A stretch of DNA of 64,000 nucleotides. Source: Candidatus Binatia bacterium. GTDB taxonomy: Bacteria; Desulfobacterota; Binatia; UBA9968; JAJDTQ01. Both the position numbers and the translations under genes were made by a program. How positions within the stretch are numbered: the stretch's first letter is position 1; each line of letters begins with the position of its first letter. Positions 1-64,000 of this stretch are shown piece after piece. The stretch covers positions 928,001 to 992,000 of the forward strand of contig OY762897.2 of the NCBI GenBank assembly GCA_963666515.2, read 5' to 3'. The notes beneath the pieces are model-generated. The model searched no databases. It was not told where the DNA came from and saw only the letters and a list, made by a program, of their open reading frames with translations.

Positions 1-136
1 GCAGCGTGGTCTTGCCGCAGCCGCTCTCGCCGATGATGACCAGGAACTCGCCCTGGTCCACCTCGATGTCGAAGCCGTCCACCGCGGTTACCGGACCAAA
101 ACGCTTGCCGATGTTGCGCAGAACGAGGTTCTTCAC
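1..136 (-). CDS. ABC transporter ATP-binding protein (5' part; runs off window edge)
   Basis: Manual translation from GTG at 136: MKNLVLRNIGKRFGPVTAVDGFDIEVDQGEFLVIIGESGCGKTTL, with Walker A motif GESGCGKT. Confidence 0.85.
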   Translation of the reverse strand, partial: MKNLVLRNIGKRFGPVTAVDGFDIEVDQGEFLVIIGESGCGKTTL

Positions 137-216
137 GCCGCCATGGTAAGGCAACGGCAGAGGCAATACAATCTTGACAAAGGAACGCGCTCTGGATCAC
201 TCCGAGGCGCCGCTAC

Positions 217-242
217 GTCATTCCGGGCTTGACCCGGAATCC
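217..242 (+). repeat. REP-like palindromic element (GTCATTCC type)
   Basis: GTCATTCCGGGCTTGACCCGGAATCC: TTCCGGG/CCCGGAA stem, intergenic; related pieces near 20085-20105 and 49116-49140. Confidence 0.55.
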
Positions 243-287
243 AGGGAAGGTGGGGCGGGCCGCTCGCGGCAGTTTGAAGCAAGATCC

Positions 288-2051
288 ATGCGAAAAACCA
301 AGGAGACGATCCAGCACCTGATCCGGGCCAGCATGGGCGAGGTCAAGGCCGACTTGGTGGTGACCGGCGGGCGTTTCGTCAACGTCTACAGCGGCGAGGT
401 GCTGGACGGCGTGGAGATGGCCGTGAGCGCGGGCCGGGTCTGCTACGTGGGGCCCAGCGCCGATCACACCCGCGGCGAGGAGACACGGGTCATCGACGCG
501 GGCGGGCGGTGGGTCGCGCCGGGGTTCATCGACGCTCACACCCACATCGGCCACTTCTGCCGTCCCTTCGAGCTGCTGCAGGCGTACGCGCCCCACGGCG
601 CCACCGCGCTCATGGCCTCCTGCGACGAGCACACGGTGGCCTTCGGCCTCGCCGGCATGGAGCTCTTCCTGGACGAAGTCGAATCGCATCCGGTCCGGGT
701 CTACGCCCTGATCTCCATGGCGGCGCCCCAGGACCCGCTGTTGTGCCGCACCGAATCGATGTCGGACACGGAGGTGGCCGAGATTCTGCGGGACCCCCGG
801 GTGCTGGGACTCGGCGAGGTGGTCTCCTGGCTCCGGCTGGTGCAGACAGATCCGGATCTCCTGGAACGCATCGGCATGACCCTGGACCAGGGGAAGATCG
901 TCCACGGCCACACCGCCGGCGCCCGGGACCGCCGGCTCAACGCCATCGCCGCGGCGTCCGTGTCGTCGTGCCACGAGCCCATCAACGGCGAGGACGCCCT
1001 GGCGCGGCTCCGGCTCGGCTACTGGACCATGCTGCGAGAGGGCTCCTTCCGGCAGGACCTGGAGGCGACCCTGAAGCCGCTCCTGGCCGCGGGCGTGGAC
1101 ACCGGCCGGTTGATCCTGGTCACCGACGGCATGGCTCCCGACGACGTGGCCGCGCACGGCCACATGGACCACGTGGTCCGCCGCGCCGTGGAGTGCGGCC
1201 TGAGCCCCGTGCGCGCCATCCAGGCCGCCACGCTGCATCCGGCGACATACTCGGGCCTCGATCAGGACATCGGCGGTCTGGCGCCGGGGCGGTTCGCCGA
1301 CTTCGTGCTGCTGGACGACCTGGAGACCGTGCGGGTGGGCGCCACCTTCATCGGCGGCGAGCTGGCGGCCGAGCACGGCGAGTCCAGGGTGGACGCGGTC
1401 CCGCCGCCGTTTCCGGACGGCATGGGGCTCAAGACCGCCTTCCGCCTGCCGGTGTCCGCGGACGACATGAGGATCCGCTGTGAGACCTCCCGCGCGCGCA
1501 TCCGGGTGATGGACCTCGTCAACCAGACCATCACGCGGGAACGGATCGTCGAGGTGGCCTGCGCCGGCGGGGTGATTCCAGCGGACGTCGAGAACGACCT
1601 CCTCAAGGTCGCCGTGTTCGACCGCCAGGACGGTTTCAGCCCCGCCTTCGGCTTCGTCCGGGGCCTGGGCGCTGACATCGGCGCCGTGGGCACCACCGTC
1701 AACCTCGACGAGTACACGTTGCTGGTGGCGGGCTCCAGCGACTACGACATGGCCCACTGCGCCAACCTGCTGCTGGAGTCCGGCGGCGGCGTCGCCCTGG
1801 TGGACAAGGGGCAAGTCCTCCAGGAGATCCCGTTTCCCATCGGCGGCCTCTTCTCCCTGGAGCCCTGGCGCGACGTCGGCGAAAGGCTCGCCGCCGTGCA
1901 GCGGACCCTGAGAGATCGCGGCAGCGCCTTCCCGAAGCCCCTCTACGCCCTCTGCTTCCTGACCTTCGTCACCCTCCCGGAACTCCGCATCACCGGCCGC
2001 GGCCTGGTGCGGGCCAAGGAGCGGCGCATCGTGCCGCTGCTGGCGGAGTGA
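288..2051 (+). CDS. ade: Adenine deaminase-family amidohydrolase
   Basis: N-terminal ADLVVTGGRFVNVYSGE, DAHTH, GLGEV, HGHTAG, SSCHE, LREGS, LVTD, GGLAPGRFAD; Ade C-terminal LPELRITGRGL. Confidence 0.8.
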   Translation: MRKTKETIQHLIRASMGEVKADLVVTGGRFVNVYSGEVLDGVEMAVSAGRVCYVGPSADHTRGEETRVIDAGGRWVAPGFIDAHTHIGHFCRPFELLQAYAPHGATALMASCDEHTVAFGLAGMELFLDEVESHPVRVYALISMAAPQDPLLCRTESMSDTEVAEILRDPRVLGLGEVVSWLRLVQTDPDLLERIGMTLDQGKIVHGHTAGARDRRLNAIAAASVSSCHEPINGEDALARLRLGYWTMLREGSFRQDLEATLKPLLAAGVDTGRLILVTDGMAPDDVAAHGHMDHVVRRAVECGLSPVRAIQAATLHPATYSGLDQDIGGLAPGRFADFVLLDDLETVRVGATFIGGELAAEHGESRVDAVPPPFPDGMGLKTAFRLPVSADDMRIRCETSRARIRVMDLVNQTITRERIVEVACAGGVIPADVENDLLKVAVFDRQDGFSPAFGFVRGLGADIGAVGTTVNLDEYTLLVAGSSDYDMAHCANLLLESGGGVALVDKGQVLQEIPFPIGGLFSLEPWRDVGERLAAVQRTLRDRGSAFPKPLYALCFLTFVTLPELRITGRGLVRAKERRIVPLLAE

Positions 2052-2054
2052 CGG

Positions 2055-3989
2055 TCACCTGGACAACTCAAGGGTTCCCCGCAGGCCGGCGAAGAATCCG
2101 ATGCCCGTGGTGTGATAGCCGGGCACTTCCTCGTAGTCCGTGTCGAACAGGTTGTCGACCCGTCCGAAGAGCTCGATTCGTTCGGTTACCTTGTAGGCTG
2201 CCGCGAGGTTGACCAGCGTGAAGTCGTCCAGCATCACCGGATTGGCCTTCCGGTTGAGCTGTTTGCCGTTGTAGTCGATGCCGAGGTCGACGCTGGCCTT
2301 GCCGTCGAGGAAGGCGTAGCCGAAGTTGAGGCTGGCCACGTGCTCGGCCCGGCGCGGAAGCAGCTCGCCGTCCGGGTCCTTGGCGTCGGTGTAGGTGTAC
2401 TGGGCCGAGAGGCTCATTCCCTTCGCCGGGCGCGCCGTCGCGGTGAACTCCAGGCCGCTGATCTTCGATGTCCCGTCCAGGTTGTCGTAGAAGTCGTCGT
2501 CGCCGGTTCCGGGGTTTTGCCAGTCGTAGGGGGTGCCGGCGTCGTTCCAGTAGATCAGGTTCGTCGGGCGGTTGTTGAACCAGGTCATGTCCAGGGAGAG
2601 CCGGCCTTCGAGCAGGCTTTGCTCGATGCCGATGTCCCAACCCTTGCTCTCCTCGGGTTCCACGTCGGGATTCGGGCCCACACGGCCGAACTGCTGGAAC
2701 AGTTGCGACAGGGTGGGGTTCTTGACCCCGGTGCCGTAGCTGCCGTGGAACCGTGTTCCGCTTCCGTCCAGCACGTAGGCGGCCGTGACTCGGAACGTCG
2801 TGGTATCGTCGAAGCGCTCGTTGTCGTCGTGACGCACGCTGCCCGAGAGAAAGAGCCGGTCCGAAAACCCGACTTGATATTCGGCGGAGTAGCCGTGGCT
2901 CGCGACCTCGGAGGACGCCCCGCCCGAGGTCTGGGAGTCCGTTTCCCGCTCGGCGACGAAGGTCACGGCATGTGTCGCGTCGGCCGCCGCCGGCGTCTCG
3001 AAGAAGTAGTTGGTCTCATAGTCAAAGCGTGACTTCCGACCGTCGTATTCGCTGGTTCCCCAACTGCTGACCACGGTGCGCCGCTTCCGGTGCATGGCGG
3101 CGCCGACGGCATGCCGCCAGTCCCCGTCCAGCAGGCTGTAGCTCAATCGGGTCCGTCCCATGGCATGGTCCGAGCCGGTGCGGTCGTCGTTGTCTCTCGG
3201 CACGTTGTCGGTTTCCACGTTTCCCTTGACGTAGCGGCCAAACAACCGGAACTCGAGATTCTCCCCTGGCCGCAGGCCGAGCTTCGCGCTGTAGGTCTGA
3301 TTCCGGTACCCGTCCTTCTCGTTTCCCGCGGCGATGGATATCCCGGAGGTCCTGAAGGCGGCCGCGTTCAGGGAGAAATCGTGGCCGTCGCCTCCGCCAC
3401 GAACGCCTGCCGACACGTTCCCGGTTCCGAACGAACCGCCCTCCACGCTCAGGCTCGCCGTCGCCGGGCCGCGCCCTTTTTTCGTGACGATGTTGACGAC
3501 GCCGCCGATGGCGTCGCTGCCATAGATTCCGCTCTGCGGCCCCCGGAGCACCTCGATGCGCTCGATGTCCGCGGCCAGCAGATCGGCGAAGTTGAAGACG
3601 GCGCCGCTGCTGCTCGGGTCGTTGACCTTCACGCCGTCGATGATGACCAGTGTGTGCCCGTGTTCGGTGCCGCGCAGACGCACCGCCGTCAACGTCCCCG
3701 CCGTGCCGGAAAGATGCACCGCGACCCCCGGAACCTCCCGCAGCAGGTCGGATACGACCCGTACCTGCTTGCGTTCGATCTCTTCCGCGGTGATGACCGT
3801 GACCGAGCTGCCGACGGCTTGGGCCTGCAGCGGCACGCGGCTCGCCGAGACCACGATCTCGGGGAGCTGCTCGATGTTGCCACCGGCGACCGAAGTCTCG
3901 GAAGGTTGGTCAGAGGACGTCTGGGCCGCGCCCGGCTGAACCGTGAAAAAGATGAGAAGGGCGATGACACCCGCAATCGGAAACTTCAT
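2055..3989 (-). CDS. btuB: TonB-dependent cobalamin receptor
   Basis: Signal peptide, TonB box EIVVSASR, plug motif IERIEVLRGPQSGIYGSDAIGGVVNIVTK, barrel C-terminus; lies downstream of a cobalamin riboswitch. Confidence 0.85.
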   Translation of the reverse strand: MKFPIAGVIALLIFFTVQPGAAQTSSDQPSETSVAGGNIEQLPEIVVSASRVPLQAQAVGSSVTVITAEEIERKQVRVVSDLLREVPGVAVHLSGTAGTLTAVRLRGTEHGHTLVIIDGVKVNDPSSSGAVFNFADLLAADIERIEVLRGPQSGIYGSDAIGGVVNIVTKKGRGPATASLSVEGGSFGTGNVSAGVRGGGDGHDFSLNAAAFRTSGISIAAGNEKDGYRNQTYSAKLGLRPGENLEFRLFGRYVKGNVETDNVPRDNDDRTGSDHAMGRTRLSYSLLDGDWRHAVGAAMHRKRRTVVSSWGTSEYDGRKSRFDYETNYFFETPAAADATHAVTFVAERETDSQTSGGASSEVASHGYSAEYQVGFSDRLFLSGSVRHDDNERFDDTTTFRVTAAYVLDGSGTRFHGSYGTGVKNPTLSQLFQQFGRVGPNPDVEPEESKGWDIGIEQSLLEGRLSLDMTWFNNRPTNLIYWNDAGTPYDWQNPGTGDDDFYDNLDGTSKISGLEFTATARPAKGMSLSAQYTYTDAKDPDGELLPRRAEHVASLNFGYAFLDGKASVDLGIDYNGKQLNRKANPVMLDDFTLVNLAAAYKVTERIELFGRVDNLFDTDYEEVPGYHTTGIGFFAGLRGTLELSR

Positions 3990-4855
3990 GGCAATCTTCC
4001 TTTCCCGCGAAGGCGCTTGTCCTCCTCGAGCTTGAACGCCACCGGGATACGGACCCAGCTCGCCACGGCGTCGATGCCGCGGCGCGCGGGATGGAACTTC
4101 CAGCTTCGGACCGCCTTCATCGCAGCGGCGTCGAGAATCTCGAAGCCAGAGGTCCGGTCCACCGCGACGTGTTCCGGGGCGCCCGCGGGGTCCACCCGCA
4201 CCCTGAGCACCGTGGTGCCCTGCCATCCTGCCCGGCGCGCCTTTCCGGGATACCGGGGGGGCGCAGTCCGCGCATAACGGGCCGGACTGAAGCCGGCGCC
4301 GGTCCCGGGGCGACGATCGGGGGATGTCTTGTTCGCAAGGCCGCGGGAGAGATGCTCATTCGTCACCGCGCCGTCGTTCCCGCCGGTCTCGCCAGTCGGC
4401 TTCCGCGCCGGAACGGTGGCGTCTGCGGCGCGGGCCGCCTCCGCGGACTTTGCCGGCGCTGCCGGTTCCGGCGGCCGCGCCGGTTCGGGCCGGGGCCGTT
4501 TCGGCCGCATCTTCGCCGCCGGTCGCGTCCGGGCGGGCGTCGGGGCCACTCGTTTAGCGGCCTCGGGCGCCGTCTTCGCGACCTGGATCACGGACCGGGC
4601 CGGAGCCTGCGGCTGCTTGGGTTTCGGACGTGTTTCCGCAGCCTTGGCCAGCGGGGCCGCGTTGGATGTTTTGGCCTGAGCGGGTCGTCGCGAAGCCCGC
4701 TTCGGAGCCTCGGACATGGGCGCATACATTAGCTCCACTCGTACGGGTTGAAGGGTGTCCTCTCCCGCGTCGCCGGCGCTCATGGGGAAGGGCATCCACA
4801 GGAGCGCGCCGTGGAACAGCGTCGAGCCCAGCAGGGAATAGAGAAGGCGGCGCAC
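3986..4855 (-). CDS. tonB: Energy transducer TonB
   Basis: N-terminal TM with SxxxH, Pro/Lys/Ala-rich linker, C-terminal PRYPGKARRAGWQGTTVLRV...LDAAAMKAVRSWKF; ATGA overlap with btuB. Confidence 0.9.
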   Translation of the reverse strand: MRRLLYSLLGSTLFHGALLWMPFPMSAGDAGEDTLQPVRVELMYAPMSEAPKRASRRPAQAKTSNAAPLAKAAETRPKPKQPQAPARSVIQVAKTAPEAAKRVAPTPARTRPAAKMRPKRPRPEPARPPEPAAPAKSAEAARAADATVPARKPTGETGGNDGAVTNEHLSRGLANKTSPDRRPGTGAGFSPARYARTAPPRYPGKARRAGWQGTTVLRVRVDPAGAPEHVAVDRTSGFEILDAAAMKAVRSWKFHPARRGIDAVASWVRIPVAFKLEEDKRLRGKGRLP

Positions 4856-4979
4856 GTCGGTCTCGTCATCCGGCGGCGGTCAGGGCCGTCTCGACCGGAC
4901 GGATGCGGGAACGAGCGCGTCTATTGTGGCGATTACGAATGGCGAGACCTCCTCTCTCCTCGGAGAGCATGGTTGCTTT

Positions 4980-5150
4980 CGGTCCTCAGGTAGGTCTCCT
5001 GGCTCATGGGCTGGCCGCTCGGGCCGCCTTGCCGCCTTCCCATTCCCGGATGGGGAACAGTGGCACGCTGGCAAGGGTTCCCACTTACAGTGGCGGGACC
5101 GCACCGGATTTCAACCGGTTTCCCTTTTATCCCGTGAGGGACCTGAGGAC
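4980..5150 (-). promoter_or_regulatory. Cobalamin riboswitch
   Basis: Minus strand: AAAAGGGAAACCGGTTGAAATCCGGTGCGGTCCCGCCACTGTAA...GCCACTG...GGGAAGGC...GAGCCAGGAGACCTACC (B12 box), directly upstream of tonB-btuB. Confidence 0.95.
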
Positions 5151-5245
5151 CGGGCGGCCGGAAGGGCCGCCCGTGGCGAATGTAGTTAGCTTTACGGGGA
5201 GACCTTGTCAAGCCGGCAAGGCCTCCCCGCGGGAAGGACGCCGGC

Positions 5246-6184
5246 TTACAGCGCCGACTTGATGTCCTCGATGTAGTCCTTGAACCCGTCCTCCACGCTG
5301 TACTCGGGTTCCCAGCCGAGGACGTCCCTGGCCCGGGTGATGACCATGGGCTGCTTGGACGAGCGCGGCGGCTTGCCGGGGATGATTTCCACCTCCAGTT
5401 TCGGCAGCAGCCCCTGGACCATGTCCACCAGGTCGTCGAACTTGATGACCATGCCGGTGCCGATGTTGAAGGTGGTCTCCGCGGGGGCCGGAACGGTGGC
5501 CGCCAACTCGATGGCCCGGCCCACGTCCTTGAAGTAGACGTACTCGAAGTCCCGGGTGGATTCCTGCGGGATGTTGGCGACGCCGCCCTTGATGCCGGCC
5601 TCCACCAGGCTCTGGAGCATCTCGCCGCCGGCGGAGCCGCCGGCGAAGTGGCCGAAGCCGAACACGTTGGCCAGCCGCAGCACGATCAGCTCGAAGCCGT
5701 AGAGCCGCTGGTAGGCCTCCACCATCAGCTCCTTGGCCACCTTGGAGTTGCCGTAGGCGTTGCCGTCGCCGCGGTTGAAACCTTCGCCGATGGGTTCGTC
5801 GCCCTCCATGCGGCGGTTGTACACCCCCATGGTGCTGATCTGGAGCAGCCGCTTGACGCCGGCGAGGCGCACCGCTTCGGCCACGTTGACCGTGCCCATG
5901 ACGTTGATCTGAAGGCCGCTGTAGACCGGATTGGCCACCGCGCCGCCGATGAGGCCGGCGGTGTGCAGCACGGTCTCCACCTTGTGGGTCTGCATGGCGT
6001 CGATGAGCGCCGGCAGGTCGCGGATGTCCCCCTTGATGACGGTGACGTCCGTCTTGCCCAGCTTCCGTTCCAGGAAGTCCATCCGGGGCGCCATGTCGAA
6101 AAACACGATCTTCTCGCCCCGCTGGAGGGCGCGCTGCGCGAAGGCGGTGCCCACGAGGCCGACGCCGGTAATCAAAGTACTCAT
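5246..6184 (-). CDS. NAD-dependent epimerase/dehydratase (extended SDR)
   Basis: LITGVGLVG Rossmann motif, HTAG, YGNSK (YxxxK), RDFEYV. Confidence 0.85.
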   Translation of the reverse strand: MSTLITGVGLVGTAFAQRALQRGEKIVFFDMAPRMDFLERKLGKTDVTVIKGDIRDLPALIDAMQTHKVETVLHTAGLIGGAVANPVYSGLQINVMGTVNVAEAVRLAGVKRLLQISTMGVYNRRMEGDEPIGEGFNRGDGNAYGNSKVAKELMVEAYQRLYGFELIVLRLANVFGFGHFAGGSAGGEMLQSLVEAGIKGGVANIPQESTRDFEYVYFKDVGRAIELAATVPAPAETTFNIGTGMVIKFDDLVDMVQGLLPKLEVEIIPGKPPRSSKQPMVITRARDVLGWEPEYSVEDGFKDYIEDIKSAL

Positions 6185-6284
6185 TATGACTCCCTTCTCA
6201 ATTGTCTGGATGTCCAAGTTACGTGCAACAACCCCCGCGAAGTGTCAAGGCGCCGCGTCTCGCGGTCCGTGTCCGTGCACCGCG

Positions 6285-7058
6285 TCAGGCCGGCCCGCTC
6301 ACCGCCACCACCCAGCCGTCCTCGACGCGGCGCACCGCGGCGCGCACTCCGTAAACCTCGGCCATGCGTTCCGGCGTCAGCGTTTCCTCGGGCGTTCCGT
6401 CCGCGACGATGCGCCCCCCGGAGATCCAGGCCAAGCGGTCCGCGAAGCGCGCGGCCAGCGCAGCCTCGTGCAGCACCACCAGCGCACAGTTGCCGGCGTC
6501 CGCGTATGCGCGGAGCAGGCGCATCACCTGGTATTGGTGGAGCGGGTCCAGCGCTTCGGTGGGCTCATCGACCAGCAGGAGCGGCGTTTCCGCGGCCATG
6601 GCCCGAGCCAGGTGGACGCGGGAGAGTTCCCCGCCGGAGAGGGTGTCGCACCGGCGCTCGGCCAGGGCGACCAGATCACAGGCGGACAGCGTGCGTTCCA
6701 CCGTCGCCGCATCTTCGCCGCCGAGCCGTCCGGGTGAAGCGCCGTGGGCGAAACGTCCCAGGGCCACGACGTCACGCACCCGGACGGGCCACGCCAACGG
6801 CCGCGACTGCGGGAGATAGGCGATGCGCCGGGCGCGTTCGGCCGCGGGCAGACTCACCGGGTCGTCGCCGCCGGCGGTGACGCTGCCTCCGTCGCGCTTC
6901 ACCAGCCCCAGGACGGCTCGAAGCAGCACCGTCTTGCCGGCGCCGTTGGGCCCGAGCAAGACGACCATCTCGCCCGGCGCTGCCTGCAGCGACACGTCTT
7001 GCAGCACGGCACGCCGCGCGAGCGTCACGCCGATTTCGTGGATCGACAACTCAGCCAC
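6285..7058 (-). CDS. btuD: Cobalamin/iron-chelate ABC transporter ATPase (BtuD-like)
   Basis: GPNGAGKT, LSGGE, LLLVDEPT; operon with btuC/btuF-like genes. Confidence 0.8.
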   Translation of the reverse strand: MAELSIHEIGVTLARRAVLQDVSLQAAPGEMVVLLGPNGAGKTVLLRAVLGLVKRDGGSVTAGGDDPVSLPAAERARRIAYLPQSRPLAWPVRVRDVVALGRFAHGASPGRLGGEDAATVERTLSACDLVALAERRCDTLSGGELSRVHLARAMAAETPLLLVDEPTEALDPLHQYQVMRLLRAYADAGNCALVVLHEAALAARFADRLAWISGGRIVADGTPEETLTPERMAEVYGVRAAVRRVEDGWVVAVSGPA

Positions 7059-8040
7059 TGGGTACCCGCCTCGCGGCGACGATCCATATGAAGACCGGCG
7101 CTCCCAGCAGGGCCGCCACCACGCCGAGCTTGAGCTCCGTGTCGGTAGGGGCCACCCTCACACCGATGTCCGCCAGCACGAGAATGAGCCCCGCCAGCAA
7201 AGCTGACGGCGCCAGCGTGCGCGCCGGGTCGTGGTTCACCAGGGGCCGCACCAGGTGGGGCGCGACGATGCCGACGAAGCCGATGGCTCCCGCAATGGCC
7301 ACCGCGGCACCGGTGGCCAGCCCCGCTCCCAGCACCACGAGCCGCCGGGTCCGGGGCAGGTCGAGCCCTACGCCCGCCGCGGCTTCCTCGCCCAGGGTCA
7401 GCGCCGAAAGGCCGCGCCGTCCGGCGAAAAGGATCACGAGGCCCGCCGCCAGGAAGGGCGCAGTGGGCGCGAGGTCGGCGAAGCTCCGGTTGGCCACGGT
7501 GCCCAGCATCCAGTTGAGCATGTCGGACAGGGAGAACGGGTGCGGCGCCAAGTTCATCAGCAGGGCCGTCAGCGCCCCGGCGAAGCTCGACAGCCCGACC
7601 CCCACCAGGATCAGCGTAATCACCGAGCCCACGCGCGGCGCCGCCGCCGTCAACAGGACGGTGGCGGCCAGGGCGCCCACTATGGCGGCCATGGGCAGCG
7701 CCAGGGCGCCGGCGCTCGCAAGACCGTAGTAGATGACGAAGGTGGCGCCGAGTGCGGCGGTGGCGGAAACGCCGAGAACGCCGGGTTCGGCCAGCGGGTT
7801 GCGCAGAAGGCCTTGCAAGGCCGCGCCCGAGGCCCCCAGGGCCGCGCCCACCGCGAACGCCGCCACCGCCCGCGGCAAGCGGATCTCCCACACCACCACG
7901 CGGTCGCCGGCCGATGCGCCACCCGCCAGCGCACTCAGGACGCGTTCGACGCCCAGGGGAGTGGACCCCACCAGGCAAGCCGCTGCCAAGGCCAGGAGGG
8001 TGACGCCCGTCAGCGCCATGAGCAGGCTGCGATCGCTCAC
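7051..8040 (-). CDS. btuC: FecCD/BtuC-family ABC permease
   Basis: EIRLPR, LQGLLRNPLAEPGVLGVS, GAIGFVGIVAPH. Confidence 0.85.
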   Translation of the reverse strand: MSDRSLLMALTGVTLLALAAACLVGSTPLGVERVLSALAGGASAGDRVVVWEIRLPRAVAAFAVGAALGASGAALQGLLRNPLAEPGVLGVSATAALGATFVIYYGLASAGALALPMAAIVGALAATVLLTAAAPRVGSVITLILVGVGLSSFAGALTALLMNLAPHPFSLSDMLNWMLGTVANRSFADLAPTAPFLAAGLVILFAGRRGLSALTLGEEAAAGVGLDLPRTRRLVVLGAGLATGAAVAIAGAIGFVGIVAPHLVRPLVNHDPARTLAPSALLAGLILVLADIGVRVAPTDTELKLGVVAALLGAPVFIWIVAARRVPSG

Positions 8041-8921
8041 GGCGTTGCCTGGGGGAGCTTGTCGTGAAGGGCCGCCAAGGCTGCCACCGCATCGGCCAGG
8101 AACCACGCCCCGCACGAGGTGGTGGCGCCGTCGATGACCGCGGCCGGGACCGACCGCGCGGCGCGCCGGACGACGGGGTGGCGGAACGAGGTCCAGGCGT
8201 CGTCGTGACTCGTTCCCTCCCCAAAGGCGGCCTTGGCGACCATGTCGGGGTTCTCGTAGGCCAGACGCTCAAGCGGAATCGGCCGCCACCCGGCCCGCGA
8301 CTGGAAGTTGTCGAGCCCCGCGGCCGCGAACAGGTCGTCCACCAGGGTGCCGGGCCCGGCCGTGTAGCCGGCCGGCGTCATGTACAGCGCCCGGGTGCCG
8401 GGTGCATGGACTCGCGCCGCCCGGAGCCGCGCGTCCATGCCGGCGATCAACGTTTCACCGCGTTCCGGCGCACCGAGCCCTCGGGCCGCGTGCCGGATCA
8501 CCGCCCGCGCGCCGTCGATGTCATCGGCGAACCCGATTTGCAGCACCGGCACTCCCGCCCGCTCGAAGAACGCCCGGGCGTTGGGTCCGCCGCCATAAGA
8601 ACGGACCACCAGATCCGGCCGCAGCGCCAGCACGTCCTCCGCGCGGGGGCGCACCGCCGGCAGCCCGGCAGCGGCCGCGCGCATGTAGGAGAACGCCGCG
8701 CCTGCGTCCGGCGACACCGCCACGATGTCCCGGCGCTCGGCGAGCCCCAGCACGAACTGGTCGGCGCAATAGTCCAGGCTCACGATGCGGCGGGCAGTGG
8801 AGCGGTCAGGTCGCGGCTCCGTGCATGCAGCCAGGAGAATGCAGACGGCCAGCGCCACCGTGACGGGCTTCGCCACCAAGGCCAAACGCTCCCGCAGCCG
8901 TCGGGTCTGGCGCGGCGTCAA
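8037..8921 (-). CDS. btuF: Cobalamin-binding periplasmic lipoprotein (BtuF-like)
   Basis: Lipobox LAAC, RIVSLDYCADQ, EDVLALRPDLVV, TAGPGTLVDDLFAAAGLDN. Confidence 0.8.
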   Translation of the reverse strand: MTPRQTRRLRERLALVAKPVTVALAVCILLAACTEPRPDRSTARRIVSLDYCADQFVLGLAERRDIVAVSPDAGAAFSYMRAAAAGLPAVRPRAEDVLALRPDLVVRSYGGGPNARAFFERAGVPVLQIGFADDIDGARAVIRHAARGLGAPERGETLIAGMDARLRAARVHAPGTRALYMTPAGYTAGPGTLVDDLFAAAGLDNFQSRAGWRPIPLERLAYENPDMVAKAAFGEGTSHDDAWTSFRHPVVRRAARSVPAAVIDGATTSCGAWFLADAVAALAALHDKLPQATP

Positions 8922-9029
8922 CTCATCCCCTTTCCTGCTCTAAATTTTCTTCGGCCGGTGCCGAAAGACGATTATGTAGGGGTGGAACCTACGCCGGGCA
9001 ATGACCGTCGTCAAGCCGATACAGATGGC

Positions 9030-9058
9030 TTGACATTGTGTATCCCACAGGATACAAA
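9030..9058 (+). promoter_or_regulatory. Sigma70-like promoter with overlapping inverted-repeat operator of the TA locus
   Basis: TTGACA (9030-9035), 17-bp spacer, TACAAA; inverted repeat TGTATCC-CACA-GGATACA (9039-9056). Confidence 0.6.
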
Positions 9059-9069
9059 TGGAGGACTTG

Positions 9070-9365
9070 GTGGCTACCGTACACCGGACCCAGGAGTTCA
9101 CCAAGTGGTTCGAGAATCTACGTGACACCCGAGCCAAGGCGCGAATCAATCTTCGAATCAGACGGTTGTCACTTGGTAACCCCGGGATGCCCGGGCAGTG
9201 GGCGAAGGTGTTTCGGAACTGCGTGTCGACTACGGGCCGGGCTATCGAGTGTACTTTGTGCGTCGAGAGTCCGCTTCGGTCGTTCTCCTCAATGGCGGGG
9301 ACAAGGGTACCCAAGTACGGGACATCGCCAGAGCCCGCGCGTTGGCACGGAGCCTTCGAACGTAA
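9070..9365 (+). pseudogene. RelE/ParE-family addiction-module toxin, frameshifted
   Basis: ...FTKWFENLRDTRAKARINLRIRRLSLGNPG continues in the -1 frame from 9186 as DARAVGEGVSELRVDYGPGYRVYF...LLNGGDKGTQVRDIARARALA to TAA 9363-9365. Confidence 0.85.
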
Positions 9366-9375
9366 GGAGACCATC

Positions 9376-9699
9376 ATGACTGATACGCAACCATGGGATG
9401 CGGCGGACTACCTGGAAGAAGAGGAAGACATCGTCGCCTACCTCGAAGCAGCTTTCGAGGACGGCGATCCACAACTCATCACCGCCGCGCTTGGCGACAT
9501 CGCGAGGTCTCGGGGCATGACGAAGGTCGCATCGAAGACGGGCTTGGGTCGCGAGAGCCTCTACAAGGCGTTGTCACGCGACGGCAACCCCGCTTTGGCT
9601 ACCGTGCTCAAGGTGATACAAGCGCTGGGCCTTCAGCTTCGCGTGACGAGCCTGCATTCGAAGACGACACCGCCGATGGCGGGTGACGGTTTCGGTTGA
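9376..9699 (+). CDS. Addiction-module antidote protein (HTH)
   Basis: WDAADYLE...YLEAAFEDGDPQLITAALGDIARSRGMTKVA...GRESLYKALS..GNP; RBS AAGGAG. Confidence 0.9.
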   Translation: MTDTQPWDAADYLEEEEDIVAYLEAAFEDGDPQLITAALGDIARSRGMTKVASKTGLGRESLYKALSRDGNPALATVLKVIQALGLQLRVTSLHSKTTPPMAGDGFG

Positions 9700-9744
9700 C
9701 GTCGGTTTGTCGAGTCTGCGAACATCGGGTAGACTCGCCGCACC

Positions 9745-10767
9745 GTGTTGCACGTCCCGCCCGTCTCCCGCGCCCTCGACCCCGCGATTCAGCGAGCCAT
9801 CGATACGAAGACCAAGCCCTTGGGAGCCCTCGGGGTTCTGGAGGCCCTTGCCGCCCAGGTCGCCCGCATCCAGAACACCCTGACGCCGTGGCTGCAAAGC
9901 TGCCGCCTCACGCTTTTCGCCGGCGATCACGGCATCGCGGAGGAAGGCGTATCCGCGTATCCGCAAGCCGTGACCCGGCAGATGGTGGCCAACTTTCTTG
10001 CTGGCGGCGCCGCCGCCAACGTGCTGGCCCGGACCAACGGCGTGGACCTCCAGGTGGTGGACGCCGGCGTCGCCGGCGATCCTGTCGAGGCGCCGGGTCT
10101 GGTGTCGCGGCGCATCGCCGCCGGCACGCGCAACTTCGCGGCGTCGCCGGCCATGACCGCCGGGCAGCGCGACAGCGCGTTGAGCGCGGGCGAGGCCCTC
10201 GGCGCCGCGGTGGCCGCGGACGCCGCGGCCTTCGGCGAGATGGGCATCGGCAACACCTCCTCGGCCACGCTGGTGGCGCACAAGCTCACGGGCGCCGGGT
10301 TGGAGGACCTGGTCGGGCGGGGCGCGGGGCTCGACGACGCGGGTCTGGCGCGCAAGCATGAAATCCTGGAACGCGCCGCCCGCCGCACGGCGCCCCGCCT
10401 CGACCCTGCGGACGCGTTGCGGGAGTACGGCGGTTTCGAGATGGTGATGATGGCGGGCGCCATGGCGGGCGCGGCCCGGACCGGAGCAGTGGTGCTGGTG
10501 GACGGCTTCATCGCCGGCGTGGCCGCCCTGGCGGCGGTGGGGATGGCGCCCGCGCTCCGGGACTACCTGGTGTTCGCCCACTGTTCCGCCGAGCACGGTC
10601 ACGGGGCGGTGCTGGCGGCCCTCGACGCGCGTCCGCTTCTGGACCTCGACATGCGCCTGGGCGAAGGCACCGGCGCCCTGCTGGCGTGGCCGGTGCTGCA
10701 ATGCGCGGCCGCCATGCTTTCGGAGATGGCGAGCTTCGAGAGCGCGGGCGTGAGCGGTCCGGTCTGA
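9745..10767 (+). CDS. cobT: Nicotinate-nucleotide-dimethylbenzimidazole phosphoribosyltransferase
   Basis: KTKPLGALG, FAGDHGI, GEMGIGNTSSA, VDGFI, MRLGEGTGA. Confidence 0.95.
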   Translation: MLHVPPVSRALDPAIQRAIDTKTKPLGALGVLEALAAQVARIQNTLTPWLQSCRLTLFAGDHGIAEEGVSAYPQAVTRQMVANFLAGGAAANVLARTNGVDLQVVDAGVAGDPVEAPGLVSRRIAAGTRNFAASPAMTAGQRDSALSAGEALGAAVAADAAAFGEMGIGNTSSATLVAHKLTGAGLEDLVGRGAGLDDAGLARKHEILERAARRTAPRLDPADALREYGGFEMVMMAGAMAGAARTGAVVLVDGFIAGVAALAAVGMAPALRDYLVFAHCSAEHGHGAVLAALDARPLLDLDMRLGEGTGALLAWPVLQCAAAMLSEMASFESAGVSGPV

Positions 10768-11534
10768 TGCGCCAAGCCCGTGAAGAGATCGCGGTGTTTC
10801 TCCTGGCGGTGCAGTTCCTGACCCGCTGCCCGGTGCCGTTCCCGGACCTCTTCACCGAGGCGCGTCTGACCGCGGCAACGCGCTACTATCCGCTGGTGGG
10901 GGTCCTCGTCGGCGGGGCGGTGGGAGGGGTGTTCTGGCTGGCCCATCTGGTCTTCCCGGTGACCCTGTCGGTGGTGCTCGCCACCGCCGCGTCGCTGCTG
11001 GCCACGGGGGCTTTTCACGAGGACGGGTTCGCCGACGCCTGTGACGGGCTCGGCGGCGGCGCCACCCGCGAGCAGGCCCTGGAGATCATGCGCGACAGCC
11101 GCCTCGGCACCTACGGCGCGGCCGGCCTCGGCCTGATGCTGGCCGCCAAGATACTGGCGCTGGCGGCCGTGCCGGCGGTGGTGATCCCGTGGCTCCTGGT
11201 GGCGGCTCACGCCGCGAGCCGCGCCTCCGCGGTGCTCGCCATTGCGACGGGCCGGTACGTGCGGGATGCCGGTGCGGCCAAGCCGGTGGCGGACGGCGTG
11301 ACGCCGGCAGGTCTGGTTCTGGCGCTGGCCACCGGGGCCGCGGCCGTGGCGGCGCTGTGGCATCTGGCGTCCCCGGCTGCGATGCTGGCCGGTTTCACCG
11401 GGCTTGCGATCGGTCACGTCGTCATGCGTGGATTGTACGAACGAAAGCTCGGCGGTTATACAGGGGACTGTCTCGGGGCCGTGCAACAGACCGGCGAGTT
11501 GGGGCTCTACCTCGGCGTCGTCGCGGTTGTGTAG
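10767..11534 (+). CDS. cobS: Adenosylcobinamide-GDP ribazoletransferase
   Basis: FLTRCP, TGAFHEDGFADACDG, IMRDSRLGTYG, GGYTGDCLGA. Confidence 0.95.
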   Translation: MRQAREEIAVFLLAVQFLTRCPVPFPDLFTEARLTAATRYYPLVGVLVGGAVGGVFWLAHLVFPVTLSVVLATAASLLATGAFHEDGFADACDGLGGGATREQALEIMRDSRLGTYGAAGLGLMLAAKILALAAVPAVVIPWLLVAAHAASRASAVLAIATGRYVRDAGAAKPVADGVTPAGLVLALATGAAAVAALWHLASPAAMLAGFTGLAIGHVVMRGLYERKLGGYTGDCLGAVQQTGELGLYLGVVAVV

Positions 11535-11578
11535 TGGCGGCCGAGTCGTCCTCTTTCGCCACTCTTGCATCCGGCACC

Positions 11579-12151
11579 ATGCGCTTGATTCTCATTCGTC
11601 ACACGCGGCCCGCGGGCGCGGACAACCTGTGCTATGGCGTCACGGATGTCGACGTGGCAGCGACGTTCGAGCAAGAGGCGGTGCGCGTGGTGGCGGCGCT
11701 GCCCGCGGTGGAGCGGCTCGTGACCAGCCCGTTGCGCCGCTGCATGAGGCTTGCGGAACGGATCGGCGCGGCGCGCGGACTCGTTCCGGTGGTCGACGAC
11801 AGGGTCCGGGAGATGGACTTCGGTCGTTGGGAGCGCGTGCCCTGGAACGACATCCGCCGGACGGAGCTGGACGCGTGGGCGGCGGACTTCCTTCACGCCC
11901 GGCCCCACGGCGGCGAGAACGTGGCGATGGTATCGGAGCGGGTCGGTTCCGCGCTGGCCGATTACCGCCGGAGCGGTGTGGCCCATGCGGTGGTCACCCA
12001 CGCGGGCGTCATCAAGGCTGCGCGGGCTGCGGGGGGCTGCGCGGACGCCTGGACGACATCGGTGGGTTTCGGCGATGCGGTGAACATCGAGTTTCCGGCC
12101 GAGGCGGAACGCTCACCGTCGGGTCCGCGCGAGGCGAAGCCGTGGGATTGA
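11579..12151 (+). CDS. cobC: Alpha-ribazole phosphatase (histidine phosphatase)
   Basis: LIRHT, TSPLRRC, EMDFGRWE, VTHAGVIK; position in cob operon. Confidence 0.85.
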   Translation: MRLILIRHTRPAGADNLCYGVTDVDVAATFEQEAVRVVAALPAVERLVTSPLRRCMRLAERIGAARGLVPVVDDRVREMDFGRWERVPWNDIRRTELDAWAADFLHARPHGGENVAMVSERVGSALADYRRSGVAHAVVTHAGVIKAARAAGGCADAWTTSVGFGDAVNIEFPAEAERSPSGPREAKPWD

Positions 12152-13149
12152 TCTCCTTTCAACCGCGGCACGGCGGCGATCTTGCGGCTGCCCGGCGGAC
12201 GTTCGGCTCGCCGCCTTGCGGATGGCTCGATCTCTCCACCGGCGTCAACCCATGGTCCTATCCGTACGGCGCCATCGGCTCCGAAACCCTCACCCGCCTG
12301 CCGCAGGACGACGCGATGGAGGCGTTGCTGGCGGCGGCGCGGGAGGCCTACGGCATCGCGCCCGCCGCCGGTGTGGCCGCGGCGCCGGGGAGTCAGGCCT
12401 TGTTCCAGTTGCTGCCAACCATGAGGACCCGGTGCCGGGTGGCTGTCCTGGCGCCCACCTACGAGGAACATGCCGTGGCGTGGCGCTGCCTGGGGCACGT
12501 CGTGGACGAGGTCGGCTCGCTCGGGAAGTGTCCTGACGCCGACGTGGTCGTGGTGGTCAACCCCAACAATCCCGACGGCCGCACCACGGACCGGGAGACG
12601 CTGGCGCGAGCGGCCGAGGAACTGGCGCGACGCGGCGGCTGGCTCGTCGTCGACGAAACGTTTGCGGACGTCGCGCCCGATGTCAGCCTGGCATCGGCTC
12701 CGGGCCTTCCCAATACGTTGATCGCGCGCTCTTTCGGAAAGTTCTTCGGCCTCCCCGGCTTGCGGCTGGGTTTCGTAGCCGGCCCGCCAATGCTGGTGGA
12801 CGGCATCGCGCGGCGTCTGGGCCCCTGGGCCGTCTCCGGGCCCGCCCTGGAGATCGGCAGGCGGGCGCTGGCCGACACGGACTGGATCGTCCGCACCCGC
12901 GCCCGGCTGGCGGAGAAGCGGCTACAGCTCGACGGCGTTCTCTCGGAAGCCGGCCTGAGCCTTGTCGGCGGCACCGACCTGTTCCGGCTGGTGGAAACGG
13001 CCGCGGCTCACAACCTCTCTCAACGCCTAGGCCGGGCCGGTATCCTGGTCCGGTCCTTCGACCGTCATCCAGGCTGGCTCAGGATAGGTCTGCCCCCGTC
13101 GGCGGATGCTCTGCAACGCCTTTCGGCGGAGTTGAAGGGGGCTTGGTGA
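12142..13149 (+). CDS. cobD: L-threonine-O-3-phosphate decarboxylase
   Basis: HGGDL, WLDLSTGVNP, NPNNPDG, VDETFAD, RSFGKFFGLPGLRLG (PLP lysine). Confidence 0.9.
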   Translation: MGLISFQPRHGGDLAAARRTFGSPPCGWLDLSTGVNPWSYPYGAIGSETLTRLPQDDAMEALLAAAREAYGIAPAAGVAAAPGSQALFQLLPTMRTRCRVAVLAPTYEEHAVAWRCLGHVVDEVGSLGKCPDADVVVVVNPNNPDGRTTDRETLARAAEELARRGGWLVVDETFADVAPDVSLASAPGLPNTLIARSFGKFFGLPGLRLGFVAGPPMLVDGIARRLGPWAVSGPALEIGRRALADTDWIVRTRARLAEKRLQLDGVLSEAGLSLVGGTDLFRLVETAAAHNLSQRLGRAGILVRSFDRHPGWLRIGLPPSADALQRLSAELKGAW

Positions 13150-13172
13150 GGCCGGGACGCTAGCCGGGCGTC

Positions 13173-14201
13173 TTGAGCCGGCGGACCGATGTGAACCTCT
13201 CCGACACCGCATCTCTCTTGCTGGCGGCGATGGCATTCGACGCCTTCATCGGCGACCCCCGCTGGCTCTACTGGATCGTTCCGCATCCCACGGCGGTCAT
13301 GGGCCGGGTGCTGGCGTTCTGCGACAGCCGATTGAATCGCCCCGCCTTCGGCCGCGCGGGACGCCGCTTCGCGGGGGCGATCTCCACAGTGGCCGTCGTC
13401 GCCTTGTCCGCCGTGCTGGCGGCGCTGATCAGCGCCGGCCTGAGCGGATGGCCGGTCGGATTCTGGGTGGAGGCTTTGCTGGTCTCGGTGCTGATCGCCC
13501 AGAACAGCCTGTACCGCCATGTCGCCGACGTCGCCCGGGCGCTGGAGCGCGACGGGGTCGATGACGGCCGGAGCGCCGTCGCCCACATCGTCGGACGCGA
13601 CCCCGAATCCCTGGATGCCCACGGCATAGCCCGGGGCGCGGTCGAATCGCTGGCCGAGAACTTCAACGACGGCGTGGTGGCGCCGGTCCTGTGGGGTCTG
13701 CTTCTCGGCCTGCCGGGCATCGCGGCCTACAAGGCGCTCAACACCGCCGACAGCATGATCGGCCACCGCGACCACTGTTACCGCGACTTCGGATGGGCGG
13801 CGGCGCGGCTGGACGATGTCGCCAACTGGGTGCCGGCGCGCGTCGCCGGATTCCTGTTGGCCGTCGCCGGCGTGCAATCCAAGGTCGGCAGCGCGATGCA
13901 CGGCCTGAGGATCATGTGGCGGGATGGCGGCGCCCATCGCTCGGTCAACGCCGGTTATCCGGAGGGCGCCATGGCCGGCGTGCTGGGCTTGCGTCTGGCC
14001 GGACCGCGCCGATACCGGGGCGTCGTGACGGCCGATCCGTGGCTGGGCGACGGTGCCGTCGAGGCGACCGCGGCCGACATCCGGCGCGCTCTCCGCGTCT
14101 ATGTCGGCGCCTGCCTGCTCCTGGCCGTGCTGGTGGGAGGACTGTTCGCCGCGTCGTTGTTTCTGGCCGGGGCGCCGATGCCGTGGTACGGGTGGGTTTG
14201 A
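13173..14201 (+). CDS. cbiB: Adenosylcobinamide-phosphate synthase
   Basis: GDP..PHP, IVGRD, ESLAENFNDGVVAP, YKALNTADSMIGH, SVNAGYPEGAMAG; start may be GTG at 13191. Confidence 0.93.
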   Translation: MSRRTDVNLSDTASLLLAAMAFDAFIGDPRWLYWIVPHPTAVMGRVLAFCDSRLNRPAFGRAGRRFAGAISTVAVVALSAVLAALISAGLSGWPVGFWVEALLVSVLIAQNSLYRHVADVARALERDGVDDGRSAVAHIVGRDPESLDAHGIARGAVESLAENFNDGVVAPVLWGLLLGLPGIAAYKALNTADSMIGHRDHCYRDFGWAAARLDDVANWVPARVAGFLLAVAGVQSKVGSAMHGLRIMWRDGGAHRSVNAGYPEGAMAGVLGLRLAGPRRYRGVVTADPWLGDGAVEATAADIRRALRVYVGACLLLAVLVGGLFAASLFLAGAPMPWYGWV

Positions 14202-14263
14202 AACTTGGTCGTGTAGCGTGCGTCCTACAAGTTGGGGACCAATTTATGGGCGAGCCGTGAAAT

Positions 14264-14488
14264 TCAGAGGGTGGACTTCCTGAAGTAGTCCGCTTCGTGT
14301 TTGAGCACGGCCTTTACTTGCCACTCCTGCACACCGGGGAACCACTCCAGGAATTCCTTTACCGTGGCGCCACCTTCCAGGTTTTCAAACAGGGCATACA
14401 CCGGCACTCTCGTTCCGGTGAAGGCCCACGCTCCGCTGATCTTGCGCGGGTCGCGTTCCACTGCCGGGCACGTTTCCCAATCCGTCAT
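14264..14488 (-). CDS. DUF433-family antitoxin (orphan)
   Basis: VERDPRKISGAWAFTGTRVPV..LFENLEGGATVKEFLEWFPGV. Confidence 0.85.
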   Translation of the reverse strand: MTDWETCPAVERDPRKISGAWAFTGTRVPVYALFENLEGGATVKEFLEWFPGVQEWQVKAVLKHEADYFRKSTL

Positions 14489-14556
14489 TTCGGATTCCTC
14501 CGTTCGGATTCCAGCGTTATCCTCGACTGGCAGGCGTGGCTTCCGGGACCGGGCGC

Positions 14557-14778
14557 TTATGCCCGGCCCCCCGTGCGTTCAATCAAGACCCGGAGCGCTT
14601 CGGCCTGTTGGTCCAGGCGCGCCATGGCTTCGGCGTGGCGGGCATCTTCGCTGGCGGCCCGTTGGTCTCCGGCGTGGCGCATTTGCCGAATGCCTACGAA
14701 GATGGCGGCGACGACCCCGAGGCTGGCCCCGGCCTGAACCGCACTGATGATGAGAGTTGCGAGTTCGTACCCGGTCAT
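14557..14778 (-). CDS. Small membrane-anchored coiled-coil hypothetical protein
   Basis: MTGYELATLIISAVQAGASLGVVAAIFVGIRQM (TM) then RHAEAMARLDQQAEALRVLIERT; RBS-like GGAGA upstream. Confidence 0.55.
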   Translation of the reverse strand: MTGYELATLIISAVQAGASLGVVAAIFVGIRQMRHAGDQRAASEDARHAEAMARLDQQAEALRVLIERTGGRA

Positions 14779-14885
14779 TCTCCGTCTCCGTTCCGGCGAG
14801 GAAGAATCGGAAGCGGCAGGCACGGGCAAGCGACCCGGAGTCGACCGTGCCCATGTTCGTCTCCATGACGACATGCTACCCGGAA

Positions 14886-15209
14886 TCAGTGGGCTAGTAC
14901 AGAACGAGCGTGGTCGTCCAGCCTTTCAGCGATCCGCTGTGCCAAACCAACGGTCAGTCGCGTGCCGGTCGCTTCCGCGTAGCGGCGCAAGGTAGTCAAG
15001 GACGGTGACACGCCACCGCCCTCCAGCCGCGCGATGGTGGATTAGGTCGTTCTGAGGCGCCGGGCGAGTTCTGCCTGTGTCAACTTCGCGGCTCTACGGG
15101 CATGAATCAATGCCTCGATCAGCCTGAACTCGTCATCGGCCCGCGCGTACTCTTCCCGGAATTCCAGATCTTCCATAAAGCGCTTCTTCAGGTCCTTCAG
15201 TCTCGTCAT
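14886..15209 (-). pseudogene. XRE-HTH antitoxin with internal nonsense codon
   Basis: MTRLKDLKKRFMEDLEFREEY...LTQAELARRLRTT*STIARLEGG...TLRRYAEATG; TAA at 15042-15044 where Gln (CAA) is expected. Confidence 0.8.
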
Positions 15210-15290
15210 GGCGTCACCTGCTTCATGCGTTCCCTGGCGGTCGCGAGCGCTCGGGGCGGCGCCCTCCGCGACTTCGTCGCTTTAACGCCC
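15206..15290 (-). pseudogene. 3' remnant of a RelE/HigB-like toxin
   Basis: ...KATKSRRAPPRALATARERMKQVTP* resembles toxin C-termini; its stop overlaps the antitoxin ATG (ATGA); no recognisable N-terminal part. Confidence 0.5.
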
Positions 15291-15391
15291 ATGGTTGCAG
15301 GTGTTATATATGTGGCTTCCCAAGGTGCGTTGCAAGCGGCTTGACCGCGAGGTCGCCAACTCATCGCAGGGAAGAAGGACGGAGGCATCAA

Positions 15392-15604
15392 ATGGACCGA
15401 ATCGCCGTTGATCCAAGAATTCACTTCGGTAAACCATGCGTCGCCGGCACGCGTATTGCGGTGCAGGATGTCCTGGAACTCGTTGACGAGGACATCCCCT
15501 TCAACCAGATCATTCGCGACTACTATCCCGACATGACCGTCGAAGATATCCATGCGTGTATTCGCTACGCGATCGCCCTGGTGGGCGCCGAGGATTATCA
15601 CTGA
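15392..15604 (+). CDS. DUF433-family antitoxin (orphan)
   Basis: RIAVDPRIHFGKPCVAGTRIAVQDVLELV...YYPDMTVEDIHACIRYA; RBS GGAGG. Confidence 0.88.
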   Translation: MDRIAVDPRIHFGKPCVAGTRIAVQDVLELVDEDIPFNQIIRDYYPDMTVEDIHACIRYAIALVGAEDYH

Positions 15605-15613
15605 GAGGTAGAC

Positions 15614-15961
15614 ATGGAACCGGTGCACGGCTTCCGAATGAAGAGCCCCGTCCATCCCGGCGAGTTCGTCAAATGCGAAATCATCGAGGCTCTCGATCTG
15701 ACGGTGACTGGGGCGGCGAAGGCGCTCGGCGTCACGCGGGCGGCGCTGTCCGCCGTTCTGAACGAGCGCGCGCGCTTGTCGCCGGAGATGGCGTTGCGGA
15801 TCGAGAAGGCCTTCGGCGTGTCGATGGACACCCTCATGCGTATGCAGAACAGCTACGACATCGCCAAGACCCGCGGGCGGGCGGGCGAGATTGAGGTTGC
15901 ACAATTCGAGAGACAGTCACGCGGCAACAAGCCTCGTGTGGCCCTCCATACCGAAAGGTGA
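15614..15961 (+). CDS. higA: HigA-family antitoxin (orphan)
   Basis: PVHPGEFVK..IIEALDLTVTGAAKALGVTRAALSAVLNERARLSPEMALRIEKAFG. Confidence 0.88.
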   Translation: MEPVHGFRMKSPVHPGEFVKCEIIEALDLTVTGAAKALGVTRAALSAVLNERARLSPEMALRIEKAFGVSMDTLMRMQNSYDIAKTRGRAGEIEVAQFERQSRGNKPRVALHTER

Positions 15962-15997
15962 AACCCGCCCCGCCGCCAAGACGCTGCACCGCCTAGC

Positions 15998-16139
15998 GAG
16001 GCTTCGCCTCAGACCGACGAGGGGGTAAGGGGATTGGCTCCGGTCGCTTGTAGCAGGGATTGAATCCCTGGTCATGGGACCTTGCAAGGTCGGACCTCAA
16101 AGGGTCAAATGGGCATAAAAGCCCGAAGCAACCGGAGCC
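15998..16139 (+). other. Multi-branched secondary structure at the 5' end of the element
   Basis: Hairpin 15998-16010; 13/14-bp closing stem 16036-16049 with 16126-16139 enclosing hairpins at 16054-16070, 16078-16091, 16093-16106 and 16111-16124. Confidence 0.75.
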
Positions 16140-16143
16140 GGAC

Positions 16144-17751
16144 ATGAGCCTACCACAAACCGTAGCGGAAGTATTGCGCGATCACGTGACGCTGGAATAC
16201 GAGTCGGTGGATCGCCTGTACTTGAACCTGTATGTGCCGCAGTTGCAGAGCGTGGGCGGGGTAGTGGGGTATCTGCACAAGCACCATGGCCAGCGGTTTG
16301 CGTCGACGGTGGCGCTGGCGCCCAAGAGTCGGGAGTTCGTGCAGGCGGTGAAGGACTTTGCGGAGCGGGAGCAGATCGAGGTGGTGCACTTCAAGAAGGG
16401 CCAGCGCAAGGACGAGGTGACGCAGGAGTACCTGGGGCGGTTCAAGGGAACCGAAGGGGTTTTGTACATCGGGATAGCGCAGGAGAAGGCCCGTGTGATG
16501 CGCACCGAGCGGCGCCGGAACCCGGACACCGGGGTCACCTATCCGTGGGTGGTCTCGTCTACCGCGATGGTCAACCATGTGTATTTCTATTGCGTGGACA
16601 AACAGGCGGGGCCGTTCTTCATCAAGTTCTGCACCTACTTCCCGTACAACGGCAAGCTGTGCCTCAACGGCAACGAGTACGCCAAGTGCCAGTTGCGCGA
16701 GCGCGGCATCCCGTTCGAGGCTTTGGACAACGGCGTGCGCTGCTGCGGAGACCCCGAGGCGCTGCAACAGATCTGCGAAGGCTTCGATGCCGCTTTCATC
16801 GACAGACTGGCGCGCAAGTGGTTCGATCGCCTGCCGCATCCGTATACGCCTCAGGACCGTCGCGCCGGTCTGCGCTACGACATCTCCATCCTGCAAGCGG
16901 AGTTCAGCCTGACCCAGGTGCTCGACCGCCCGGCCTCGGGCCGCGTCTTTTTCGAGGACGTGATCCGCGAGAACCTCGATCTCGGTCGCCCCAGCCAGGT
17001 GCAGTTGATCTTCCAGCGCCGGGTCACCCGGCGCACCCCCGGTCGGTTCCGTACCCGGGTCATCACCGCAGGCGTCACCCCTTCCTTGCACGTGGACTAC
17101 AAGCACTCGCGCATCAAGCAGTACCACAAGGAAGGGCAGGCGCTGCGCACCGAGACCACCGTCAACGACACCTATGACTTCGCCCTGGGCCGGCGGCTGT
17201 CTAACCTGGCGGCGTTGTGCCAGGTCGGCTTCACAGCCAACCGTCGTCTGTTGCAGATAGAAACCATCAGCCACGACTGTGCCCTGGGTGAAGACGAACT
17301 CCAACGCCATCAACGCGGCCTGGAGTTCCACGGACAACGCGCCTCGGCCCTGCGCTTCGCCGATGAGCGCGTGCAGGCTCTGATGCAGGCCCTGCTCTTG
17401 TTCACTCTTTCGGCCCGCGGCTTCTCCAACCGCGACCTGCGCGGGCACCTCGGTGCACTCCTGGGCCTCGATCCCAGTCCAATGCGCCCGGGCCGAATGA
17501 GTTACGACCTGAGACGCCTGCGCCTGCACGGCCTGATCGAGCGCATCCCCGGCGCCTACCGCTACCACTTGACCGAACACGGCCTCAAGGTGGCGATGTT
17601 CTACACGCGTGTCTACAACCGCATCCTTCGCCCCGGCCTGGCCCATCTTGCGCCCGACGCCGTGAGCGGCAATACCAAGACCCATCGGCGCTTTGCCGCC
17701 ATCACCAGGAACCTCGATGCCATTTGCGATGAGGCGAAGCTCGTCGCTTAA
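16144..17751 (+). CDS. Putative transposase/replication-initiator-like protein with C-terminal winged HTH
   Basis: No DDE, HUH or Ser/Tyr recombinase motif recognised; RIKQYHKEGQALRTETT resembles the Rep_trans YxK...LRxE signature; C-terminal MSYDLRRLRLHGLIERIPGAYRYHLT is wHTH-like. Confidence 0.6.
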   Translation: MSLPQTVAEVLRDHVTLEYESVDRLYLNLYVPQLQSVGGVVGYLHKHHGQRFASTVALAPKSREFVQAVKDFAEREQIEVVHFKKGQRKDEVTQEYLGRFKGTEGVLYIGIAQEKARVMRTERRRNPDTGVTYPWVVSSTAMVNHVYFYCVDKQAGPFFIKFCTYFPYNGKLCLNGNEYAKCQLRERGIPFEALDNGVRCCGDPEALQQICEGFDAAFIDRLARKWFDRLPHPYTPQDRRAGLRYDISILQAEFSLTQVLDRPASGRVFFEDVIRENLDLGRPSQVQLIFQRRVTRRTPGRFRTRVITAGVTPSLHVDYKHSRIKQYHKEGQALRTETTVNDTYDFALGRRLSNLAALCQVGFTANRRLLQIETISHDCALGEDELQRHQRGLEFHGQRASALRFADERVQALMQALLLFTLSARGFSNRDLRGHLGALLGLDPSPMRPGRMSYDLRRLRLHGLIERIPGAYRYHLTEHGLKVAMFYTRVYNRILRPGLAHLAPDAVSGNTKTHRRFAAITRNLDAICDEAKLVA

Positions 17752-17859
17752 ACTACCGAGCGTTACAACTCGCGATGGCCTACGATAGTATTCATGTACG
17801 AACGAAGTCCAGTTCAAATATCTTGTCTTCCTGAGTCAAGATCCTGTCGATCAAGGATT

Positions 17860-19329
17860 CTAGTCGGCCGCCGCCAGCAGCCGGTCGATGTCCAGGGCCT
17901 CTTCGAAGGCGTCGGCCACGGCGTCCAAGGCTTCTTCCACGCCGGCTTCGTAGGCCGGACCGAATGCACCGTCAACGCCCATGGAACGGAGGAACTCGCG
18001 GCGGAAGGCGTCGCCGGCCAGGAGCCCGTGGACGTAGCAGCCCATGACCCTTCCGTCCGCGGACACGCTCCCGGGATCGTGTCCCTCGCCCTCGGGCACG
18101 AGGAACGGCCGGGAGGCGTCGCCGCCGGTGCTCTTGCCGACGTGCATCTCGTAGCCGGCAAAGGCCGCGTCCACGGTCGCGCCGGCTCCCGCCACCTGTC
18201 TGAGCGTCTTGGCGCCGGTGAGCACGGTCTCGTGTTCCAGGAAGCCAAGCCCCGGTTCCTCGCCGGCCAGCCCCTCGATGCCTTGCGGGTCCGCCACCCT
18301 TCGGCCGAGCATCTGGTATCCGGCGCAGATGCCCAGCACGGCGCCGCCCCGGCGCCGGTGGGCGAGTAGGTCGATGTCCCATCCCTCGCGCCTGAAGGCC
18401 CGCAGATCGGAAAGGGTGGCCTTGGAGCCCGGCAGGATGACCAGGTCGGCATCGCCCGGGAGCGGGCGGCCGGGCGCCACCATGTCCACGGTCACCGCGG
18501 GTTCGGCTAGCAGAGGATCGAAGTCGTCGAAGTTGGCGATGTGCGGCAGCCGCGGAACCGCGACGCGGAAGGCTCCGTTGCCGGCCCGCGCCGGCCGGTT
18601 GTCGAGTGAGAAGGCATCCTCCTGCGGCAGGCGCAGCGCGGCGGGGAGATAGGGGATGACGCCGAAGGACGGCAGGCCGGTGCGCGCGGTGATGATGCCG
18701 AGCCCGTCAGCGAACAGGTCCGCATCACCGCGGAACCGGTTGATCAGGTACCCTTGCAGCAGCGTGCGCTCGTCGTCCGGCAGCAGCTCCCAGGTGCCCG
18801 TCAGGTTGGCGATGACGCCGCCCCGGTCGATGTCCGCCACCAGCACCACCGGTACTTGCGCAGCGGCGGCAAATCCCATGTTGGCGATGTCATGGGCGCG
18901 CAGGTTGACCTCGGCGGCGCTGCCCGCGCCCTCCACCAGCACGAAGTCCGCCGCGGACCTCAGCCGCTCGAAGCTCTCCAGGACCACGGGCATCAGCTCC
19001 CGCTTCACTTCCTGGAAGTCCTGCGCGTCGTGGTTGCCGCGCACCTTGCCGCGGACCACCACCTGGGCGCCCACGTCGGACTGCGGCTTGAGCAGCACCG
19101 GGTTCATGTCCACCGAGGGTGGGACCCCGCAGGCCCTGGCCTGCAGCGCCTGGGCTCGTCCGATCTCGCCGCCGTCGGGCGTGACGGCGGCATTGTTGGA
19201 CATGTTCTGCGGCTTGAACGGCCGCACCGTGTGGCCGCGGCGGGCCAGCAGGCGGCAGAGCCCGGCGGTCACCAGCGACTTGCCGGCGTCCGAGGCCGTT
19301 CCCTGGAACATGATCGTCCTGGCTCGCAT
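17860..19329 (-). CDS. cobQ: Cobyric acid synthase
   Basis: [49 protein letters not shown]. Confidence 0.97.
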
Positions 19330-19397
19330 GTCTGCTCAGGAAGGTTGCGACGGGATGCGATGATCGCGCCGGGTCAGGTCGTCGGAGTGAACCGCCA

Positions 19398-19937
19398 TCA
19401 GTCCGCCGCCGGGCCCTTGAGGGCCATGGGGAGCCCCGCCGCCACGAAGTAGACCCGCCGGGCGACGCCGGCCACGGCCTGGTTGAGCCGTCCGGCGTGG
19501 TCGCGGAAGGCGCGCGCCATGGCGTTGTCCGGGACGATGCCGAGGCCGACCTCGTTGGCTACCAGCACCACCGGTCCGGGCGCGGAGGCCAGCGATTCGC
19601 GCAGCGCTTCGCCGGCGGCGTCCACGTCACGGCCGTGGTGCATGAGATTGCCGAGCCATACGGTCAGGCAGTCCACCAGAACGCAGTTGCCCGGCGCGCT
19701 TTCCCGCCGCACAGCGGCTGCTAGCTCCACCGGCTCCTCGACGGTGCGCCAGTCCGCGCCGCGCCGGGCTCGATGTGTGGCGATGCGTTCGGCCATCTCG
19801 CTGTCCGTGACCACGGCGGTGGCGACGTAGACGCGCCGCTCCCACGCCCGTGCAAGCCCTTCGGCGAAGGCGCTCTTTCCCGCCCGGGCGCCGCCCAGCA
19901 CAAGGGTCACGTCGGAGCCTGCCGGAGCCGTGTTCAC
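19398..19937 (-). CDS. cobU: Adenosylcobinamide kinase/guanylyltransferase
   Basis: LVLGGARAGKS, RIATHRARR, VDCLTVW, NEVGLGIVP, FRDHAGRLNQ. Confidence 0.95.
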   Translation of the reverse strand: MNTAPAGSDVTLVLGGARAGKSAFAEGLARAWERRVYVATAVVTDSEMAERIATHRARRGADWRTVEEPVELAAAVRRESAPGNCVLVDCLTVWLGNLMHHGRDVDAAGEALRESLASAPGPVVLVANEVGLGIVPDNAMARAFRDHAGRLNQAVAGVARRVYFVAAGLPMALKGPAAD

Positions 19938-20157
19938 TGGCGCACCGCCCGGATCCAACGGCGGGGTGCAGGCGGACGGCGAGTTGCGTTGCAATCGAAC
20001 ATGTGGAGCGCATCCTACAACGCGGGATGGACAAAGAGAAATACGCGATCTCGGAACGGCAGGGCACGGATCCGCACGGAATGCTTCCCGCCACGGCGGG
20101 AATCCAGGTTGACACCCACACGCCGTTTCCGTATTGCTGAATCCCATGGAGGACGCC

Positions 20158-20466
20158 ATGCGAAGCACCCATGACATGGGCGGGGACCCCCATGCCGGAC
20201 CCATCGACCGCTCACAGCACCAGTTGGACGACTGGGAGATTCTCGCCGACGCCCTGAACCAGGTGGTGGGGGTCAAGGGCATCAAGCGCACCGACGAGAC
20301 CCGGCGGGCGCGCGAGGAGATGGACTCGGAGGCGTACCTCTCGCTCAGCTACTACGAGCGCTGGATCGCCAGCCTGGAGACGATCCTGGTGGAGAAGGGC
20401 TTCATGACCCGTGACGAGATCGACCGGAAGGTGGCGGAACTGGAAGAGAAGTGGGGCGAGCCGTGA
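20158..20466 (+). CDS. Nitrile hydratase beta N-terminal domain protein (ScnB-like)
   Basis: HDMGG, DETRRARE, YLSLSYYERW, LVEKG; RBS GGAGG. Confidence 0.85.
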   Translation: MRSTHDMGGDPHAGPIDRSQHQLDDWEILADALNQVVGVKGIKRTDETRRAREEMDSEAYLSLSYYERWIASLETILVEKGFMTRDEIDRKVAELEEKWGEP

Positions 20467-20768
20467 GCGGTGACGCGGGTTTCACGGACGGCCAGGCGGT
20501 GCGGGTGAAGTCGCACTTCAAGCCGGGCCACGTGCGCACGCCGTTCTACATCAAGGGCAAGACGGGGTGGGTGGAGCGCTGCTACGGCGAGTTCCGCAAC
20601 CCGGAGTCCCTGGGACACGGCGGCGACGGCCTGCCTCGGGTCCGGCTGTACCTCGTCGGCTTTCACCAGAAGGACGTGTGGGACGGCTACGGCGCCGCCG
20701 GCAGGGACAAGGTTTTCGTGGACATCTTCGAGCACTGGCTGGAGCCCGCCGCGGAAGCGGGCGCATGA
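20463..20768 (+). CDS. Nitrile hydratase beta C-terminal SH3-like protein (ScnA-like)
   Basis: GHVRTPFYIKGKTG, LYLVGF..DVW, VDIFEHWLEPA; GTGA overlap with upstream gene. Confidence 0.85.
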   Translation: MSGDAGFTDGQAVRVKSHFKPGHVRTPFYIKGKTGWVERCYGEFRNPESLGHGGDGLPRVRLYLVGFHQKDVWDGYGAAGRDKVFVDIFEHWLEPAAEAGA

Positions 20769-20784
20769 AACGCGGGAGGGAAGC

Positions 20785-21417
20785 ATGGCGCACGAGCACG
20801 GTCCGGGAGAAGAGCACGAGGCGGGCCCCAGGCACGAGCTGAGCCACTGGGCCAAGCGGGCGTACGCCATACGCGACATCCTCATCGAGAAGGGCGTGCT
20901 GACCGAGGAGGACGTCCGGCAGCAGGCGGAGTTGACCGAGTCCAAGACGCCGGCCAACGGCGCCCGGCTCGTGGCCCGGGCCTGGACCGACCCCGAGTTC
21001 AAGGCGCGCCTCGTGGCCGATCCCAAGAAGGTGTGCGCCGAGATGGGCATCGACGCCACCACCCTGAACGAGTTCGTGATCCTGGAGAACACCGAAGGCG
21101 TGCGCCACATGGTGGTGTGCACCCTGTGTTCGTGCTACCCGCGTCCGATCCTCGGCCGGCCGCCGGACTGGTACAAGAGCTTCAACTACCGCAAGCGCGC
21201 GGTGAACGACCCCCGTGGCGTCATGCGCGAGTTCGGCCTGGAGTTGCCCGACGGCGTGGAGGTGCGGGTGCACGACAGCACCGCGGACATGCGCTACCTG
21301 GTGATCCCGGTCCGCCCCGCGGGCACCGAGGGCTTGAGCGTCGAAGAGCTGGAGAAGCTGGTGACCCGCGACAGCATGATCGGGGTGATGGACGCGTTGC
21401 CCTCCGTTCCGGAATGA
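20785..21417 (+). CDS. Co-type nitrile hydratase alpha / thiocyanate hydrolase gamma subunit
   Basis: VARAWTDPEFK, metal site VCTLCSCYPRPILG, DWYKS..YR.RAV, DSTADMRYLVIP, TRDSMIGV. Confidence 0.92.
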   Translation: MAHEHGPGEEHEAGPRHELSHWAKRAYAIRDILIEKGVLTEEDVRQQAELTESKTPANGARLVARAWTDPEFKARLVADPKKVCAEMGIDATTLNEFVILENTEGVRHMVVCTLCSCYPRPILGRPPDWYKSFNYRKRAVNDPRGVMREFGLELPDGVEVRVHDSTADMRYLVIPVRPAGTEGLSVEELEKLVTRDSMIGVMDALPSVPE

Positions 21418-21426
21418 GGGACCATC

Positions 21427-22602
21427 ATGTTTCACGTTGACCTGGCGCCGTTCGGCGTGGACTCCGAGCGGCTCAAGACCGACCGTCTGAGCCGCCTGCA
21501 GGGCATCATGCGCGCCCGCGGCCTGGGCGCGCTGCTGCTGACCGACCCGCTCAACATCCGCTACGCTACCAACACCGTGTTGTGGCTCAACCTGCGCGCG
21601 ACCGGCGTGCAGCGCTTCGCGCTCGTGCCCGCGGAGGGCGAGCCGGTGGTGTACGAGCGGCTGTTCGGCAGCGAGCGCGCCGCCGGGCTCAAGAAGGAAG
21701 GCTCGATCCGGGGCTTCGGCTCCTACATGTTCGGCATGCGGCCGCCCGCGGCCACCCAGGACTTCGTGAATCTGGCCGCGGACGGACTGGCGCAGATGGG
21801 CGTTTCCGGCGAACGGGTGGGGATCGACGCCCTATGTCTCGGCGCGGTGGACCTCTTGCGGGAGAGCGGCTTCGCGGTGGTGGACGGGCTTCCGGCCCTG
21901 GGCGAGTCCCGTGTGGTCAAGACCCAGGACGAGGTGGAGCTTATCCGCTGGACCAGCCGCGCCAAGGAAGGCGGCTACGACTTGGTGCGCGAGGCCATCC
22001 GCAAGCCGCCGGTGGTGGAGGAGCGCCTGAGCCGCATGATGCTGGAGTACCTGCTGGAGCAGGGCTTCGAGGCCGGCAGCGAGTTCATCTCGATCTTCGA
22101 TTCCTCACAGATGGCCATCCGGCCGCACCGGGAACCCATGGGCATGGACCTCGTGATGACCGAGGGCGACCTGGTCATCTGCGACGCCACCGTGGCCGGC
22201 CCTGGCGGCTACTACAGCGACTTCGCCCGGACCTTCTGCCACGGCACGCCGTCCCAAGCCGACAAGGACCGCTACGCCGAAGCCTACGCCACCATACAGG
22301 AAGCGCTCGGCCATGTCCGGCCCGGCCCGTGCACCGCCCTGTTCGAGCGTTTCGGCAGGGACTCGACCTCCCGCCTTCCGGGCCTGGACGGCTTTCACGG
22401 CGTGGGAATGTGCATCTACGAGGCCCCCTGGCTCCGGGGCTACGACCCGCCGGAGTACCTGTGGTCGCTGGAAGAGAACATGATCATCGCGCTGGAGATC
22501 AACCACCACCCGGTGAAGCTGGAGCACCTGCTCCGGGTGACCGCCGACGGCGCGGAGATCCTCTCCACCTATCCGATGGAGGCCGAGCTGGCTCCGGCGT
22601 AG
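21427..22602 (+). CDS. M24-family (Xaa-Pro peptidase/creatinase fold) hydrolase
   Basis: NIRYAT N-domain, VKTQDEVE, metal ligands D/D (CDAT..YYSDFART), H (FHGVG), E (ALE), E (KLEH). Confidence 0.85.
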   Translation: MFHVDLAPFGVDSERLKTDRLSRLQGIMRARGLGALLLTDPLNIRYATNTVLWLNLRATGVQRFALVPAEGEPVVYERLFGSERAAGLKKEGSIRGFGSYMFGMRPPAATQDFVNLAADGLAQMGVSGERVGIDALCLGAVDLLRESGFAVVDGLPALGESRVVKTQDEVELIRWTSRAKEGGYDLVREAIRKPPVVEERLSRMMLEYLLEQGFEAGSEFISIFDSSQMAIRPHREPMGMDLVMTEGDLVICDATVAGPGGYYSDFARTFCHGTPSQADKDRYAEAYATIQEALGHVRPGPCTALFERFGRDSTSRLPGLDGFHGVGMCIYEAPWLRGYDPPEYLWSLEENMIIALEINHHPVKLEHLLRVTADGAEILSTYPMEAELAPA

Positions 22603-22613
22603 GAGGCTTCACC

Positions 22614-23144
22614 TCACCTGCTTCGATTCTTGTGCGCTTCGACAGCCCGCTTCGACCACAGCATTTGGTTGTGGACGGCGACGTCTTGGAGTGACAGAAC
22701 GTGTTGCTTCTCGTCGAATACAGAGACGGAGTGGAGAGCTTCAACGCGAGCAGCTTCGTCCCTGGACAGAAATACTTCGACGTGCAGCCCCAAGTTGGTG
22801 GCTTCCCAGTTTGGAGCCTCTTCCACCTTTCCCGCAATCCCTTCGAATGGCGGTATGTCGTCGGTCTGGGCTATGTATACGTACTTGCGTTCTCGATCCG
22901 ACTTGCCCGCAGCCGCGGACATCGCCGCTGCTTGATCACCGTCCCAGTCAGTCGGCATGATCGTTGGCAAATCGACGCCGAGGGCTTGACTGATCTCCTT
23001 CGCCGTCCGAAGACGGATACTCTGTCCCTGTTCTGCACGCTGAATGGTCCGAGAATCGCATCCAACCTTTTTGGCGAGGCCTTCCTGGGTCAGTCCAAGC
23101 CTCAATCGAAGCCGACGCAAGACTTTGCTATCCATGACGGGCAT
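22614..23144 (-). CDS. XRE-family HTH protein with unrecognised C-terminal domain
   Basis: LRRLRLRLGLTQEGLAKKVGCDSRTIQRAEQG...TAKEISQALGV. Confidence 0.75.
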   Translation of the reverse strand: MPVMDSKVLRRLRLRLGLTQEGLAKKVGCDSRTIQRAEQGQSIRLRTAKEISQALGVDLPTIMPTDWDGDQAAAMSAAAGKSDRERKYVYIAQTDDIPPFEGIAGKVEEAPNWEATNLGLHVEVFLSRDEAARVEALHSVSVFDEKQHVLSLQDVAVHNQMLWSKRAVEAHKNRSR

Positions 23145-23306
23145 AAAGAGATTATAGTGTCGTGGGACTGAACGCGCAATGTCTGGGGCAATCGGCACAA
23201 ACGCCTTGGACTCGCCTTCGGGCACGCGCCGTTTCAATCAATGAAGCGTTGAAAGCCATGTGGGCAGACTTCAGACTTCACGCGTCACTGGCGCTGCACC
23301 CGAAAG

Positions 23307-23738
23307 CTATTTTGCCAAGTGTAGCTTCCCTTCGGCTTCATACGCAACGGTGCCGTTGCGGCGCGTCCTTCGAAAACTCAGGGTAACGCCACCCTCCCCA
23401 TCAAACGTGTAGGTTAGGGTAGTTCCCCGCCAAGGGGTTCGTGCAGTCAACGTCTGGCCTTCAATGGAGCCAACCATGGGTTGACAAAACAAGTTCCTTC
23501 TACCACGCCCCGCATAGATGAGCAGCACTCGGTTCGTTGGCGTGGTCTCTATCACAACGAGTACCGCTTCACGGGGAGGGTGGGGTCCCGGGTATGTCCC
23601 TTCGTATGTGCCGCGGTAGACTTTGCGGTCAGGACTCTGCAACCACGCGAAGTCCCCGCATTCCTTCTCTAAGTCGAACCCGTAGGCGCTTCCCGTCATG
23701 ACTATGAGCACTCCCAGTGCAAGAAGGATTCGTCGCAT
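23307..23738 (-). CDS. Secreted hypothetical protein
   Basis: Signal peptide MRRILLALGVLIVMTGSAYG, RBS GGAGG, beta-strand-rich mature region with two Cys. Confidence 0.65.
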   Translation of the reverse strand: MRRILLALGVLIVMTGSAYGFDLEKECGDFAWLQSPDRKVYRGTYEGTYPGPHPPREAVLVVIETTPTNRVLLIYAGRGRRNLFCQPMVGSIEGQTLTARTPWRGTTLTYTFDGEGGVTLSFRRTRRNGTVAYEAEGKLHLAK

Positions 23739-23854
23739 CACCTGCCTCCGTCGTTGTCTACCGACCGAATCGGGGATCCTTGTCGTCGTCGCAACTGTTT
23801 TGCTTGGGGTCAATCACAGGGCTGACTGTCAGTGGGTGAACAATGCCGCCGCTT

Positions 23855-23878
23855 GCGGGTTCGAATCCCGCCGCTCCC
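23855..23878 (+). other. Isolated tRNA 3'-end-like fragment (T-arm plus acceptor strand)
   Basis: GCGGG-TTCGAAT-CCCGC-CGCTCCC; no matching 5' acceptor strand or D/anticodon arms upstream. Confidence 0.45.
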
Positions 23879-23887
23879 TCTCAGGCA

Positions 23888-24367
23888 CTATCGTCCGTAC
23901 GACGCTCGCCACTCGTCGGCCCGTTTCTTGGCTTCGGTGATGTCGTCGTAGGTCAGCCGTTTTTCGAGCCATCCTTGCCAGTGGGCCAGTTCCTCGCTGG
24001 GCTTCTTCTCCAGGGAGAGAGTTGCCCACTTGTGCGCCTCGATGTAACCCTCGGTGGTGCCCATCTTCCGGTACATCCGTTGCAGGCCACGCATCGATTG
24101 AGCATGACCCTTCTGGGCAGCTAGCCCGTACCACTTCAAGGCCATCTGGGTGTCGACGCTTACGCCCCGCCCCCTCTCGTACATTTGGCCAAGCCGGTAT
24201 TGTGCGCGGGCATTGCCGCGGTCCGCAGCGGGGCGAAACTCACGGAGTGCCGTCGCGTAATCCTTGGCTCTGTACGCGCGGAGGCCCGCTTTGTATCCCG
24301 CCCAAGCAGGGGCTCCCATTGACAGCACAAGGGCAAGTGCAACGAGTGCGCTGAGAATTAGTCTCAT
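23888..24367 (-). CDS. Secreted Sel1-like repeat protein
   Basis: Signal peptide, DYATALREFRPAADRGNARAQYRLGQMYERGRGV...KWYGLAAQKG; RBS GGAGG. Confidence 0.88.
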   Translation of the reverse strand: MRLILSALVALALVLSMGAPAWAGYKAGLRAYRAKDYATALREFRPAADRGNARAQYRLGQMYERGRGVSVDTQMALKWYGLAAQKGHAQSMRGLQRMYRKMGTTEGYIEAHKWATLSLEKKPSEELAHWQGWLEKRLTYDDITEAKKRADEWRASYGR

Positions 24368-24921
24368 GATTCACCTCCAGTATATATTGATCCGCCGATG
24401 GCAGATTATTTCTGGCTTCTTGGAGCCGTAGCCTACAAGCGGTCGGCCACGAAACCGGTTCGGAGCATTCGTTGCAATTCCCGCCAATACCGTCCGGTGC
24501 CTGCCCGGCGGCATGATTGCTATTCCGAAGCGCAACTCCGCCTCGCTAGCGTTAGCGTTAGCGTTAGCCGCTGTGACGTAAGGGCTCGATGTCGCCCGGT
24601 CCGTGACACAGGCGGCGATCATGTGATCAGCCGTACGTTGCCCAAAAGACACCGCGTGCCTTGCGACGCCGTATCGTTGAGCGCGGCCTGGCGTCTGTTC
24701 GCGTTAATCAGGTAATCGCTCCAGAATCCGTTGTCAGACTCCGCCCTTGCGACGGAGGGCTGGAAACAAGCCCGATCATCAGCGCGGCGGCCCATGCAGC
24801 CCCGGACATGGCGGAGACGAGACAACTTGTCGCGAACCTTGGCGATCCTGCTCTCCATCATCGGGTTTCTCCGTATCTCACGACACACCGTTGAGTCTTT
24901 CCACACGAAATACGGAAGCGC

Positions 24922-25464
24922 CTAACAACTATGATTCCTTACCTCTTCGCCGGGAAGGGCAATCTCTTCCCTCCGCGAAGGCCGCGTCGGATTCGTCCCC
25001 GTTCCTTGCTCAAGGTCAACCGGCACTGCGTTGAAACTTGCGAAACCGTAGCGTGTCGCCAGCAGCGACAGCACCTCGGTCAATTCCTTCATCCCGTACT
25101 CGCCTGCGCCATCAAGGGTTTTCCGGATCGCATCGTTGGCGGCCCTGAACGCGGCCACCACCCTGTCCTCGTGCGTATCATTGTCAATCCGTCGTGGCTC
25201 TGAGGGCCACTCCTCAATGTCGTGTAGGCGTTCGTCGTCGGACGCAGGCTTCAACAAAATGATGGTCCGCAGTTCGACATCAAGAGCTTCGGCGATATCC
25301 CTTGCGGTCCCGAGCCGGACTCTGGCTCCTGTCTCGGCCCGTTGGACGGTTCGCTCGTTGCACTTGGCCTTGACGGCCAGTTCGGCTTGGGTAAGCCCGA
25401 TCTCGGTCCGCCGTCGGGTCACCCGTTCGCCAATAATTGCGACACTTCCGTTGGTCCTGGCCAC
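24922..25464 (-). CDS. XRE-family HTH protein with unrecognised C-terminal domain
   Basis: RRRTEIGLTQAELAVKAKCNERTVQRAETG...TARDIAEALDV. Confidence 0.75.
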   Translation of the reverse strand: MARTNGSVAIIGERVTRRRTEIGLTQAELAVKAKCNERTVQRAETGARVRLGTARDIAEALDVELRTIILLKPASDDERLHDIEEWPSEPRRIDNDTHEDRVVAAFRAANDAIRKTLDGAGEYGMKELTEVLSLLATRYGFASFNAVPVDLEQGTGTNPTRPSRREEIALPGEEVRNHSC

Positions 25465-25615
25465 GGGAGAAGGATACTAGACCTGGAACTACACGGTCTA
25501 CGCCAGAAAACTGACACTTGGCCGACAGAAAGACGACAAAATACGAATCAACCGTTCTGAACGGCCCGTAGGTATGAGGAGGAGCCGCCCAATAAACGGG
25601 ACCGAGAGAGCGGAA

Positions 25616-26506
25616 TTAGTGTCGGAGCAGCTTCTCGACGAAGAATTCCGCGGCCCGGTAGGAGCTACGCACCATGGGGCCGGCGGCGACGTAGCGGAAG
25701 CCCAGCCGCATGCCCTGTGCCTCGTATTCCCGGAAACGGTCCGGGTGCAGGAACTCGGCTACGGGGACGTGTTTCCTGGTGGGCCGGAGGTACTGGCCGA
25801 GGGTGAGGATGTCGACGTCCCGCTCGCGCAGGTCCCGCATGGTCTCCAAGACCTCTCCGGGGGTTTCTCCCAAGCCTAGCAGGACCGCGGTCTTGGAGTA
25901 GATGCGGGAATCAAGGGTCTTGACGTTGGCGAGCGCCTCGAGGGTCTGCTCGTAACCGCAGCGCGCGTCCCGCGCGTAGCGGGTCAGGCGCCGGACGGTC
26001 TCGATGTTCTGGCCGATGACCTGAGGAGCGGCGCCGACGACCTTGCGGAGCGCGCGGGCGTCGCCGCGGAAGTCCGGGATCAGCGCCTCGATGACCAGGT
26101 CCGGGCAGCGGCGTTGCGTCTCCCGGATCGTGTCGGCAAAGACACTGGCGCCGCCGTCGTCCAGGTCGTCCCGGTCCACGGAGGTGATGACCACGTAGCG
26201 GAGGTTCATGCGCGCCAAGGCCTCGGCCACGCGCCTGGGTTCGTCGTGATCGACGGGAGTGCCTGCCTTGGCGGTCTTGACCGCGCAGAACCGGCACCCC
26301 CGGGTGCACACGTCGCCGAGGATCATGATGGTGGCGGTGCCGGACTGCCAGCACTCGGCCAAGTTGGGGCAGCGCGCCTCTTCGCACACCGTGTGCAGCT
26401 TCAACCCGCGGAAGCTGTCCTTGAGGCGGTTGTAGGTGGCGCCTGATGGGAGCCCGACCTTGAGCCAGGGGGGCTTGCGAACTCGTTGCGGGCGCGCGTC
26501 GATCAT
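25616..26506 (-). CDS. lipA: Lipoyl synthase
   Basis: KPPWLK, TVCEEARCPNLAECW, CTRGCRFC, GQYLRP, VRSSYRA. Confidence 0.97.
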   Translation of the reverse strand: MIDARPQRVRKPPWLKVGLPSGATYNRLKDSFRGLKLHTVCEEARCPNLAECWQSGTATIMILGDVCTRGCRFCAVKTAKAGTPVDHDEPRRVAEALARMNLRYVVITSVDRDDLDDGGASVFADTIRETQRRCPDLVIEALIPDFRGDARALRKVVGAAPQVIGQNIETVRRLTRYARDARCGYEQTLEALANVKTLDSRIYSKTAVLLGLGETPGEVLETMRDLRERDVDILTLGQYLRPTRKHVPVAEFLHPDRFREYEAQGMRLGFRYVAAGPMVRSSYRAAEFFVEKLLRH

Positions 26507-26563
26507 CAGTTTCCAAACTAACCCACGATTGAAGAAAAGACCATCGAGCCCCCCGACCATGGA

Positions 26564-27859
26564 TCAGGCCGTGAAGTAGCCCCCCACGATGGCGTCGTGC
26601 CAGAGCCGGCACACCGGCGGTATGATGCCGCGCGGGAGGTCGTCGTAGGTGAGGCCCCAGGTGTGGATGCCGGCGCCCAGCGAGACGCACGCGACCTTGG
26701 GCGCCGGGTCCATCTTCGCGTAGAGCGGCAGCGCGTCGCAGCACCGCTGGAGCGTTACGGTGTCGTCGTCCAGTCCGTGGAGCGAGAGCACGGGCGGAAC
26801 CGGCTTGGCGCCGGGGCCGGACAGCTCCCGCAGATAGGCCAGATACCGGTCCACCAGTTCCTGCTCGGCCGCCGCTGCCATCCCGAGCCGCCGGGCGGTG
26901 ACGCGCGCCGCCTCTTCCAGCGCGCCGGCGCCGTTCTTGTGGACGAAGTCCTCGGCCTTGAAGTTGGTGCGCTTCCTGGACACCTCCCACTTCTCCATGG
27001 TCAGCTCCATCAGCATGGGGAGGCCGTAGCCCTTGTCCTTGAGGCCCTCGTAGAGGTAGCGGGCGGTGTCGCGCCAGGTCCGCAGCCGCAGGTGGTTGAA
27101 CGGAAACTCCCATTGGTCGCCGGTGGTGGCGGTGTAGATGTAGCCGAAGGTGGACGAGCCGTATCCCAGCACCCCGGTCACGTTGGGTACGCGCTGCGCG
27201 GCGATCATGGCGAAGGGGCCGCCCGTGGAGTGGCCGTGGACGTAGAGCGAGTACTCCGACTCGGGGAATTGGCGGCGGCAGCTCTCTTTCAGCGCTTCCT
27301 CAAAGGCCACGGGCCACGCAGCCATGCGGTGGTAGAACTCGGTGCCCTCGCGGGCTACGAGCGAGATGACGGTGCCGTAGCTCGCGCGGCGGGCTTCGTC
27401 CCGGGCCACCTCGTACTGGTCGGGGGTGATGCGGGTCTCACGGGTCCACAGCGGAGTCCGGCCGGTGCCGTCGGGCTCCAACGTGTCGCCGGGCCAGTCC
27501 CGGGAGGTATCCAGCAGGTAGAGGCGACCGGGAAAGGTCATCAGCGTGACCTTGAAGCCGAACTTCGCGGCCAGCATCCGCGCCACCGGCTCCAGCGACT
27601 TGTAGTCCGAGGTGCCGCCGTGCAGCAGGAAGATGCCGGCGCGTCTTCCGTCCGGGGCCTTGGGCACGCGGTCCGGTTCTTCCGGCTCGTAGGTCATGGT
27701 GCCGATGTCCCAGTCCATGTCCAGCGCCTGGATGCGGAAGACGTCCTCGCGGTTGCCGACCGGAATATCGGGGAGGGTCAGCGTCTCCTCGGACAACCTG
27801 ACGACTTCGGGACGCGGGATGGTGTCGGGCGGCGACCAGGCGGCGGTTCGTTGGGTCAT
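26564..27859 (-). CDS. Alpha/beta-hydrolase-fold protein of unknown function
   Basis: LLHGG oxyanion motif, GHSTGG nucleophile elbow, HGLDDDTV, late His (GIHTW). Confidence 0.7.
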   Translation of the reverse strand: MTQRTAAWSPPDTIPRPEVVRLSEETLTLPDIPVGNREDVFRIQALDMDWDIGTMTYEPEEPDRVPKAPDGRRAGIFLLHGGTSDYKSLEPVARMLAAKFGFKVTLMTFPGRLYLLDTSRDWPGDTLEPDGTGRTPLWTRETRITPDQYEVARDEARRASYGTVISLVAREGTEFYHRMAAWPVAFEEALKESCRRQFPESEYSLYVHGHSTGGPFAMIAAQRVPNVTGVLGYGSSTFGYIYTATTGDQWEFPFNHLRLRTWRDTARYLYEGLKDKGYGLPMLMELTMEKWEVSRKRTNFKAEDFVHKNGAGALEEAARVTARRLGMAAAAEQELVDRYLAYLRELSGPGAKPVPPVLSLHGLDDDTVTLQRCCDALPLYAKMDPAPKVACVSLGAGIHTWGLTYDDLPRGIIPPVCRLWHDAIVGGYFTA

Positions 27860-27890
27860 TCAGCGGCCTCCGTTGGGTTGGGGCGGACCA

Positions 27891-29207
27891 TCAGATGCCG
27901 AGGAGCCCTTTCTGGCCGTAGTAGTAGAACCCGGCGAGGGCGCCCGTCATGAGGGTGGCGATGGTGGCGCCCACCAGGGCGCGGAGGCCCAGCGAGGAGA
28001 GGTCGCCGCGGCGCGTGGGCGCCAGGGCGCCGATGCCGCCGACGAAGACCCCCACCGAGGCCACGTGGGCAAAACCGCACAGGGTGTACGAGAGGATCAG
28101 GATTCCGCGCGGCGACATCGCTCCTTCGGCGCCGAGCCTTCCGAGTTCCTGGTAGGCCACCACCTCGGTGAGGATGGCCCGGCCTCCCAGAATACGCCCG
28201 GCCGCGGCGAGGTCGGTTCCGGGCAGGCCCAGCAGCCACGCCAGGGGCGTGAACAGCCATCCAAGGATGCGGCGGAGGTCCACCGGCCCGGACAGCGCCT
28301 CGCTCATCGGGGCGGTGAGCCTGGCGAGCCCGTAGTCGATGAGCGCCACGGCTCCCAGCACCGCAATGAGCAGCGTGGCGATGCCGGCGGCCAGCTTGAG
28401 CCCTTCCCAGGACCCGTCCATCAGGGCGGCCATGGTGTTGGGCTTGCGCTGCTCTTCCGCCATGGGCGGCACGGCGCCCAACGTCTCCGGGGTCTCGGTT
28501 TCGGGCAGCATCAGCTTGGAAGCGAGGGCCGCGGCCGGAATCGACATGATGGATGCGGACACGAGGTGTCCGGTAATGAGCGGGAAGCTGTCCTTGAGGA
28601 ACAGGACGTAGAGCGCCAGGGTGGTGGACGCGACCGTCGCCATGCCGCAGGTGAGGAGCGTCAGCAGCTCGGAGCGCGTCATGCGGTCGATGTAGGGGCG
28701 CACCGTCATGGCCGATTCCACGCCGATGAAGATATTGGATGAACCGGCCAGGGACTCGGCGCCCGAGAGAGCCATGGTCCGGTGGAACAGGACGGCGAAG
28801 AGCTTGACGACGGGCTGCAGGATCCGCAGGTGATAGAGCGCCGCCATGAGCGACGCGAAGAACACCACCGCCGGCAATACCTGCGTGGCCAGCACGAAGC
28901 CCACCGACGGAGACCCTCCCGGAGTGGTCTCGCCCGGGTTGAGCGCCAGCGGACCGAAAAGGAAACGGGCGCCTTCGTTTCCCGCCCTGAGCACGGCGAT
29001 GACCGCGTCGTTGATCCAGATGAGGGCGGTGCGGGTCCAGGGGAGCCAGAACACCACCGCGCCCAGGACCAGCATCAGGCCCCCGGCCGTGAGCACCGTG
29101 CGCCAGGGAACGGGACGCCTGAAGCCGCCCGCGGCCCAGGCCACGAATGCCAACGCGACGAGGCCCGCGAGGGAGCCGAGGTTGAGCCAGCTCATGGTAC
29201 GGTCCAT
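27891..29207 (-). CDS. Concentrative nucleoside transporter (CNT/NupC family)
   Basis: GARFLFG, QVLPAVVFFASL, NIFIG.ES, GMATVA, LCGFAH.ASVG. Confidence 0.9.
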   Translation of the reverse strand: MDRTMSWLNLGSLAGLVALAFVAWAAGGFRRPVPWRTVLTAGGLMLVLGAVVFWLPWTRTALIWINDAVIAVLRAGNEGARFLFGPLALNPGETTPGGSPSVGFVLATQVLPAVVFFASLMAALYHLRILQPVVKLFAVLFHRTMALSGAESLAGSSNIFIGVESAMTVRPYIDRMTRSELLTLLTCGMATVASTTLALYVLFLKDSFPLITGHLVSASIMSIPAAALASKLMLPETETPETLGAVPPMAEEQRKPNTMAALMDGSWEGLKLAAGIATLLIAVLGAVALIDYGLARLTAPMSEALSGPVDLRRILGWLFTPLAWLLGLPGTDLAAAGRILGGRAILTEVVAYQELGRLGAEGAMSPRGILILSYTLCGFAHVASVGVFVGGIGALAPTRRGDLSSLGLRALVGATIATLMTGALAGFYYYGQKGLLGI

Positions 29208-29261
29208 AGCACGAGTCGCCGTCGGGGGCGACCGTTCCGCTTCCGGCAGATCGCGCCGCCC

Positions 29262-30611
29262 TCAGAATCTTCTGGAGACCCCGAAGACGGCGCCGTGATT
29301 GCGATATGTGTGGAGGGGAATATTGGAGCGGTTCCACTCCACGGCATATCCGGCGTAGGGGGCGAAGCCCTGGTATTGCAGGGCGCGGTGGAGGATGTTG
29401 ACCGCGACCCGCAACTGCCGGTCGCTGCGGGTCGTTTGGAACAGCGGATCCGGTCCGCCGTGACGCCGGAAGGAAGCCGACACGCTCGGCGAAATGGAGA
29501 GCCCGCCCCGGAACGCATGTGAGACGGAGATGCCCAGTCCGGCCGTACGGCTGGCGTGGTGGCTTTCGCGGGTGTCGGCGAGTTCCAGTTCGAGGAAGGT
29601 CTCGATGGACGTGGGTGCGCGCGGCGTGTAGGTCCATGCGGGTTTCAGGCTGAAAAGCCAGCCGTCCTGAGCCTTTTGCCCGTGGTGGTCCCGGTTTACC
29701 GCGCTCGCGCTCACCTCTAGGCGGGTCTCGGGAGACAGCCGCAGCCGTCCGCGCATCCACGGACCGACCTCGCGGCTGTAGGGGTCCGCCGCCAACCACC
29801 TTCGTCCCAGCCGCAACCCTCCCGACATGGTTCCTCTGTCAAACAGCCGTGCCAGCCCGATCTCTCCATGCAGCGAGACGTCGTTCCAGTCCGGCTGCTT
29901 GTAGAGCTTCGCGGCGGAAGATGCGGCGAACACGCCCCGCAGGTCGTCGGTGAGGGCGGGCGAAAAGGAGACTCCGGTCGTGAACAGGTAGCCGACACCC
30001 GACGACTCCCTTGCATCCGGATTCAGTTGGAAGGGAACGCCGCCGATGCGGATTCGCTCACGGTTGGTGCGCTTGACCGGATTGGATTCGGGGACCAAGG
30101 ACGCGGAAAGGGACAGCGACCACCGCTTTCGGGCGTCGATCCGGTTGAGGAAACCTTCGACCGCGGTCTCGACGGTGGACGGGAGTCTGTCTGCCAGCGA
30201 TGCCTCGAAATGAAACCGCGCTTTCTCGTCGCGGCCGAGGGCATGGTAGACCTGCGCCAACTCCAGGCGCACCCGGGTGAGCTCCGGTCTTTCCGCAAGA
30301 ATCGCCTCGAACCGTTGGGCTGCCCGTCTGGGAAGGCCGAGCCGCGCGTCGATGAGGCCGAGCAGGAATAGCCGTTCGATGCGCTCCTCGTCGCTTTCGG
30401 GCTGCGCCCGTTCCAGCAGCTTGCGCGCGTCTTCTATCTGACCGGCCCGGAAGAGGAGTTGTCCGGCCCGGATGGGCGAGATTTCAATGCGCTCGCCCGC
30501 GGCCTCGCCCGCGTGAATTGCCGGCGAGACCGCGAGGAACAGGACGACTGCCAGGACTCCAGCGTGAGCGAACGGTCTCACGGGTTCGTGGCCACCGGGG
30601 GTCTCCCGCAC
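29262..30611 (-). CDS. Surface lipoprotein assembly modulator (Slam; TPR plus beta-barrel)
   Basis: TPR segment ERPELTRVRLELAQVYH...KARFHFE, then barrel ending RSNIPLHTYRN...VSRRF (terminal Phe); start uncertain (30611 or 30581). Confidence 0.8.
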   Translation of the reverse strand: MRETPGGHEPVRPFAHAGVLAVVLFLAVSPAIHAGEAAGERIEISPIRAGQLLFRAGQIEDARKLLERAQPESDEERIERLFLLGLIDARLGLPRRAAQRFEAILAERPELTRVRLELAQVYHALGRDEKARFHFEASLADRLPSTVETAVEGFLNRIDARKRWSLSLSASLVPESNPVKRTNRERIRIGGVPFQLNPDARESSGVGYLFTTGVSFSPALTDDLRGVFAASSAAKLYKQPDWNDVSLHGEIGLARLFDRGTMSGGLRLGRRWLAADPYSREVGPWMRGRLRLSPETRLEVSASAVNRDHHGQKAQDGWLFSLKPAWTYTPRAPTSIETFLELELADTRESHHASRTAGLGISVSHAFRGGLSISPSVSASFRRHGGPDPLFQTTRSDRQLRVAVNILHRALQYQGFAPYAGYAVEWNRSNIPLHTYRNHGAVFGVSRRF

Positions 30612-30612
30612 G

Positions 30613-32865
30613 TTATTGTTTTTGGCCTCCGAAATAGCCGTGCAGCGCCTTGTTCTCGGCGCCATCGGTAGCGTCGAAGACGCCGGCCACCTCAGTGGCT
30701 CCGGGCCCGTAGAATGCCCCGTTCACCCGGCCGCTGTAGCCGGCGAGGTCTCCCGACCCGGACAGGTCGGTGGCAGACAGGCCGTTGCCGTTGATCGTGG
30801 CGTTGAAACTCAGCCCGCCTGACGCGGGAGCATAGGTGCCAGTGTTAGCGGGACGGGATTCGAGAAGGGTAGCGCTGCCGGTTACCGCGGAATTCCCGAA
30901 GTCCGCGGACAAATCGAGGTCGCCACGATAATGCCTAAAGCTGGGATCGGAGGAACCAACCGCCCGATCAGTGGGCCATTCGTACCCCCGAAATCGGCCA
31001 GCATAGCTCGCGGTGCCGGTTGCCGGCATATCCGTGCTTCGGTTGCCGTAGAGGATGTAAGCCCGACGGACCAGTAGTGGGTCATCTGAAGCGTCTCGAT
31101 GTACGGTTGACAAAGCAATCACATCGAAATGTTCGGGACGAAAGCGGCCCACGAAACTACGCCTGCCTTCGAAAGCCTCGGTTACGTCCCAAAGAAGATA
31201 GTCGAGACCGTCCTGTTCCTTGTCGTACCTCGTGGCTCTGCCAGAACTAGTCGGGTTGGAGCCGAAGTCGCTTTCGCCAAGCTCTACCGTTTGAGCCTGG
31301 CCGTCGACCATGTAGGTGATCCTGTAACCATCAGCGGTCGCTTCCACGGTAGGCCTCTCAACGGCCGTGAGAGCTGTTGAGCCAGCTTCGAAGTCGCGGT
31401 CGACCCCCGAAGACAAGGCTTCCCCGTCATTGACACCCGTGAGCCGATCGGTTTTTCTGGCGCCGATGTATCCGTAAAGCACGCGATCATCCGCCGTGCC
31501 GGCCACATCTCGTGTCGCGCTCACCACGCCCCCGACTTCCTCTGCGTTCGGTCCGTAGAACTCTGCGAGGACATGCCCCATGAAGTCCCGCACGCTTTCG
31601 TCAAGAGGAGTGTTGGGCTCGCTGTCCACGCCGGTCAGGGTCGCCGTGAACTGGCCGTTCACGATCCGGCCATCCGTCAGGGTGAAGCCGCTGGTCGGCC
31701 AGGTGCTTCTGGAATCACCACCAGGCTCGGTGCCGCGGATCCGGTAGACGCGGCCTACCAGGGTCCGCATGTCGAAATTCGCCACTATGCGCATGGTCCC
31801 GGAAATATATTGACGGGCATCGGAACTCGGATTATCCCTCTCCCAAGTTCGGGTGTCCAACTCACCATGGTAGGTGGCAGTTCCCATGGGAAGGTTTTCG
31901 TTTCTCACGCCGAACACGAACCACATGCGGCCTTGCGAACCGTGGGGCTGGTAAATGACGCGGTGGGATGCAAAATATTCGTACTCACCAAGTCCATCCT
32001 CAAACGACGCCGTGTCGTCGTCGTTATTGGTGGCGTTCCAGAAGCTAAAATCCCGTCCATTCACGGTGGCCCGGCAGCCGTCTGCGCAATCGGTCGCATT
32101 ATTCGGGATCGTCACTTGTTCGTCAGCACCGAAAAACACATAGTCCAAGACATATTCGCCACTCGCGTTCCTGCGGATGCTCTTGACGAAGAATTCGTCG
32201 GTTAGCTCGGTGCCCTGTTCGTCCCCGCCACGATGACGAACCAAAGTTGTCGCCAGTACGGGAATGACGTTGTCAGGGTCCGCAAGCGTTGCCTTCAGCG
32301 TGCTCGTTTCGTCCGTTGCGAAGACAGGAGTCGTGTCACTCAGGTTCTGTCCGGGGCCTGCCATCAACGGCAATATCCGTACGCCTGGCATGCCGCCGGT
32401 TTTTGGGTAGGAGGCGGAGCCGTCTTCTGCGACGTTGAGGACGCACGCCGCGCCGTCGGCGGGGCAAGTGATCGTCACGTGCCCATGTTCCTCCGACTCC
32501 CCAGGCGCGACGGTAACCTCACCAGCGCTGAGTCCGTGGCCGGGAGGCAGAGTCTTAGCAGCGAAAGCGGGCATGACGGAGGGCATTCCGCCGGTTCGAG
32601 CATAGGAGGCGGAGCCGTCATCTGCGACGTTGAGGACACAGGCATTCCCGCCAGCGGGGCAGGAGATCACGACGTTGCCGTGTTCCATGGACTGGCCTGG
32701 GGCGACGGAGATCTCGCCAGCGGAGAGCCCGTGGCCTGTCGGCAGAAGCAGGGGTAGGGGTAGGGAGCTCGACGGGGAATCGCCGCCACCGCCACTACAG
32801 GCAGCAAGAAATAGCAGCGCACTGATCGCACTTGTAATCGCCTTGCAAATGGTCGAAAGGAACAT
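30613..32865 (-). CDS. TbpB-like surface lipoprotein with two barrel lobes
   Basis: Lipobox LAAC-SGGGG; two lobes (MGTATYHG..ANF..FYGPNAEEVGG; TGTASYAG..ADF..FYGPGATEVAG). Confidence 0.85.
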   Translation of the reverse strand: MFLSTICKAITSAISALLFLAACSGGGGDSPSSSLPLPLLLPTGHGLSAGEISVAPGQSMEHGNVVISCPAGGNACVLNVADDGSASYARTGGMPSVMPAFAAKTLPPGHGLSAGEVTVAPGESEEHGHVTITCPADGAACVLNVAEDGSASYPKTGGMPGVRILPLMAGPGQNLSDTTPVFATDETSTLKATLADPDNVIPVLATTLVRHRGGDEQGTELTDEFFVKSIRRNASGEYVLDYVFFGADEQVTIPNNATDCADGCRATVNGRDFSFWNATNNDDDTASFEDGLGEYEYFASHRVIYQPHGSQGRMWFVFGVRNENLPMGTATYHGELDTRTWERDNPSSDARQYISGTMRIVANFDMRTLVGRVYRIRGTEPGGDSRSTWPTSGFTLTDGRIVNGQFTATLTGVDSEPNTPLDESVRDFMGHVLAEFYGPNAEEVGGVVSATRDVAGTADDRVLYGYIGARKTDRLTGVNDGEALSSGVDRDFEAGSTALTAVERPTVEATADGYRITYMVDGQAQTVELGESDFGSNPTSSGRATRYDKEQDGLDYLLWDVTEAFEGRRSFVGRFRPEHFDVIALSTVHRDASDDPLLVRRAYILYGNRSTDMPATGTASYAGRFRGYEWPTDRAVGSSDPSFRHYRGDLDLSADFGNSAVTGSATLLESRPANTGTYAPASGGLSFNATINGNGLSATDLSGSGDLAGYSGRVNGAFYGPGATEVAGVFDATDGAENKALHGYFGGQKQ
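32386..32745 (-). repeat. Two 165-nt (55-aa) intragenic repeats
   Basis: LPTGHGLSAGE...CPAGGNACVLNVADDGSASYARTGGMP (32581-32745) and LPPGHGLSAGE...CPADGAACVLNVAEDGSASYPKTGGMP (32386-32550). Confidence 0.9.
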
Positions 32866-32885
32866 GGGACCTCCTGTGGCAATGA

Positions 32886-32915
32886 AGAGGCCCCCGTGAA
32901 AGAGGCCCCTGTGAA
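32886..32915. repeat. 15-bp tandem direct repeat upstream of the lipoprotein gene
   Basis: AGAGGCCCCCGTGAA followed by AGAGGCCCCTGTGAA. Confidence 0.8.
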
Positions 32916-33179
32916 AGTTCGACTGGACTAGTGTCGAACGGGTGGGACTGCCTCCACAACGTCAGAAGAACGTAAAATGAGCGACAAAGAGGCAAACTCG
33001 TTGCTACCTTGACCTACCACCGGTCATACTGCGGCACCTACCGTACCAGCGCGGCCGGTTTTCTTGACAAAGCCGCCGGAGCGGGCTAGTACCCGGAACT
33101 AGCCGGTGCAATTGGGCGCGACACGCGGTCATGTGTGCGCGTGAGACACAAACACAACGGGCCGACCAGGAGGTTACTG

Positions 33180-34259
33180 ATGGCGAACAAGTACCAGATC
33201 ATCGACGGCGACGGTCACGTCGTGGAGGACATGGAGGCCATCACCAGCCGCTTTCCGAAGGCGGTGCAGGAGCAGATGCGCTGGTCCAACCCGTTTCCGC
33301 CGCTGGACCACCTGCATTCGGCCAACGCCCACAAGCTCCCGGAGGGCTCGTTCCAGCAGGTGGGCTTCGACGGCTGGGTGGAGTTCCTGGAGGACGTGGG
33401 CATCGACCGCACGGTCCTCTATCCCACCGTGGGCCTTTCCTACGGCAAGGTGGTGAGCCAGGACTGGGCCATCGACCTGGCGCGGTCCTACAACGACTGG
33501 ATCGCGGAGAACTACATCCACAAGAGCCCCCGGTTCCAGGCAACCGCGCTGATCCCGCTGCAGGAGCCGGACGAGGCGGTGAAGGAGCTGCGCCGGGCGG
33601 TGGAGGACCTGGGGATGTGCGGCGCCATGCTGCCGTCCACGGGGATCCAGTTGCATCTCGGCCACAAGTACTACTGGCCCATCTACGAGGAGGCCGACCG
33701 GCTGGGCTGCTGCCTGGGCATCCACGGCGGCGCGCACGAGAACCTGGGCATGGACGACCTGCATCCCTACGCCCCGGTGCACGCGCTGGGCCATCCCTTC
33801 GGGCAGATGATCTCCTTCGGCGGCATCGTCTTCAACGGCATCTTCGACAAGTATCCCAACGTGCGCATCGGCTTCCTGGAAGGGGGCGTGGCATGGCTGC
33901 TGATGTGCCTGGAGCGCTTCGACCGTTCCTACGAGACGCATATCCAGCACGATCCCCGGAGCGAGTTCCTGCAGCTCAGGGAAGGCGAGAGCGTCAGCCA
34001 GTACTGCAAGCGGCACATCGAGGACGGCCGCATCTTCGTGGGCTGCGAGGGTCACGAGCCCGACTTGGCCCACGCCATCCGGACGGTGGGCAACAAGCCT
34101 TGGGTCTACTCGTCGGACTTCCCTCACGAGGTCAACAACGAGTTCTGCAAGGAAGAGCTGGGCGAGGTCATGGAGAGCGAGGAACTCTCCGAAGAGGACA
34201 AGACCGCGGTGCTGTCGCGCAACGCCGAGCGTTTCTACAACCTGCCCAGCGGGCTGTAA
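33180..34259 (+). CDS. Amidohydrolase_2-family protein (decarboxylase/hydratase type)
   Basis: IIDGDGHVVE, ARSYNDW, YWPIYEEA, IHGG, GIFDKYPNVRIGFLEGG, SSDFPH. Confidence 0.88.
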   Translation: MANKYQIIDGDGHVVEDMEAITSRFPKAVQEQMRWSNPFPPLDHLHSANAHKLPEGSFQQVGFDGWVEFLEDVGIDRTVLYPTVGLSYGKVVSQDWAIDLARSYNDWIAENYIHKSPRFQATALIPLQEPDEAVKELRRAVEDLGMCGAMLPSTGIQLHLGHKYYWPIYEEADRLGCCLGIHGGAHENLGMDDLHPYAPVHALGHPFGQMISFGGIVFNGIFDKYPNVRIGFLEGGVAWLLMCLERFDRSYETHIQHDPRSEFLQLREGESVSQYCKRHIEDGRIFVGCEGHEPDLAHAIRTVGNKPWVYSSDFPHEVNNEFCKEELGEVMESEELSEEDKTAVLSRNAERFYNLPSGL

Positions 34260-34296
34260 GCCCGTCGAGACAAGGAAGCGGAGAGGATTCCCGGAG

Positions 34297-34536
34297 TCAT
34301 TGCTTCCGGAGAATCTTCTCCAGCTCCTTCCGTTCACTCTCCGTGATCTTGCCGCCGGCAGCGGTCTCCCCCGCGGGACCGGTGAAGTCGATTCCCCTGA
34401 ACTGGAAGGTAGCTAGATTCATGATCTCGCTCCGGTAGAGCCACCCCAGCATCGCCGCCAGGATGATGGCGGGAATGACGAGCCACGTGCCGCGGCCCTT
34501 CCGGCTTTTCTTTCGGGATCGTCGCTTCGCAGCCAT
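34297..34536 (-). CDS. Small bitopic membrane protein
   Basis: Basic N-terminus MAAKRRSRKK, one TM, C-terminal ITESERKELEKILRKQ. Confidence 0.55.
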   Translation of the reverse strand: MAAKRRSRKKSRKGRGTWLVIPAIILAAMLGWLYRSEIMNLATFQFRGIDFTGPAGETAAGGKITESERKELEKILRKQ

Positions 34537-34576
34537 CAGGCGGGCATTCCTTTCGCGCACGGTTCTCGATGACCGC

Positions 34577-36544
34577 TCAGCTCCAGCTCGACAGCAGCAA
34601 GGGCTCGGGCCACAGGACGTGCAACAACTGATCGAATACCAGATAGAGGTAGCCTTCGGCCAACGCGCCGAGCAGGAGGGCCACGCGCCAGCGCGCGCCG
34701 TAGGTAAACGCGTAGCCGGCGGTGAAGAGCGGCAGGGTTGCGTGGAAGCCGATGAGGAGGATGCCGCCCACCAGCGCGGCGATCCAGAGCAGCACTTCTC
34801 CGGTGCGGCGCAGCACGTCGGGCGGTCCGTCTCCGGTTGCGGCCTCGGGCGCGCCGCCGCGTCGGTGCTTCCGTATGCGCAGGAGGTCCAGCGTGACCTG
34901 GAGCAGCGCAAGGGGAATGCCGACCCCGGCCAGGGAGTAGACGATGAGCGCGCTCCGCAGCGGCCAGTCCAGCGCGACGCTCGCCGCCCACGCCAGGAGC
35001 GCGACGAAGCACAGCGTGAACAGGCTGTTGCCGGCGTGCAGACGGGGATCGTCCGGCGCCGCGGCCGGTGCGTTGTCCCGGGCCTTCTCGCGCCGCTTTC
35101 GGATGGCCGGCAGGAGCAGGGTGAAGACCACCAGCACCAGCAGCAACAGCACGGACGGGCGCAGCAGCCAGGCGAACTCGTAACGCGCGATGGAGAGCCA
35201 CAGGTAGGTCTCCATCTGGAACCCCAGCACCACGGCCACCAGCACCGGCGGGCGGGGCCAGTCGAACAGCTTCATCAGGTAGCCCACCGCGGAGAAGACC
35301 AGGAAGGCGTACAGGTCCTCGTGGGCGTAGCTGGCGGCGAAGGAGGCCGAGGCGCACAGCACCAGGGTCACCGGCACGATGGCGTAGAAGGGCTGGAGCG
35401 AGAGGCGGGCAAAGCTCCCGGCAAAGCTCATGGCCAGGGATGTGGCCATGAGATTGGACAGCACCAGCACCCACACCATCGCCAGCGTAAGGTGCAACTG
35501 GTCCGTGAGCATACGGCTGCCCGGGTGGATGCCCACGGAAACGAAAGCGGCCAGTATGATGGCCAGGGACGTGCTGCCCGGGATGCCGAAGGCGATGGTG
35601 GGAATCAGCGCGCCGCCTTCCTTGGCGTTGTTGGAGCTTTCGGGCGCGATGACGCCGCGCACGTCGCCGGCGCCGAACCGTTCGCTCCGTTTCTCGGTTT
35701 GGACCGCGTGAGCGTAGGCGAACCAGTCGGCGACGCTGCTGCCGAGGCCCGGAAGCACGCCCACCCACACGCCGATGGCGCTGCAACGCACCACCAGCCA
35801 CCAGTGGCGGAACACGTCCTTGATGCCCTCCACGAGACCGCTGCCGAGGTTCTCGGTCTCGGAGATGCTGGTCCGCCGCACGGCCAGGTCGATGAGCTCC
35901 GGTACGGCAAAGAGGCCGAGGCCGATAAGGATGACGTTGACCCCGTCCCAAAGGTAGGCGGTGTCCAGGGAGAAGCGCTCGATGGCGGTCTTCTCGTCCA
36001 CCCCCACGGTGGCGATGAGGAGACCCAGGATGGCCGCCATGAGCCCTTTGACCGGGGCCTTGCCGCTGAGGACGCCGATGGCGCTCAGGCCCCAAAGCAC
36101 CAGCACGAAGAACTCCGGGGAGCCGAAGCTCAGCACCAGCGGACGCAGGATCGGAAGGGACGCCAGCAGCACGATGGCCCCCAGCACGCCGCCCACCGCC
36201 GACGCCATGAACGCGGCGCCGAAGGCGCGCTTGGCCTCGCCCTTGCGCGCCATGGGATAGCCGTCGAGGATGGTGGCCTGGGAGCCGGCGCTGCCGGGCA
36301 CGGCGATGAGCACCGACGGAAAGGTGTTGGCCGTGTTGGAGACCGCGCCGATGCCCAGCAGGAAGGCAATGGCGTGGTAGGGGCTCATGGTGAGGCTGAA
36401 GGGGAGGACGACGGTGAGGATGAGCAGCACGCCCACCCCGGGAAGCGCCGCGAACACGCTGCTCAGCAGCACGCCCCCCACCATGAGCATCATGGCCTGG
36501 GGCTCCAGGATCCCCAACAGGCCCTGGTATGCGGCCTCGATCAA
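34577..36544 (-). CDS. tctA: Tripartite tricarboxylate transporter TctA with fused TctB-like C-terminus
   Basis: VPGSAGSQATILDGYPMARKG, GVIAPESSNNAKEGGALIPT, followed by about 150 extra TM-rich residues. Confidence 0.88.
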   Translation of the reverse strand: MIEAAYQGLLGILEPQAMMLMVGGVLLSSVFAALPGVGVLLILTVVLPFSLTMSPYHAIAFLLGIGAVSNTANTFPSVLIAVPGSAGSQATILDGYPMARKGEAKRAFGAAFMASAVGGVLGAIVLLASLPILRPLVLSFGSPEFFVLVLWGLSAIGVLSGKAPVKGLMAAILGLLIATVGVDEKTAIERFSLDTAYLWDGVNVILIGLGLFAVPELIDLAVRRTSISETENLGSGLVEGIKDVFRHWWLVVRCSAIGVWVGVLPGLGSSVADWFAYAHAVQTEKRSERFGAGDVRGVIAPESSNNAKEGGALIPTIAFGIPGSTSLAIILAAFVSVGIHPGSRMLTDQLHLTLAMVWVLVLSNLMATSLAMSFAGSFARLSLQPFYAIVPVTLVLCASASFAASYAHEDLYAFLVFSAVGYLMKLFDWPRPPVLVAVVLGFQMETYLWLSIARYEFAWLLRPSVLLLLVLVVFTLLLPAIRKRREKARDNAPAAAPDDPRLHAGNSLFTLCFVALLAWAASVALDWPLRSALIVYSLAGVGIPLALLQVTLDLLRIRKHRRGGAPEAATGDGPPDVLRRTGEVLLWIAALVGGILLIGFHATLPLFTAGYAFTYGARWRVALLLGALAEGYLYLVFDQLLHVLWPEPLLLSSWS

Positions 36545-36566
36545 TGGATCAAGGTTTCCTTGACGA

Positions 36567-37619
36567 TCAGCGCTCGGGCACGTCGTACTTCTTGCGCAGC
36601 TTCGACGCGTAGTCGAGGACTTCCTTGGGGACGTCGACGATCTGCGGGAGGCGCTTGTTGAGCGACTCGCCGGTAACGGAGATCAGGTCGAGGCTGAACT
36701 GCTTGCGCGCTAGCTTGAGGAACTCGGGGTCGTGGACGGCCTTCTGGAAGGCGTCGCGGTAGACCTTGACGTACTCCGCCGGGGTCTTCGGGGGCAGCGC
36801 CTGCCACTTGTCGATGGTCGACGGGCCCATCCACGACTCGTACGCCGCCGTGGCCAGTTTGCCGATCTTCTTTTCCGCCATGAGCTCGGGGAAGATGGGC
36901 ACGTCCTTGAACGACGAGCGCGGCGTGTACCCGTCCGGGCTCCGGATGCCTTCCTGGGCGATCAGATCGATGACGCCCTCGCCCTTCAGCTCGTTGATGA
37001 TGTAGGCGTTCTGCGTCGCCAGGACGTCGATCTCTCCCTGGCTGATGGCCTTGACCAGCGCGCCGGTGCCGGGGTAGCCCACGATCCACTTGAGGTTCCA
37101 CCCGAGGAACTCCGCGCCCCACACGTTCATGGCCTGCCACGCGCGCGCGCCGCTGATGCCGCCGACGTTGACCTTGGCGGCCTTCTTGTCGGTGAGCCGC
37201 TTGTGCGCGTCCTTGCGGATGAACAGCACGCTGCCGCCGCGGTGGATGCCGCCGATGGCGATGAACTTGCGCGGGTCGTACTTGATCACCTTCCGCCGCA
37301 GCACGTGAGGCTGGATCGGACTCGAGTCCGTCTGCATGAAGGTCATGCCGTCCGGCTTGATGCGGTTGGCCAAGTAGTTGGCCGCCTTGATCTTGCCGCC
37401 GCCCGCGCCCATGTACTGGTACACGAAACGCGGATTGCCGGGCAGGTACTTCTGCATGAAACGGTTGATGAGGCGCCCGGACAAGTCGGTGCCGCCGCCG
37501 GCGTTGGAGGCGACGATCACCTTGACGGTCTTGCCCTCGAAGGACACATCGGCCTGGGCCGGCGCCGCCAGAGCCCACAAAGCGCAGAACAGAATTGCAC
37601 CCGAAAGAATGCGTGCCAT
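36567..37619 (-). CDS. tctC: TTT substrate-binding protein (Bug/TctC)
   Basis: Signal peptide, GKTVKVIV..AGGGTDL..R, PGNP, YMGAGGG, PPKTP, DPEFL. Confidence 0.88.
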   Translation of the reverse strand: MARILSGAILFCALWALAAPAQADVSFEGKTVKVIVASNAGGGTDLSGRLINRFMQKYLPGNPRFVYQYMGAGGGKIKAANYLANRIKPDGMTFMQTDSSPIQPHVLRRKVIKYDPRKFIAIGGIHRGGSVLFIRKDAHKRLTDKKAAKVNVGGISGARAWQAMNVWGAEFLGWNLKWIVGYPGTGALVKAISQGEIDVLATQNAYIINELKGEGVIDLIAQEGIRSPDGYTPRSSFKDVPIFPELMAEKKIGKLATAAYESWMGPSTIDKWQALPPKTPAEYVKVYRDAFQKAVHDPEFLKLARKQFSLDLISVTGESLNKRLPQIVDVPKEVLDYASKLRKKYDVPER

Positions 37620-37714
37620 GTCACCCCTCCCGTCAAACCCGGCGTAGCCGGAACACAAACGATGACGCCCGCCAATGGTGTTGCGAGCCGTTGGTATCCG
37701 TGGAGAGCCCGGCC

Positions 37715-38518
37715 TCAGTGCTCGCTGATGTCGATCATCACCCCGTCAGGGTCCGCAAGTTGGTACTCCCCGAACTTGCACTTGGCGAACAGATCGAGGC
37801 GCGCCTCCGCCTCCGGGCCCGCGCCCACCGGACCGGGGCTCAGGTAGGGGTTGCGCTTGGACAGCTCCTCCAGCCGGTCCTTGACCGCCTGCACGCTTTC
37901 CACCTTGAAGCCGAAGTGGTCCAGCGCCGGCCGCTCGATGCCCGTTCCCGCGTAGTCGGAGATCTTCCAGGGGGAAATGACCAGGGTGACCCGGCCGTCG
38001 GTCAGGTAGCAGTTGGGATCGTTCGCGGGCTTTTCGGTCTCCAGCAGGTCGAAGACGTCCCGGTAGAACTGCGCCACCCGTTCCGGCTCCACCGCGCGCA
38101 GCACGAAGTGATTGACGTGGCGGTCCGCCTGGCGGTCGCCGTCCACGTACACGTCGGTACGGTTCTCCATCCCTTCCTGGGAGAGGTCGAACACGTTCCC
38201 CGCGGGGTCGTGGGTGCTCAGGCCGGCGAACGGGCGGTTGCTCGGCCGCTTGAGGATGTGCACCTCCGGGTACTTCTCCGCCATGCGCGCGGACACGGCC
38301 TCGACGTCGTCCACCTCGAAGCCGAAGTGGTCGAAACCTGCCTGGCGCCCGGGCCTGCGCGGGTTGATGTTGATTCCCACGTAACCGTCGCTCACCACCG
38401 ACGCGCTCTCGATGCGCGCCCGCTCCGCGGTCTTCATGCCGAACACGGCCTGGTAGAACTTCTCCTCGATGGCGTAGTTCGAGCTGACGATGGCCAAGTG
38501 CTTGATCTTCGTGGTCAT
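37715..38518 (-). CDS. Two-domain VOC-family protein
   Basis: IKHLAI, DHFGFEV, DPAGNVFD; repeated as NHFVL, DHFGFKV, DPDGVMID. Confidence 0.85.
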   Translation of the reverse strand: MTTKIKHLAIVSSNYAIEEKFYQAVFGMKTAERARIESASVVSDGYVGININPRRPGRQAGFDHFGFEVDDVEAVSARMAEKYPEVHILKRPSNRPFAGLSTHDPAGNVFDLSQEGMENRTDVYVDGDRQADRHVNHFVLRAVEPERVAQFYRDVFDLLETEKPANDPNCYLTDGRVTLVISPWKISDYAGTGIERPALDHFGFKVESVQAVKDRLEELSKRNPYLSPGPVGAGPEAEARLDLFAKCKFGEYQLADPDGVMIDISEH

Positions 38519-38656
38519 GGCGGTTCTCCCTTGTATGCGGTTATTCCCTTTGCCGTCCTGTGATCGGGTTGCGTAGCCGAGAATGCACCAAGTCTCCTGC
38601 TTTCCGCAACCCTGCCTCGGGCGCGATGTTACGCCCGTCCGCGCGCCCCGACCGAA

Positions 38657-39592
38657 TCAGCCCGTTCGTAGGACCAGCTTGCCTCTGGCGTGGCCGGTCC
38701 TGCTCGCCTCGTGCGCCTTTCGCACTTCGTCCAGCGGAAACGTCGCGTCGACGTGGACCCGGAGCCGGTCCGCCGCGGCCAGGTCGGCTATGGCGCGAAG
38801 CTGCGCCGCATCGGCGTGGACCGACACGTGCTGCGCCTGCACTCCGCGGACTCTGGCTTGTTCTTCGCTTGGTCTCCCGCGAATCGAGGCCAGCACGCCG
38901 CCGTGCTTGAGAACGTTCCAGGAGCGGTCCTGGACTTCGCCGCCGACGCCGTCCAGCACCACGTCCACGTCGGATACCGCCTCCTCGAAGCGGGTGCCGT
39001 TGTAGTCTACGACCCTGTCCACGCCCAGTTCGCGAAGAAACGCCTCATTGCGCGCCGAAGCCGTGCCGGTCACGTGCGCGCCCTTCCACTTCGCCAACTG
39101 GGCCGCGATGTGGCCGACGCCGCCCGCGGCCGCGTGGATCAGCACGGTCTGGCCGGCCTCAAGCCCGGCCGTGTCGAACAGCGCCTGCCACGCGGTCAGG
39201 GCCGCCAGTGGCAGCCCGGCCGCCTGCGCGTGGTCCATCGTGTTCGGTTTCGCCACGAGGTCCGCGGCCGGCGCGGCGACGTATTCGGCATAGCCGCCGC
39301 CTCCCCAAGGCCAGCGCACCATGCCGCACACCGCGTCGCCCACGTGTAATTCGGAAACTCCCGCACCCAGCGCCTCCACCACGCCGGAAACATCCCACCC
39401 CGGTATGAAAGGGAAGGGGTCGTCCAACCGGGACGCCACCCCCTCGCCCGCGCAGGTCTTCCAGTCCACCGGGTTGATGCCGGCTGCGTGGATGCGCACC
39501 AGCACCTCGCCGTCCTTCGGCTCGGGCCGCGGCGCCTCCTCGACCCGCAGGCTGTCGATGCCGCCGAACTCGTGTATCCGTACGGCTTTCAT
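38657..39592 (-). CDS. NADPH:quinone oxidoreductase-like MDR
   Basis: MKAVRIHEFGG, INPVDWK, PGWDVSG, HAAAGGVG, GHARGKLVL. Confidence 0.9.
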   Translation of the reverse strand: MKAVRIHEFGGIDSLRVEEAPRPEPKDGEVLVRIHAAGINPVDWKTCAGEGVASRLDDPFPFIPGWDVSGVVEALGAGVSELHVGDAVCGMVRWPWGGGGYAEYVAAPAADLVAKPNTMDHAQAAGLPLAALTAWQALFDTAGLEAGQTVLIHAAAGGVGHIAAQLAKWKGAHVTGTASARNEAFLRELGVDRVVDYNGTRFEEAVSDVDVVLDGVGGEVQDRSWNVLKHGGVLASIRGRPSEEQARVRGVQAQHVSVHADAAQLRAIADLAAADRLRVHVDATFPLDEVRKAHEASRTGHARGKLVLRTG

Positions 39593-39641
39593 GAGACCTC
39601 ACTAACGACTGGGACTCTCGTGACCTGAAATCCGTGCTTTC

Positions 39642-39917
39642 TCATCCTGCCACGAGATTGATCTCCACCTTCATGCCGACAGCCTTGGCATAGCGTTCCA
39701 GTGTTCTCAGTGACGGCTTTTGACCGCTTTCCAGGCGAGCTACTGTGGGTTGGCTCGTCCCCATTCGGGCTGCGACCTCGCTCTGGCTCAATCCGGCCTT
39801 AGATCGTGCCATTATAAGCTTGCGTGCCAGTTCGAACTCGGGTCTGAGGGCTTCGAATTCCCTGTGGAACGCAGAGTCATTTTCCCACTCACTCCGAAGA
39901 TCATTATATTTTACCAC
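39642..39917 (-). CDS. XRE-HTH antitoxin-like protein (orphan)
   Basis: FHREFEALRPEFELARKLIMARSKAGLSQSEVAARMGTSQPTVARLESG; AT-rich context; start uncertain. Confidence 0.75.
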   Translation of the reverse strand: MVKYNDLRSEWENDSAFHREFEALRPEFELARKLIMARSKAGLSQSEVAARMGTSQPTVARLESGQKPSLRTLERYAKAVGMKVEINLVAG

Positions 39918-40026
39918 TGTATTAATCTCATTATCCTTAATGTACGGTCTAAAACCGAATTGTGAAGCACCGGACACGATAACGACAGGACTGTCCTCCA
40001 CAGCGGATTTCGAGCGAATGCGGGGG

Positions 40027-40479
40027 TCACGAGCCGTTTTCCGCGTCCCAATCGAACATGCGCCGCCGCCGGCGCGCGTTGAAGTTGATCACCTCCAGCA
40101 GCAGGCCGTCGGGGTCGGAGAAGAAGGTCGCGTAGTAGTCGGCAGAGTACTGCGTATAGGCTTGCGGCTCGGTGGCCTCGACACCGGCCGCCCGAAGCTC
40201 GCGGCAGGCCCGGTCCACGGCCTCTTCGTCGGCTACGCGGAAACACAAGTGCGACGGCGCCCCGTGGCCCATGCCCGGCTCCGCCGCGGTTCCCTCGCGC
40301 AGCACGACCCAGTAGGTGAGGTGCCGGTTGTCGTAGCGCGCCCGCGGTGACACCTTGTCTGAAGTCCTGCCCTTGCGGAAGCCCAGTATCGGCATCACCC
40401 TGTCGTAAAAGGCTTCGGCCGCGGCGAGATCCCGGACGGGGATGAACACGTGGTCGATGCAGATGACTTCAACCGGCAT
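40027..40479 (-). CDS. VOC/glyoxalase-family protein
   Basis: IDHVFIPVRDL..AEAFYD, HLCFRV, YYATFFSDPDGLLLEV. Confidence 0.88.
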   Translation of the reverse strand: MPVEVICIDHVFIPVRDLAAAEAFYDRVMPILGFRKGRTSDKVSPRARYDNRHLTYWVVLREGTAAEPGMGHGAPSHLCFRVADEEAVDRACRELRAAGVEATEPQAYTQYSADYYATFFSDPDGLLLEVINFNARRRRRMFDWDAENGS

Positions 40480-40584
40480 GGCGATTCTCCGTCAGGTTCA
40501 GGGCCGAGAGCCCTTGTCGTCTGATGGCGCCCGGCCCGGACGGGTTTGAACCCCGCCGCTACACCCGGCCGTCCAGCGGCGTGG

Positions 40585-41910
40585 TCAGTGCGCCCGGCAG
40601 GTCCGCTCGGCGCCGCCCCACAGGTCGGTGGCGCCCAGGAGGGCGTCGGCGGCGTCGAGGCTCATGGGGTCGAAGGCCGACACCACCGGGGCGCCGGGGT
40701 AGTTGAGGACCTGCAACCGTTCGTAGGCGCCCACCACCCGTTCCGCGGCGGGCAGCTCCAGGGTGCGGTCCCGGGTCCCGGTGCTCACCACCGCATCGGC
40801 CGTGTCGTCGTAGAACAGGAGCGGCGAGTCCGTGCCGTCCCTGCCGCCGTACTCGTAGGTGACCAGCACCGTCTTGATCCCTTTCTGCTCACACGCGCGC
40901 ACGGTCAGCATCACCTCCAGGAAGGCGTTGCCGGAGCCGAGCCAGGTGATGAGCGCGGCTTCCGCTCCCAGCGCCCGTGCCACCTGGGCCGCGTTCTGTG
41001 CCGCCACCTCCTTTTCCCGGAAGCTCTCGAAGCGGATGCGCTGCAGGACGACGCCGGCGAAATCCAGCCGGCGGCCGTGCTCCCGGGACAGGCGCAGGGC
41101 CAGCGGATGGTTCTGCCAGTCCCAGGTGGTGGGGTAGTAGGCGATGGTCTTGAGGGTGTTGCCCGTCACCGCGCCGTCCAGCAGCTCGTTGGGGTGTACC
41201 ACCGTGGCCAGGGACTCGCGCACCGGCAGGCCGTAGTACCCCAGTCCGGTGGGCAGATGCTCCGACTCGGTGATGCAGCCCACGATCACCACGGTCTTGG
41301 GCAGACCGGGATTCCCGTGCGCCGCGCCGTGCGTTTCGACCGCCGCGGGCTCGGCGCCCAGGGTGGCCTCGGCGAGCCGTTGGGCAACCCGGTACTCCGC
41401 GGCCTGTATGGCCTGGTGGGCTTCGGCCTCGATCAGGTCCGGGGGCAGCCCGAAGGTCAGCACGAGGTGGGGGAGCCGGCTGAAACCCGTCAACTCGGCC
41501 CCCGGACCCCACATGTCCAGGATCGCGCTCCGCTGGGCGGTGGTGCCGGTGCGGACGGTGCCCTCGTACTCGGCCGCGGTCAGGAGCGTCATGCCGGAGA
41601 GCCGGTGGGTGCGGCCCGCGCCCACGGGAGCCACCGGGTTGGTGATGCCGGGGAACACCTGGCCGCCGCCGTCCGCCTTGACCCTGGGCTCCACCGAGTC
41701 GCGGATGCCGGTCACCCGTACCGGCTGGCCCGGCCGCACGATGTCGAGCCGGGCGGAGAGGATCCTGGGGTCCCGCGACGCGGTCTCCACCACCTCCGCC
41801 TCGTCCACCTCCAGGGCGCCGCCGGCGTACCGTAGCGTCCCGCCGAACCGGAGGTCCTCAACCGGGAACTCCGCGAGTTCCAGCGGCGTGGCGTGCCGGC
41901 CGCCGCTCAT
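40585..41910 (-). CDS. grdE: Glycine/sarcosine/betaine reductase component B proprotein (GrdE-like)
   Basis: RVTGIRDSVEPRVK, VGAGRTHRLSG, ILDMWGPGA, VHPNELLDGA, QNHP, GSGN, ADAVVSTG. Confidence 0.85.
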   Translation of the reverse strand: MSGGRHATPLELAEFPVEDLRFGGTLRYAGGALEVDEAEVVETASRDPRILSARLDIVRPGQPVRVTGIRDSVEPRVKADGGGQVFPGITNPVAPVGAGRTHRLSGMTLLTAAEYEGTVRTGTTAQRSAILDMWGPGAELTGFSRLPHLVLTFGLPPDLIEAEAHQAIQAAEYRVAQRLAEATLGAEPAAVETHGAAHGNPGLPKTVVIVGCITESEHLPTGLGYYGLPVRESLATVVHPNELLDGAVTGNTLKTIAYYPTTWDWQNHPLALRLSREHGRRLDFAGVVLQRIRFESFREKEVAAQNAAQVARALGAEAALITWLGSGNAFLEVMLTVRACEQKGIKTVLVTYEYGGRDGTDSPLLFYDDTADAVVSTGTRDRTLELPAAERVVGAYERLQVLNYPGAPVVSAFDPMSLDAADALLGATDLWGGAERTCRAH

Positions 41911-43235
41911 GAGGCCGCGTCCGGCGTGAACACGGTGCTCTCCTCGACCTCTTCCTCGAGGGCCTGGAGGGCGGTCTCGACGATGGACTTGCGCAGCTTC
42001 TCGTCGACCTCCGGCGGCAGGCTCGGGTCGCCGCAGGGATGGGGGATCTTGACGCCCTTGACGATGCGGCTGGCGCCCACCTGCTCGGCGAGCGGGAACA
42101 TGGCGCTGATCATCGACACGGGAACTCCGGCACGGTCCAGTTCTTTGCTGATCACAGCTCCGCTGCGACTGCAGGTCCCTCACGTGCTGACCAACAGCGC
42201 GGCGTCCACGCTGTTGGCCTTCAACTCTGCGGCGATCTCCTGGCCCACCCGCTGCATGGCCGCAGGCGAGCCCTGGTTGCCGGGGATGACGTAGTAGGCG
42301 GGGTAGAGGTCGTCGTACTTCCCCTCCTGCTGCAGCTCCCGCAAGGCGTCGAGGGGGACGCCGTAGAGCGGATTGGCGTTCATGTTGGCCACGTTGTAAC
42401 CGCCGTGCACCGCCTCCCACATGCCCGGCTCCATGGTCTTCAACTCGGCCACCGGATACTTGCGCCAGAAGGTGTTGCGGAAGGTCTTGAAGCCGTCGGG
42501 ATTGCCCCACGGCACCACGCCGCTGGTGGTGACCAGCGCGATCTTGGCCTTGCCCACCTGCGCGACCGCGGCCGCGGGCGCCACCCGGTCCCAGGTCTGC
42601 ATCGGCACCTCGGTGGCGAAGGGCCTGCCCTCCAGCTTGTCGAACAGCATGTCGAGGGCGCGGTCGGCGCCGGTCCGGTCGCTTGTTTCCTGGATACGGA
42701 TGCCCCGCGGCAGATAGCCTTCGTCCTCGGCCGCAGCAACGGGCTCGTCGCGCAGCCGCTTGATGACGAACCGGGCCAAGTCCTCCAGGGCCTTGCCCAT
42801 GCCCGCGGCCGTTTCGGTCGTGGAGAAGAGGAACAGCCTGGGGTCATGGTATTCCCGGTACGTGTCCACCGCGGGATTGTCCTCGTGCATGGCGGTGACG
42901 CACACGCGGTCCAGCTCGGTCGCTGCCATGTGGCCGATCTCGACGCAGGCCAACCCGTAGCGCCCGGCATTGAAGGCTGGCCCCAGCACCACGATGTCCA
43001 CCGCGGCCGCGGTGACCTCCCGCAAGAGAGCCGCCCGCGCCTCCGCCGGCTTTTCGTGAAAGTGGTTGTCGCCGAAGTAGATGGTAGGAGCCACTTCCGC
43101 TTCGCCCTGGAGCAGCCGTTGCAGGCCGCGCGACGGGCCCGCGAGGGTGTCGAGGGTTCCGGCTGCCACATCGGCCTTTTCCTCCCCGCCGATTCCGGCG
43201 AAGAACTGGTTGACGACATGTGCCACGCGCTTCAT
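41907..43235 (-). CDS. grdB: Glycine/betaine/sarcosine reductase-family selenoprotein B (Sec at TGA 42180-42182)
   Basis: NQFFAGIGGEEKA, GPAFNAGRYG, ALVTTSGVVP.GNPD, HGGY, then LVST-TGA-GTCSRSGAVISKELDRAGVP...IPHPCGDP in one frame (442 aa), matching the GrdB STUGTC motif. Confidence 0.92.
42148..42174 (-). promoter_or_regulatory. Bacterial SECIS-like hairpin
   Basis: Begins 6 nt after the UGA: CUG-(CA bulge)-GUCGCAGC-GGA-GCUGUGAU-CAG, G-led apical loop. Confidence 0.75.
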
Positions 43236-43399
43236 GGTCCGCCTCCTTCCCCTGGGCCGATTGAACATTACCGACCACGGTAGCGAAGAGCCGAACTCCA
43301 CGCAAGGGAAGGGGAGAACCCTTGACGCGCCTTGACGACCTGACCTATAGGGAGGTCGCACCCGGCGCGGCCTGGAAACACCACGGGAGGTGGCCCATC

Positions 43400-44629
43400 A
43401 TGGAGATGACGACGCGGCAGGAGAACGCGACTCTCACCCAGACAGGGCGCGGCACGCCCATGGGGGAGTTGCTCCGCCGTTACTGGTGGCCGGTGGGGAT
43501 ATCGGCGCATCTGAAGGACAAACCTACGTTCATCCGCGTCATGGGCGAGGACTTGGTGCTGTTCCGGGACGGCAAGGGTAGGGCGGGGGTGTTGGGGGCG
43601 TACTGCGCGCACCGGCGCGCGAACCTGTGCCTCGGCGACGTGGAGACGGGCGGCCTGCGCTGCCGCTACCACGGCTGGTTATACGACGTCGAAGGACGCG
43701 TTCTTCAAACTCCCGGCGAGCCGCCGGAAAGCACGCTCAAGGACGGCATCCGCCAGCTCGCGTACCCGGTGGAGGAGTTGGGAGGGCTCGTGTTCGCCTA
43801 TCTCGGACCGGAGCCGGCGCCGCTCCTGCCCCGGTACGATTTCCTCGTGGGTGACGGCGAGACCTACGTGACCGTGCAGGGCCTCCAGGACTGCAACTGG
43901 CTCCAGTGCGTGGAGAACGGGCTGGACCCGGTTCATCCGAGCTTCACCCACGGCGGCGCGTGGCCGGACATCCGCAGCACCGAGCCCGACCTGGGGTTCG
44001 AGGAGACCCAGTGGGGGCTCGTTTACAAGGCGTACCGCAAGTCGGACACGCCCGGAGAGTTCAACTACCGCGAGCACCACCTGCTCATGCCCGGCATAAG
44101 CTGCGGCGGCAGCGGCGGACGCTATCTCAAGGGTCCGTCCGGCGGCACCCCGGTTTCAGCGGCGCGCTGGAGCGTGCCCATCGACGACACACACACGCTG
44201 CTCATGCGGGTGCGGTTCAAGCCCGCGGACAACCCCGGCAAGTACGAGGGCGATCCGTTCAGCAAGCGCTGGAAGCCTCCCAGGGACTTCATCGAGCCCT
44301 ACAAGGAGTACCGGGACTCGGACACCCCGGTGCTCGGCTACGACATCCCGCCGCTCCACTTCATCGAGGACGGCATGGTGGTGGACAGCCTGGGGCCGCG
44401 GGTGGACCGGGAGAAGGAGAACCTCGGCCCCACCATCGACGACGGCATCATCCGCCTGCGCAGCATGTACCTCCGGGAAATGGAGAACGTGCGCCTCGGA
44501 CGCGATCCCAAGAACGTCATGCGGGATCCCGAGAAGAACCGGACGGTGGTCATCACGGCCTATGAGAGATGGGTTTCCGAAGCCGAGCGTCAGGAGCTCG
44601 AAGAATCGACTTCATCCTGGAGGGGGTAG
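43400..44629 (+). CDS. Rieske non-heme iron oxygenase alpha subunit (phthalate dioxygenase-like group)
   Basis: GTPMGELLRRYW, CAHR...CRYHGW Rieske site, CNWLQCVENGLDPVHPSFTH iron site. Confidence 0.92.
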   Translation: MEMTTRQENATLTQTGRGTPMGELLRRYWWPVGISAHLKDKPTFIRVMGEDLVLFRDGKGRAGVLGAYCAHRRANLCLGDVETGGLRCRYHGWLYDVEGRVLQTPGEPPESTLKDGIRQLAYPVEELGGLVFAYLGPEPAPLLPRYDFLVGDGETYVTVQGLQDCNWLQCVENGLDPVHPSFTHGGAWPDIRSTEPDLGFEETQWGLVYKAYRKSDTPGEFNYREHHLLMPGISCGGSGGRYLKGPSGGTPVSAARWSVPIDDTHTLLMRVRFKPADNPGKYEGDPFSKRWKPPRDFIEPYKEYRDSDTPVLGYDIPPLHFIEDGMVVDSLGPRVDREKENLGPTIDDGIIRLRSMYLREMENVRLGRDPKNVMRDPEKNRTVVITAYERWVSEAERQELEESTSSWRG

Positions 44630-44634
44630 GGGAG

Positions 44635-44952
44635 ATGACCGTCCACCACGTCAACGAGAACGGCGCCGAGATGGTCAGGACCGCACGGGGACAGACCAAA
44701 TACCTCTATCGCAACGAGGGAGGCGCAGGGCCGTCGATCATGATCCGCCACTGGGGGCCGGACACCGACATCCCGGTACACAGCCACCCGTTCAACGAGA
44801 TGTTCTACGTGCTGGAGGGGGAGGTGGAGATCGGCGATATCCTGTACACCGCGGGGTCGTGCGTGTTCATCGAGGGCGGGACGCCTTACGGTCCCACGCG
44901 CGCGCCCAAGGGCGTGAAGGTGCTGCGGTACGCGGAGGCCTACCAACGGTAG
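44635..44952 (+). CDS. Cupin-domain protein
   Basis: PVHSHPFNEMFYVLEGE, GSCVFIEGGTPYGP. Confidence 0.85.
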   Translation: MTVHHVNENGAEMVRTARGQTKYLYRNEGGAGPSIMIRHWGPDTDIPVHSHPFNEMFYVLEGEVEIGDILYTAGSCVFIEGGTPYGPTRAPKGVKVLRYAEAYQR

Positions 44953-45040
44953 GCCGGCGCCGCAGGGCTCCGGCGCCATTCAGCGGGTTCACGGATTCGG
45001 GTCGAAGACGGTTTCATACGGCAGGAAAGGGGGAACGACG

Positions 45041-46132
45041 ATGAGGATACGCAAGCATTGGTTGTGTGCGTTCGCGATGGTCGGGCTCTTTCTCTTCGGG
45101 GCGCAGTCCGCGTACGGCGCCAACGCCTACGAGCAGCTCGTGGCCGCGTCCAAGGCCGAGATGGAAAAGACCGGCGGCAAGCTGAGGATGTCCCTGGACT
45201 GGCCCAAGCGGGACACCAAGAACGTGCTCCCGGCGTTCAGCAAGGCCTACCCGTTCATCAAGGAGATCTCCTACAAGCGCGAGGTCGGCATCGGGCCGTT
45301 CGGGCAGTTCCTCATCCAGTACAAGCAGGGCAAGAACCCGCCCTACGACATCATGCACATCGCCAGCGAGTTCCAGGCGCAGTACCTGAAGGAGGGCGCC
45401 TTCGTGAAGCCTCCGTTCAGCTACACGGAGTTGAACAAGCACATCCCTGCGGGTTGGCCGAAGCTCGATTCCAGGGCCATGGACCCCGCCGGGAACTTCC
45501 TTTCCACCACGGGCAACGTCAGGGGCAACGCCTACAATCCCACGCTGGTTCCCAAGGGCAAGGAGCCCACGGGCTGGGATGCCTGCCTCGATCCCATGTG
45601 GAAGGGGAAGTTCATGGTCGACACGCGGAACAAGCTCCAGGCGTTCCAGCATGATTCCAAGACGCGAGAGACGCACCTCAAGTGGCTCAAGGGGATCATC
45701 GCCAACGGCGCGGTGCTGACGCGCGGCCAGGGGACGATCCTGCGCAAGATCGCTTCCGGGGAGTTTCCGCTGGCGTGCGGCATCAACTACCACACGGCCA
45801 ACCGCATGATCGACAGCGGCGTGAAGAACCTCGTGTACACCCAGCCGGGCCCGGTTCCGCTCGAGATCGGCACGCGGGTGTACGTGGCCGAGTGGTCGAA
45901 GACGCCGGCCACCACCCAGCTCTGGGCGGTGTGGATCTCCACCGGCGGGCAGGACGTGCTTGAGAAGTACGCCTACCGCGGCTTCCCGTGGGATCCGTCG
46001 TCCAAGAAGTATCCCCTGGCCAAGGGGAAGGACGTCGCCATCTGCGGCGCCGATTGCGCGCGCAAGTGGGACAACTACAACCGCGAGTACCAGGAAATGC
46101 TGGGACTGCCCGCGGCCAAGAAAAAGAAGTGA
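45041..46132 (+). CDS. ABC transporter substrate-binding protein (Fe3+/polyamine-like clade)
   Basis: Signal peptide, AYNPTLV..PTGWDACLDPMWKGK, IASGEF. Confidence 0.8.
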   Translation: MRIRKHWLCAFAMVGLFLFGAQSAYGANAYEQLVAASKAEMEKTGGKLRMSLDWPKRDTKNVLPAFSKAYPFIKEISYKREVGIGPFGQFLIQYKQGKNPPYDIMHIASEFQAQYLKEGAFVKPPFSYTELNKHIPAGWPKLDSRAMDPAGNFLSTTGNVRGNAYNPTLVPKGKEPTGWDACLDPMWKGKFMVDTRNKLQAFQHDSKTRETHLKWLKGIIANGAVLTRGQGTILRKIASGEFPLACGINYHTANRMIDSGVKNLVYTQPGPVPLEIGTRVYVAEWSKTPATTQLWAVWISTGGQDVLEKYAYRGFPWDPSSKKYPLAKGKDVAICGADCARKWDNYNREYQEMLGLPAAKKKK

Positions 46133-46194
46133 CGCCTGCCTCTCTGCGTCCGTCAGTCGCGGACGCTGGGCAGTCGTCGTGACGGTGGATTCTC

Positions 46195-46220
46195 GTAGGG
46201 GCGACCCGCCGGTCGCCCCT
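46195..46220 (+). repeat. GTAG-type REP palindrome
   Basis: GTAGGGGCGACCCGCCGGTCGCCCCT; near-identical inverted copy at 55681-55704. Confidence 0.7.
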
Positions 46221-46258
46221 GCGGTCGCTGCATTCGGGCTGCCCGGACAGGCTCCCGG

Positions 46259-47074
46259 TCAGTCCGGCTGCGACAGGAAGTCGCCAACGAGCCGGTTGAA
46301 CCGCTCTGCCTGGTCCCAGAAGGCCCAGTGGCCGCAGTGGTTGAAGACGTGGAGTTCCGCGTCCGGGAGCGCCTCGAACAGCAGCACCCCCCTTTCCAGC
46401 GCCACGCCCCGGTCGTTCCTTCCCCAGATGAGCAGCGTCCGGTTCCGGATCTCCGACAGGCGTTCCCCCACGGGCTTCGAGGGAGGCGCCTCCCACCGCT
46501 TCACCATGGCGTCGAAACGGGATCCCGTGCTCATTTCATAACGTTCCGCCACCAGTTCGTCGGTGACCAATTCGCTCCTGAGCAGGGTCTTCAGGGTCAC
46601 CGCCCGCATGTTGTCGAGCGAAGGGGTGTATTCCCGCAACTCCTGGTTGTGCTTCTTTCCCTGGGCCACGGCCGCTGCCGATCCCGGCGGCGACAACGTG
46701 CCGCTGGAGATGAGGACCAGGCGCTGGGCTCGCGGGTCGTCCAGCGCGATTCTTGCCGCGATGTAGGCGCCCATGGAATTGCCGAGGAGATGGAAGCGTT
46801 CCAGCCCCAGCGCGTCGATGAACTTCCGTGCGTGGGTAACCCGGTACTCCATGGAGTAGTCGGCGGGGTTGTCGGTGTTCCCGAACCCGGCCTGGTCGAA
46901 GGCGTACAGGCACAGCCCCGAGGCGGCCAGCGGCTCCATGTTCAGCTTCCAGGCGACGAGGGAGCAGACACCGGGCGCACCCCCATGGATCATGACCACC
47001 GGATGCCCGCTTCCCGCGGTCAGGTAGAACGTCCTGAGCCCGTCGACTTCCAGGTACCGGTGCTCAATGGCCAT
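46259..47074 (-). CDS. Alpha/beta hydrolase, meta-cleavage-product (BphD/MhpC-like) type
   Basis: IHGGAPG, GNSMG, IWGRNDR, CGHWAFWD; RBS GGAGGAG. Confidence 0.8.
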   Translation of the reverse strand: MAIEHRYLEVDGLRTFYLTAGSGHPVVMIHGGAPGVCSLVAWKLNMEPLAASGLCLYAFDQAGFGNTDNPADYSMEYRVTHARKFIDALGLERFHLLGNSMGAYIAARIALDDPRAQRLVLISSGTLSPPGSAAAVAQGKKHNQELREYTPSLDNMRAVTLKTLLRSELVTDELVAERYEMSTGSRFDAMVKRWEAPPSKPVGERLSEIRNRTLLIWGRNDRGVALERGVLLFEALPDAELHVFNHCGHWAFWDQAERFNRLVGDFLSQPD

Positions 47075-47187
47075 GACAGCTCCTCCCATGCTCGTTCGCC
47101 GTCCTCTTGAACGGGGTTCTCCGGTCGTAGTAGAAGCCCCGCGAGAGCCATACAACATTGAACCTTCGCTGAAAAGATGAGGTCGGG

Positions 47188-48957
47188 ATGACCGCGGCAC
47201 CCTCAAGACCATCCGTCTCCGGCGGCGCACCGGGCTGGCTCGGGTGGGCGCGGGAGCATTCCGTGGCGGTGCTGAGCGTCGTGCTCACCGTATGGCTCGT
47301 CATCGTACCCCTCGCTACCCTGATCATCTTCAGCTTTCGCCTGGGCAACCCGTGGGAGCCGGGCGGCTTCACGCTCGATCACTACGCCAGCGCCTATTCC
47401 GATCCGCAAACCTGGTCGATGTTCTTCAACACGGCCCTGCTGGCGGTATTCAGCACCGCCATCTCCGTGGGGCTGGCGACCTTCTTCGCCTTTCTCACCG
47501 AACGCACCGACATGCCGTTCCGGAACGTCGCCTGGGGCCTGATCCTGGTGCCCATGGCCATGCCGGGGCTCCTGTTCGCGGTCTCCTGGACCTTCCTCCT
47601 CTCTCCGCAGATCGGTCTCTTCAACGTGTGGATGCGCAGCGCGGCGGGATGGTTCGGCGTGGAGCTGACCGCCGGGCCGCTGAACATCTACAGCCTCTGG
47701 GGCATGGTCCTGCTGGAGGGTCTGCGCGGCGTCACCACCACCTTCCTGATCATGGTGGGAGCCTTCCGGGCCATGGATCCCAGCCTGGAGGAGGCGGCAC
47801 GGGTCGCCGGCGCCTCCGGGCGCAGGACGTTCTTCGGCATCTTCCTGCCGCTGCTGACGCCGGCCATCCTGGGCGCCACCATGTACAGCTTCATGACCCA
47901 CCTGGAGTCGCTGGAGGTTCCGCTGGTCATCGGGCTGCCGGCGCGGATTCACGTATTCCCCACCTATATCTTCTATACGACACAGCGTTATACGCCTCCC
48001 GAGTACGGCCTCTCCGCGGCCCTCGGGGCCAGCTTCCTGCTGGTGAGCATCCTCCTGGTCTACGCGTACCGCTACGCCATGAGGCAGGAAGGGCGCTTCG
48101 CCACCATCACCGGGAAAGGGTACCGCCCGCGCGTGATGGCGCTGGGGAACTGGCGTTACGTCGCGTTCGCGGTCTTCTTCCTGTATTTCGCCCTCACGAT
48201 TCTGGCACCTAGCTTCGTCCTGCTCTGGAGCTCCCTCCTCCCGGTCTACATGACCCCTTCGTGGGAGCTGTTCTCCGACCTGAACCTGGAGCACTACCGG
48301 GAGATTTTCTCCGACAGCGATGTCTGGGACGCGACTGCCAACACCATCGCCGTCGCATTGGGCGCCGCCACCCTGACCATGCTCCTTTCCCTCGTCGTCG
48401 CCTGGGTCATCCTGCGGAAGCGCTTCCGGGGAAGGACGCTCCTCGACGCCGTCACGTTCCTGCCGCACGCCCTCCCGGGGGTGATCATCGCCATCGCCTT
48501 CATGTTCCTGTACCTCCAGCCGCCGTTCAGCGGACTGCGCCTCTACGGGACGGTGTGGATCATCGTGCTGGGACTCACCGTGAGCTACATCGCCTTCGGC
48601 AGCCGCAACATGACCGCGGCGCTGACCCAGGTCCACGTGGAATTGGAGGAGGCCAGCCACGTATCCGGCGGAAAATGGCTCACGCTCATGCGGCGGATCG
48701 TGCTGCCGCTGGTATTGCCCGCGTTCATCGGCGGCTGGATCTGGGTGGCGTCTCATTCCCTGCGCAACTTCTCCGTGCCGCTGATCCTGGCCACCCGCGA
48801 GAACTGGACGCTGTCGGTGATCATGTGGCGTTCCTGGGAGGACGGCTATCCGGGGCAGACCTCGGCCCTGGGTGTGCTCTTGATCGTTGCGCTGGCGGTG
48901 CTGACGGTGGGCGGCCGCTGGCTGGTGGCGCGCATGAGCCGGCGTCAGGAATCGTGA
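47188..48957 (+). CDS. ABC transporter permease (FbpB-like, duplicated domain)
   Basis: ERTDMP, MDPSLEEAARVAGA, ATITGKGYRP, ELEEASHVSG. Confidence 0.9.
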   Translation: MTAAPSRPSVSGGAPGWLGWAREHSVAVLSVVLTVWLVIVPLATLIIFSFRLGNPWEPGGFTLDHYASAYSDPQTWSMFFNTALLAVFSTAISVGLATFFAFLTERTDMPFRNVAWGLILVPMAMPGLLFAVSWTFLLSPQIGLFNVWMRSAAGWFGVELTAGPLNIYSLWGMVLLEGLRGVTTTFLIMVGAFRAMDPSLEEAARVAGASGRRTFFGIFLPLLTPAILGATMYSFMTHLESLEVPLVIGLPARIHVFPTYIFYTTQRYTPPEYGLSAALGASFLLVSILLVYAYRYAMRQEGRFATITGKGYRPRVMALGNWRYVAFAVFFLYFALTILAPSFVLLWSSLLPVYMTPSWELFSDLNLEHYREIFSDSDVWDATANTIAVALGAATLTMLLSLVVAWVILRKRFRGRTLLDAVTFLPHALPGVIIAIAFMFLYLQPPFSGLRLYGTVWIIVLGLTVSYIAFGSRNMTAALTQVHVELEEASHVSGGKWLTLMRRIVLPLVLPAFIGGWIWVASHSLRNFSVPLILATRENWTLSVIMWRSWEDGYPGQTSALGVLLIVALAVLTVGGRWLVARMSRRQES

Positions 48958-49021
48958 GGGTCCAGGCGCGGGAAGCTTGGTTGACGGCGGGAATGGCGCT
49001 AAGTTAATGGAAACGTCCTGT

Positions 49022-49108
49022 GCCGGGATGGTGGAATGGGTAGACACACGGGACTTAAAATCCCGCGGGCCTCGGCCTGTGCCGGTTCAAGTCCGGCTCC
49101 CGGCACCA
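49022..49108 (+). tRNA. tRNA-Leu (anticodon TAA)
   Basis: GCCGGGA...TCCCGGC-ACCA acceptor, CGGGA-CTTAAAA-TCCCG anticodon arm, long variable arm, GGTTCAAGTCC T-loop. Confidence 0.97.
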
Positions 49109-49147
49109 GCATTCGGAATGACGGAGGGGCCGGAATGACGATGGGGG

Positions 49148-51082
49148 CTAACCTTGTTCGTAAAGGACCTCGCCGGTGCCCCCGGTATCGTAGCCGCCGA
49201 GAGATTCCATCGCCCGCCTGAACTCGTCGGAACGGAGCACCGCCAGCAGGGTGGCGCCGATATCCGATTCGTAGAAGGATCGCAGCAACAACAGGTCGTA
49301 CTGCTCGTCGCCCACCGGGATGAAGTCGAGATTCAGGGCATCGGCCGCGGAAAGAATCCCCAGCCCGGTGTCGGCGAGGCCGCTGGCCACCGCCACCGCC
49401 ACGGCCATGTGGGTGAACTCCTCGTGCTCGTAGCCCTGGATGCTGCTCGCTTCCATACCGAGCTGTCCGAGCTTGAAATCCAGCAGCACGCGGGTGCCGG
49501 AACCGGGCTGGCGGTTGACGAACCGCAGCCCTTCCTTGCCCAGGTCGGCTATGCCCGACAGCCCCCGCGGGTTGCCGCGCGGCACGAGCAGTCCCTGCCG
49601 GCGCTGGACGCAGTGCACCAGCACCACGGGCAGGTCCGGGACCACCCGTTTCACGTCCGGGACGTTGTAGGCGCCGGTGGCGGGGTCCAGCAGGTGGGTG
49701 CCGGCCATGTGGGTCTCGCCGCGGCGGATGGAATGCAGGCCGCCGAGGCTGCCGACGTTGGCGGTGGCGATCTTGAGCCGCGGGTCCCGGCGTTTGAGCC
49801 GGTCCTCCAGCACGCTGATGGAGAGGTCGTGGCTGCCGGTGCACAACACCGTGTGCTCGATCTCCTCCGGCGATCGCAACAGCTCGACGTCGACCTCCTC
49901 GCCGGCGTTGATCCCCTCCACCATGCCCGGGATGCGCAGGAAGCCGTCGGCCCGCACCATGGTGCTGATGACCCCGGCCCCGCGCGCCAGCGGCACGGCC
50001 ATGAGCCGGTCCTCGACCCTGCCGAGGGTGACCCGGACGAATTCCTCCAGGCCCAGCCGGGAGGGAATCTTTCGGGGCGCAACGGCGCGGGCCGTGGGAG
50101 GGGAGGCGGGGCCCGCGCCCAGCATTTTCCGCAGCGCCGGTTGAAGGATCTCGCGGGCGATGACGATGGCGGACACGGGGTAGCCGGGAACGCCGATGAC
50201 GGGTTTGCCGGCCGCGGCTCCCAGGACCGCGGGTTTTCCCGGCATGACCTCGATGCCGTGCGCCAGCAGCTCGCCGGCGCCGGCGATCACCTCCGCGGTG
50301 AAGTCGTGCTCGCCGGCGGACGATCCGGCGATGAGGGCGACCAGGTGGTGGTCCGGCAGGGCGTCGCGGAGGGCCTGCTCCAGCAGCGCCGGGTCGTCGG
50401 CGACCGCGGGAAAGACCTCCGGCGCGCCGCCGCACTCGGCGACCATGGCTCCCAGCACGGTGGAATTGAAGTCGATGATCTGCCCGGGCCGCGCCGGCGC
50501 TCCCGGAGCGGTAATCTCGTCGCCCGTGGGGATGATCGCCACCCGGGGCCGGGCCTTGACGCGCACCGTGGTATGGCCCGCCGCCAGCATGGCCCCCAGG
50601 TCGTAGGGCCTCAAACGGTGGTTGCGCGGCAACAGCAGCTCGGTCGCCACCACGTCCTCGCCTACCAGGCGCACGTTCTGCCAAGGGGTGGCGGCCTCGT
50701 CGATGGACACGGCGTCCCCGCCCTGGTCGCGCACCTTCTCGATCATGATCACCGCGTTGGCCCAGGACGGCAGCGGCTGGCCGGTGTCCAGCCAGGCGAA
50801 GCACCCTTCGGGGTGATCCTCGTCGGCAAGCAACCGGAGTTGCCGGGGCGCGAATTCGGTGGCCCCGAAGGTATCCTCCGCGCGCACGCAGATGCCGTCC
50901 ATGGCGGAGCCGTGGTAGTGGGGCGAGGAGATCCGGGCGAACACCGGCTCGGCGGTGATCCGGTGCAGGGCCTCGCCCACGTCCACCGTCTCGTCCTCCA
51001 GGCGCGCGCCGTCGACGCGGCCCAGGAACAACTCCCGCGCCTCGGTCAGCGGAGTCTTCTTGAGGTATCGTTTGCGTGCCAT
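49148..51082 (-). CDS. Molybdopterin biosynthesis protein, MoeA fused to a PBP-like domain
   Basis: SAMDGICV, IIPTGDE, PGKP, GVPGYPVS; C-terminal GSHD, GSLGGL, NRQPGSGTRVLLD. Confidence 0.92.
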   Translation of the reverse strand: MARKRYLKKTPLTEARELFLGRVDGARLEDETVDVGEALHRITAEPVFARISSPHYHGSAMDGICVRAEDTFGATEFAPRQLRLLADEDHPEGCFAWLDTGQPLPSWANAVIMIEKVRDQGGDAVSIDEAATPWQNVRLVGEDVVATELLLPRNHRLRPYDLGAMLAAGHTTVRVKARPRVAIIPTGDEITAPGAPARPGQIIDFNSTVLGAMVAECGGAPEVFPAVADDPALLEQALRDALPDHHLVALIAGSSAGEHDFTAEVIAGAGELLAHGIEVMPGKPAVLGAAAGKPVIGVPGYPVSAIVIAREILQPALRKMLGAGPASPPTARAVAPRKIPSRLGLEEFVRVTLGRVEDRLMAVPLARGAGVISTMVRADGFLRIPGMVEGINAGEEVDVELLRSPEEIEHTVLCTGSHDLSISVLEDRLKRRDPRLKIATANVGSLGGLHSIRRGETHMAGTHLLDPATGAYNVPDVKRVVPDLPVVLVHCVQRRQGLLVPRGNPRGLSGIADLGKEGLRFVNRQPGSGTRVLLDFKLGQLGMEASSIQGYEHEEFTHMAVAVAVASGLADTGLGILSAADALNLDFIPVGDEQYDLLLLRSFYESDIGATLLAVLRSDEFRRAMESLGGYDTGGTGEVLYEQG

Positions 51083-51142
51083 GAACGTCCGTCCCCTACC
51101 GCGCCTGCATCACCCCGTGGGCGGGGGCAGGCTCCCGGCGCA

Positions 51143-52396
51143 TCAGAACAGCAGCACCTCCACCTCGTCACCCTGCTCCAGCCCCTCGCGGTTGAGGTCA
51201 ATGCGGACCATGCCGTCGGCCTTGACCAGGGTGAAGATGGCGCCCGACTTGCTCGGCAGCGGGGAGGCGAACAGGACGTCGCCCCTGCTTTCGAGCGTGA
51301 CCCTCACGTAGTCCTCGCGGCCGGTCTGCGACGGCACGTTGGTGTCGAGCACGGCGCGGACGCTCCTTCGCGGAAGCGGCGCCCCGGGGACGCGCTCGCC
51401 CTCCAGCGCCTGGATCAGCGGCGTCGCGAACAGGTCGAATATCACCAGGGCGGATACCGGGTATCCGGGAAGCCCGAGCACGGGTTTCCCCGCGGCCTCC
51501 GCGTAGATGGTGGGTTTGCCCGGGCTGACGGAGATGCCGTGAAAGAGGATCGTGGCGCCGGTCAGCGACCGGATGACCTCCACCGTCACGTCGCGCGTCC
51601 CCATGGAGCTGCCGCCGGACAGCAGCACCAGGTCTCCCCACTCCAGGCCTCTCGCCAGCGCCCGGCGCAAGTCGTCGGCGTCGTCGGCCACCACGCCGAG
51701 GTCGTTCAGCTCGGCGCCGCATTCGTCGATGAGCCCCGCCAGCGAGTGCTGGTTGATGTTGCGCACCTGTCCGGGGCGGGGCTCCCTTTCCACGGAAACG
51801 ATCTCGTCGCCGGTGGAGACCAGCGTCACCCGGGGTCGCCGGTAGACCGGCACCGACGCGATGCCGATGCCGGTCAGCGCGCCGAGGTCGTGGGCGCGGA
51901 GCCGCCGTCCCCGGGAAAAGACCGGATCGCCGGCCCGGATATCGTCGCCGACCCGGATGACGTTGTGCCAGGGAGAGGCGCTCCGCTGGATCTCCACCAT
52001 GCCGTCGCCGGTCTCATCGGCGTATTCCACCATCACCACGGCGTCGCTCCCCGGCGGGAGCATGCCGCCGGTGGAGATGCGCACGGTCTCGCGGGGGCCG
52101 ATCCGTCGGGTGGCCTCCTGACCCATCTCCACCGTCCCCGCGAGCTTGAGGTAGGCCGGCAACGCGGGCGCGGCCCCGAAGGTGTCCCGGGCCGCCACCG
52201 CGTAGCCGTCCATGGCCGCCCGGTCGAAGTGGGGCAGGTCCACCGTGGAACGGAGGTCGTCGGCCAGGACCCGGCCTCTCGCGTCGAGGGTAGCGATGAC
52301 CTCGGAATCCACGGGGTCCACCCGGCAGAGGATCGCCAGGGCCTCCGCCGGGGTCACCACCTTGAAGAACGCCTTGGGGTTGCTCGTCGTGTGCAT
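51143..52396 (-). CDS. moeA: Molybdopterin molybdenumtransferase
   Basis: PHFDRAAMDGYAV, ISTGGMLP, STGDE, SGGSSMG, PGKP, GLPGYPVS. Confidence 0.93.
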   Translation of the reverse strand: MHTTSNPKAFFKVVTPAEALAILCRVDPVDSEVIATLDARGRVLADDLRSTVDLPHFDRAAMDGYAVAARDTFGAAPALPAYLKLAGTVEMGQEATRRIGPRETVRISTGGMLPPGSDAVVMVEYADETGDGMVEIQRSASPWHNVIRVGDDIRAGDPVFSRGRRLRAHDLGALTGIGIASVPVYRRPRVTLVSTGDEIVSVEREPRPGQVRNINQHSLAGLIDECGAELNDLGVVADDADDLRRALARGLEWGDLVLLSGGSSMGTRDVTVEVIRSLTGATILFHGISVSPGKPTIYAEAAGKPVLGLPGYPVSALVIFDLFATPLIQALEGERVPGAPLPRRSVRAVLDTNVPSQTGREDYVRVTLESRGDVLFASPLPSKSGAIFTLVKADGMVRIDLNREGLEQGDEVEVLLF

Positions 52397-52443
52397 CCCG
52401 TGAGTGGGGTACGGACCCCTGGGACCTGCGCCCCGGGGTGTCG

Positions 52444-53556
52444 TCACCGCTGCGCCAGCGGCACGTTGCCGAACTTCTCGCGGATCTCCCCGGCGATGTG
52501 CTCCAGCGCCTGCTCGCGCGTGTCGTAGAGGCGCTTCAACGCTCGCGGCGGGTGCTTGTTGACGGCGTAGGCGGTCATCAACGGCACGGCGATGGTGCTG
52601 TCCACGTAGCAGACCACCGAGTCGGGAAGCTGGTCGGGGTCCACCTTGCCCCAGCTCACCGCCTCCGCCGGCGTCGCTCCCGACAGCCCGCCCGTGTCTA
52701 CGCGCGCGTCGGTGATCTGGATGAAGTAGTCGAAGCCCTTCTCCTCCAGGCCGAGCACTTCCTGGATGTGAGGCTCGGTCTGGAGCAGGAAGTTCTTGGG
52801 CGATCCGCCTCCCAGGATGACCGCGGCGCTCCGTCCTCCGGCGCGCTTGGCCTCCAGCACCAGGGCGGCGGATTCGTTGACGTCGCGCGAGACGTCGAAG
52901 CGCAGGCCGTTGCCCTTCAAGGCCAGCGCGGCCACGTTCATGCCGATGGAACTGTCGCCGGGCGAGGAGGTGTACACCGGCACGCCGCTCCGGTAGGCCG
53001 CGGCCAGAAGCGAGCGTCGCTCCAGTCCCAGGATCTTCTCCCGCTCGTCCAGGTACCGGCCCACGCGGTGGTGCATCTCCGCGGTCCCCATCTCCTTCTG
53101 GAACTCCGGGGCCTTCAGGATCTCGCGGAAGAAGTCGTCGGTGGAGATGAGCACGTCGTAGTCGAAGAAGATGTCGTAGATGCGCACCACGCCCTGCTCG
53201 CGCAGGTCGACGTCGTCGGCGTCGAAGGCGCCCCGGTGCATGGTGAGGCCGATGGCGAAGTGGGTGTCGTGGTAGAGGTTCGCGCCGGTGCTGACGATCC
53301 AGTCCACGAAGCCGTTCTCGATGAGCGGAATGAACGCGGTCATGCCGAGCCCGGCCGGGGTGAGCGCGCCGGTGATGCTCAGTCCCACGGTGACGTCGTC
53401 CGCGAGGATCTTCTCGGTGAACAACTGGCACGCCTCGCGCAGCCGCCCGCTGTTGTAGGAGACGAAGTTGTCGTCGACGAGGTCCACGATGGTGGTGCCG
53501 GCGTCGATGGGCCTGGGATCGATCTTCCGGCCCGATAGGAGGGATGGCTTGCTCAT
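52444..53556 (-). CDS. Deoxyhypusine synthase-like protein (probable homospermidine synthase)
   Basis: [46 protein letters not shown] (catalytic Lys retained). Confidence 0.9.
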
Positions 53557-53581
53557 GGCGTCATCGCAAGGGCTTCGGAGG

Positions 53582-54331
53582 TTAGTACCCCCCGGCGCGA
53601 GCCGCCTTGAGCCTGCTCTCCCGGATTTGCAGGTAGGCGTTCCGGACGGCGCTGTAAGGGTCGACGCTGCGCTCCAACTGCTCGTAGACCTTGTTGTTGA
53701 GGGAGCGGTTGTTGACGACGTCGGCGGCCCGGATGGACAAGGGCACATAGTAGGGAACGAAGTATCCCAGAGGATTCATGAACGAGTCGGCCGCAATGCC
53801 CACGCCGTCCCGGAACGTGGTCGGCCCAAGCAGCGGCAGCACGAGATAGGATCCGTGGCTGATGCCGTAGACGCCCAGCGTGATCCCCATGTCCTGATTG
53901 CTGGGCTCCAGCCCCAGTTTCACCGCCATGTCGAAAATGCCTGCGATGCCGACGGTGCTGTTGACGACGAAACGGGCCAGCTCACGGCTGGCGCTGACGG
54001 GCTTCCCCTGGAGCGTGTTGTTGACCACCTTTCGGACCACGTCGAGGTTGTGGATGGCATCGCGGACCCCTTTCTGCGCGGGCAGAGGGACGATGGAGCC
54101 ATAGGTGAGGGCCACGGGCTTCAGCAGGAACCTGTCGAAGGCGGCGTTGAACAGGAACATCGTTTCGTTGAACCACTCGACCCGGTCGTAGTGCTGGTCG
54201 CGCGTGCTCAGCTCCGCGGGGACGGGCGGGGCCTGCGCCGGCCCTTCCGCGGGTTCCACCTGGGAAGCGGCGGGTTGGACGACGCTCAGGTGGAGCAGCA
54301 GGACCAGGAGCGGCAACCGTGATTTTCGCAT
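53582..54331 (-). CDS. mlaA: MlaA/VacJ-family protein
   Basis: [59 protein letters not shown]. Confidence 0.9.
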
Positions 54332-54473
54332 GAGTGTCGCGGGGGAGCGGAAGTTCTCCAAGAATAGCATTGCCGCCCTTGAAAGCAAGTTTCCGCCTGG
54401 TTTGAAAACCGCTCATCGATGGGATACCTTGGCGTTCGGGTTGCGCGCGCAACGCGCCAAGGAAAGCGGGACC

Positions 54474-55682
54474 GTGGAGAAGCCGAACATCGTCCTGGGC
54501 GTGACCGGGGGAATCGCCTGCTACAAGGCCTTGGAGCTGGTGCGGCTTCTGGTGCAGGACTCGTGTACCGTCCGGGTGGTGATGACTCGAGGGGCCGCGG
54601 AGTTCGTCACCCCGTTGAGCTTCCAGACCCTGTCGGGCGCTCCCGTGGCCACCGACCTCTTCGACCTGACCCAGGAGTCGGAGATCGGCCATATCAACCT
54701 CGCGGACGGCGCCGACCTGCTGGTGATCGCGCCGGCCACCGCCAACGTCGTCGGAAAGCTGGCCGCGGGCATCGCCGACGACCTGCTCACCACCGTGGTC
54801 CTGGCCACCCAGGCGCCTCTGCTGGTGGTTCCGTCCATGAACGTGCACATGCTGGCCCATCCCATGGTGCAGGCGAACCTCACGAAGTTGAGGGGCGCCG
54901 GCTACCACGTCATGGAATCGGACGCCGGCTATCTGGCCTGCGGCTACGAGGGCAAGGGGCGTCTTCCGGAACCGACGGCCATCGTCGAGGAGATCCGCCG
55001 GCTGCTAAGGCCCAAGGACCTGGCGGGCGAGAGGATCGTCGTCACCGCCGGGCCGAGCCGGGAAGCTCTTGACCCGGTCCGCTTCATCTCCAACCGGTCG
55101 TCCGGGAAGATGGGCTACGCCCTGGCGCGGGCGGCCGCACGGCGCGGCGCCCAGGTAACGCTGGTGAGCGGCCCCACTGCGTTGCCGGCTCCGGAAGGGG
55201 TGAGGACGGTGCAGGTCGTCACGGCCGAAGAGATGCGCGCCGCGGTCCTGGCCGAGTTCGATGCGGCGACCGCGGTGTTCATGGCGGCCGCGGTGGCGGA
55301 CTACCGGCCGCGTTCCGCGTCCGGCAGCAAGATCAAGCGGGGCGATGACAGCGTCCGCCTCGAGTTCGTCCCCAACCCGGACATCGTGGCGGAGTTGGGC
55401 GCGCGGAAGCGGCATCAGATCGTGGTGGGGTTTGCCGCGGAGACCGAGTCGCTGCTGGAAAACGCCCGGAAGAAGCTGCACCGGAAGAACCTCGACCTGC
55501 TGGTGGCCAACGACGTGACGCAGGAGGGCAGCGGCTTCGACGTGGATACCAACGCCGTCACGCTGCTGGACAGGGACGGCACGGTCACGCCGCTGCCGGT
55601 CATGAGCAAGGACGACGCGGCCGGCCGCATCTGCGACTGGTTCCTCCAGCACAAGAATCAATCCCAACGCCGCGGCGCCTAG
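54474..55682 (+). CDS. coaBC: Phosphopantothenoylcysteine decarboxylase/synthetase
   Basis: GVTGGIACYK, APATAN, PSMN, TAGPSRE.LDPVRFISNRSSGKMG, GFAAET. Confidence 0.96.
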   Translation: MEKPNIVLGVTGGIACYKALELVRLLVQDSCTVRVVMTRGAAEFVTPLSFQTLSGAPVATDLFDLTQESEIGHINLADGADLLVIAPATANVVGKLAAGIADDLLTTVVLATQAPLLVVPSMNVHMLAHPMVQANLTKLRGAGYHVMESDAGYLACGYEGKGRLPEPTAIVEEIRRLLRPKDLAGERIVVTAGPSREALDPVRFISNRSSGKMGYALARAAARRGAQVTLVSGPTALPAPEGVRTVQVVTAEEMRAAVLAEFDAATAVFMAAAVADYRPRSASGSKIKRGDDSVRLEFVPNPDIVAELGARKRHQIVVGFAAETESLLENARKKLHRKNLDLLVANDVTQEGSGFDVDTNAVTLLDRDGTVTPLPVMSKDDAAGRICDWFLQHKNQSQRRGA

Positions 55683-55704
55683 GGCGACCGCGGGTCGCCC
55701 CTAC
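55681..55704 (-). repeat. GTAG-type REP palindrome
   Basis: Minus strand GTAGGGGCGACCCGCGGTCGCCCT, matching 46195-46220. Confidence 0.7.
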
Positions 55705-55798
55705 GGCATCCCACCTCCGGAGGGAGCGTTGCCATGCCCACGGGATTGTCGTAAACAGAAATCAGGCGCACAGTCGAAGGCGGTTTCACGGGAGCGAC

Positions 55799-56527
55799 AT
55801 GGATACGGTCGGGCCACGGCAGCATTTGGCGGTTGCGACAACCTCCCTCAGGAGTTGCCTGGAGCAGTACCGGGACGCCGGGATTCAGGTGCTGCCCGCG
55901 CGCACGACGGCTGCGCCCGCCGTTGCGCGGGAGGAGGCCGCCGCCGGTCACGGCGAGGCCGGGTCGGCTGCGGACCTGCGGCAACTCCGGGAGGTCCTCG
56001 GCGACTGCCGCCGTTGCGGACTGTGCCAGGGGCGCACGAACATCGTCTTCGGGGTGGGCAACCCCGATGCCGACGTCATGTTCGTCGGAGAGGGGCCGGG
56101 AAGGGACGAGGACCTTCAGGGAGAGCCTTTCGTGGGACGCGCGGGACAGTTGCTCACCGACATCATCACCAAGGGCATGAAGCTCCGGCGTGAGGACGTC
56201 TACATCGCCAACGTGGTCAAGTGCCGCCCTCCGCAGAACCGTGATCCCGAGCCGGACGAGGTCGCATCGTGCGAGCCGTTCCTCATCCGCCAGATCGAGC
56301 TGGTGAAACCGAAGGTGATCATCGCGTTGGGGAAGTTCGCGGCCCAGACCTTGGTGCGGTCCGCGGCGCCGATCTCCCGGCTGCGCGGACAGTGGCGCGA
56401 CTACCACGGCATTCGGCTGATGCCGACCTTTCACCCGGCCTACCTGCTGCGCAATCCAGGGGACAAGAGGCTGGTCTGGGATGATATCAAGAGCGTCCTG
56501 CGGGAGCTCGGGACCGCGGCGGCTTAG
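55799..56527 (+). CDS. Family 4 uracil-DNA glycosylase
   Basis: CRRCGLC, VGEGPG..ED..GEPFVGRAG, NVVKCRPP.NR, TFHPAYLLR. Confidence 0.93.
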   Translation: MDTVGPRQHLAVATTSLRSCLEQYRDAGIQVLPARTTAAPAVAREEAAAGHGEAGSAADLRQLREVLGDCRRCGLCQGRTNIVFGVGNPDADVMFVGEGPGRDEDLQGEPFVGRAGQLLTDIITKGMKLRREDVYIANVVKCRPPQNRDPEPDEVASCEPFLIRQIELVKPKVIIALGKFAAQTLVRSAAPISRLRGQWRDYHGIRLMPTFHPAYLLRNPGDKRLVWDDIKSVLRELGTAAA

Positions 56528-56530
56528 ACG

Positions 56531-57853
56531 ATGAGCAGGCGGTTGAAATCGGGCACGTGGTGGGTGTTGCTGTTGGCAGGCGTCGCCTGGATTGCCCTGA
56601 GCTCCGGAGGCGCCGCCCGTGAGTCGGCCCCCGGTTCCCACGTGAACCTCATCGTCATCGACGGCGGCATCAACCCGGCGGTCAACGACTACATCCGCGA
56701 GAGCATTCAGCGCGCCCACGAAGGCAAGGCCCGGGCGCTGATCATCCAGCTCGACACGCCGGGGGGGCTCCTGTCCTCCACCCGCTCCATCGTCAAGGAG
56801 ATGCTGAGCGCGCCGTTGCCCGTGATCGTCTACGTGGCGCCGAGCGGAGCGGGCGCGGGGTCGGCGGGCGTCTTCATCACCATGGCGGCCAACATCGCGG
56901 CCATGGCGCCCGGGACCAACATCGGCGCGGCCCATCCGGTGGCGGGCGGGGGCCAGGAAGTCAAGGGCGTCATGGGCGAGAAGATCGAGAACTTCACCGC
57001 CTCGTTCAGCGAGACCATCGCCAAGAGGCGCGGCCGCAACACCGATTTCGCCATCCAGGCGGTGCGCCGGAGCATTTCCATCACCGACGTGGAGGCCCTG
57101 GAGAAGCAGGTCGTCGATATCATCGCCACCGACGTGAGCGATCTCCTCAGGCAGGCCAGCGGCCGTGAGGTGGAGGTGGCCGGGACCAGGCGCACCCTCG
57201 ACTTCAACGGCGTGTCGGTGCTGCGCTTCGAGATGGGGCTGAAGCAGGAGATACTCAACATCCTGGCGCACCCCAACGTCGCCTACCTGCTGATGATGGC
57301 CGGCATCCTGGGCCTCTACATGGAGTTCTCGAACCCCGGGTCGCTCTTCCCCGGCATCGCCGGCGGCATCGCTCTCCTGCTGGCGCTGGCCTCGTTCCAG
57401 GTGCTGCCCATCAACTACGCCGGCCTGTTGCTGATCGGGCTCGGCATGTGTTTGCTGGTGGCGGAGGCGTTCCTGCCGAGCTTCGGGCTGCTGGGCATCA
57501 GCGGCGTGGTGTCTCTCGGCCTCGGCTCGCTGCTGCTGTTCGATGTCGAGGGATCGGACCTGTCGGTGGACCCCGCCATCATCCTTGCCGCAGTGGGCAC
57601 CCTGAGCGCGTTCGTGCTGGTGGTGACTTTCCTGGTGGTCAAGTCGCAGAGGCGGAAGGCGACCCTGGGATTCGAGGGGCTCATCGGCGAGTTCGGCGAG
57701 GTCCGGGAGCGTCTGGACCTCAAGGGCAAGGTGTTCGTGCACGGCGAGGTGTGGAACGCGCAGGGGGCGGAGCGGCTGGAGCCGGGCGACCGGATCGAGG
57801 TCGTCGGATACGACGGGATGATACTCAAGGTCAAACGCGCCGCGGAGGCGTGA
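56531..57853 (+). CDS. nfeD: NfeD-family membrane-bound serine protease
   Basis: [26 protein letters not shown] region, C-terminal OB fold VHGEVWNA. Confidence 0.93.
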
Positions 57854-57890
57854 CGGACGCAGGCCCGTCACGCGGGCGCAGGAGAAACGC

Positions 57891-58655
57891 ATGCTCGAAA
57901 TAGGACCCGTTGCCATCGTGCTCATCATCGTCCTGGGGCTTGCCGTCAGCGGCATCAAGATCCTCAAGGAATACGAGCGCGGCGTCATCTTCCGCCTGGG
58001 GCGCATGGTGAACGCCCGCGGCCCGGGAATCATCTACGTGATCCCCTTCATCGAAAAGATGGAACGGATCGAGTTGAGGACCGTCACCATGGACGTTCCC
58101 TCCCAGGACGTCATCACCCGCGACAACGTGTCGGTGAAGGTCAACGCGGTGCTCTATTTCCGGGTGCTCGACCCCAACCGGGCGGTGCGGGAGGTGGCCA
58201 ACTACCTGTTCGCCACCTCGCAGCTCGCCCAGGTGACGTTGAGGAGCATCTGCGGCCAGGCGGAGTTGGACCAGCTCCTGTCGGAGCGGGAGCGCATCAA
58301 CGCCGACCTCCAGAGGATCCTCGACGAGCAGACGGACCCGTGGGGCATCAAGGTCGTCCTGACCGAGATGAAGCACATCGACCTTCCCGAGGAGATGCAG
58401 CGCGCCATGGCCCGGCAGGCCGAGGCCGAACGCGAGCGGCGCGCGAAGATCATCCTGGCGGACGGCGAGTTCCAGGCTTCGCAGAAGCTGCAGGAGGCCG
58501 CCACGGTCATCGCCAAGGAGCCCATGGCCATGCAGCTCCGCTTCCTGCAGAGCCTGCAGGAAGTGGCCAGCGACAAGAACTCCACCACCATCTTCCCGGT
58601 GCCGGTGGACCTGCTGACGCCGTTCCTGAGGAAGGCAACCGGGGACGACTCCTGA
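57891..58655 (+). CDS. Slipin/stomatin (SPFH) protein
   Basis: [40 protein letters not shown]. Confidence 0.95.
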
Positions 58656-58707
58656 CCTGACCCGTTGACCCGGAGCGGCCGGCGCGTGCCGGGTCCGGTC
58701 ATGCGCC

Positions 58708-59745
58708 ATGCTGCTGGAAGAACTGGCCTACGATCTTCCTGAATCGCTGATCTCCGCGTACCCCGCGAAGGATCGCGCGTCGGCGCGTCTCCTGGTGCTG
58801 GACCGGCGATCGGGCTCCCTCACCCACTCCGGTTTTGCCTCCTTGGGGGAGTTCCTTTCGCCGGGCGACCTGCTGGTGCTCAACGACTCCAAGGTGATCC
58901 CTGCGCGCCTCGAAGGGCGCAAGGAAAGCGGCGGCCGGGCGACGGTGCTGCTGGTGGAGCCCTTCGACGTCCAACGGGGACTGTGGCTCGCGCTGGTGGA
59001 CGCCTCCAAGAAGCCCCGGGTGGGCGGACGCATCGTGTTTGCCGGAGAAATCACGGCGACGGTGCTGGGAGATATGGGATCGGGCCGGTATGGCCTGCGG
59101 TTCGAGCCGCCGGAGCGTTTCCGGGAGGCGCTGGACGAGTTGGGGACGCCGCCGCTGCCGCACTACATCGAGCGGGTGCGGCGCGTGGAGGAAAGCGACC
59201 GAGACAGCTACCAGACGGTCTACGCCTCCAGCCCGGGTTCGGTGGCGGCGCCCACCGCCGGACTCCACTTCACGCGGGCGCTGCTGGACGAGCTGGCCGC
59301 AGGCGGCGTGGACAGCGTGTACGTGACGTTGCACGTGGGGTTGGGGACTTTCCGTCCGGTACGCGAGGCGGTGGTGGAGAATCACCGCATGGACGGCGAG
59401 TGGTACACGTTGAGCGGGGCCGCGGCCGAGCGCATCCGCCGGACCAGGGCGGCGGGAGGACGGGTGGTGGCGGTGGGTTCCACCACCACCCGCACGCTGG
59501 AGAGCATCGCCCGGCGCAAGGACAGGGTGGTTGCGGACTCCGGCATCACGCGTCTGTTCATCACCGGCGGCTACCGCTTCCGCGCCATCGACGCCCTCAT
59601 CACCAACTTCCATCTGCCGCGCTCGACGCCGCTGGCCATGGTGGCGGCGCTGGCCGGCCTCGACCTGGTGCGCCGCGCCTACGCCGAGGCCATCGACAAG
59701 GGCTACCGGTTCTACAGCTATGGCGACGCCATGCTCATTCTCTAG
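58708..59745 (+). CDS. queA: S-adenosylmethionine:tRNA ribosyltransferase-isomerase
   Basis: NDSKVIPARL, PLPHYI, YQTVYA, VAAPTAGLHF, TNFHLPRST, YSYGDAM. Confidence 0.97.
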   Translation: MLLEELAYDLPESLISAYPAKDRASARLLVLDRRSGSLTHSGFASLGEFLSPGDLLVLNDSKVIPARLEGRKESGGRATVLLVEPFDVQRGLWLALVDASKKPRVGGRIVFAGEITATVLGDMGSGRYGLRFEPPERFREALDELGTPPLPHYIERVRRVEESDRDSYQTVYASSPGSVAAPTAGLHFTRALLDELAAGGVDSVYVTLHVGLGTFRPVREAVVENHRMDGEWYTLSGAAAERIRRTRAAGGRVVAVGSTTTRTLESIARRKDRVVADSGITRLFITGGYRFRAIDALITNFHLPRSTPLAMVAALAGLDLVRRAYAEAIDKGYRFYSYGDAMLIL

Positions 59746-59754
59746 CAGCGGGCC

Positions 59755-60867
59755 ATGAAGTTCACGGTTACAGGCAACGACCCGGATAGCCGGGCGAGAA
59801 CCGGCCTGCTGGAGACGGCCCACGGCATGGTGGAGACGCCGGCGTTCATGCCGGTGGGGACCCGCGGCGCGGTCAAGGCGCTGTCGCCCCGGGACCTGCG
59901 GGAGGTTTCGAGCCGGATCGTTCTCTGCAACACCTACCACCTGTACCTGCGGCCCGGCGAGGAGGTCATCCGCGACCTCGGCGGCCTGCACGCGTTCATG
60001 GGCTGGGAGCGGCCGATCCTCACGGACAGCGGCGGCTACCAAGTGCTGAGCCTCGCCGCCATGCGCAGGATCACCGAAGAGGGAGTCTCCTTCCGCTCCC
60101 ATCTCGACGGCGCGTCGCACTTCCTGAGCCCGGAGAAGGTGGTGGGGATACAGCAGGCGCTGGGCGTGGACGTGGCCATGGTGCTGGACGAGTGCATCCC
60201 GTACCCGGCGAGCCGCGACTACGTCAGGAAATCGACCGACCGGACCGTGCGCTGGGCGCTCCGGTCGCTGGAGGCGCCCCGGAACCGTGACTGCGCGCTG
60301 TTCGGGATCGTGCAGGGGGGCGTGTTCAAGGACCTGCGGGAGGAGTGCGCGGCGCGCCTGCGCGAGTTCCCTTTCGACGGCTTTGCCGCCGGCGGGCTGG
60401 GCATCGGCGAGGGGCCGGCGCTTCTGGCGGAGATCGGGAGCTTCACCGCGGGGCTATTGCCGGAGGACCGCCCGCGCTACCTCATGGGTCTGGGGAAACC
60501 CGAAGACTTGATTCATGGGGTCCGCTCCGGCTATGATCTGTTCGATTGCGTTCTGCCGACGAGGAATGCCAGGAACGGTACGTTATACACCGCCACCGGG
60601 AAGCTCAGCATCAAGAACGCGGCTTTCGCCCGGGACCCGCGTCCCGTGGACGAAGGCTGCCCATGCTACGGTTGCCGGCATTTTTCGCGTGCCTATCTTC
60701 GCCACCTCTACATGGCCGGCGAAATCCTTGCGGCCTATCTGAACACGCTGCACAACGTCTGTTATTACCAGCGGTTGATGACGGAACTGCGCAGGGCCAT
60801 TCGGGATGGGTCGAGTCTGGAGGACGTCGCAGGCGGAATCTGGAAGCTCCCGGAGGCGGCCGTTTGA
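59755..60867 (+). CDS. tgt: tRNA-guanine transglycosylase
   Basis: TPAFMPVGT, NTYHL, TDSGGYQ, GIVQGG, FDCVLPTR, CPCYGC zinc site. Confidence 0.97.
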   Translation: MKFTVTGNDPDSRARTGLLETAHGMVETPAFMPVGTRGAVKALSPRDLREVSSRIVLCNTYHLYLRPGEEVIRDLGGLHAFMGWERPILTDSGGYQVLSLAAMRRITEEGVSFRSHLDGASHFLSPEKVVGIQQALGVDVAMVLDECIPYPASRDYVRKSTDRTVRWALRSLEAPRNRDCALFGIVQGGVFKDLREECAARLREFPFDGFAAGGLGIGEGPALLAEIGSFTAGLLPEDRPRYLMGLGKPEDLIHGVRSGYDLFDCVLPTRNARNGTLYTATGKLSIKNAAFARDPRPVDEGCPCYGCRHFSRAYLRHLYMAGEILAAYLNTLHNVCYYQRLMTELRRAIRDGSSLEDVAGGIWKLPEAAV

Positions 60868-60930
60868 GCCCCGCCCGGGGTAAGGGCGGAATGCCTTGAC
60901 ACCTGTTTTGAAGAAACCTTGGAGGGGATC

Positions 60931-61272
60931 ATGTGGGACGTAGCCTATGCCCAGGCCGGAGGCGGCCCCAGCACCTTCATCAGCATGCTGCCCCTGGTGC
61001 TGATATTCGCGGTCTTCTACTTCCTGCTGATCCGGCCGCAGCAGCGCAAGGCCAAGGATCACCGGAACATGCTGGCCCAACTCAAGCGCAACGACGAGGT
61101 CATGACCACGGGCGGCGTGTTCGGCAAGATCCAGGCGCTCACGGAGACCGAGCTGACCCTGGAGATCGCCCCCAACGTGCGTATCCGGGTGAGCCGGAGC
61201 CATATCGCCCAGCTCTTCAGGGGTGAAAAGGCAGCCGGGGCCAAGGACGCCAAGGAGGTCAAGGGCAAGTAG
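60931..61272 (+). CDS. yajC: Preprotein translocase subunit YajC
   Basis: FYFLLIRPQQRK, DEVMTTGGVFGKI. Confidence 0.95.
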   Translation: MWDVAYAQAGGGPSTFISMLPLVLIFAVFYFLLIRPQQRKAKDHRNMLAQLKRNDEVMTTGGVFGKIQALTETELTLEIAPNVRIRVSRSHIAQLFRGEKAAGAKDAKEVKGK

Positions 61273-61287
61273 CCTGGAGTAACGAGC

Positions 61288-62859
61288 ATGCGTCAAAGCC
61301 TGGTCATTCGCCTGATCCTGCTGGTGGTCTGCCTGGCGGCAGCGGGGGTCTATCTCGCTCCGAGTTTCGTGTCCGGCCTCTGGTTCCTGCCCGAGAACGG
61401 CATCCGTCTCGGACTGGACCTCCAGGGTGGGTCGCACCTGGTGCTGGAAGTGGAAGTGCAAAAGGCGGTGGAGAACCGCCTGCGGCGGGTACGGAGCGTG
61501 CTGCGCGACGAGCTGAGGGATCGCGGCATCGCCTTCAAGGGCCTGGACATCAGCCCGTCCGGCGAGCTGATCGTTTCCACCGCCCAGGGCAACATGGAGC
61601 GCATTCGCGATCTCCTGTCCACCGAGTTCACGCAACTGGAGGTGTCCGCCGCCAGCCCCGCGGAGGTACGGGCGGTGTTCGAGAGCCGGGAGTTGGAGAA
61701 CATCCGCAACTTCGCGGTGGACCAGACCCTGGAGACCATCCGCAACCGCATCGACCAGTTCGGGGTCACCGAGCCCACCATCCAGCGCCAGGGGCAGTAC
61801 GACATACTGGTCCAGCTTCCCGGCATCCAGGATCCGGAGCGGGCCAAGGCGCTCATCGGCAAGACCGCGCTGCTGGAGTTCAAGCTCGTGGATGAGCGGG
61901 GGGACGTGGAGGCGGCCGTGCGTTCCGGCCCGCCGCCCGGACGCGAGGTGCTGTACGGTTACGACGACGCCGCAGGAGGGGTGCGCCGCGAGAAGATACC
62001 CTACCTCCTGGAGGCGCGGACATTGATGACGGGCGACGCCATCGCCGACGCCAACGTCCGCCGGGGCGACCAGTTGGAGGGCCTCTACGTCGAGCTGGCG
62101 CTCAACTCCGTGGGCAGCACCGCCTTCGACCGCCTTACCGCGGAGAACGTCGGCCGGCTGCTGGCCATCATCCTGGACGGCCGGGTCTATTCGGCGCCCC
62201 AGATCCGCGAACGGATCTCCGGCGGCGTGGCCTCCATCACCGGCAACTTCAACTTCCAGGAAGCCCGGGACCTGGCCATCGTGCTCCGGGCCGGCGCGCT
62301 GCCGGCGCCGGTGAAGATCCTGGAAGAGCGCACCGTGGGGCCGTCGCTGGGGCGCGACTCGGTGGAGCAGGGAGTCTTTTCCTTCATTCTCGGGAGCATC
62401 CTCGTGCTGGTCTTCATGATGGCCTACTACCGCGGCGCGGGCATCCTGGCCGACGTCGCGCTGGTGCTCAACATCTACTTCATGATGGCGATTCTCGCGG
62501 GCTTCGAGGCGGTGCTGACCCTGCCCGGCATCGCCGGCATTATCCTGACCCTGGGCATGGCCGTGGACGCCAACGTGCTGATCAACGAGCGCATTCGCGA
62601 GGAGGTGCGGAACGGGAAGTCTCCGCGGTCCGCGGTGGACACGGGTTACGAGCGCGCCATTCCCGCCATCCTCGACTCGAACCTCACCACCTTTCTCGCC
62701 GGCGTCATCCTGTTCCAGTTCGGCACCGGCCCGATCCGCGGCTTTGCCGTCACCCTTTGCGTGGGCATTCTCACCACGGTCGTCTCCGCGGTGTACGGAA
62801 CCCGCATCTATTACGACTTCCGGCTGACCAGGCGGAACCTGGTCAGACTCTCCGTTTAG
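61288..62859 (+). CDS. secD: Protein translocase subunit SecD
   Basis: LGLDLQGG, RNRIDQFGVTEP, LRAGALPAP, VGPSLG, GMAVDANVLINERIREE. Confidence 0.97.
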   Translation: MRQSLVIRLILLVVCLAAAGVYLAPSFVSGLWFLPENGIRLGLDLQGGSHLVLEVEVQKAVENRLRRVRSVLRDELRDRGIAFKGLDISPSGELIVSTAQGNMERIRDLLSTEFTQLEVSAASPAEVRAVFESRELENIRNFAVDQTLETIRNRIDQFGVTEPTIQRQGQYDILVQLPGIQDPERAKALIGKTALLEFKLVDERGDVEAAVRSGPPPGREVLYGYDDAAGGVRREKIPYLLEARTLMTGDAIADANVRRGDQLEGLYVELALNSVGSTAFDRLTAENVGRLLAIILDGRVYSAPQIRERISGGVASITGNFNFQEARDLAIVLRAGALPAPVKILEERTVGPSLGRDSVEQGVFSFILGSILVLVFMMAYYRGAGILADVALVLNIYFMMAILAGFEAVLTLPGIAGIILTLGMAVDANVLINERIREEVRNGKSPRSAVDTGYERAIPAILDSNLTTFLAGVILFQFGTGPIRGFAVTLCVGILTTVVSAVYGTRIYYDFRLTRRNLVRLSV

Positions 62860-62871
62860 GGCGCCGGGACT

Positions 62872-63768
62872 ATGGAAATCATCAAGCCGGGAACCCAGAT
62901 ACCTTTCTTGAGCTACCGCCGATGGGGGTTCATGCTGTCGTCGGTCCTGGTGGCCGGGGTGCTGCTGCTGCTGTCCACCAAGGGCCCGAACCTCGGGGTC
63001 GACTTCGAAGGCGGCACCATGGTGCACGTGAAGTTCGCGGACGCGGTGACCATCGGCCAGCTTCGGGCGGCCCTGGACCAGTCGCCGCTGGGCGGGGTGG
63101 TCCAGGACTTCGGCGGCGGCGGAGCCCACGAATATCTGATCCGCATGGAGAAGTCCGCCGCCCAGATAGGCACGGTGGGCCGGGACATCCGGAACGTCCT
63201 CGACAACGCGTTCGGCCAGGGCTCCTACGAGGTGCAGCGGGTGGAATCCGTGGGCCCCAAGGTCGGCGACGACCTCCGGCGCCGGGGCATCCTGTCGGTC
63301 ATCTTCGCCACCATCATGATGGGCGCGTACATCTGGCTCCGGTTCGAGCTGCGTTTCGGGCTGGGCGCCATCATCGCCCTGGTCCACGACGTGCTCATCA
63401 CCCTGGGGGCGCTGATCATCGCCGACTTCGAGCTGGACCTGCCCATCGTCGCCGCGCTGCTGACCATCGCCGGCTACTCGGTCAACGACACGGTGGTCAT
63501 CTGCGACCGAATCCGGGAGAACATGCGCAAGCTCCGCCGCGACTCCATGGAGAAGATCATCAACATCAGCATCAACGAGACCCTCGGGCGGACCATCCTC
63601 ACCACGGTGACCACGCTGCTGGTGCTGACCGCGCTCCTGGTCCTGGGCGGCGGCGTGATCCGGCCCTTCGCCTTCACGCTGTTCGTGGGCTTCCTGGCCG
63701 GGCTCTACTCCACCATCTTCGTGGCCACGCCGACGATCCTCCTGCTGGAAAGAGGCCGGAGGCGATAA
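62872..63768 (+). CDS. secF: Protein translocase subunit SecF
   Basis: GVDFEGG, VGPKVG, HDV, GYSVNDTVVICDRIREN. Confidence 0.97.
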   Translation: MEIIKPGTQIPFLSYRRWGFMLSSVLVAGVLLLLSTKGPNLGVDFEGGTMVHVKFADAVTIGQLRAALDQSPLGGVVQDFGGGGAHEYLIRMEKSAAQIGTVGRDIRNVLDNAFGQGSYEVQRVESVGPKVGDDLRRRGILSVIFATIMMGAYIWLRFELRFGLGAIIALVHDVLITLGALIIADFELDLPIVAALLTIAGYSVNDTVVICDRIRENMRKLRRDSMEKIINISINETLGRTILTTVTTLLVLTALLVLGGGVIRPFAFTLFVGFLAGLYSTIFVATPTILLLERGRRR

Positions 63769-63785
63769 CCGCCGCCGCCTGAACG

Positions 63786-64000
63786 TTGGAAGACGCTCCG
63801 AAGCGCTGGATCCTCAAGGAGGCCGACGAAAACGCGGCGGACCTCCTCTCCCGGGATCTGAAGCTTCCGCGGCTGCTCGCCCGGATCCTGGTGCAGCGCG
63901 GTTTCGCGGACGCGGATTCGGCCCGCGGCTTTCTCTCCTCCAGCCTGAGCCAGGACCTGCCTTCGCCCCGCCTGCTGGCCGGGATGGACGACGCCGTGAG
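63786..64000 (+). CDS. recJ: Single-stranded-DNA exonuclease RecJ (5' part; runs off window edge)
   Basis: Manual translation MEDAPKRWIL...LARILVQRG...FL...DLPSPRLLAGMDDAV; typical position after secF. Confidence 0.8.
   Translation, partial: MEDAPKRWILKEADENAADLLSRDLKLPRLLARILVQRGFADADSARGFLSSSLSQDLPSPRLLAGMDDAV

Follow-up and report, generated by a model that had tools for sequence, protein, structure and literature searches.

The 1,871-bp unit at 15993-17863 of the window (the whole stretch of 64,000 nucleotides analysed here) is a mobile element, an autonomous insertion sequence that belongs to a large, so far unannotated family. We consider it reasonably probable that the unit represents a new IS family whose movement depends on a Rep_trans-like tyrosine nuclease and probably involves a circular intermediate. 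The prokaryotic transposases known belong to a few catalytic classes, namely DDE, DEDD, HUH, the tyrosine and serine recombinases, and Cas1. In the passages retrieved by our literature search, Rep_trans enzymes are named only as replication initiators of plasmids and phages and as conjugative relaxases, and the same search, whose scope was papers rather than ISfinder itself or supplementary files, found none on this family or on any Rep_trans-type transposase.

A search of the 4.66-Mb chromosome recovered nine copies of the unit, identical over their full length (100% identity). Their common sequence opens and closes with CTAG in all nine, and when all nine were compared the flanks were unrelated directly beyond these boundaries. 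The initial annotation had proposed a mobile unit of about 1.87 kb bounded by CTAG and devoid of terminal inverted repeats, and both points are borne out, as no inverted repeat links the two termini. The sole exact inverted repeat in the unit, of 11 nt (16001-16011 / 17730-17740), stops 123 nt short of the right terminus and is about as long as chance would produce. Logan contigs from four public runs split into differing flanks at 15990-15992 and at 17863-17866. The CTAG tetranucleotide is found 1,197 times in the 4,663,458 bp of the genome, a density of 0.257 per kb where base composition predicts 3.17 per kb, and because it is so rare (approximately 12-fold below expectation), nine insertions out of nine at CTAG are far beyond chance.

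Two flank strings from the Logan contigs are absent from this genome and are therefore ascribed to copies in other DNA of the samples, not to new jumps here. Among the assembled Logan contigs, which are silent on rare forms, neither a circle junction nor a precise excision was found. No usable paralogous empty site was returned with the flanks of all nine copies as queries. One of the nine copies adjoins a highly repeated element of about 100 nt and sits outside it. The right CTAG also marks the end of a gene, as had been noted before: the minus-strand ORF at 17860-19329 encodes CobQ (GATase_3 at 6e-51, together with CbiA), and its stop codon is the CTA of that CTAG (17860-17862, minus strand). 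A single CTAG had been predicted for the empty site at cobQ. All nine related genomes inspected lack the element there; three of them carry the single CTAG and six carry CTAC. With the direction of replication taken from GC skew (origin near 3.75 Mb, terminus near 1.45 Mb), six copies are co-oriented and three opposed, a 6:3 ratio in which lagging-strand targeting like that of IS200/IS605 finds no support.

Features of the element (positions in the window)
Feature	Position	Strand	Basis or remark
Left junction CTAG	15993..15996	+	all nine copies begin here
Left-end terminal hairpin GAGGC, loop TTC, GCCTC (5 bp)	15998..16010	+	in 71/80 related loci
Structured leader	16036..16139	+	long-range stem, arms 16036-16049 / 16126-16139, around several short hairpins
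Putative transposase gene, 535 aa	16144..17751	+	ORF translation
N-terminal catalytic domain (predicted), residues 1-345	16144..17178	+	AlphaFold, Foldseek, alignments
Tyr327 codon, proposed catalytic nucleophile, in K325-Q-Y-H-K329	17122..17124	+	invariance, strand position
MarR-like winged helix-turn-helix, about residues 400-500	17341..17643	+	Foldseek, weak Pfam
Right-end subterminal inverted repeats	17820..17859	+	read from sequence
Right-end box CAAG-N4-CTAG	17852..17863	+	copy comparison and relatives

The ends of homologous copies, which the initial annotation had suggested as a check, share a left hairpin that covaries and, on the right, a terminal CTAG. At the left, the stems of the 71 related loci comprise 60 GAGGC/GCCTC and 11 GGGGC/GCCCC; since none is mixed, one pair of the hairpin covaries, and the loop is T-N-C in 66 of the 71. 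The 158-nt leader folds better than 200 of 200 shuffles (z = -3.4), and, when 32 elements were aligned, RNAalifold retained 10 pairs of its stem, compensatory double changes being present in 7. GGAG (16134-16137) lies within the 3' arm of this stem, seven bases before the ATG, and no sigma-70-like promoter was found within the element. The right end holds two subterminal repeats (ATCTTG/CAAGAT at 17820-17825 / 17837-17842 and GATCCT/AGGATT at 17840-17845 / 17854-17859), and its folding, taken alone, is not above that of shuffles (z = -0.6). The right ends of relatives have CTTGA in 43 and N-CAAG in 40 of 48 distinct ends.

Comparison across relatives also bears on the target site. The left junction reads CTAAC in 56 and CTAGC in 6 of the 71 related loci, and seven loci of one sub-branch lack CTA at this place. 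For two elements of the CTAA type, L019 and L047, uninterrupted sites were identified, and these read CTAG in four of five relatives and in the one relative found, respectively; empty-site searches for L024 and L062 revealed no uninterrupted homologous site. The CTAG...CTAG pair is hence not a simple 4-bp duplication, which we rule out because the left side is CTAA in most relatives and their empty sites are CTAG. CTAG targeting as such is upheld by the nine copies and the uninterrupted sites, and only the notion of a plain CTAG pair has to be given up. The uninterrupted sites in related genomes identify CTAG as the target, the element being inserted directly behind its CTA: at the left, CTA is read as the target's own and the next base, which is G here and A in most relatives, as the first base of the element, and the final G of the right-end box is read as belonging to the target. 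Only the 5' side shows a target preference, A occupying -4 at 39 of 50 sites, and the right flank is unconstrained; this one-sidedness fits a strand-specific reaction. We also looked for an element base that covaries with the left fourth base, as in an IS608-like guide, and rejected it, as L028 and L038 differ at the fourth base and share the next 30 bases. Nicking after CTA and a 2- or 3-bp (TA or CTA) duplication by staggered double-strand cuts are outcomes that sequence alone cannot separate.

The family is very large and widespread. The 535-aa protein matches 10,355 cluster representatives (clusters at 50% identity, over 10,000 in all), and among the candidates scored there are at least 8,000 homologues (all 8,000 of them). 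Members are found in at least eight phyla, have ends of the same kind and are often multi-copy; for instance, multi-copy sets with similar ends occur in 9 other genomes as well as in a distant branch, and one genome yields up to 14 matches. Homologues on plasmids are annotated as 'hypothetical protein', 'uncharacterized protein' or, once and for a distant homologue, ArsR regulator. The 535-aa protein has no Pfam match at E up to 1 other than a weak winged helix-turn-helix (wHTH), and NCBIfam gives 0 families at E up to 1, with no IS110, IS630 or other transposase model; nor is there a Y1_Tnp (HUH Y1 transposase) match in either. When 24 members were compared with Pfam at E up to 10, only weak wHTH matches were obtained, in up to 6 of the 24, and no DDE, DEDD or RNase-H family. 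These searches agree with the initial annotation, which recognised no DDE, HUH or recombinase signature. A sequence search of the PDB with the protein returned nothing, and one with the family profile returned only weak wHTH and chance matches (repressors at E 0.07-1.3). PHROGs gave weak regulator-like matches only. In the ESM Atlas the whole protein matches only unnamed clusters of the same family, and the N-terminal domain has no usable match among named clusters.

The predicted structure is more informative. AlphaFold models reach pLDDT 85.8 and 85.6 (pTM 0.84 for the N-terminal domain), and Foldseek, which had been proposed as a check, places the Rep_trans initiator RepSTK1 (4CIJ) at the top of the PDB matches both for the whole protein (E 3.7e-3, prob 0.99) and for residues 1-348 alone (E 5.2e-3, prob 0.92), followed by TATA-binding proteins (TBPs). 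As absolute scores these fold matches are weak, with E about 4e-3, TM 0.2-0.47 and rmsd 11-13 A; at that level the N-terminal domain is predicted to form the TBP-like beta-sheet typical of Rep_trans, which is crescent-shaped and built from two five-strand modules. The BFVD matches include A0A345MNV4 and A0A2N9QVX7, an inovirus Rep_trans initiator and a TBP, respectively, which were used to link Rep-Arvir to Rep_trans according to the text available of PMC13107129. No RNase-H-like structure is among the Foldseek matches listed. The C-terminal part matches the winged helices of MarR/ArsR/SmtB repressors (prob 0.75-0.99), in line with the C-terminal wHTH first assigned to this ORF.

The N-terminal 345 residues are the best-conserved part of the protein. 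The invariant residues are D23, R24, E114, Y149, N175, N196, Q251, E253, K325, Y327, R335 and E337, with Y327 invariant in 24 of 24 and in 21 of 21 sequences of two alignments and K329 at least 90% conserved. The motif K325-x-Y327...R335-x-E337 is invariant down to 20% identity. In the model K325-Q-Y327-H-K329 lies on strand 322-329, the next-to-last, and R335-T-E337 on the last strand, 333-340; D23 is on the first strand and E253 on the strand that opens the second half. In Rep_trans, as far as described in the sections seen of PMC4797284, strands 1, 6 and 11 carry the metal ligands and strand 10 carries R-x-Y-x-K, the counterpart residues being R189/Y191/K193 and R212/E214. Rep_trans enzymes bind their metal about 5 A from the Tyr through three carboxylates, each on its own strand, and nick site-specifically by way of a 5'-phosphotyrosine link. 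The invariant residues, as placed in the model, follow the order of these active-site motifs, and D23, E253 and E337 sit on the strands expected for the metal ligands. The initial suggestion that KQYHK...LRTE is a Rep_trans-type motif therefore gains from the top PDB match, from the predicted location on adjacent strands and from the deep conservation. Profile comparison by hhalign puts Y327 on the Tyr of the Rep_trans RIYDK motif in an alignment that is not significant (prob 1%, E 0.05, five Rep_trans proteins), and the Pfam model PF02486 has no match in the 535-aa protein (E up to 1), the 24 members (E up to 10) or the whole genome. The protein looks like a Rep_trans-type tyrosine nuclease, the link being the predicted fold with its weak scores.

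The analysis establishes the copy number, the ends, the target, the conservation and the predicted fold with its motifs, and from here on the chemistry, strandedness, circle and replication are inferred. The protein would consist of an N-terminal TBP-fold tyrosine nuclease domain followed by a DNA-binding winged helix of MarR type, and would recognise the left-end hairpin and the right-end box. At each junction Tyr327 would cut a single strand directly behind CTA (CTA^R), aided by a metal that D23, E253 and E337 coordinate, and the protein would become covalently attached to the 5' end. Strand displacement would probably be primed by the 3'-OH of the flank, as in Rep_trans replication, and a second nick with rejoining would yield a circular copy with the junction ...CTA-(A/G)C-hairpin. 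Rejoining of this circle into a CTAG target cut after CTA would leave CTA on both sides, the purine of the element on the left and the G of the target on the right, so that no true duplication is made and no inverted repeats are needed. The folded leader conceals the ribosome-binding site and probably keeps translation of the transposase low. Whether all this amounts to a new transposase class, in which a Rep_trans/TBP-fold tyrosine nuclease copies a 1.8-kb one-gene element out by a rolling circle and rejoins it at CTA^G, is evenly balanced in our judgement.

The same Rep_trans-like nuclease might instead act on double-stranded DNA, a dimer or tetramer cutting both CTAG strands in circle and target with a short stagger around TA and then exchanging partners; this would be conservative site-specific recombination with serine-recombinase geometry, involving neither replication nor a single-stranded intermediate. 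CTAG is palindromic and CTA is common to both junctions, the 6:3 orientation shows no tie to the direction of replication, and L058 differs from its six sibling copies only at left position 4 and right -5, beside the CTA core, as a heteroduplex in the overlap would give. We nevertheless find this rather unlikely, as the target preference for A at -4 and -5 exists on the left and has no mirror image on the right, the ends are asymmetric with hairpins that are direct rather than inverted, and the Rep_trans enzymes described in the available parts of two studies are single-strand nickases (PMC4797284, PMC5714925). A divergent DDE-type or other new metal nuclease, in which acidic residues catalyse, Tyr is not the nucleophile and CTA/TA is a true duplication, seems improbable: the invariance of D23, E114, E253 and E337, the likeness of the two CTA to a 3-bp duplication and the statistical weakness of the fold matches speak for it, and against it stand the Pfam searches of 24 members and the Foldseek matches listed, the lack of terminal inverted repeats and the agreement with the Rep_trans active site of two invariant motifs on neighbouring strands, K-x-Y-x-K and R-x-E.

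That the protein merely binds or regulates DNA, or replicates an excised form, with excision and integration supplied in trans by another enzyme, is very improbable in our view. Its C-terminal half does resemble a MarR-like regulator, and the one ArsR annotation of a plasmid homologue points the same way; however, the element has one gene only and has spread to at least eight phyla with its ends unchanged in kind, which makes a helper common to all of them unlikely, and the nuclease-like motifs sit in the best-conserved domain. We give hardly any credence to the idea that the leader of some 150 nt serves an RNA-guided recombinase as its guide RNA, base-pairing with donor and target in the manner of the IS110 bridge RNA. 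Such a role would accord with the strong structure and covarying stems of the leader, the lack of inverted repeats and the short core common to both junctions, but the target is just CTAG with a weak A-rich preference rather than a long specific site, and the outer stem, which covaries, masks the ribosome-binding site, an arrangement in keeping with translational control.

If the preferred reading, a transposon moved by a Rep_trans-like tyrosine nuclease, is true, it would add a further chemical class of prokaryotic transposase, and a family among the larger IS families, present in many phyla, would have been absent from annotation pipelines. Thousands of 'hypothetical' genes and many contigs of 1.8-2 kb at assembly breaks would be explained, and the pipelines would gain a new IS model. 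A compact single-protein system inserting at a defined 4-bp site would also be at hand. Moreover, transposons would be connected with the Rep_trans initiators known from plasmids, filamentous phages and conjugative elements, as was done earlier for HUH enzymes, and TBP-fold nucleases would share the replicon-to-transposon link known for HUH nucleases.

Among known transposons, IS630/Tc1-mariner elements use a CTAG or TA target with TA duplication. They share insertion at CTAG with TA or CTA on both sides, and differ by their inverted repeats and DDE transposase, neither of which is present here. IS200/IS605 elements such as IS608 have hairpins in direct orientation at both ends, a short fixed 5' target, no duplication and no inverted repeats, and their insertion orientation is tied to the direction of replication. 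The present element is similar in lacking inverted repeats, in its subterminal hairpins beside a fixed short sequence, in the absence of duplication and in the proposed use of a tyrosine nuclease. However, its enzyme has another fold than the HUH Y1 TnpA, is about four times larger and is without the HUH motif, and no replication-linked bias in orientation was seen among the nine copies. IS91/ISCR and Helitrons (HUH Y2) resemble it in the proposed rolling-circle copy-out and in asymmetric ends next to a tetranucleotide, whereas the nuclease here is not HUH and has no helicase domain. IS200/IS605, IS91/ISCR and Helitrons are the groups named as Rep-mobilised transposons in the part seen of 10.1101/2022.12.15.520654, and all are HUH.

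The closest structural counterparts are found in replicons and conjugative elements. Rep_trans initiators (PF02486: RepC/RepD of pT181-type plasmids, RepSTK1, inovirus) are the best structural match of the predicted protein and share with it the order of an Asp on strand 1, an acidic residue on the strand that begins the second half, then basic-x-Tyr-x-Lys and Arg-x-Glu, as can be gathered from PMC4797284 in part, and a DNA-binding domain after the catalytic one. They have no significant sequence similarity to the 535-aa protein, their Tyr-Glu spacing is 23 residues in RepDE against 10 here, and they sit in plasmid or phage replicons, whereas the gene here lies in a chromosomal element of 1.87 kb that is multi-copy, has defined ends and uses a 4-bp target. 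MOBT relaxases (NicK of ICEBs1, RelSt3, Orf20 of Tn916) also combine a Rep_trans nickase with an HTH on integrated mobile DNA, as outlined in the accessible text of PMC6499999 and PMC5714925, but they start conjugative transfer at oriT and leave excision and integration to a separate integrase; here there is one gene and there are no conjugation genes. Rep-Arvir (RepSNJ2, DUF7845), from archaeal viruses and plasmids, is archaeal and replicative rather than a transposon, and DUF7845 (PF25227) has no Pfam match at E up to 10 in the 24 members. Its architecture is nevertheless the same: an N-terminal TBP-fold nuclease, whose acidic residue lies near position 25 and whose catalytic Tyr lies near 280-330, precedes a MarR-like winged helix. 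In the text available, Rep-Arvir is tied to Rep_trans by structure only, via the same two BFVD proteins that our predicted structure matches (PMC13107129).

The genome of the window (G000; 4.67 Mb in two contigs) carries nine full-length copies of the 1,871-bp unit at 100% identity, which agrees with the initial annotation of a mobile element. When each copy was excised with 60 bases per side, CTAG was both the exact start and the exact end of the common sequence in 9/9 copies and the flanks shared nothing outside these boundaries, so that the CTAG-bounded unit of about 1.87 kb described from the window holds for every copy. CTAG is scarce in this genome of 65.8% G+C: base composition predicts 3.17 sites per kb, and the 1,197 sites in 4,663,458 bp amount to 0.257 per kb. 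Element-bearing contigs of four public sequencing runs diverge into different flanks at 15990-15992 and 17863-17866, which is independent support for the boundaries. No miniature derivatives were seen in G000 by searching with the 21-base left-end motif, because this motif is restricted to the nine copies. Nor was any inverted repeat found to join the two termini, as the initial annotation had stated. An exact 11-nt inverted match pairs window 16001-16011 (left hairpin) with 17730-17740 (last ORF codons), the latter reading almost as the reverse complement of the hairpin; its length is about what is expected by chance, and the C-terminus of the protein is not conserved among relatives.

Positions of the element and neighbouring features in the window
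Feature	Position	Description
cobD	13173-14201	
DUF433 and XRE-type HTH genes	15341-15961	directly upstream of the element
Element	15993-17863	CTAG at both termini
Left-end hairpin	15998-16010	
ORF	16144-17751 (+)	single long ORF, 535 aa, as initially annotated
cobQ stop codon	17860-17862	CTA of the right CTAG, as initially annotated

cobQ (GATase_3 at 6e-51, plus CbiA) is the gene whose end coincides with the right CTAG. Its 3' ends in nine related genomes, all without the element, have a single CTAG (3/9) or CTAC (6/9). A low-depth contig in two of the runs (X3 and X4) joins window 15993 to 18268, passing from the left flank to a cobQ-like 3' end where the sequence is CTAT... and the element is absent; it probably stems from a related strain or species that was present in these samples. 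The DUF433 (1.5e-19) and XRE-type HTH (2e-10) genes on the other side look like a small toxin-antitoxin-like pair. Elsewhere in the genome, a fragment at G000:C1:2645461-2645643 consists of two adjoining pieces of about 92 bp that match element positions 88-180 and 507-599 at 90-92% identity; it looks like what is left of a related copy after decay and internal deletion. The copy at G000:C1 1651044-1652914 adjoins, within a few bases, a palindromic repeat of about 100 nt (1652915-1653020). This repeat resembles a REP or MITE family, with more than 100 BLAST matches spread over both strands of the chromosome. The cumulative GC skew of the same contig jumps by about 2.4 units within 200 kb at 3.8-4.0 Mb, far above elsewhere. 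A large island with strong skew could be the cause, as could a feature of the assembly.

The 535-aa protein gave only a sub-threshold winged-helix match in Pfam (AbiEi_4, E = 0.06) and no match in NCBIfam, which holds models for ISfinder families. In a collection of 5.8 billion proteins, every candidate that was scored proved homologous (8,000/8,000), which gives at least 8,000 homologues. The best 120 of these are 64-96% identical, have no Pfam domain and are called 'hypothetical protein' where named; many sit on contigs of 1.7-3 kb, the element's own size, which look like collapsed repeats. Clustering at 50% identity leaves 10,355 representatives that match at E <= 1e-3, of which 1,214 do so at E <= 1e-30. 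Relatives are also present in 28 annotated plasmid records (Burkholderia, Caballeronia, Rhodococcus, Mycobacterium and others), annotated as hypothetical or uncharacterized protein and once as an ArsR regulator. Species-representative genomes contain at least 571 confirmed relatives, from which we kept 80 loci (57-66% identical) distributed over Pseudomonadota, Acidobacteriota, Planctomycetota, Chloroflexota, Actinomycetota, Gemmatimonadota, Verrucomicrobiota and other phyla. A sample of 401 genomes from the phylum of the window shows a patchy occurrence of the family, which is present in 19 (counting G000), and element DNA was not found in 30 related genomes except for two short left-end pieces in one of them. 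Such high similarity across phyla, paired with so patchy an occurrence, marks an element that moves horizontally, and we are nearly certain that the family is real. In a congener, G016:C208:52810-52885 matches only element positions 1-29 and 154-201 (92-93%), suggesting that a related element whose leader differs in its interior is present there. The genome of locus L059 (G432) has several 100%-identical partial copies (e.g. C24:48928-50304 and C24:52863-53323); the two parts of one such pair overlap by 9 bases and lie about 2.5 kb apart, as would follow from the insertion of another element into the copy.

The ends were further compared copy against copy, by ungapped extension, within nine multi-copy genomes. 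In most sets the shared sequence opens at CTA(A/G)C followed by the hairpin and closes at CTAG. In the eight-copy genome, 5/7 pairs end at CTAG plus one base, one pair ends a base further and one copy is truncated; six other genomes show the end pattern in 2/2, 2/2, 1/1, 1/1, 1/1 and 1/1 pairs, and in the remaining two the extension broke early in 3/4 pairs. The left hairpin is found in 71/80 loci, with GAGGC/GCCTC arms in 60, GGGGC/GCCCC in 11 and no mixed pairs; its loop is T-N-C in 66/71, and the five preceding bases are CTAAC (56 loci), CTAGC (6), CCAGC (6) or other (3). The right end usually lies about 40 bases past the stop codon and has the form CTTGA...(N)CAAG-N4-CTAG, with CTTGA in 43 and N-CAAG in 40 of 48 distinct right ends; because the pattern used to collect this set requires CTAG, the terminal CTAG has its independent support in the multi-copy comparison. 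One sub-branch has a right-end hairpin with the left-type loop, in the same orientation as the left hairpin.

From the left hairpin to the ATG runs a leader whose middle part varies and which is closed by a long stem of GGCTCCGGTCG with CGACCGGAGCC. RNAalifold keeps this stem in 32 elements, with compensatory changes in 7/10 pairs. GGAG, seven bases before the start codon, lies in the 3' arm of this stem. The simplest reading is translational control, while the stem could also act in single-stranded DNA. Other end types occur as well. Seven loci of one sub-branch (L065, L069, L080, L085, L090, L097 and L098) have ...ACCAGC before the hairpin, without CTA, and a distant branch with a 20% identical protein (L112, L124 and L130; three copies of about 1,740 bp in G413, 99.5% identical) has quite different ends without CTAG; this protein family thus works with ends of several types. 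The bases ahead of ACCAGC resemble the element's own right-end box (CAAGACC).

In most relatives every copy has CTAA at the left and CTAG at the right. The left CTAG of the initial annotation is hence not general, and a simple duplication of CTAG, which would give CTAG on both sides, was rejected. The proposed targeting of CTAG did survive comparison with uninterrupted sites in related genomes, which could be made for two CTAA-type elements, L019 and L047. The homologous site of L019 reads CTAG in 4/5 relatives and CTGA in the closest one, and the single informative relative for L047 reads ATAA-CTAG-TCAGACG versus ATAA-CTAA-[element]-CTAG-TCAAGTCAGATG where the element is present. These comparisons show CTAG to be the target and place the insertion point at CTA^G, with the G remaining at the right and the left fourth base travelling with the element; the window element has CTAG on both sides because its own first base happens to be G. 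Among 50 independent insertions, A is favoured in the left flank at -4 (39/50) and -5 (26/50), and A or T at -1 to -3; the right flank has no mirrored preference. In a Terriglobia genome with eight copies, only two of 1,829 positions set copy L058 apart from six siblings (L059, L060, L062, L063, L066 and L067), namely the left fourth base and the base just before the right CTAG, both of which flank the CTA core. The closest relative lacks about 812 bp that lie to the right of the L019 element (L019:2860-3671), and 24 bp separate the two flanks there; either a second insertion or a deletion adjoins this element.

The resemblance to Rep_trans (PF02486) rolling-circle initiators noticed initially was also seen in predicted structures. 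An AlphaFold2 model of the whole protein (24 sequences, 29-79% identical to the query; mean pLDDT 85.8) has as its best Foldseek match in the PDB the Rep_trans initiator RepSTK1 (4CIJ; E = 3.7e-3, probability 0.99). TBP is also among the matches, and MarR, ArsR and SmtB repressors match the C-terminal part, as expected for the winged helix-turn-helix initially placed there. With a second model of residues 1-348 (21 sequences, five only 20-23% identical; pLDDT 85.6, pTM 0.84), 4CIJ again came first (E = 5.2e-3, probability 0.92), followed by archaeal, yeast, plant and human TBP. High-probability BFVD matches include A0A2N9QVX7 and A0A345MNV4, described as a giant-virus TBP and an inovirus Rep_trans initiator, respectively (PMC13107129). 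All these matches are weak in absolute score (TM 0.2-0.47, rmsd 11-13 A), and a TBP-like/Rep_trans-like fold of the N-terminal domain is probable.

The conserved residues add to this evidence. According to PMC4797284, the first strand of Rep_trans is central in a 10-stranded sheet, and strands 6, 9, 10 and 11 carry the conserved residues. D46, D142 and E214, each on a separate strand, hold the metal, the nucleophile Y191 stands between R189 and K193 on strand 10, and R212-x-E214 is on strand 11. In our family D23, R24, E114, Y149, G156, P167, N175, N196, Q251, E253, K325, Y327, R335 and E337 are invariant down to 20%-identical members. The secondary structure of the model places D23 on the first strand, Q251 and E253 on the strand opening the second half, K325-x-Y327-x-K329 on the next-to-last strand and R335-x-E337 on the last. 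A profile comparison with five Rep_trans proteins from genomes of the window's phylum was not significant (probability 1%, E = 0.05), and its sole alignment puts KQYHK...LRTE on RIYDK...IRFE. Because the Rep_trans HMM does not match the protein, we call it 'Rep_trans-like' and do not file it in PF02486; it probably works like a Rep_trans nuclease and shares the fold, and we hold a Rep_trans-like nuclease to be likely.

The element is thus autonomous, recently active and composed of one gene between asymmetric structured ends. Insertion takes place behind the CTA of CTAG, and the 5' flank determines its orientation. The protein of the element combines a predicted Rep_trans-like nuclease domain with a winged helix. 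We suggest that Tyr327 would nick one strand after CTA at the left junction, and that the 3'-OH of the flank would prime displacement synthesis in the manner of a plasmid origin. A further nick, behind the terminal CTA, followed by rejoining would release a circular copy, which the reverse reaction could join into CTA^G. This scheme would explain why inverted repeats are lacking, why CTA is shared, why a purine comes with the element, why the target preference is confined to one side and why the copies are identical. The same enzyme might instead exchange both strands within the CTAG palindrome, or a so far unrecognised metal-dependent transposase might make a 2-3-bp duplication; both keep some plausibility on the sequences at hand. 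Six of the nine copies are co-oriented with replication and three opposed, small numbers that count against a strict lagging-strand mechanism like that of IS200/IS605.

We found no description of this family in full-text literature searches. In four sources, Rep_trans enzymes are listed only for plasmids, filamentous phages and conjugative elements (PMC13107129, PMC5714925, PMC4797284, PMC13595969), and the abstract of a preprint counts three groups of Rep-mobilised transposons, all with HUH nucleases (10.1101/2022.12.15.520654). The enzymes closest to the element protein are Rep_trans initiators, MOBT relaxases and the archaeal virus and plasmid Rep-Arvir (DUF7845), whereas the elements closest in anatomy, IS200/IS605 and IS91/Helitrons, use nucleases of the HUH class.

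Follow-up and report, generated by a model that had tools for sequence, protein, structure and literature searches.

What does a component-B gene pair of the glycine reductase type do in a bacterium that also encodes a haem-copper oxidase? The window analysed here, 64,000 nucleotides from a Candidatus Binatia genome, carries homologues of grdB and grdE divergent from a Rieske oxygenase cluster. The initial annotation called the pair an orphan and proposed that it acts in the aerobic catabolism of an imported substrate.

The grdB-grdE pair and its selenocysteine codon

Both genes of component B, as first annotated, are borne out by profile matches:

41907..43235, minus strand: grdB, selenoprotein B homologue, 442 aa (PF07355, 359.9 bits; TIGR01918, 431.7 bits over 1-430/431)
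42146..42173, minus strand: predicted SECIS-like hairpin, 8-bp core stem, GGA loop, 9-36 nt 3' of the UGA
40585..41910, minus strand: grdE homologue, 441 aa, without the pyruvoyl-forming Cys (PF09338, 291 bits)

The ATG of grdE overlaps the grdB stop codon as ATGA, the two genes being translationally coupled. Scores of grdB against the equivalog models were 408 bits for glycine (TIGR01917, cut-off 602), 405 for sarcosine (cut-off 800) and 380 for betaine (GrdH model, cut-off 775), and GrdE reached 194.8 bits on the GrdG model (cut-off 780).

The selenium dependence proposed for the pair agrees with an in-frame TGA in grdB (42182..42180, Sec352, in the motif LVST-U-GTCSRSG) and the hairpin downstream of it, and the genome encodes tRNA-Sec, SelA and SelD. 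The window motif is UxxCxxS, differing from the UxxCxxC quoted for GrdB in PMC13188914. Both the TGA and the core stem-loop sequence are kept in all 25 loci compared (the window and L006-L029), down to 61% identity.

Could the pair be a decaying relic, devoid of function? The partner genes lie elsewhere, mobile elements abound in this region, and one relative (L021) has a short grdE or none. However, the open frames are kept along with the UGA and hairpin in the same 25 loci, the GC3 coding signal is high, and homologues at about 60% identity number in the hundreds. In addition, parts of relatives' grdB and grdE are covered by RNA-library contigs that are 90-99% alike (four runs in two studies), and one contig spans the UGA as well as the junction of the two genes. 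Such contigs cannot prove transcription or co-expression. A functionless relic is therefore hardly credible.

With protein B of the clostridial glycine reductase (GrdB/GrdE) the pair shares its two Pfam families, a Sec codon followed by a hairpin, and translational coupling of the genes. It differs in that the order grdB-grdE is reversed with respect to the clostridial grdE-grdA-grdB. As initially annotated, the window also lacks grdA, grdC, grdD and the thioredoxin-system genes (trxA, trxB) among its called genes, about 9 kb having been left uncalled by a simple caller.

A variable island next to grdB

Upstream of grdB, the following features were found:

43236..43399, no strand: divergent intergenic region, 164 bp, carrying a CCCTATAGG palindrome and, for grdB, a conserved promoter-like motif, CCTTGC..N17-18..TTCGCTACCGTG
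43400..44629, plus strand: Rieske non-haem-iron oxygenase alpha subunit, phthalate-dioxygenase type (PF00355, 62.5 bits)
44569..44952, plus strand: small cupin, 127 aa (Cupin_2, 32.4 bits, cut-off 27.2)
45041..46132, plus strand: periplasmic solute-binding protein (SBP_bac_6, 22.4 bits, below the cut-off of 24.6)
46259..47230, minus strand: alpha/beta hydrolase resembling meta-cleavage-product hydrolases (Abhydrolase_1, 89.8 bits)
47188..48957, plus strand: ABC permease with two fused domains, closing the variable island (BPD_transp_1 twice; PhnU2 model, 173.8 bits against 593)
49148..51082, minus strand: moeA

This is the layout originally described, a divergent region of some 165 bp shared with a Rieske-cupin-binding protein unit, then a hydrolase and a permease. 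The best solved relative of the Rieske protein is the phthalate 4,5-dioxygenase alpha subunit (7fhr, E 4e-46), and the solute-binding protein weakly resembles the Fe3+-binding FbpA/HitA (33 bits, E 3e-7 to 2o69). The cupin is confirmed in its listed frame only, an overlapping frame at 44562 giving no cupin match, and an ABC ATPase gene was not found in the block. As for the hydrolase, previously called a C-C hydrolase, its resemblance to HsaD (170.8 bits) and BphD (156.9 bits) stands, but both scores fall under the curated cut-offs (400 and 462).

Downstream of grdE lie five more genes:

40027..40479, minus strand: single-domain VOC/glyoxalase-fold gene (PF00903, 49.2 bits), in 19 of 22 close loci
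38657..39592, minus strand: zinc-type quinone oxidoreductase-like gene (ADH_N and ADH_zinc_N_2; PIG3-family model, 205.9 bits, under cut-off), a variable neighbour that 13 of the 22 close loci have
37715..38518, minus strand: two-domain VOC protein, 267 aa (PF00903, two matched stretches)
36567..37658, minus strand: TctC-like gene, weak, of a TTT-type transporter (TctC, 19 bits, E 0.0011, under cut-off)
34577..36544, minus strand: TctA of a TTT-type transporter (386 bits)

Roughly one close locus in two has the transporter genes (34577..37658). In L059, a locus belonging to a different family of this order, two grdE-grdB pairs flank a 55% identical homologue of the two-domain VOC protein; UbiD is found near Grd genes in L029, L030 and L057.

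Comparison of the loci shows that the presence of the island is variable. Of 22 close loci, 14 have the Rieske block and 8 lack it; these 8 keep grdB-grdE at 84-92% identity and have moeA 0.36-2.9 kb from grdB. All five block-less genomes that were searched whole lacked a Rieske orthologue, the best match being 37-52% identical as against 89-96% for true orthologues. At greater distance, a Rieske gene upstream of grdB occurred in none of the 43 metagenome orthologues with enough flank, and 2 of 76 distant loci had one downstream, at 1.7-2.6 kb, that was 32-35% identical. Where the block is present, 1.35-6.8 kb of other DNA, including a YhgA-like transposase and HTH genes, separates it from grdB in half of the cases (7/14). 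The promoter-like motif of grdB is conserved in loci with and without the block. Finally, the 4.67 Mb genome holds 22 Rieske-domain, 112 Amidohydro_2 and 26 TctA genes, so that chance neighbours must be common.

The Rieske/cupin/binding protein/hydrolase/permease block is thus an accessory island in its own right, which in some strains has been inserted in the moeA-grdB interval, and its proximity to grdB-grdE looks like an accident of that island and not the sign of a shared pathway. Functional coupling of GrdB/GrdE to these genes in one aerobic catabolic pathway, as initially proposed, could draw on the 164-bp region common to both units, on a similarly short spacer in six relatives (L012, L017, L019, L022, L026, L027), on co-occurrence in the 14 close genome loci and in 3 of 4 close metagenome loci, on the recurrence near Grd genes of families of the aromatic-catabolism type (the two-domain VOC and UbiD mentioned above), and on the appearance of both gene sets among RNA-library contigs of relatives, subject to the same limit as above. 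Given a linkage that is missing in 8/22 close loci and, upstream of grdB, in 43/43 distant ones, we consider such coupling quite improbable; coincidental adjacency, which the initial annotation had kept as an alternative, is the better reading in view of the variable block and the 22 Rieske genes.

Partner genes elsewhere in the genome

A genome-wide search for grdA, grdC and grdD, advised in the initial annotation, returned the first two and not the third. Adjacent grdC and grdA were found at C1:4331229-4333145, 3.36 Mb from the window pair; they are the only grdA and grdC of the genome, placed outside the window by whole-genome family searches. The grdA gene carries a TGA (Sec) in a CFVU motif, and grdC scores 505.7 bits (cut-off 450). 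GrdD (model NF040747) was above cut-off in none of 41 genomes of the order, this one and 40 relatives, and a search of this genome, which is 98.35% complete, gave no acetate kinase. In the order, 34 of 41 genomes have grdA, including 23 of 24 in the genus; none was found in the genus member G001 (95% complete).

The pairing of grdC with grdA was kept in 14/14 fetched loci. In L029, whose GrdB is 61% identical, the order grdB-grdE-grdC-grdA is contiguous, and L057 and L059, from other families of the order, have a contiguous grdC-grdA-grdE-grdB. Of the 21 distant metagenome loci whose downstream DNA reaches 3.6 kb or more, 5 have grdC and grdA there, and 16 have neither within the DNA fetched. 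A different unit prevails in 28 of 43 distant loci: grdE directly upstream of grdB, usually preceded by a solute-binding protein gene, with nothing Grd-like after it. The present genome holds three grdE/grdB pairs and a lone grdE, 60% identical to window GrdE. The grdE/grdB arrangement is thus modular, and with orthologues at about 60% identity contiguous with grdC-grdA, the term orphan no longer applies.

D-proline reductase, a selenoprotein joined to a proprotein (PrdA/PrdB) and homologous to the pair, has no need of proteins A and C. Likewise, GrdB/GrdE could be an autonomous reductase, dispensing with GrdA and GrdC, yielding a reduced product instead of an acetyl unit and taking electrons from neighbouring or general redox proteins. 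The separation from grdC-grdA in the genus and in the 16 distant loci, the prevailing grdE-grdB unit, the quinone oxidoreductase-like gene downstream and a partial match of the PrdB model (84.7 bits) all fit this scheme. Yet that score is far under the 300-bit cut-off, and the PrdA model had no match to window GrdE. PrdA also bears a pyruvoyl group, which cannot form from Cys in a Cys-less GrdE. Moreover, the 23 genus genomes keep grdA though the canonical glycine reductase is absent, and orthologous pairs adjoin grdC-grdA in L029 and the 5 metagenome loci. We regard an autonomous enzyme as rather doubtful.

From sequence comparison, we favour instead, with moderate confidence, a protein B that is intact and specific for its substrate, part of a glycine/sarcosine/betaine reductase system in a form peculiar to the lineage. 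On this reading it most likely acts in trans with GrdA and GrdC, uncoupled from the Rieske cluster. Because the pair lies 3.36 Mb from grdC-grdA and most distant loci are unlinked, we infer this dependence from the minority of linked cases.

Substrate binding and fate of the acetyl unit

Window GrdE reads DGAVTGN-T-L where canonical-like proteins have SGN-C. In three of these, P0194, P0183 and P0249, the SGN-C motif falls at residues 246, 242 and 241 and corresponds to Cys242 in the GrdE of C. difficile (PMC9908766). In a MAFFT alignment, 7 of 143 rows have Cys in this column, none of them among the 7 rows from the Binatia order; the alignment does not decide between two neighbouring residues, T and L, but no Cys is near either.

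A GrdE devoid of the pyruvoyl-forming Cys would bind its substrate without a Schiff base, so that the substrate is probably X-CH2-COO-, a betaine-like onium for instance or some other carboxymethyl compound, X being neither a primary nor a secondary amine. Sec352 of GrdB would attack the alpha-carbon and expel X, the Sec in the CxxU motif of GrdA would take over the carboxymethyl group, and GrdC would make an acetyl thioester of it. The canonical mechanism requires GrdD for the last step. As the searches gave no GrdD and no acetate kinase, the acetyl unit would probably end as acetate or acetyl-CoA, a carbon source, and not as acetyl phosphate for ATP.

A close known parallel in these respects is the betaine reductase of Eubacterium acidaminophilum, made of the selenoprotein B GrdH and of GrdI, with GrdA, GrdC and GrdD. 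There too, a GrdB-family selenoprotein with UxxC is joined to a partner of the GrdE family that lacks the self-cleaving Cys, GrdI remaining uncleaved and the substrate being bound without a Schiff base, and one set of GrdA (a CxxU selenoprotein) and GrdC is shared by several B modules. An ordinary betaine (or glycine or sarcosine) reductase serving anaerobic energy conservation, its genes scattered over the genome, would account for this likeness, for the full-length matches of GrdB to subfamily models and for the presence of grdA and grdC. However, all three equivalog cut-offs, that of GrdH included, are missed widely, the route from acetyl phosphate to ATP is not encoded, the genes are dispersed with extra lone GrdE paralogues, and the host encodes an oxidase of aerobic respiration. 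An ordinary reductase is accordingly unlikely. As first annotated, the pair departs from the textbook Stickland enzymes; the system is non-canonical for the whole order, with no GrdD above cut-off, a Cys-less GrdE, several GrdE paralogues and a haem-copper oxidase in the genome.

FarE, a fluoroacetate reductase subunit of Synergistota (NF053623), belongs to the GrdE family and to a Grd-like system acting on a carboxymethyl substrate that is not an amino acid (PMC10838667). Window GrdE scores just 110.8 bits on its model (cut-off 675), but FarE indicates that the GrdE family can take substrates other than amines.

The grdB-grdE pair and its selenocysteine codon

The window (C1:928001-992000) belongs to a 4.67 Mb genome (67% GC, 98.35% complete), and the two genes are read as follows.

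grdB, 43235..41907, minus strand: 442 aa; a single TGA interrupts the frame at 42182..42180, within the motif LVST-U-GTCSRSG (U352-G-T-C)
grdE, 41910..40585, minus strand: start codon and grdB stop codon overlap in ATGA

Past the TGA, the grdB frame stays open and alignable for another 90 residues. A SECIS-like hairpin lies 9-36 nt past the UGA, and the window and 24 of 24 related loci, down to 61% protein identity, all retain both features; the genome also holds tRNA-Sec, SelA and SelD for selenocysteine decoding. On this evidence grdB-grdE is a true pair of selenoprotein genes. The SelD gene (G000:C1:4043412-4044335, on contig C1 of the source genome G000) has a TGA in its own frame as well.

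GrdB matched the Pfam family GRDB over its full length (PF07355, 359.9 bits) and GrdE matched Gly_reductase (PF09338, 291 bits). NCBIfam assigned GrdB, again over its full length, to the broad subfamily TIGR01918 (431.7 bits). When the equivalog models TIGR01917, NF040794, NF040795 and NF040793 were scored, GrdB fell far below the cut-offs for glycine reductase (408 versus 602), sarcosine reductase (405 versus 800) and betaine reductase (380 versus 775); GrdE was likewise below those for GrdG (194.8 versus 780) and FarE (110.8 versus 675). A PDB sequence search returned no solved relative of either protein.

The residues that follow selenocysteine vary among GrdB paralogues. The window protein and its orthologue in a relative's locus (L029) have UxxCxxS, one other locus of the same genome (L003, 9050-10509) has UxxCxxC, the form given for GrdB in a passage of a review (PMC13188914), and UxxSxxS is found in another (L004, 8560-9878) and in two loci from other families of the order (L057 and L059a). 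Spelled out over L003, L004, L057, L059 and L029, the variants UGTCTRC, UGTSTRS, UGSSTRC and UGTCSRS mean that some GrdB paralogues have not one Cys near the selenocysteine.

In C. difficile GrdE, Cys242 gives rise to the pyruvoyl cofactor, as stated in a passage of PMC9908766. A profile built from 11 sequences was searched against 1.84 billion representatives and gave 1,784 matches at E≤0.001. NCBIfam labels were put on 116 of the best 150 of these, and among the 116 only P0194, P0183 and P0249 came near the canonical GrdG model (631, 484 and 475 bits). We aligned 143 rows, made up of 136 representatives of 380-460 aa plus 7 sequences of the order. The canonical-like P0194, P0183 and P0249 read DGAxxSGN-C at positions 246, 242 and 241, respectively, and Cys occupies the pyruvoyl column in 7 of the 143 rows. 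The window GrdE reads DGAVTGN-T-L at the same stretch, with T/L in the Cys column, and does not have the self-cleaving GrdE/GrdG Cys expected of a glycine or sarcosine reductase. None of the genome's four GrdE paralogues has Cys in that column, nor do the GrdEs of L057 and L059. In a FastTree phylogeny of the 143 GrdE-family rows under midpoint rooting, the seven Cys-bearing representatives did not form one clade, and we draw no evolutionary direction from the tree.

Contigs from four metatranscriptome runs of two studies (sponge and marine) matched parts of grdB, grdE, a two-domain VOC gene and all five genes of the divergent Rieske block. One contig (41724-42324) runs through the UGA as well as the grdB/grdE junction. 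With shares of only 0.05-0.09 and contigs 90-99% alike to the window, the RNA belongs to relatives. Neither expression levels nor operons can be read from such contigs, and some may stem from carried-over DNA. No contig in the four runs bridged the 43236-43399 spacer, and stretches without contigs carry no evidential weight.

Probable partner genes outside the window

The pair had been described as an orphan. By position it is one, but genome-wide it is not, since the search for grdA, grdC and grdD proposed with that description found the first two elsewhere and the third only below cut-off. A single grdA, with a TGA in the motif CFVU, lies at C1:4331229-4331669, and directly upstream of it is a single grdC, the gene for the beta subunit of protein C (505.7 bits versus a cut-off of 450); the two are flanked by an hsdM-like gene and IS elements. 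Across the order, 34 of 41 genomes have grdA; within the genus 23 of 24 do (source genome not counted), genome G001 giving no match. The grdC-grdA adjacency is kept in all 14 loci examined. For GrdD (NF040747), the alpha subunit of protein C that makes acetyl phosphate, none of the 41 genomes of the order exceeded the cut-off, the best score in this genome being 19.6 bits versus 350. Acetate kinase (PF00871), the enzyme for using acetyl phosphate, had no match in this genome, and no thioredoxin or thioredoxin reductase was found among the called window genes or adjoining grdC-grdA. A DUF255/DsbH-type thioredoxin-fold protein of about 510 aa, with a GlcNAc-2-epimerase-like C-terminal part, adjoins grd genes in L004 (11404-12978) and L059 (6828-8348), which come from different families of the order, and is a candidate reductant for the Grd system.

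Two further grdE/grdB pairs lie on C1, at 0.32 Mb and 3.53 Mb. A lone grdE paralogue of this genome (G000:C1:4239487-4240800; L005 9484-10902) is 60% identical to the window GrdE, has no grdB beside it and is surrounded by SDR, TauD-family, Amidohydro_2, TctC-like and class II aldolase genes. Two extra grdE genes of this lone type occur in each of two relatives' loci (L028 and L029).

We think that GrdB/GrdE is probably a protein B module that acts in trans with GrdA and GrdC, mainly because orthologues of the pair join grdC-grdA. The order grdB-grdE-grdC-grdA is found in L029, whose pair is a 61% identical orthologue in the window's clade, and in 5 of 21 distant metagenome loci (those with at least 3.6 kb downstream). 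Use in trans is something we infer, because the remaining 16 of the 21 showed neither grdC nor grdA nearby. Loci from other families of the order (L057 and L059) have contiguous grdC-grdA-grdE-grdB. The main rival, an autonomous reductase resembling PrdAB, appears unlikely to us: among the D-proline reductase models, PrdB gave 84.7 bits versus a cut-off of 300, and PrdA had no match to the window's GrdE.

The Rieske block and its distribution

Across the spacer from grdB, and ending before moeA, stand five genes.

Rieske gene, ATG at 43400, plus strand: GGGAGG ribosome-binding site ahead, 164-bp spacer to grdB
cupin, 44569..44952, plus strand: 127 aa, Cupin_2 at 32.4 bits
solute-binding protein, 3' of the cupin: weakly like Fe3+-binding FbpA/HitA
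alpha/beta hydrolase, minus strand: HsaD/BphD-like, below cut-offs
permease, last gene of the block: fused two-domain

The Rieske domain scored 62.5 bits (PF00355), and the best solved relative is the phthalate 4,5-dioxygenase alpha subunit (7fhr, E 4e-46, residues 29-303). With its [2Fe-2S] domain and a similar catalytic domain, the gene fits a Rieske non-haem-iron oxygenase of the phthalate-dioxygenase type. An alternative frame of the small ORF, starting at 44562, had no PDB match, and the cupin is the 44569 frame. No ATPase gene was found within the block. The initial annotation had these genes right apart from small refinements, and its observation of the locus is confirmed.

It had also suggested that the pair acts with this cluster in aerobic catabolism, while allowing that the adjacency could be chance, and here the comparison went against the link. 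Among 22 close genome loci (GrdB identity 84-94%), the block, counted within 10 kb, is present in 14 and missing from 8. Where it is missing, moeA and grdB are 0.36-2.9 kb apart; one such locus (L024) retains a 237-aa permease ORF, so that the block looks partly deleted there. Even where it is present, 7 of the 14 loci have 1.35-6.8 kb of other DNA between it and grdB, including a YhgA-like transposase in L014 and HTH genes in L023. Five genomes without the Rieske gene were searched whole and none had an orthologue, the best matches being 37-52% identical versus 89-96% for orthologues. Three of four close metagenome loci carry the block, two of which (L063, L064) look like the same assembly. 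Of 76 distant metagenome orthologues (45-71% identity), 43 have at least 1.4 kb upstream, and none of these has a Rieske gene upstream of grdB; in 2 of the 76 one lies downstream, 1.7-2.6 kb away and 32-35% identical. With 22 Rieske-domain, 112 Amidohydro_2 and 26 TctA genes in the genome, adjacency to one of them is unremarkable.

The pathway in which the Rieske cluster and GrdB/GrdE act together has the presence of the block in 14 of 22 close loci in its favour, but the comparative evidence argues against it and we consider it very improbable. In our reading, the block is an accessory island between moeA and grdB. Upstream of grdB, loci with the block and loci without it conserve a promoter-like motif (CCTTGC..N17-18..TTCGCTACCGTG) together with a CCCTATAGG palindrome. 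Five relatives' loci (L006, L008, L015, L020 and L026) have another, mutually conserved leader of about 120 nt (..CCGTGCATAAC..GATGNTAANGG..GTAAANCGT..) upstream of grdB, replacing the promoter-like motif.

Proposed chemistry, wider reading and neighbouring genes

As a protein B, the pair would bind its substrate without a Schiff base, which is how betaine reductase binds its own. Sec352 would then attack the alpha-carbon, GrdA, the carrier, would receive the carboxymethyl group, and GrdC would make an acetyl thioester. As GrdD and acetate kinase were not found, the product would be acetate or acetyl-CoA, and not ATP. These chemical details are held with less confidence than the protein B role itself.

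Textbooks take Grd-type selenoenzymes as markers of strict anaerobes that carry out Stickland fermentation. In the present case an intact Grd system, with selenocysteine in GrdB and GrdA, with a GrdC, with a GrdE lacking the pyruvoyl-forming residue, and with GrdD and acetate kinase not found, is encoded in an uncultured order that also encodes an oxygen reductase (haem-copper oxidase COX1, 496.6 bits in this genome). Of the initial interpretation, a non-canonical system in a host encoding an oxygen reductase stands, but neither the genome-wide orphan status nor the tie to the Rieske cluster does; the latter would have been the more surprising claim had the comparison not argued against it. 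If the system is active, Grd-family chemistry also covers substrates that form no Schiff base, the final reaction step must proceed differently, and labelling such genes "glycine reductase" would mislead when the metabolism of soil and sponge communities is reconstructed from MAGs.

A broader reading, taken as a whole, is tentative and in our judgement rather doubtful. Binatia, together with related uncultured lineages from soil, groundwater and sponges, would carry a distinct GrdA+GrdC selenoenzyme system without GrdD, in which GrdE paralogues that lack the Cys, often paired one by one with a solute-binding protein, would serve GrdB as interchangeable specificity subunits. With this system, bacteria able to respire aerobically would strip carboxymethyl groups reductively from betaine-like and other onium, ether and tertiary-amine compounds, the acetyl unit entering CoA metabolism with no ATP made, and the window pair would be one such module. 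In the boldest version of this, the neighbouring oxygenase island would make or release the GrdB/GrdE substrate in the strains that have it.

In the open-access literature searched, no paper on glycine reductase in Binatota was found. Among the matches listed, none joined a grd term with Rieske, and none on selenocysteine, selenoproteins, grdA or betaine reductase named Binatia or Binatota. We thus found no description of this Grd variant in the literature searched. Another lead, many GrdB paralogues in the Olavius delta-1 symbiont, was dropped, as a table in PMC1976440 lists 0 GrdA and 0 GrdB.

Two VOC genes lie on the grd side.

single-domain VOC, 40027..40479: downstream of grdE, present in 19 of 22 close loci
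two-domain VOC, 37715..38518: a 55% identical homologue lies between two grdE-grdB pairs in L059

QOR-like and TctC-like/TctA genes are variable among the close loci. Any of these neighbours may be functional partners; a substrate clue from Amidohydro_2, TctA and VOC enrichment was set aside because of the 112 Amidohydro_2 and 26 TctA genes in the genome.

In 28 of the 43 distant loci grdE is directly upstream of grdB, usually with a solute-binding protein gene ahead. The commonest architecture in soil and groundwater metagenome relatives is a lone SBP_bac_8/6-type gene followed by grdE and grdB on one strand (L067, L072, L076, L079, L092, L100-L102, L107, L109, L110, L113, L114, L118, L119, L121, L125, L131, L133, L134, L140 and others). 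No permease was seen in these units with a query set that held only the window's fused permease, and their solute-binding protein might serve the reductase and not a transporter. Hydantoinase/oxoprolinase A and B genes lie 3' of grdA in three loci (L029 at 13801-17609, L069 and L070), and UbiD-family decarboxylase genes occur close to grd genes in three unrelated ones (L029 902-2458, L030 2011-3378, L057 16271-17752); both are possible substrate clues.

A 563-aa ORF on the plus strand of the window (16060-17751) has nine genome copies, eight of them elsewhere on contig C1, with 100% identical translations, and matched no Pfam or NCBIfam model. Copies are found beside grdC-grdA (L002) and beside the grd genes of L003, and the ORF probably codes for the transposase of an IS family not yet described. 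A further cluster of the window adjoins cobalamin biosynthesis genes.

nitrile hydratase cluster, 20134-21417, plus strand: beta split into N-terminal (20134-20466) and C-terminal (20451-20768) parts, then alpha (20785-21417)
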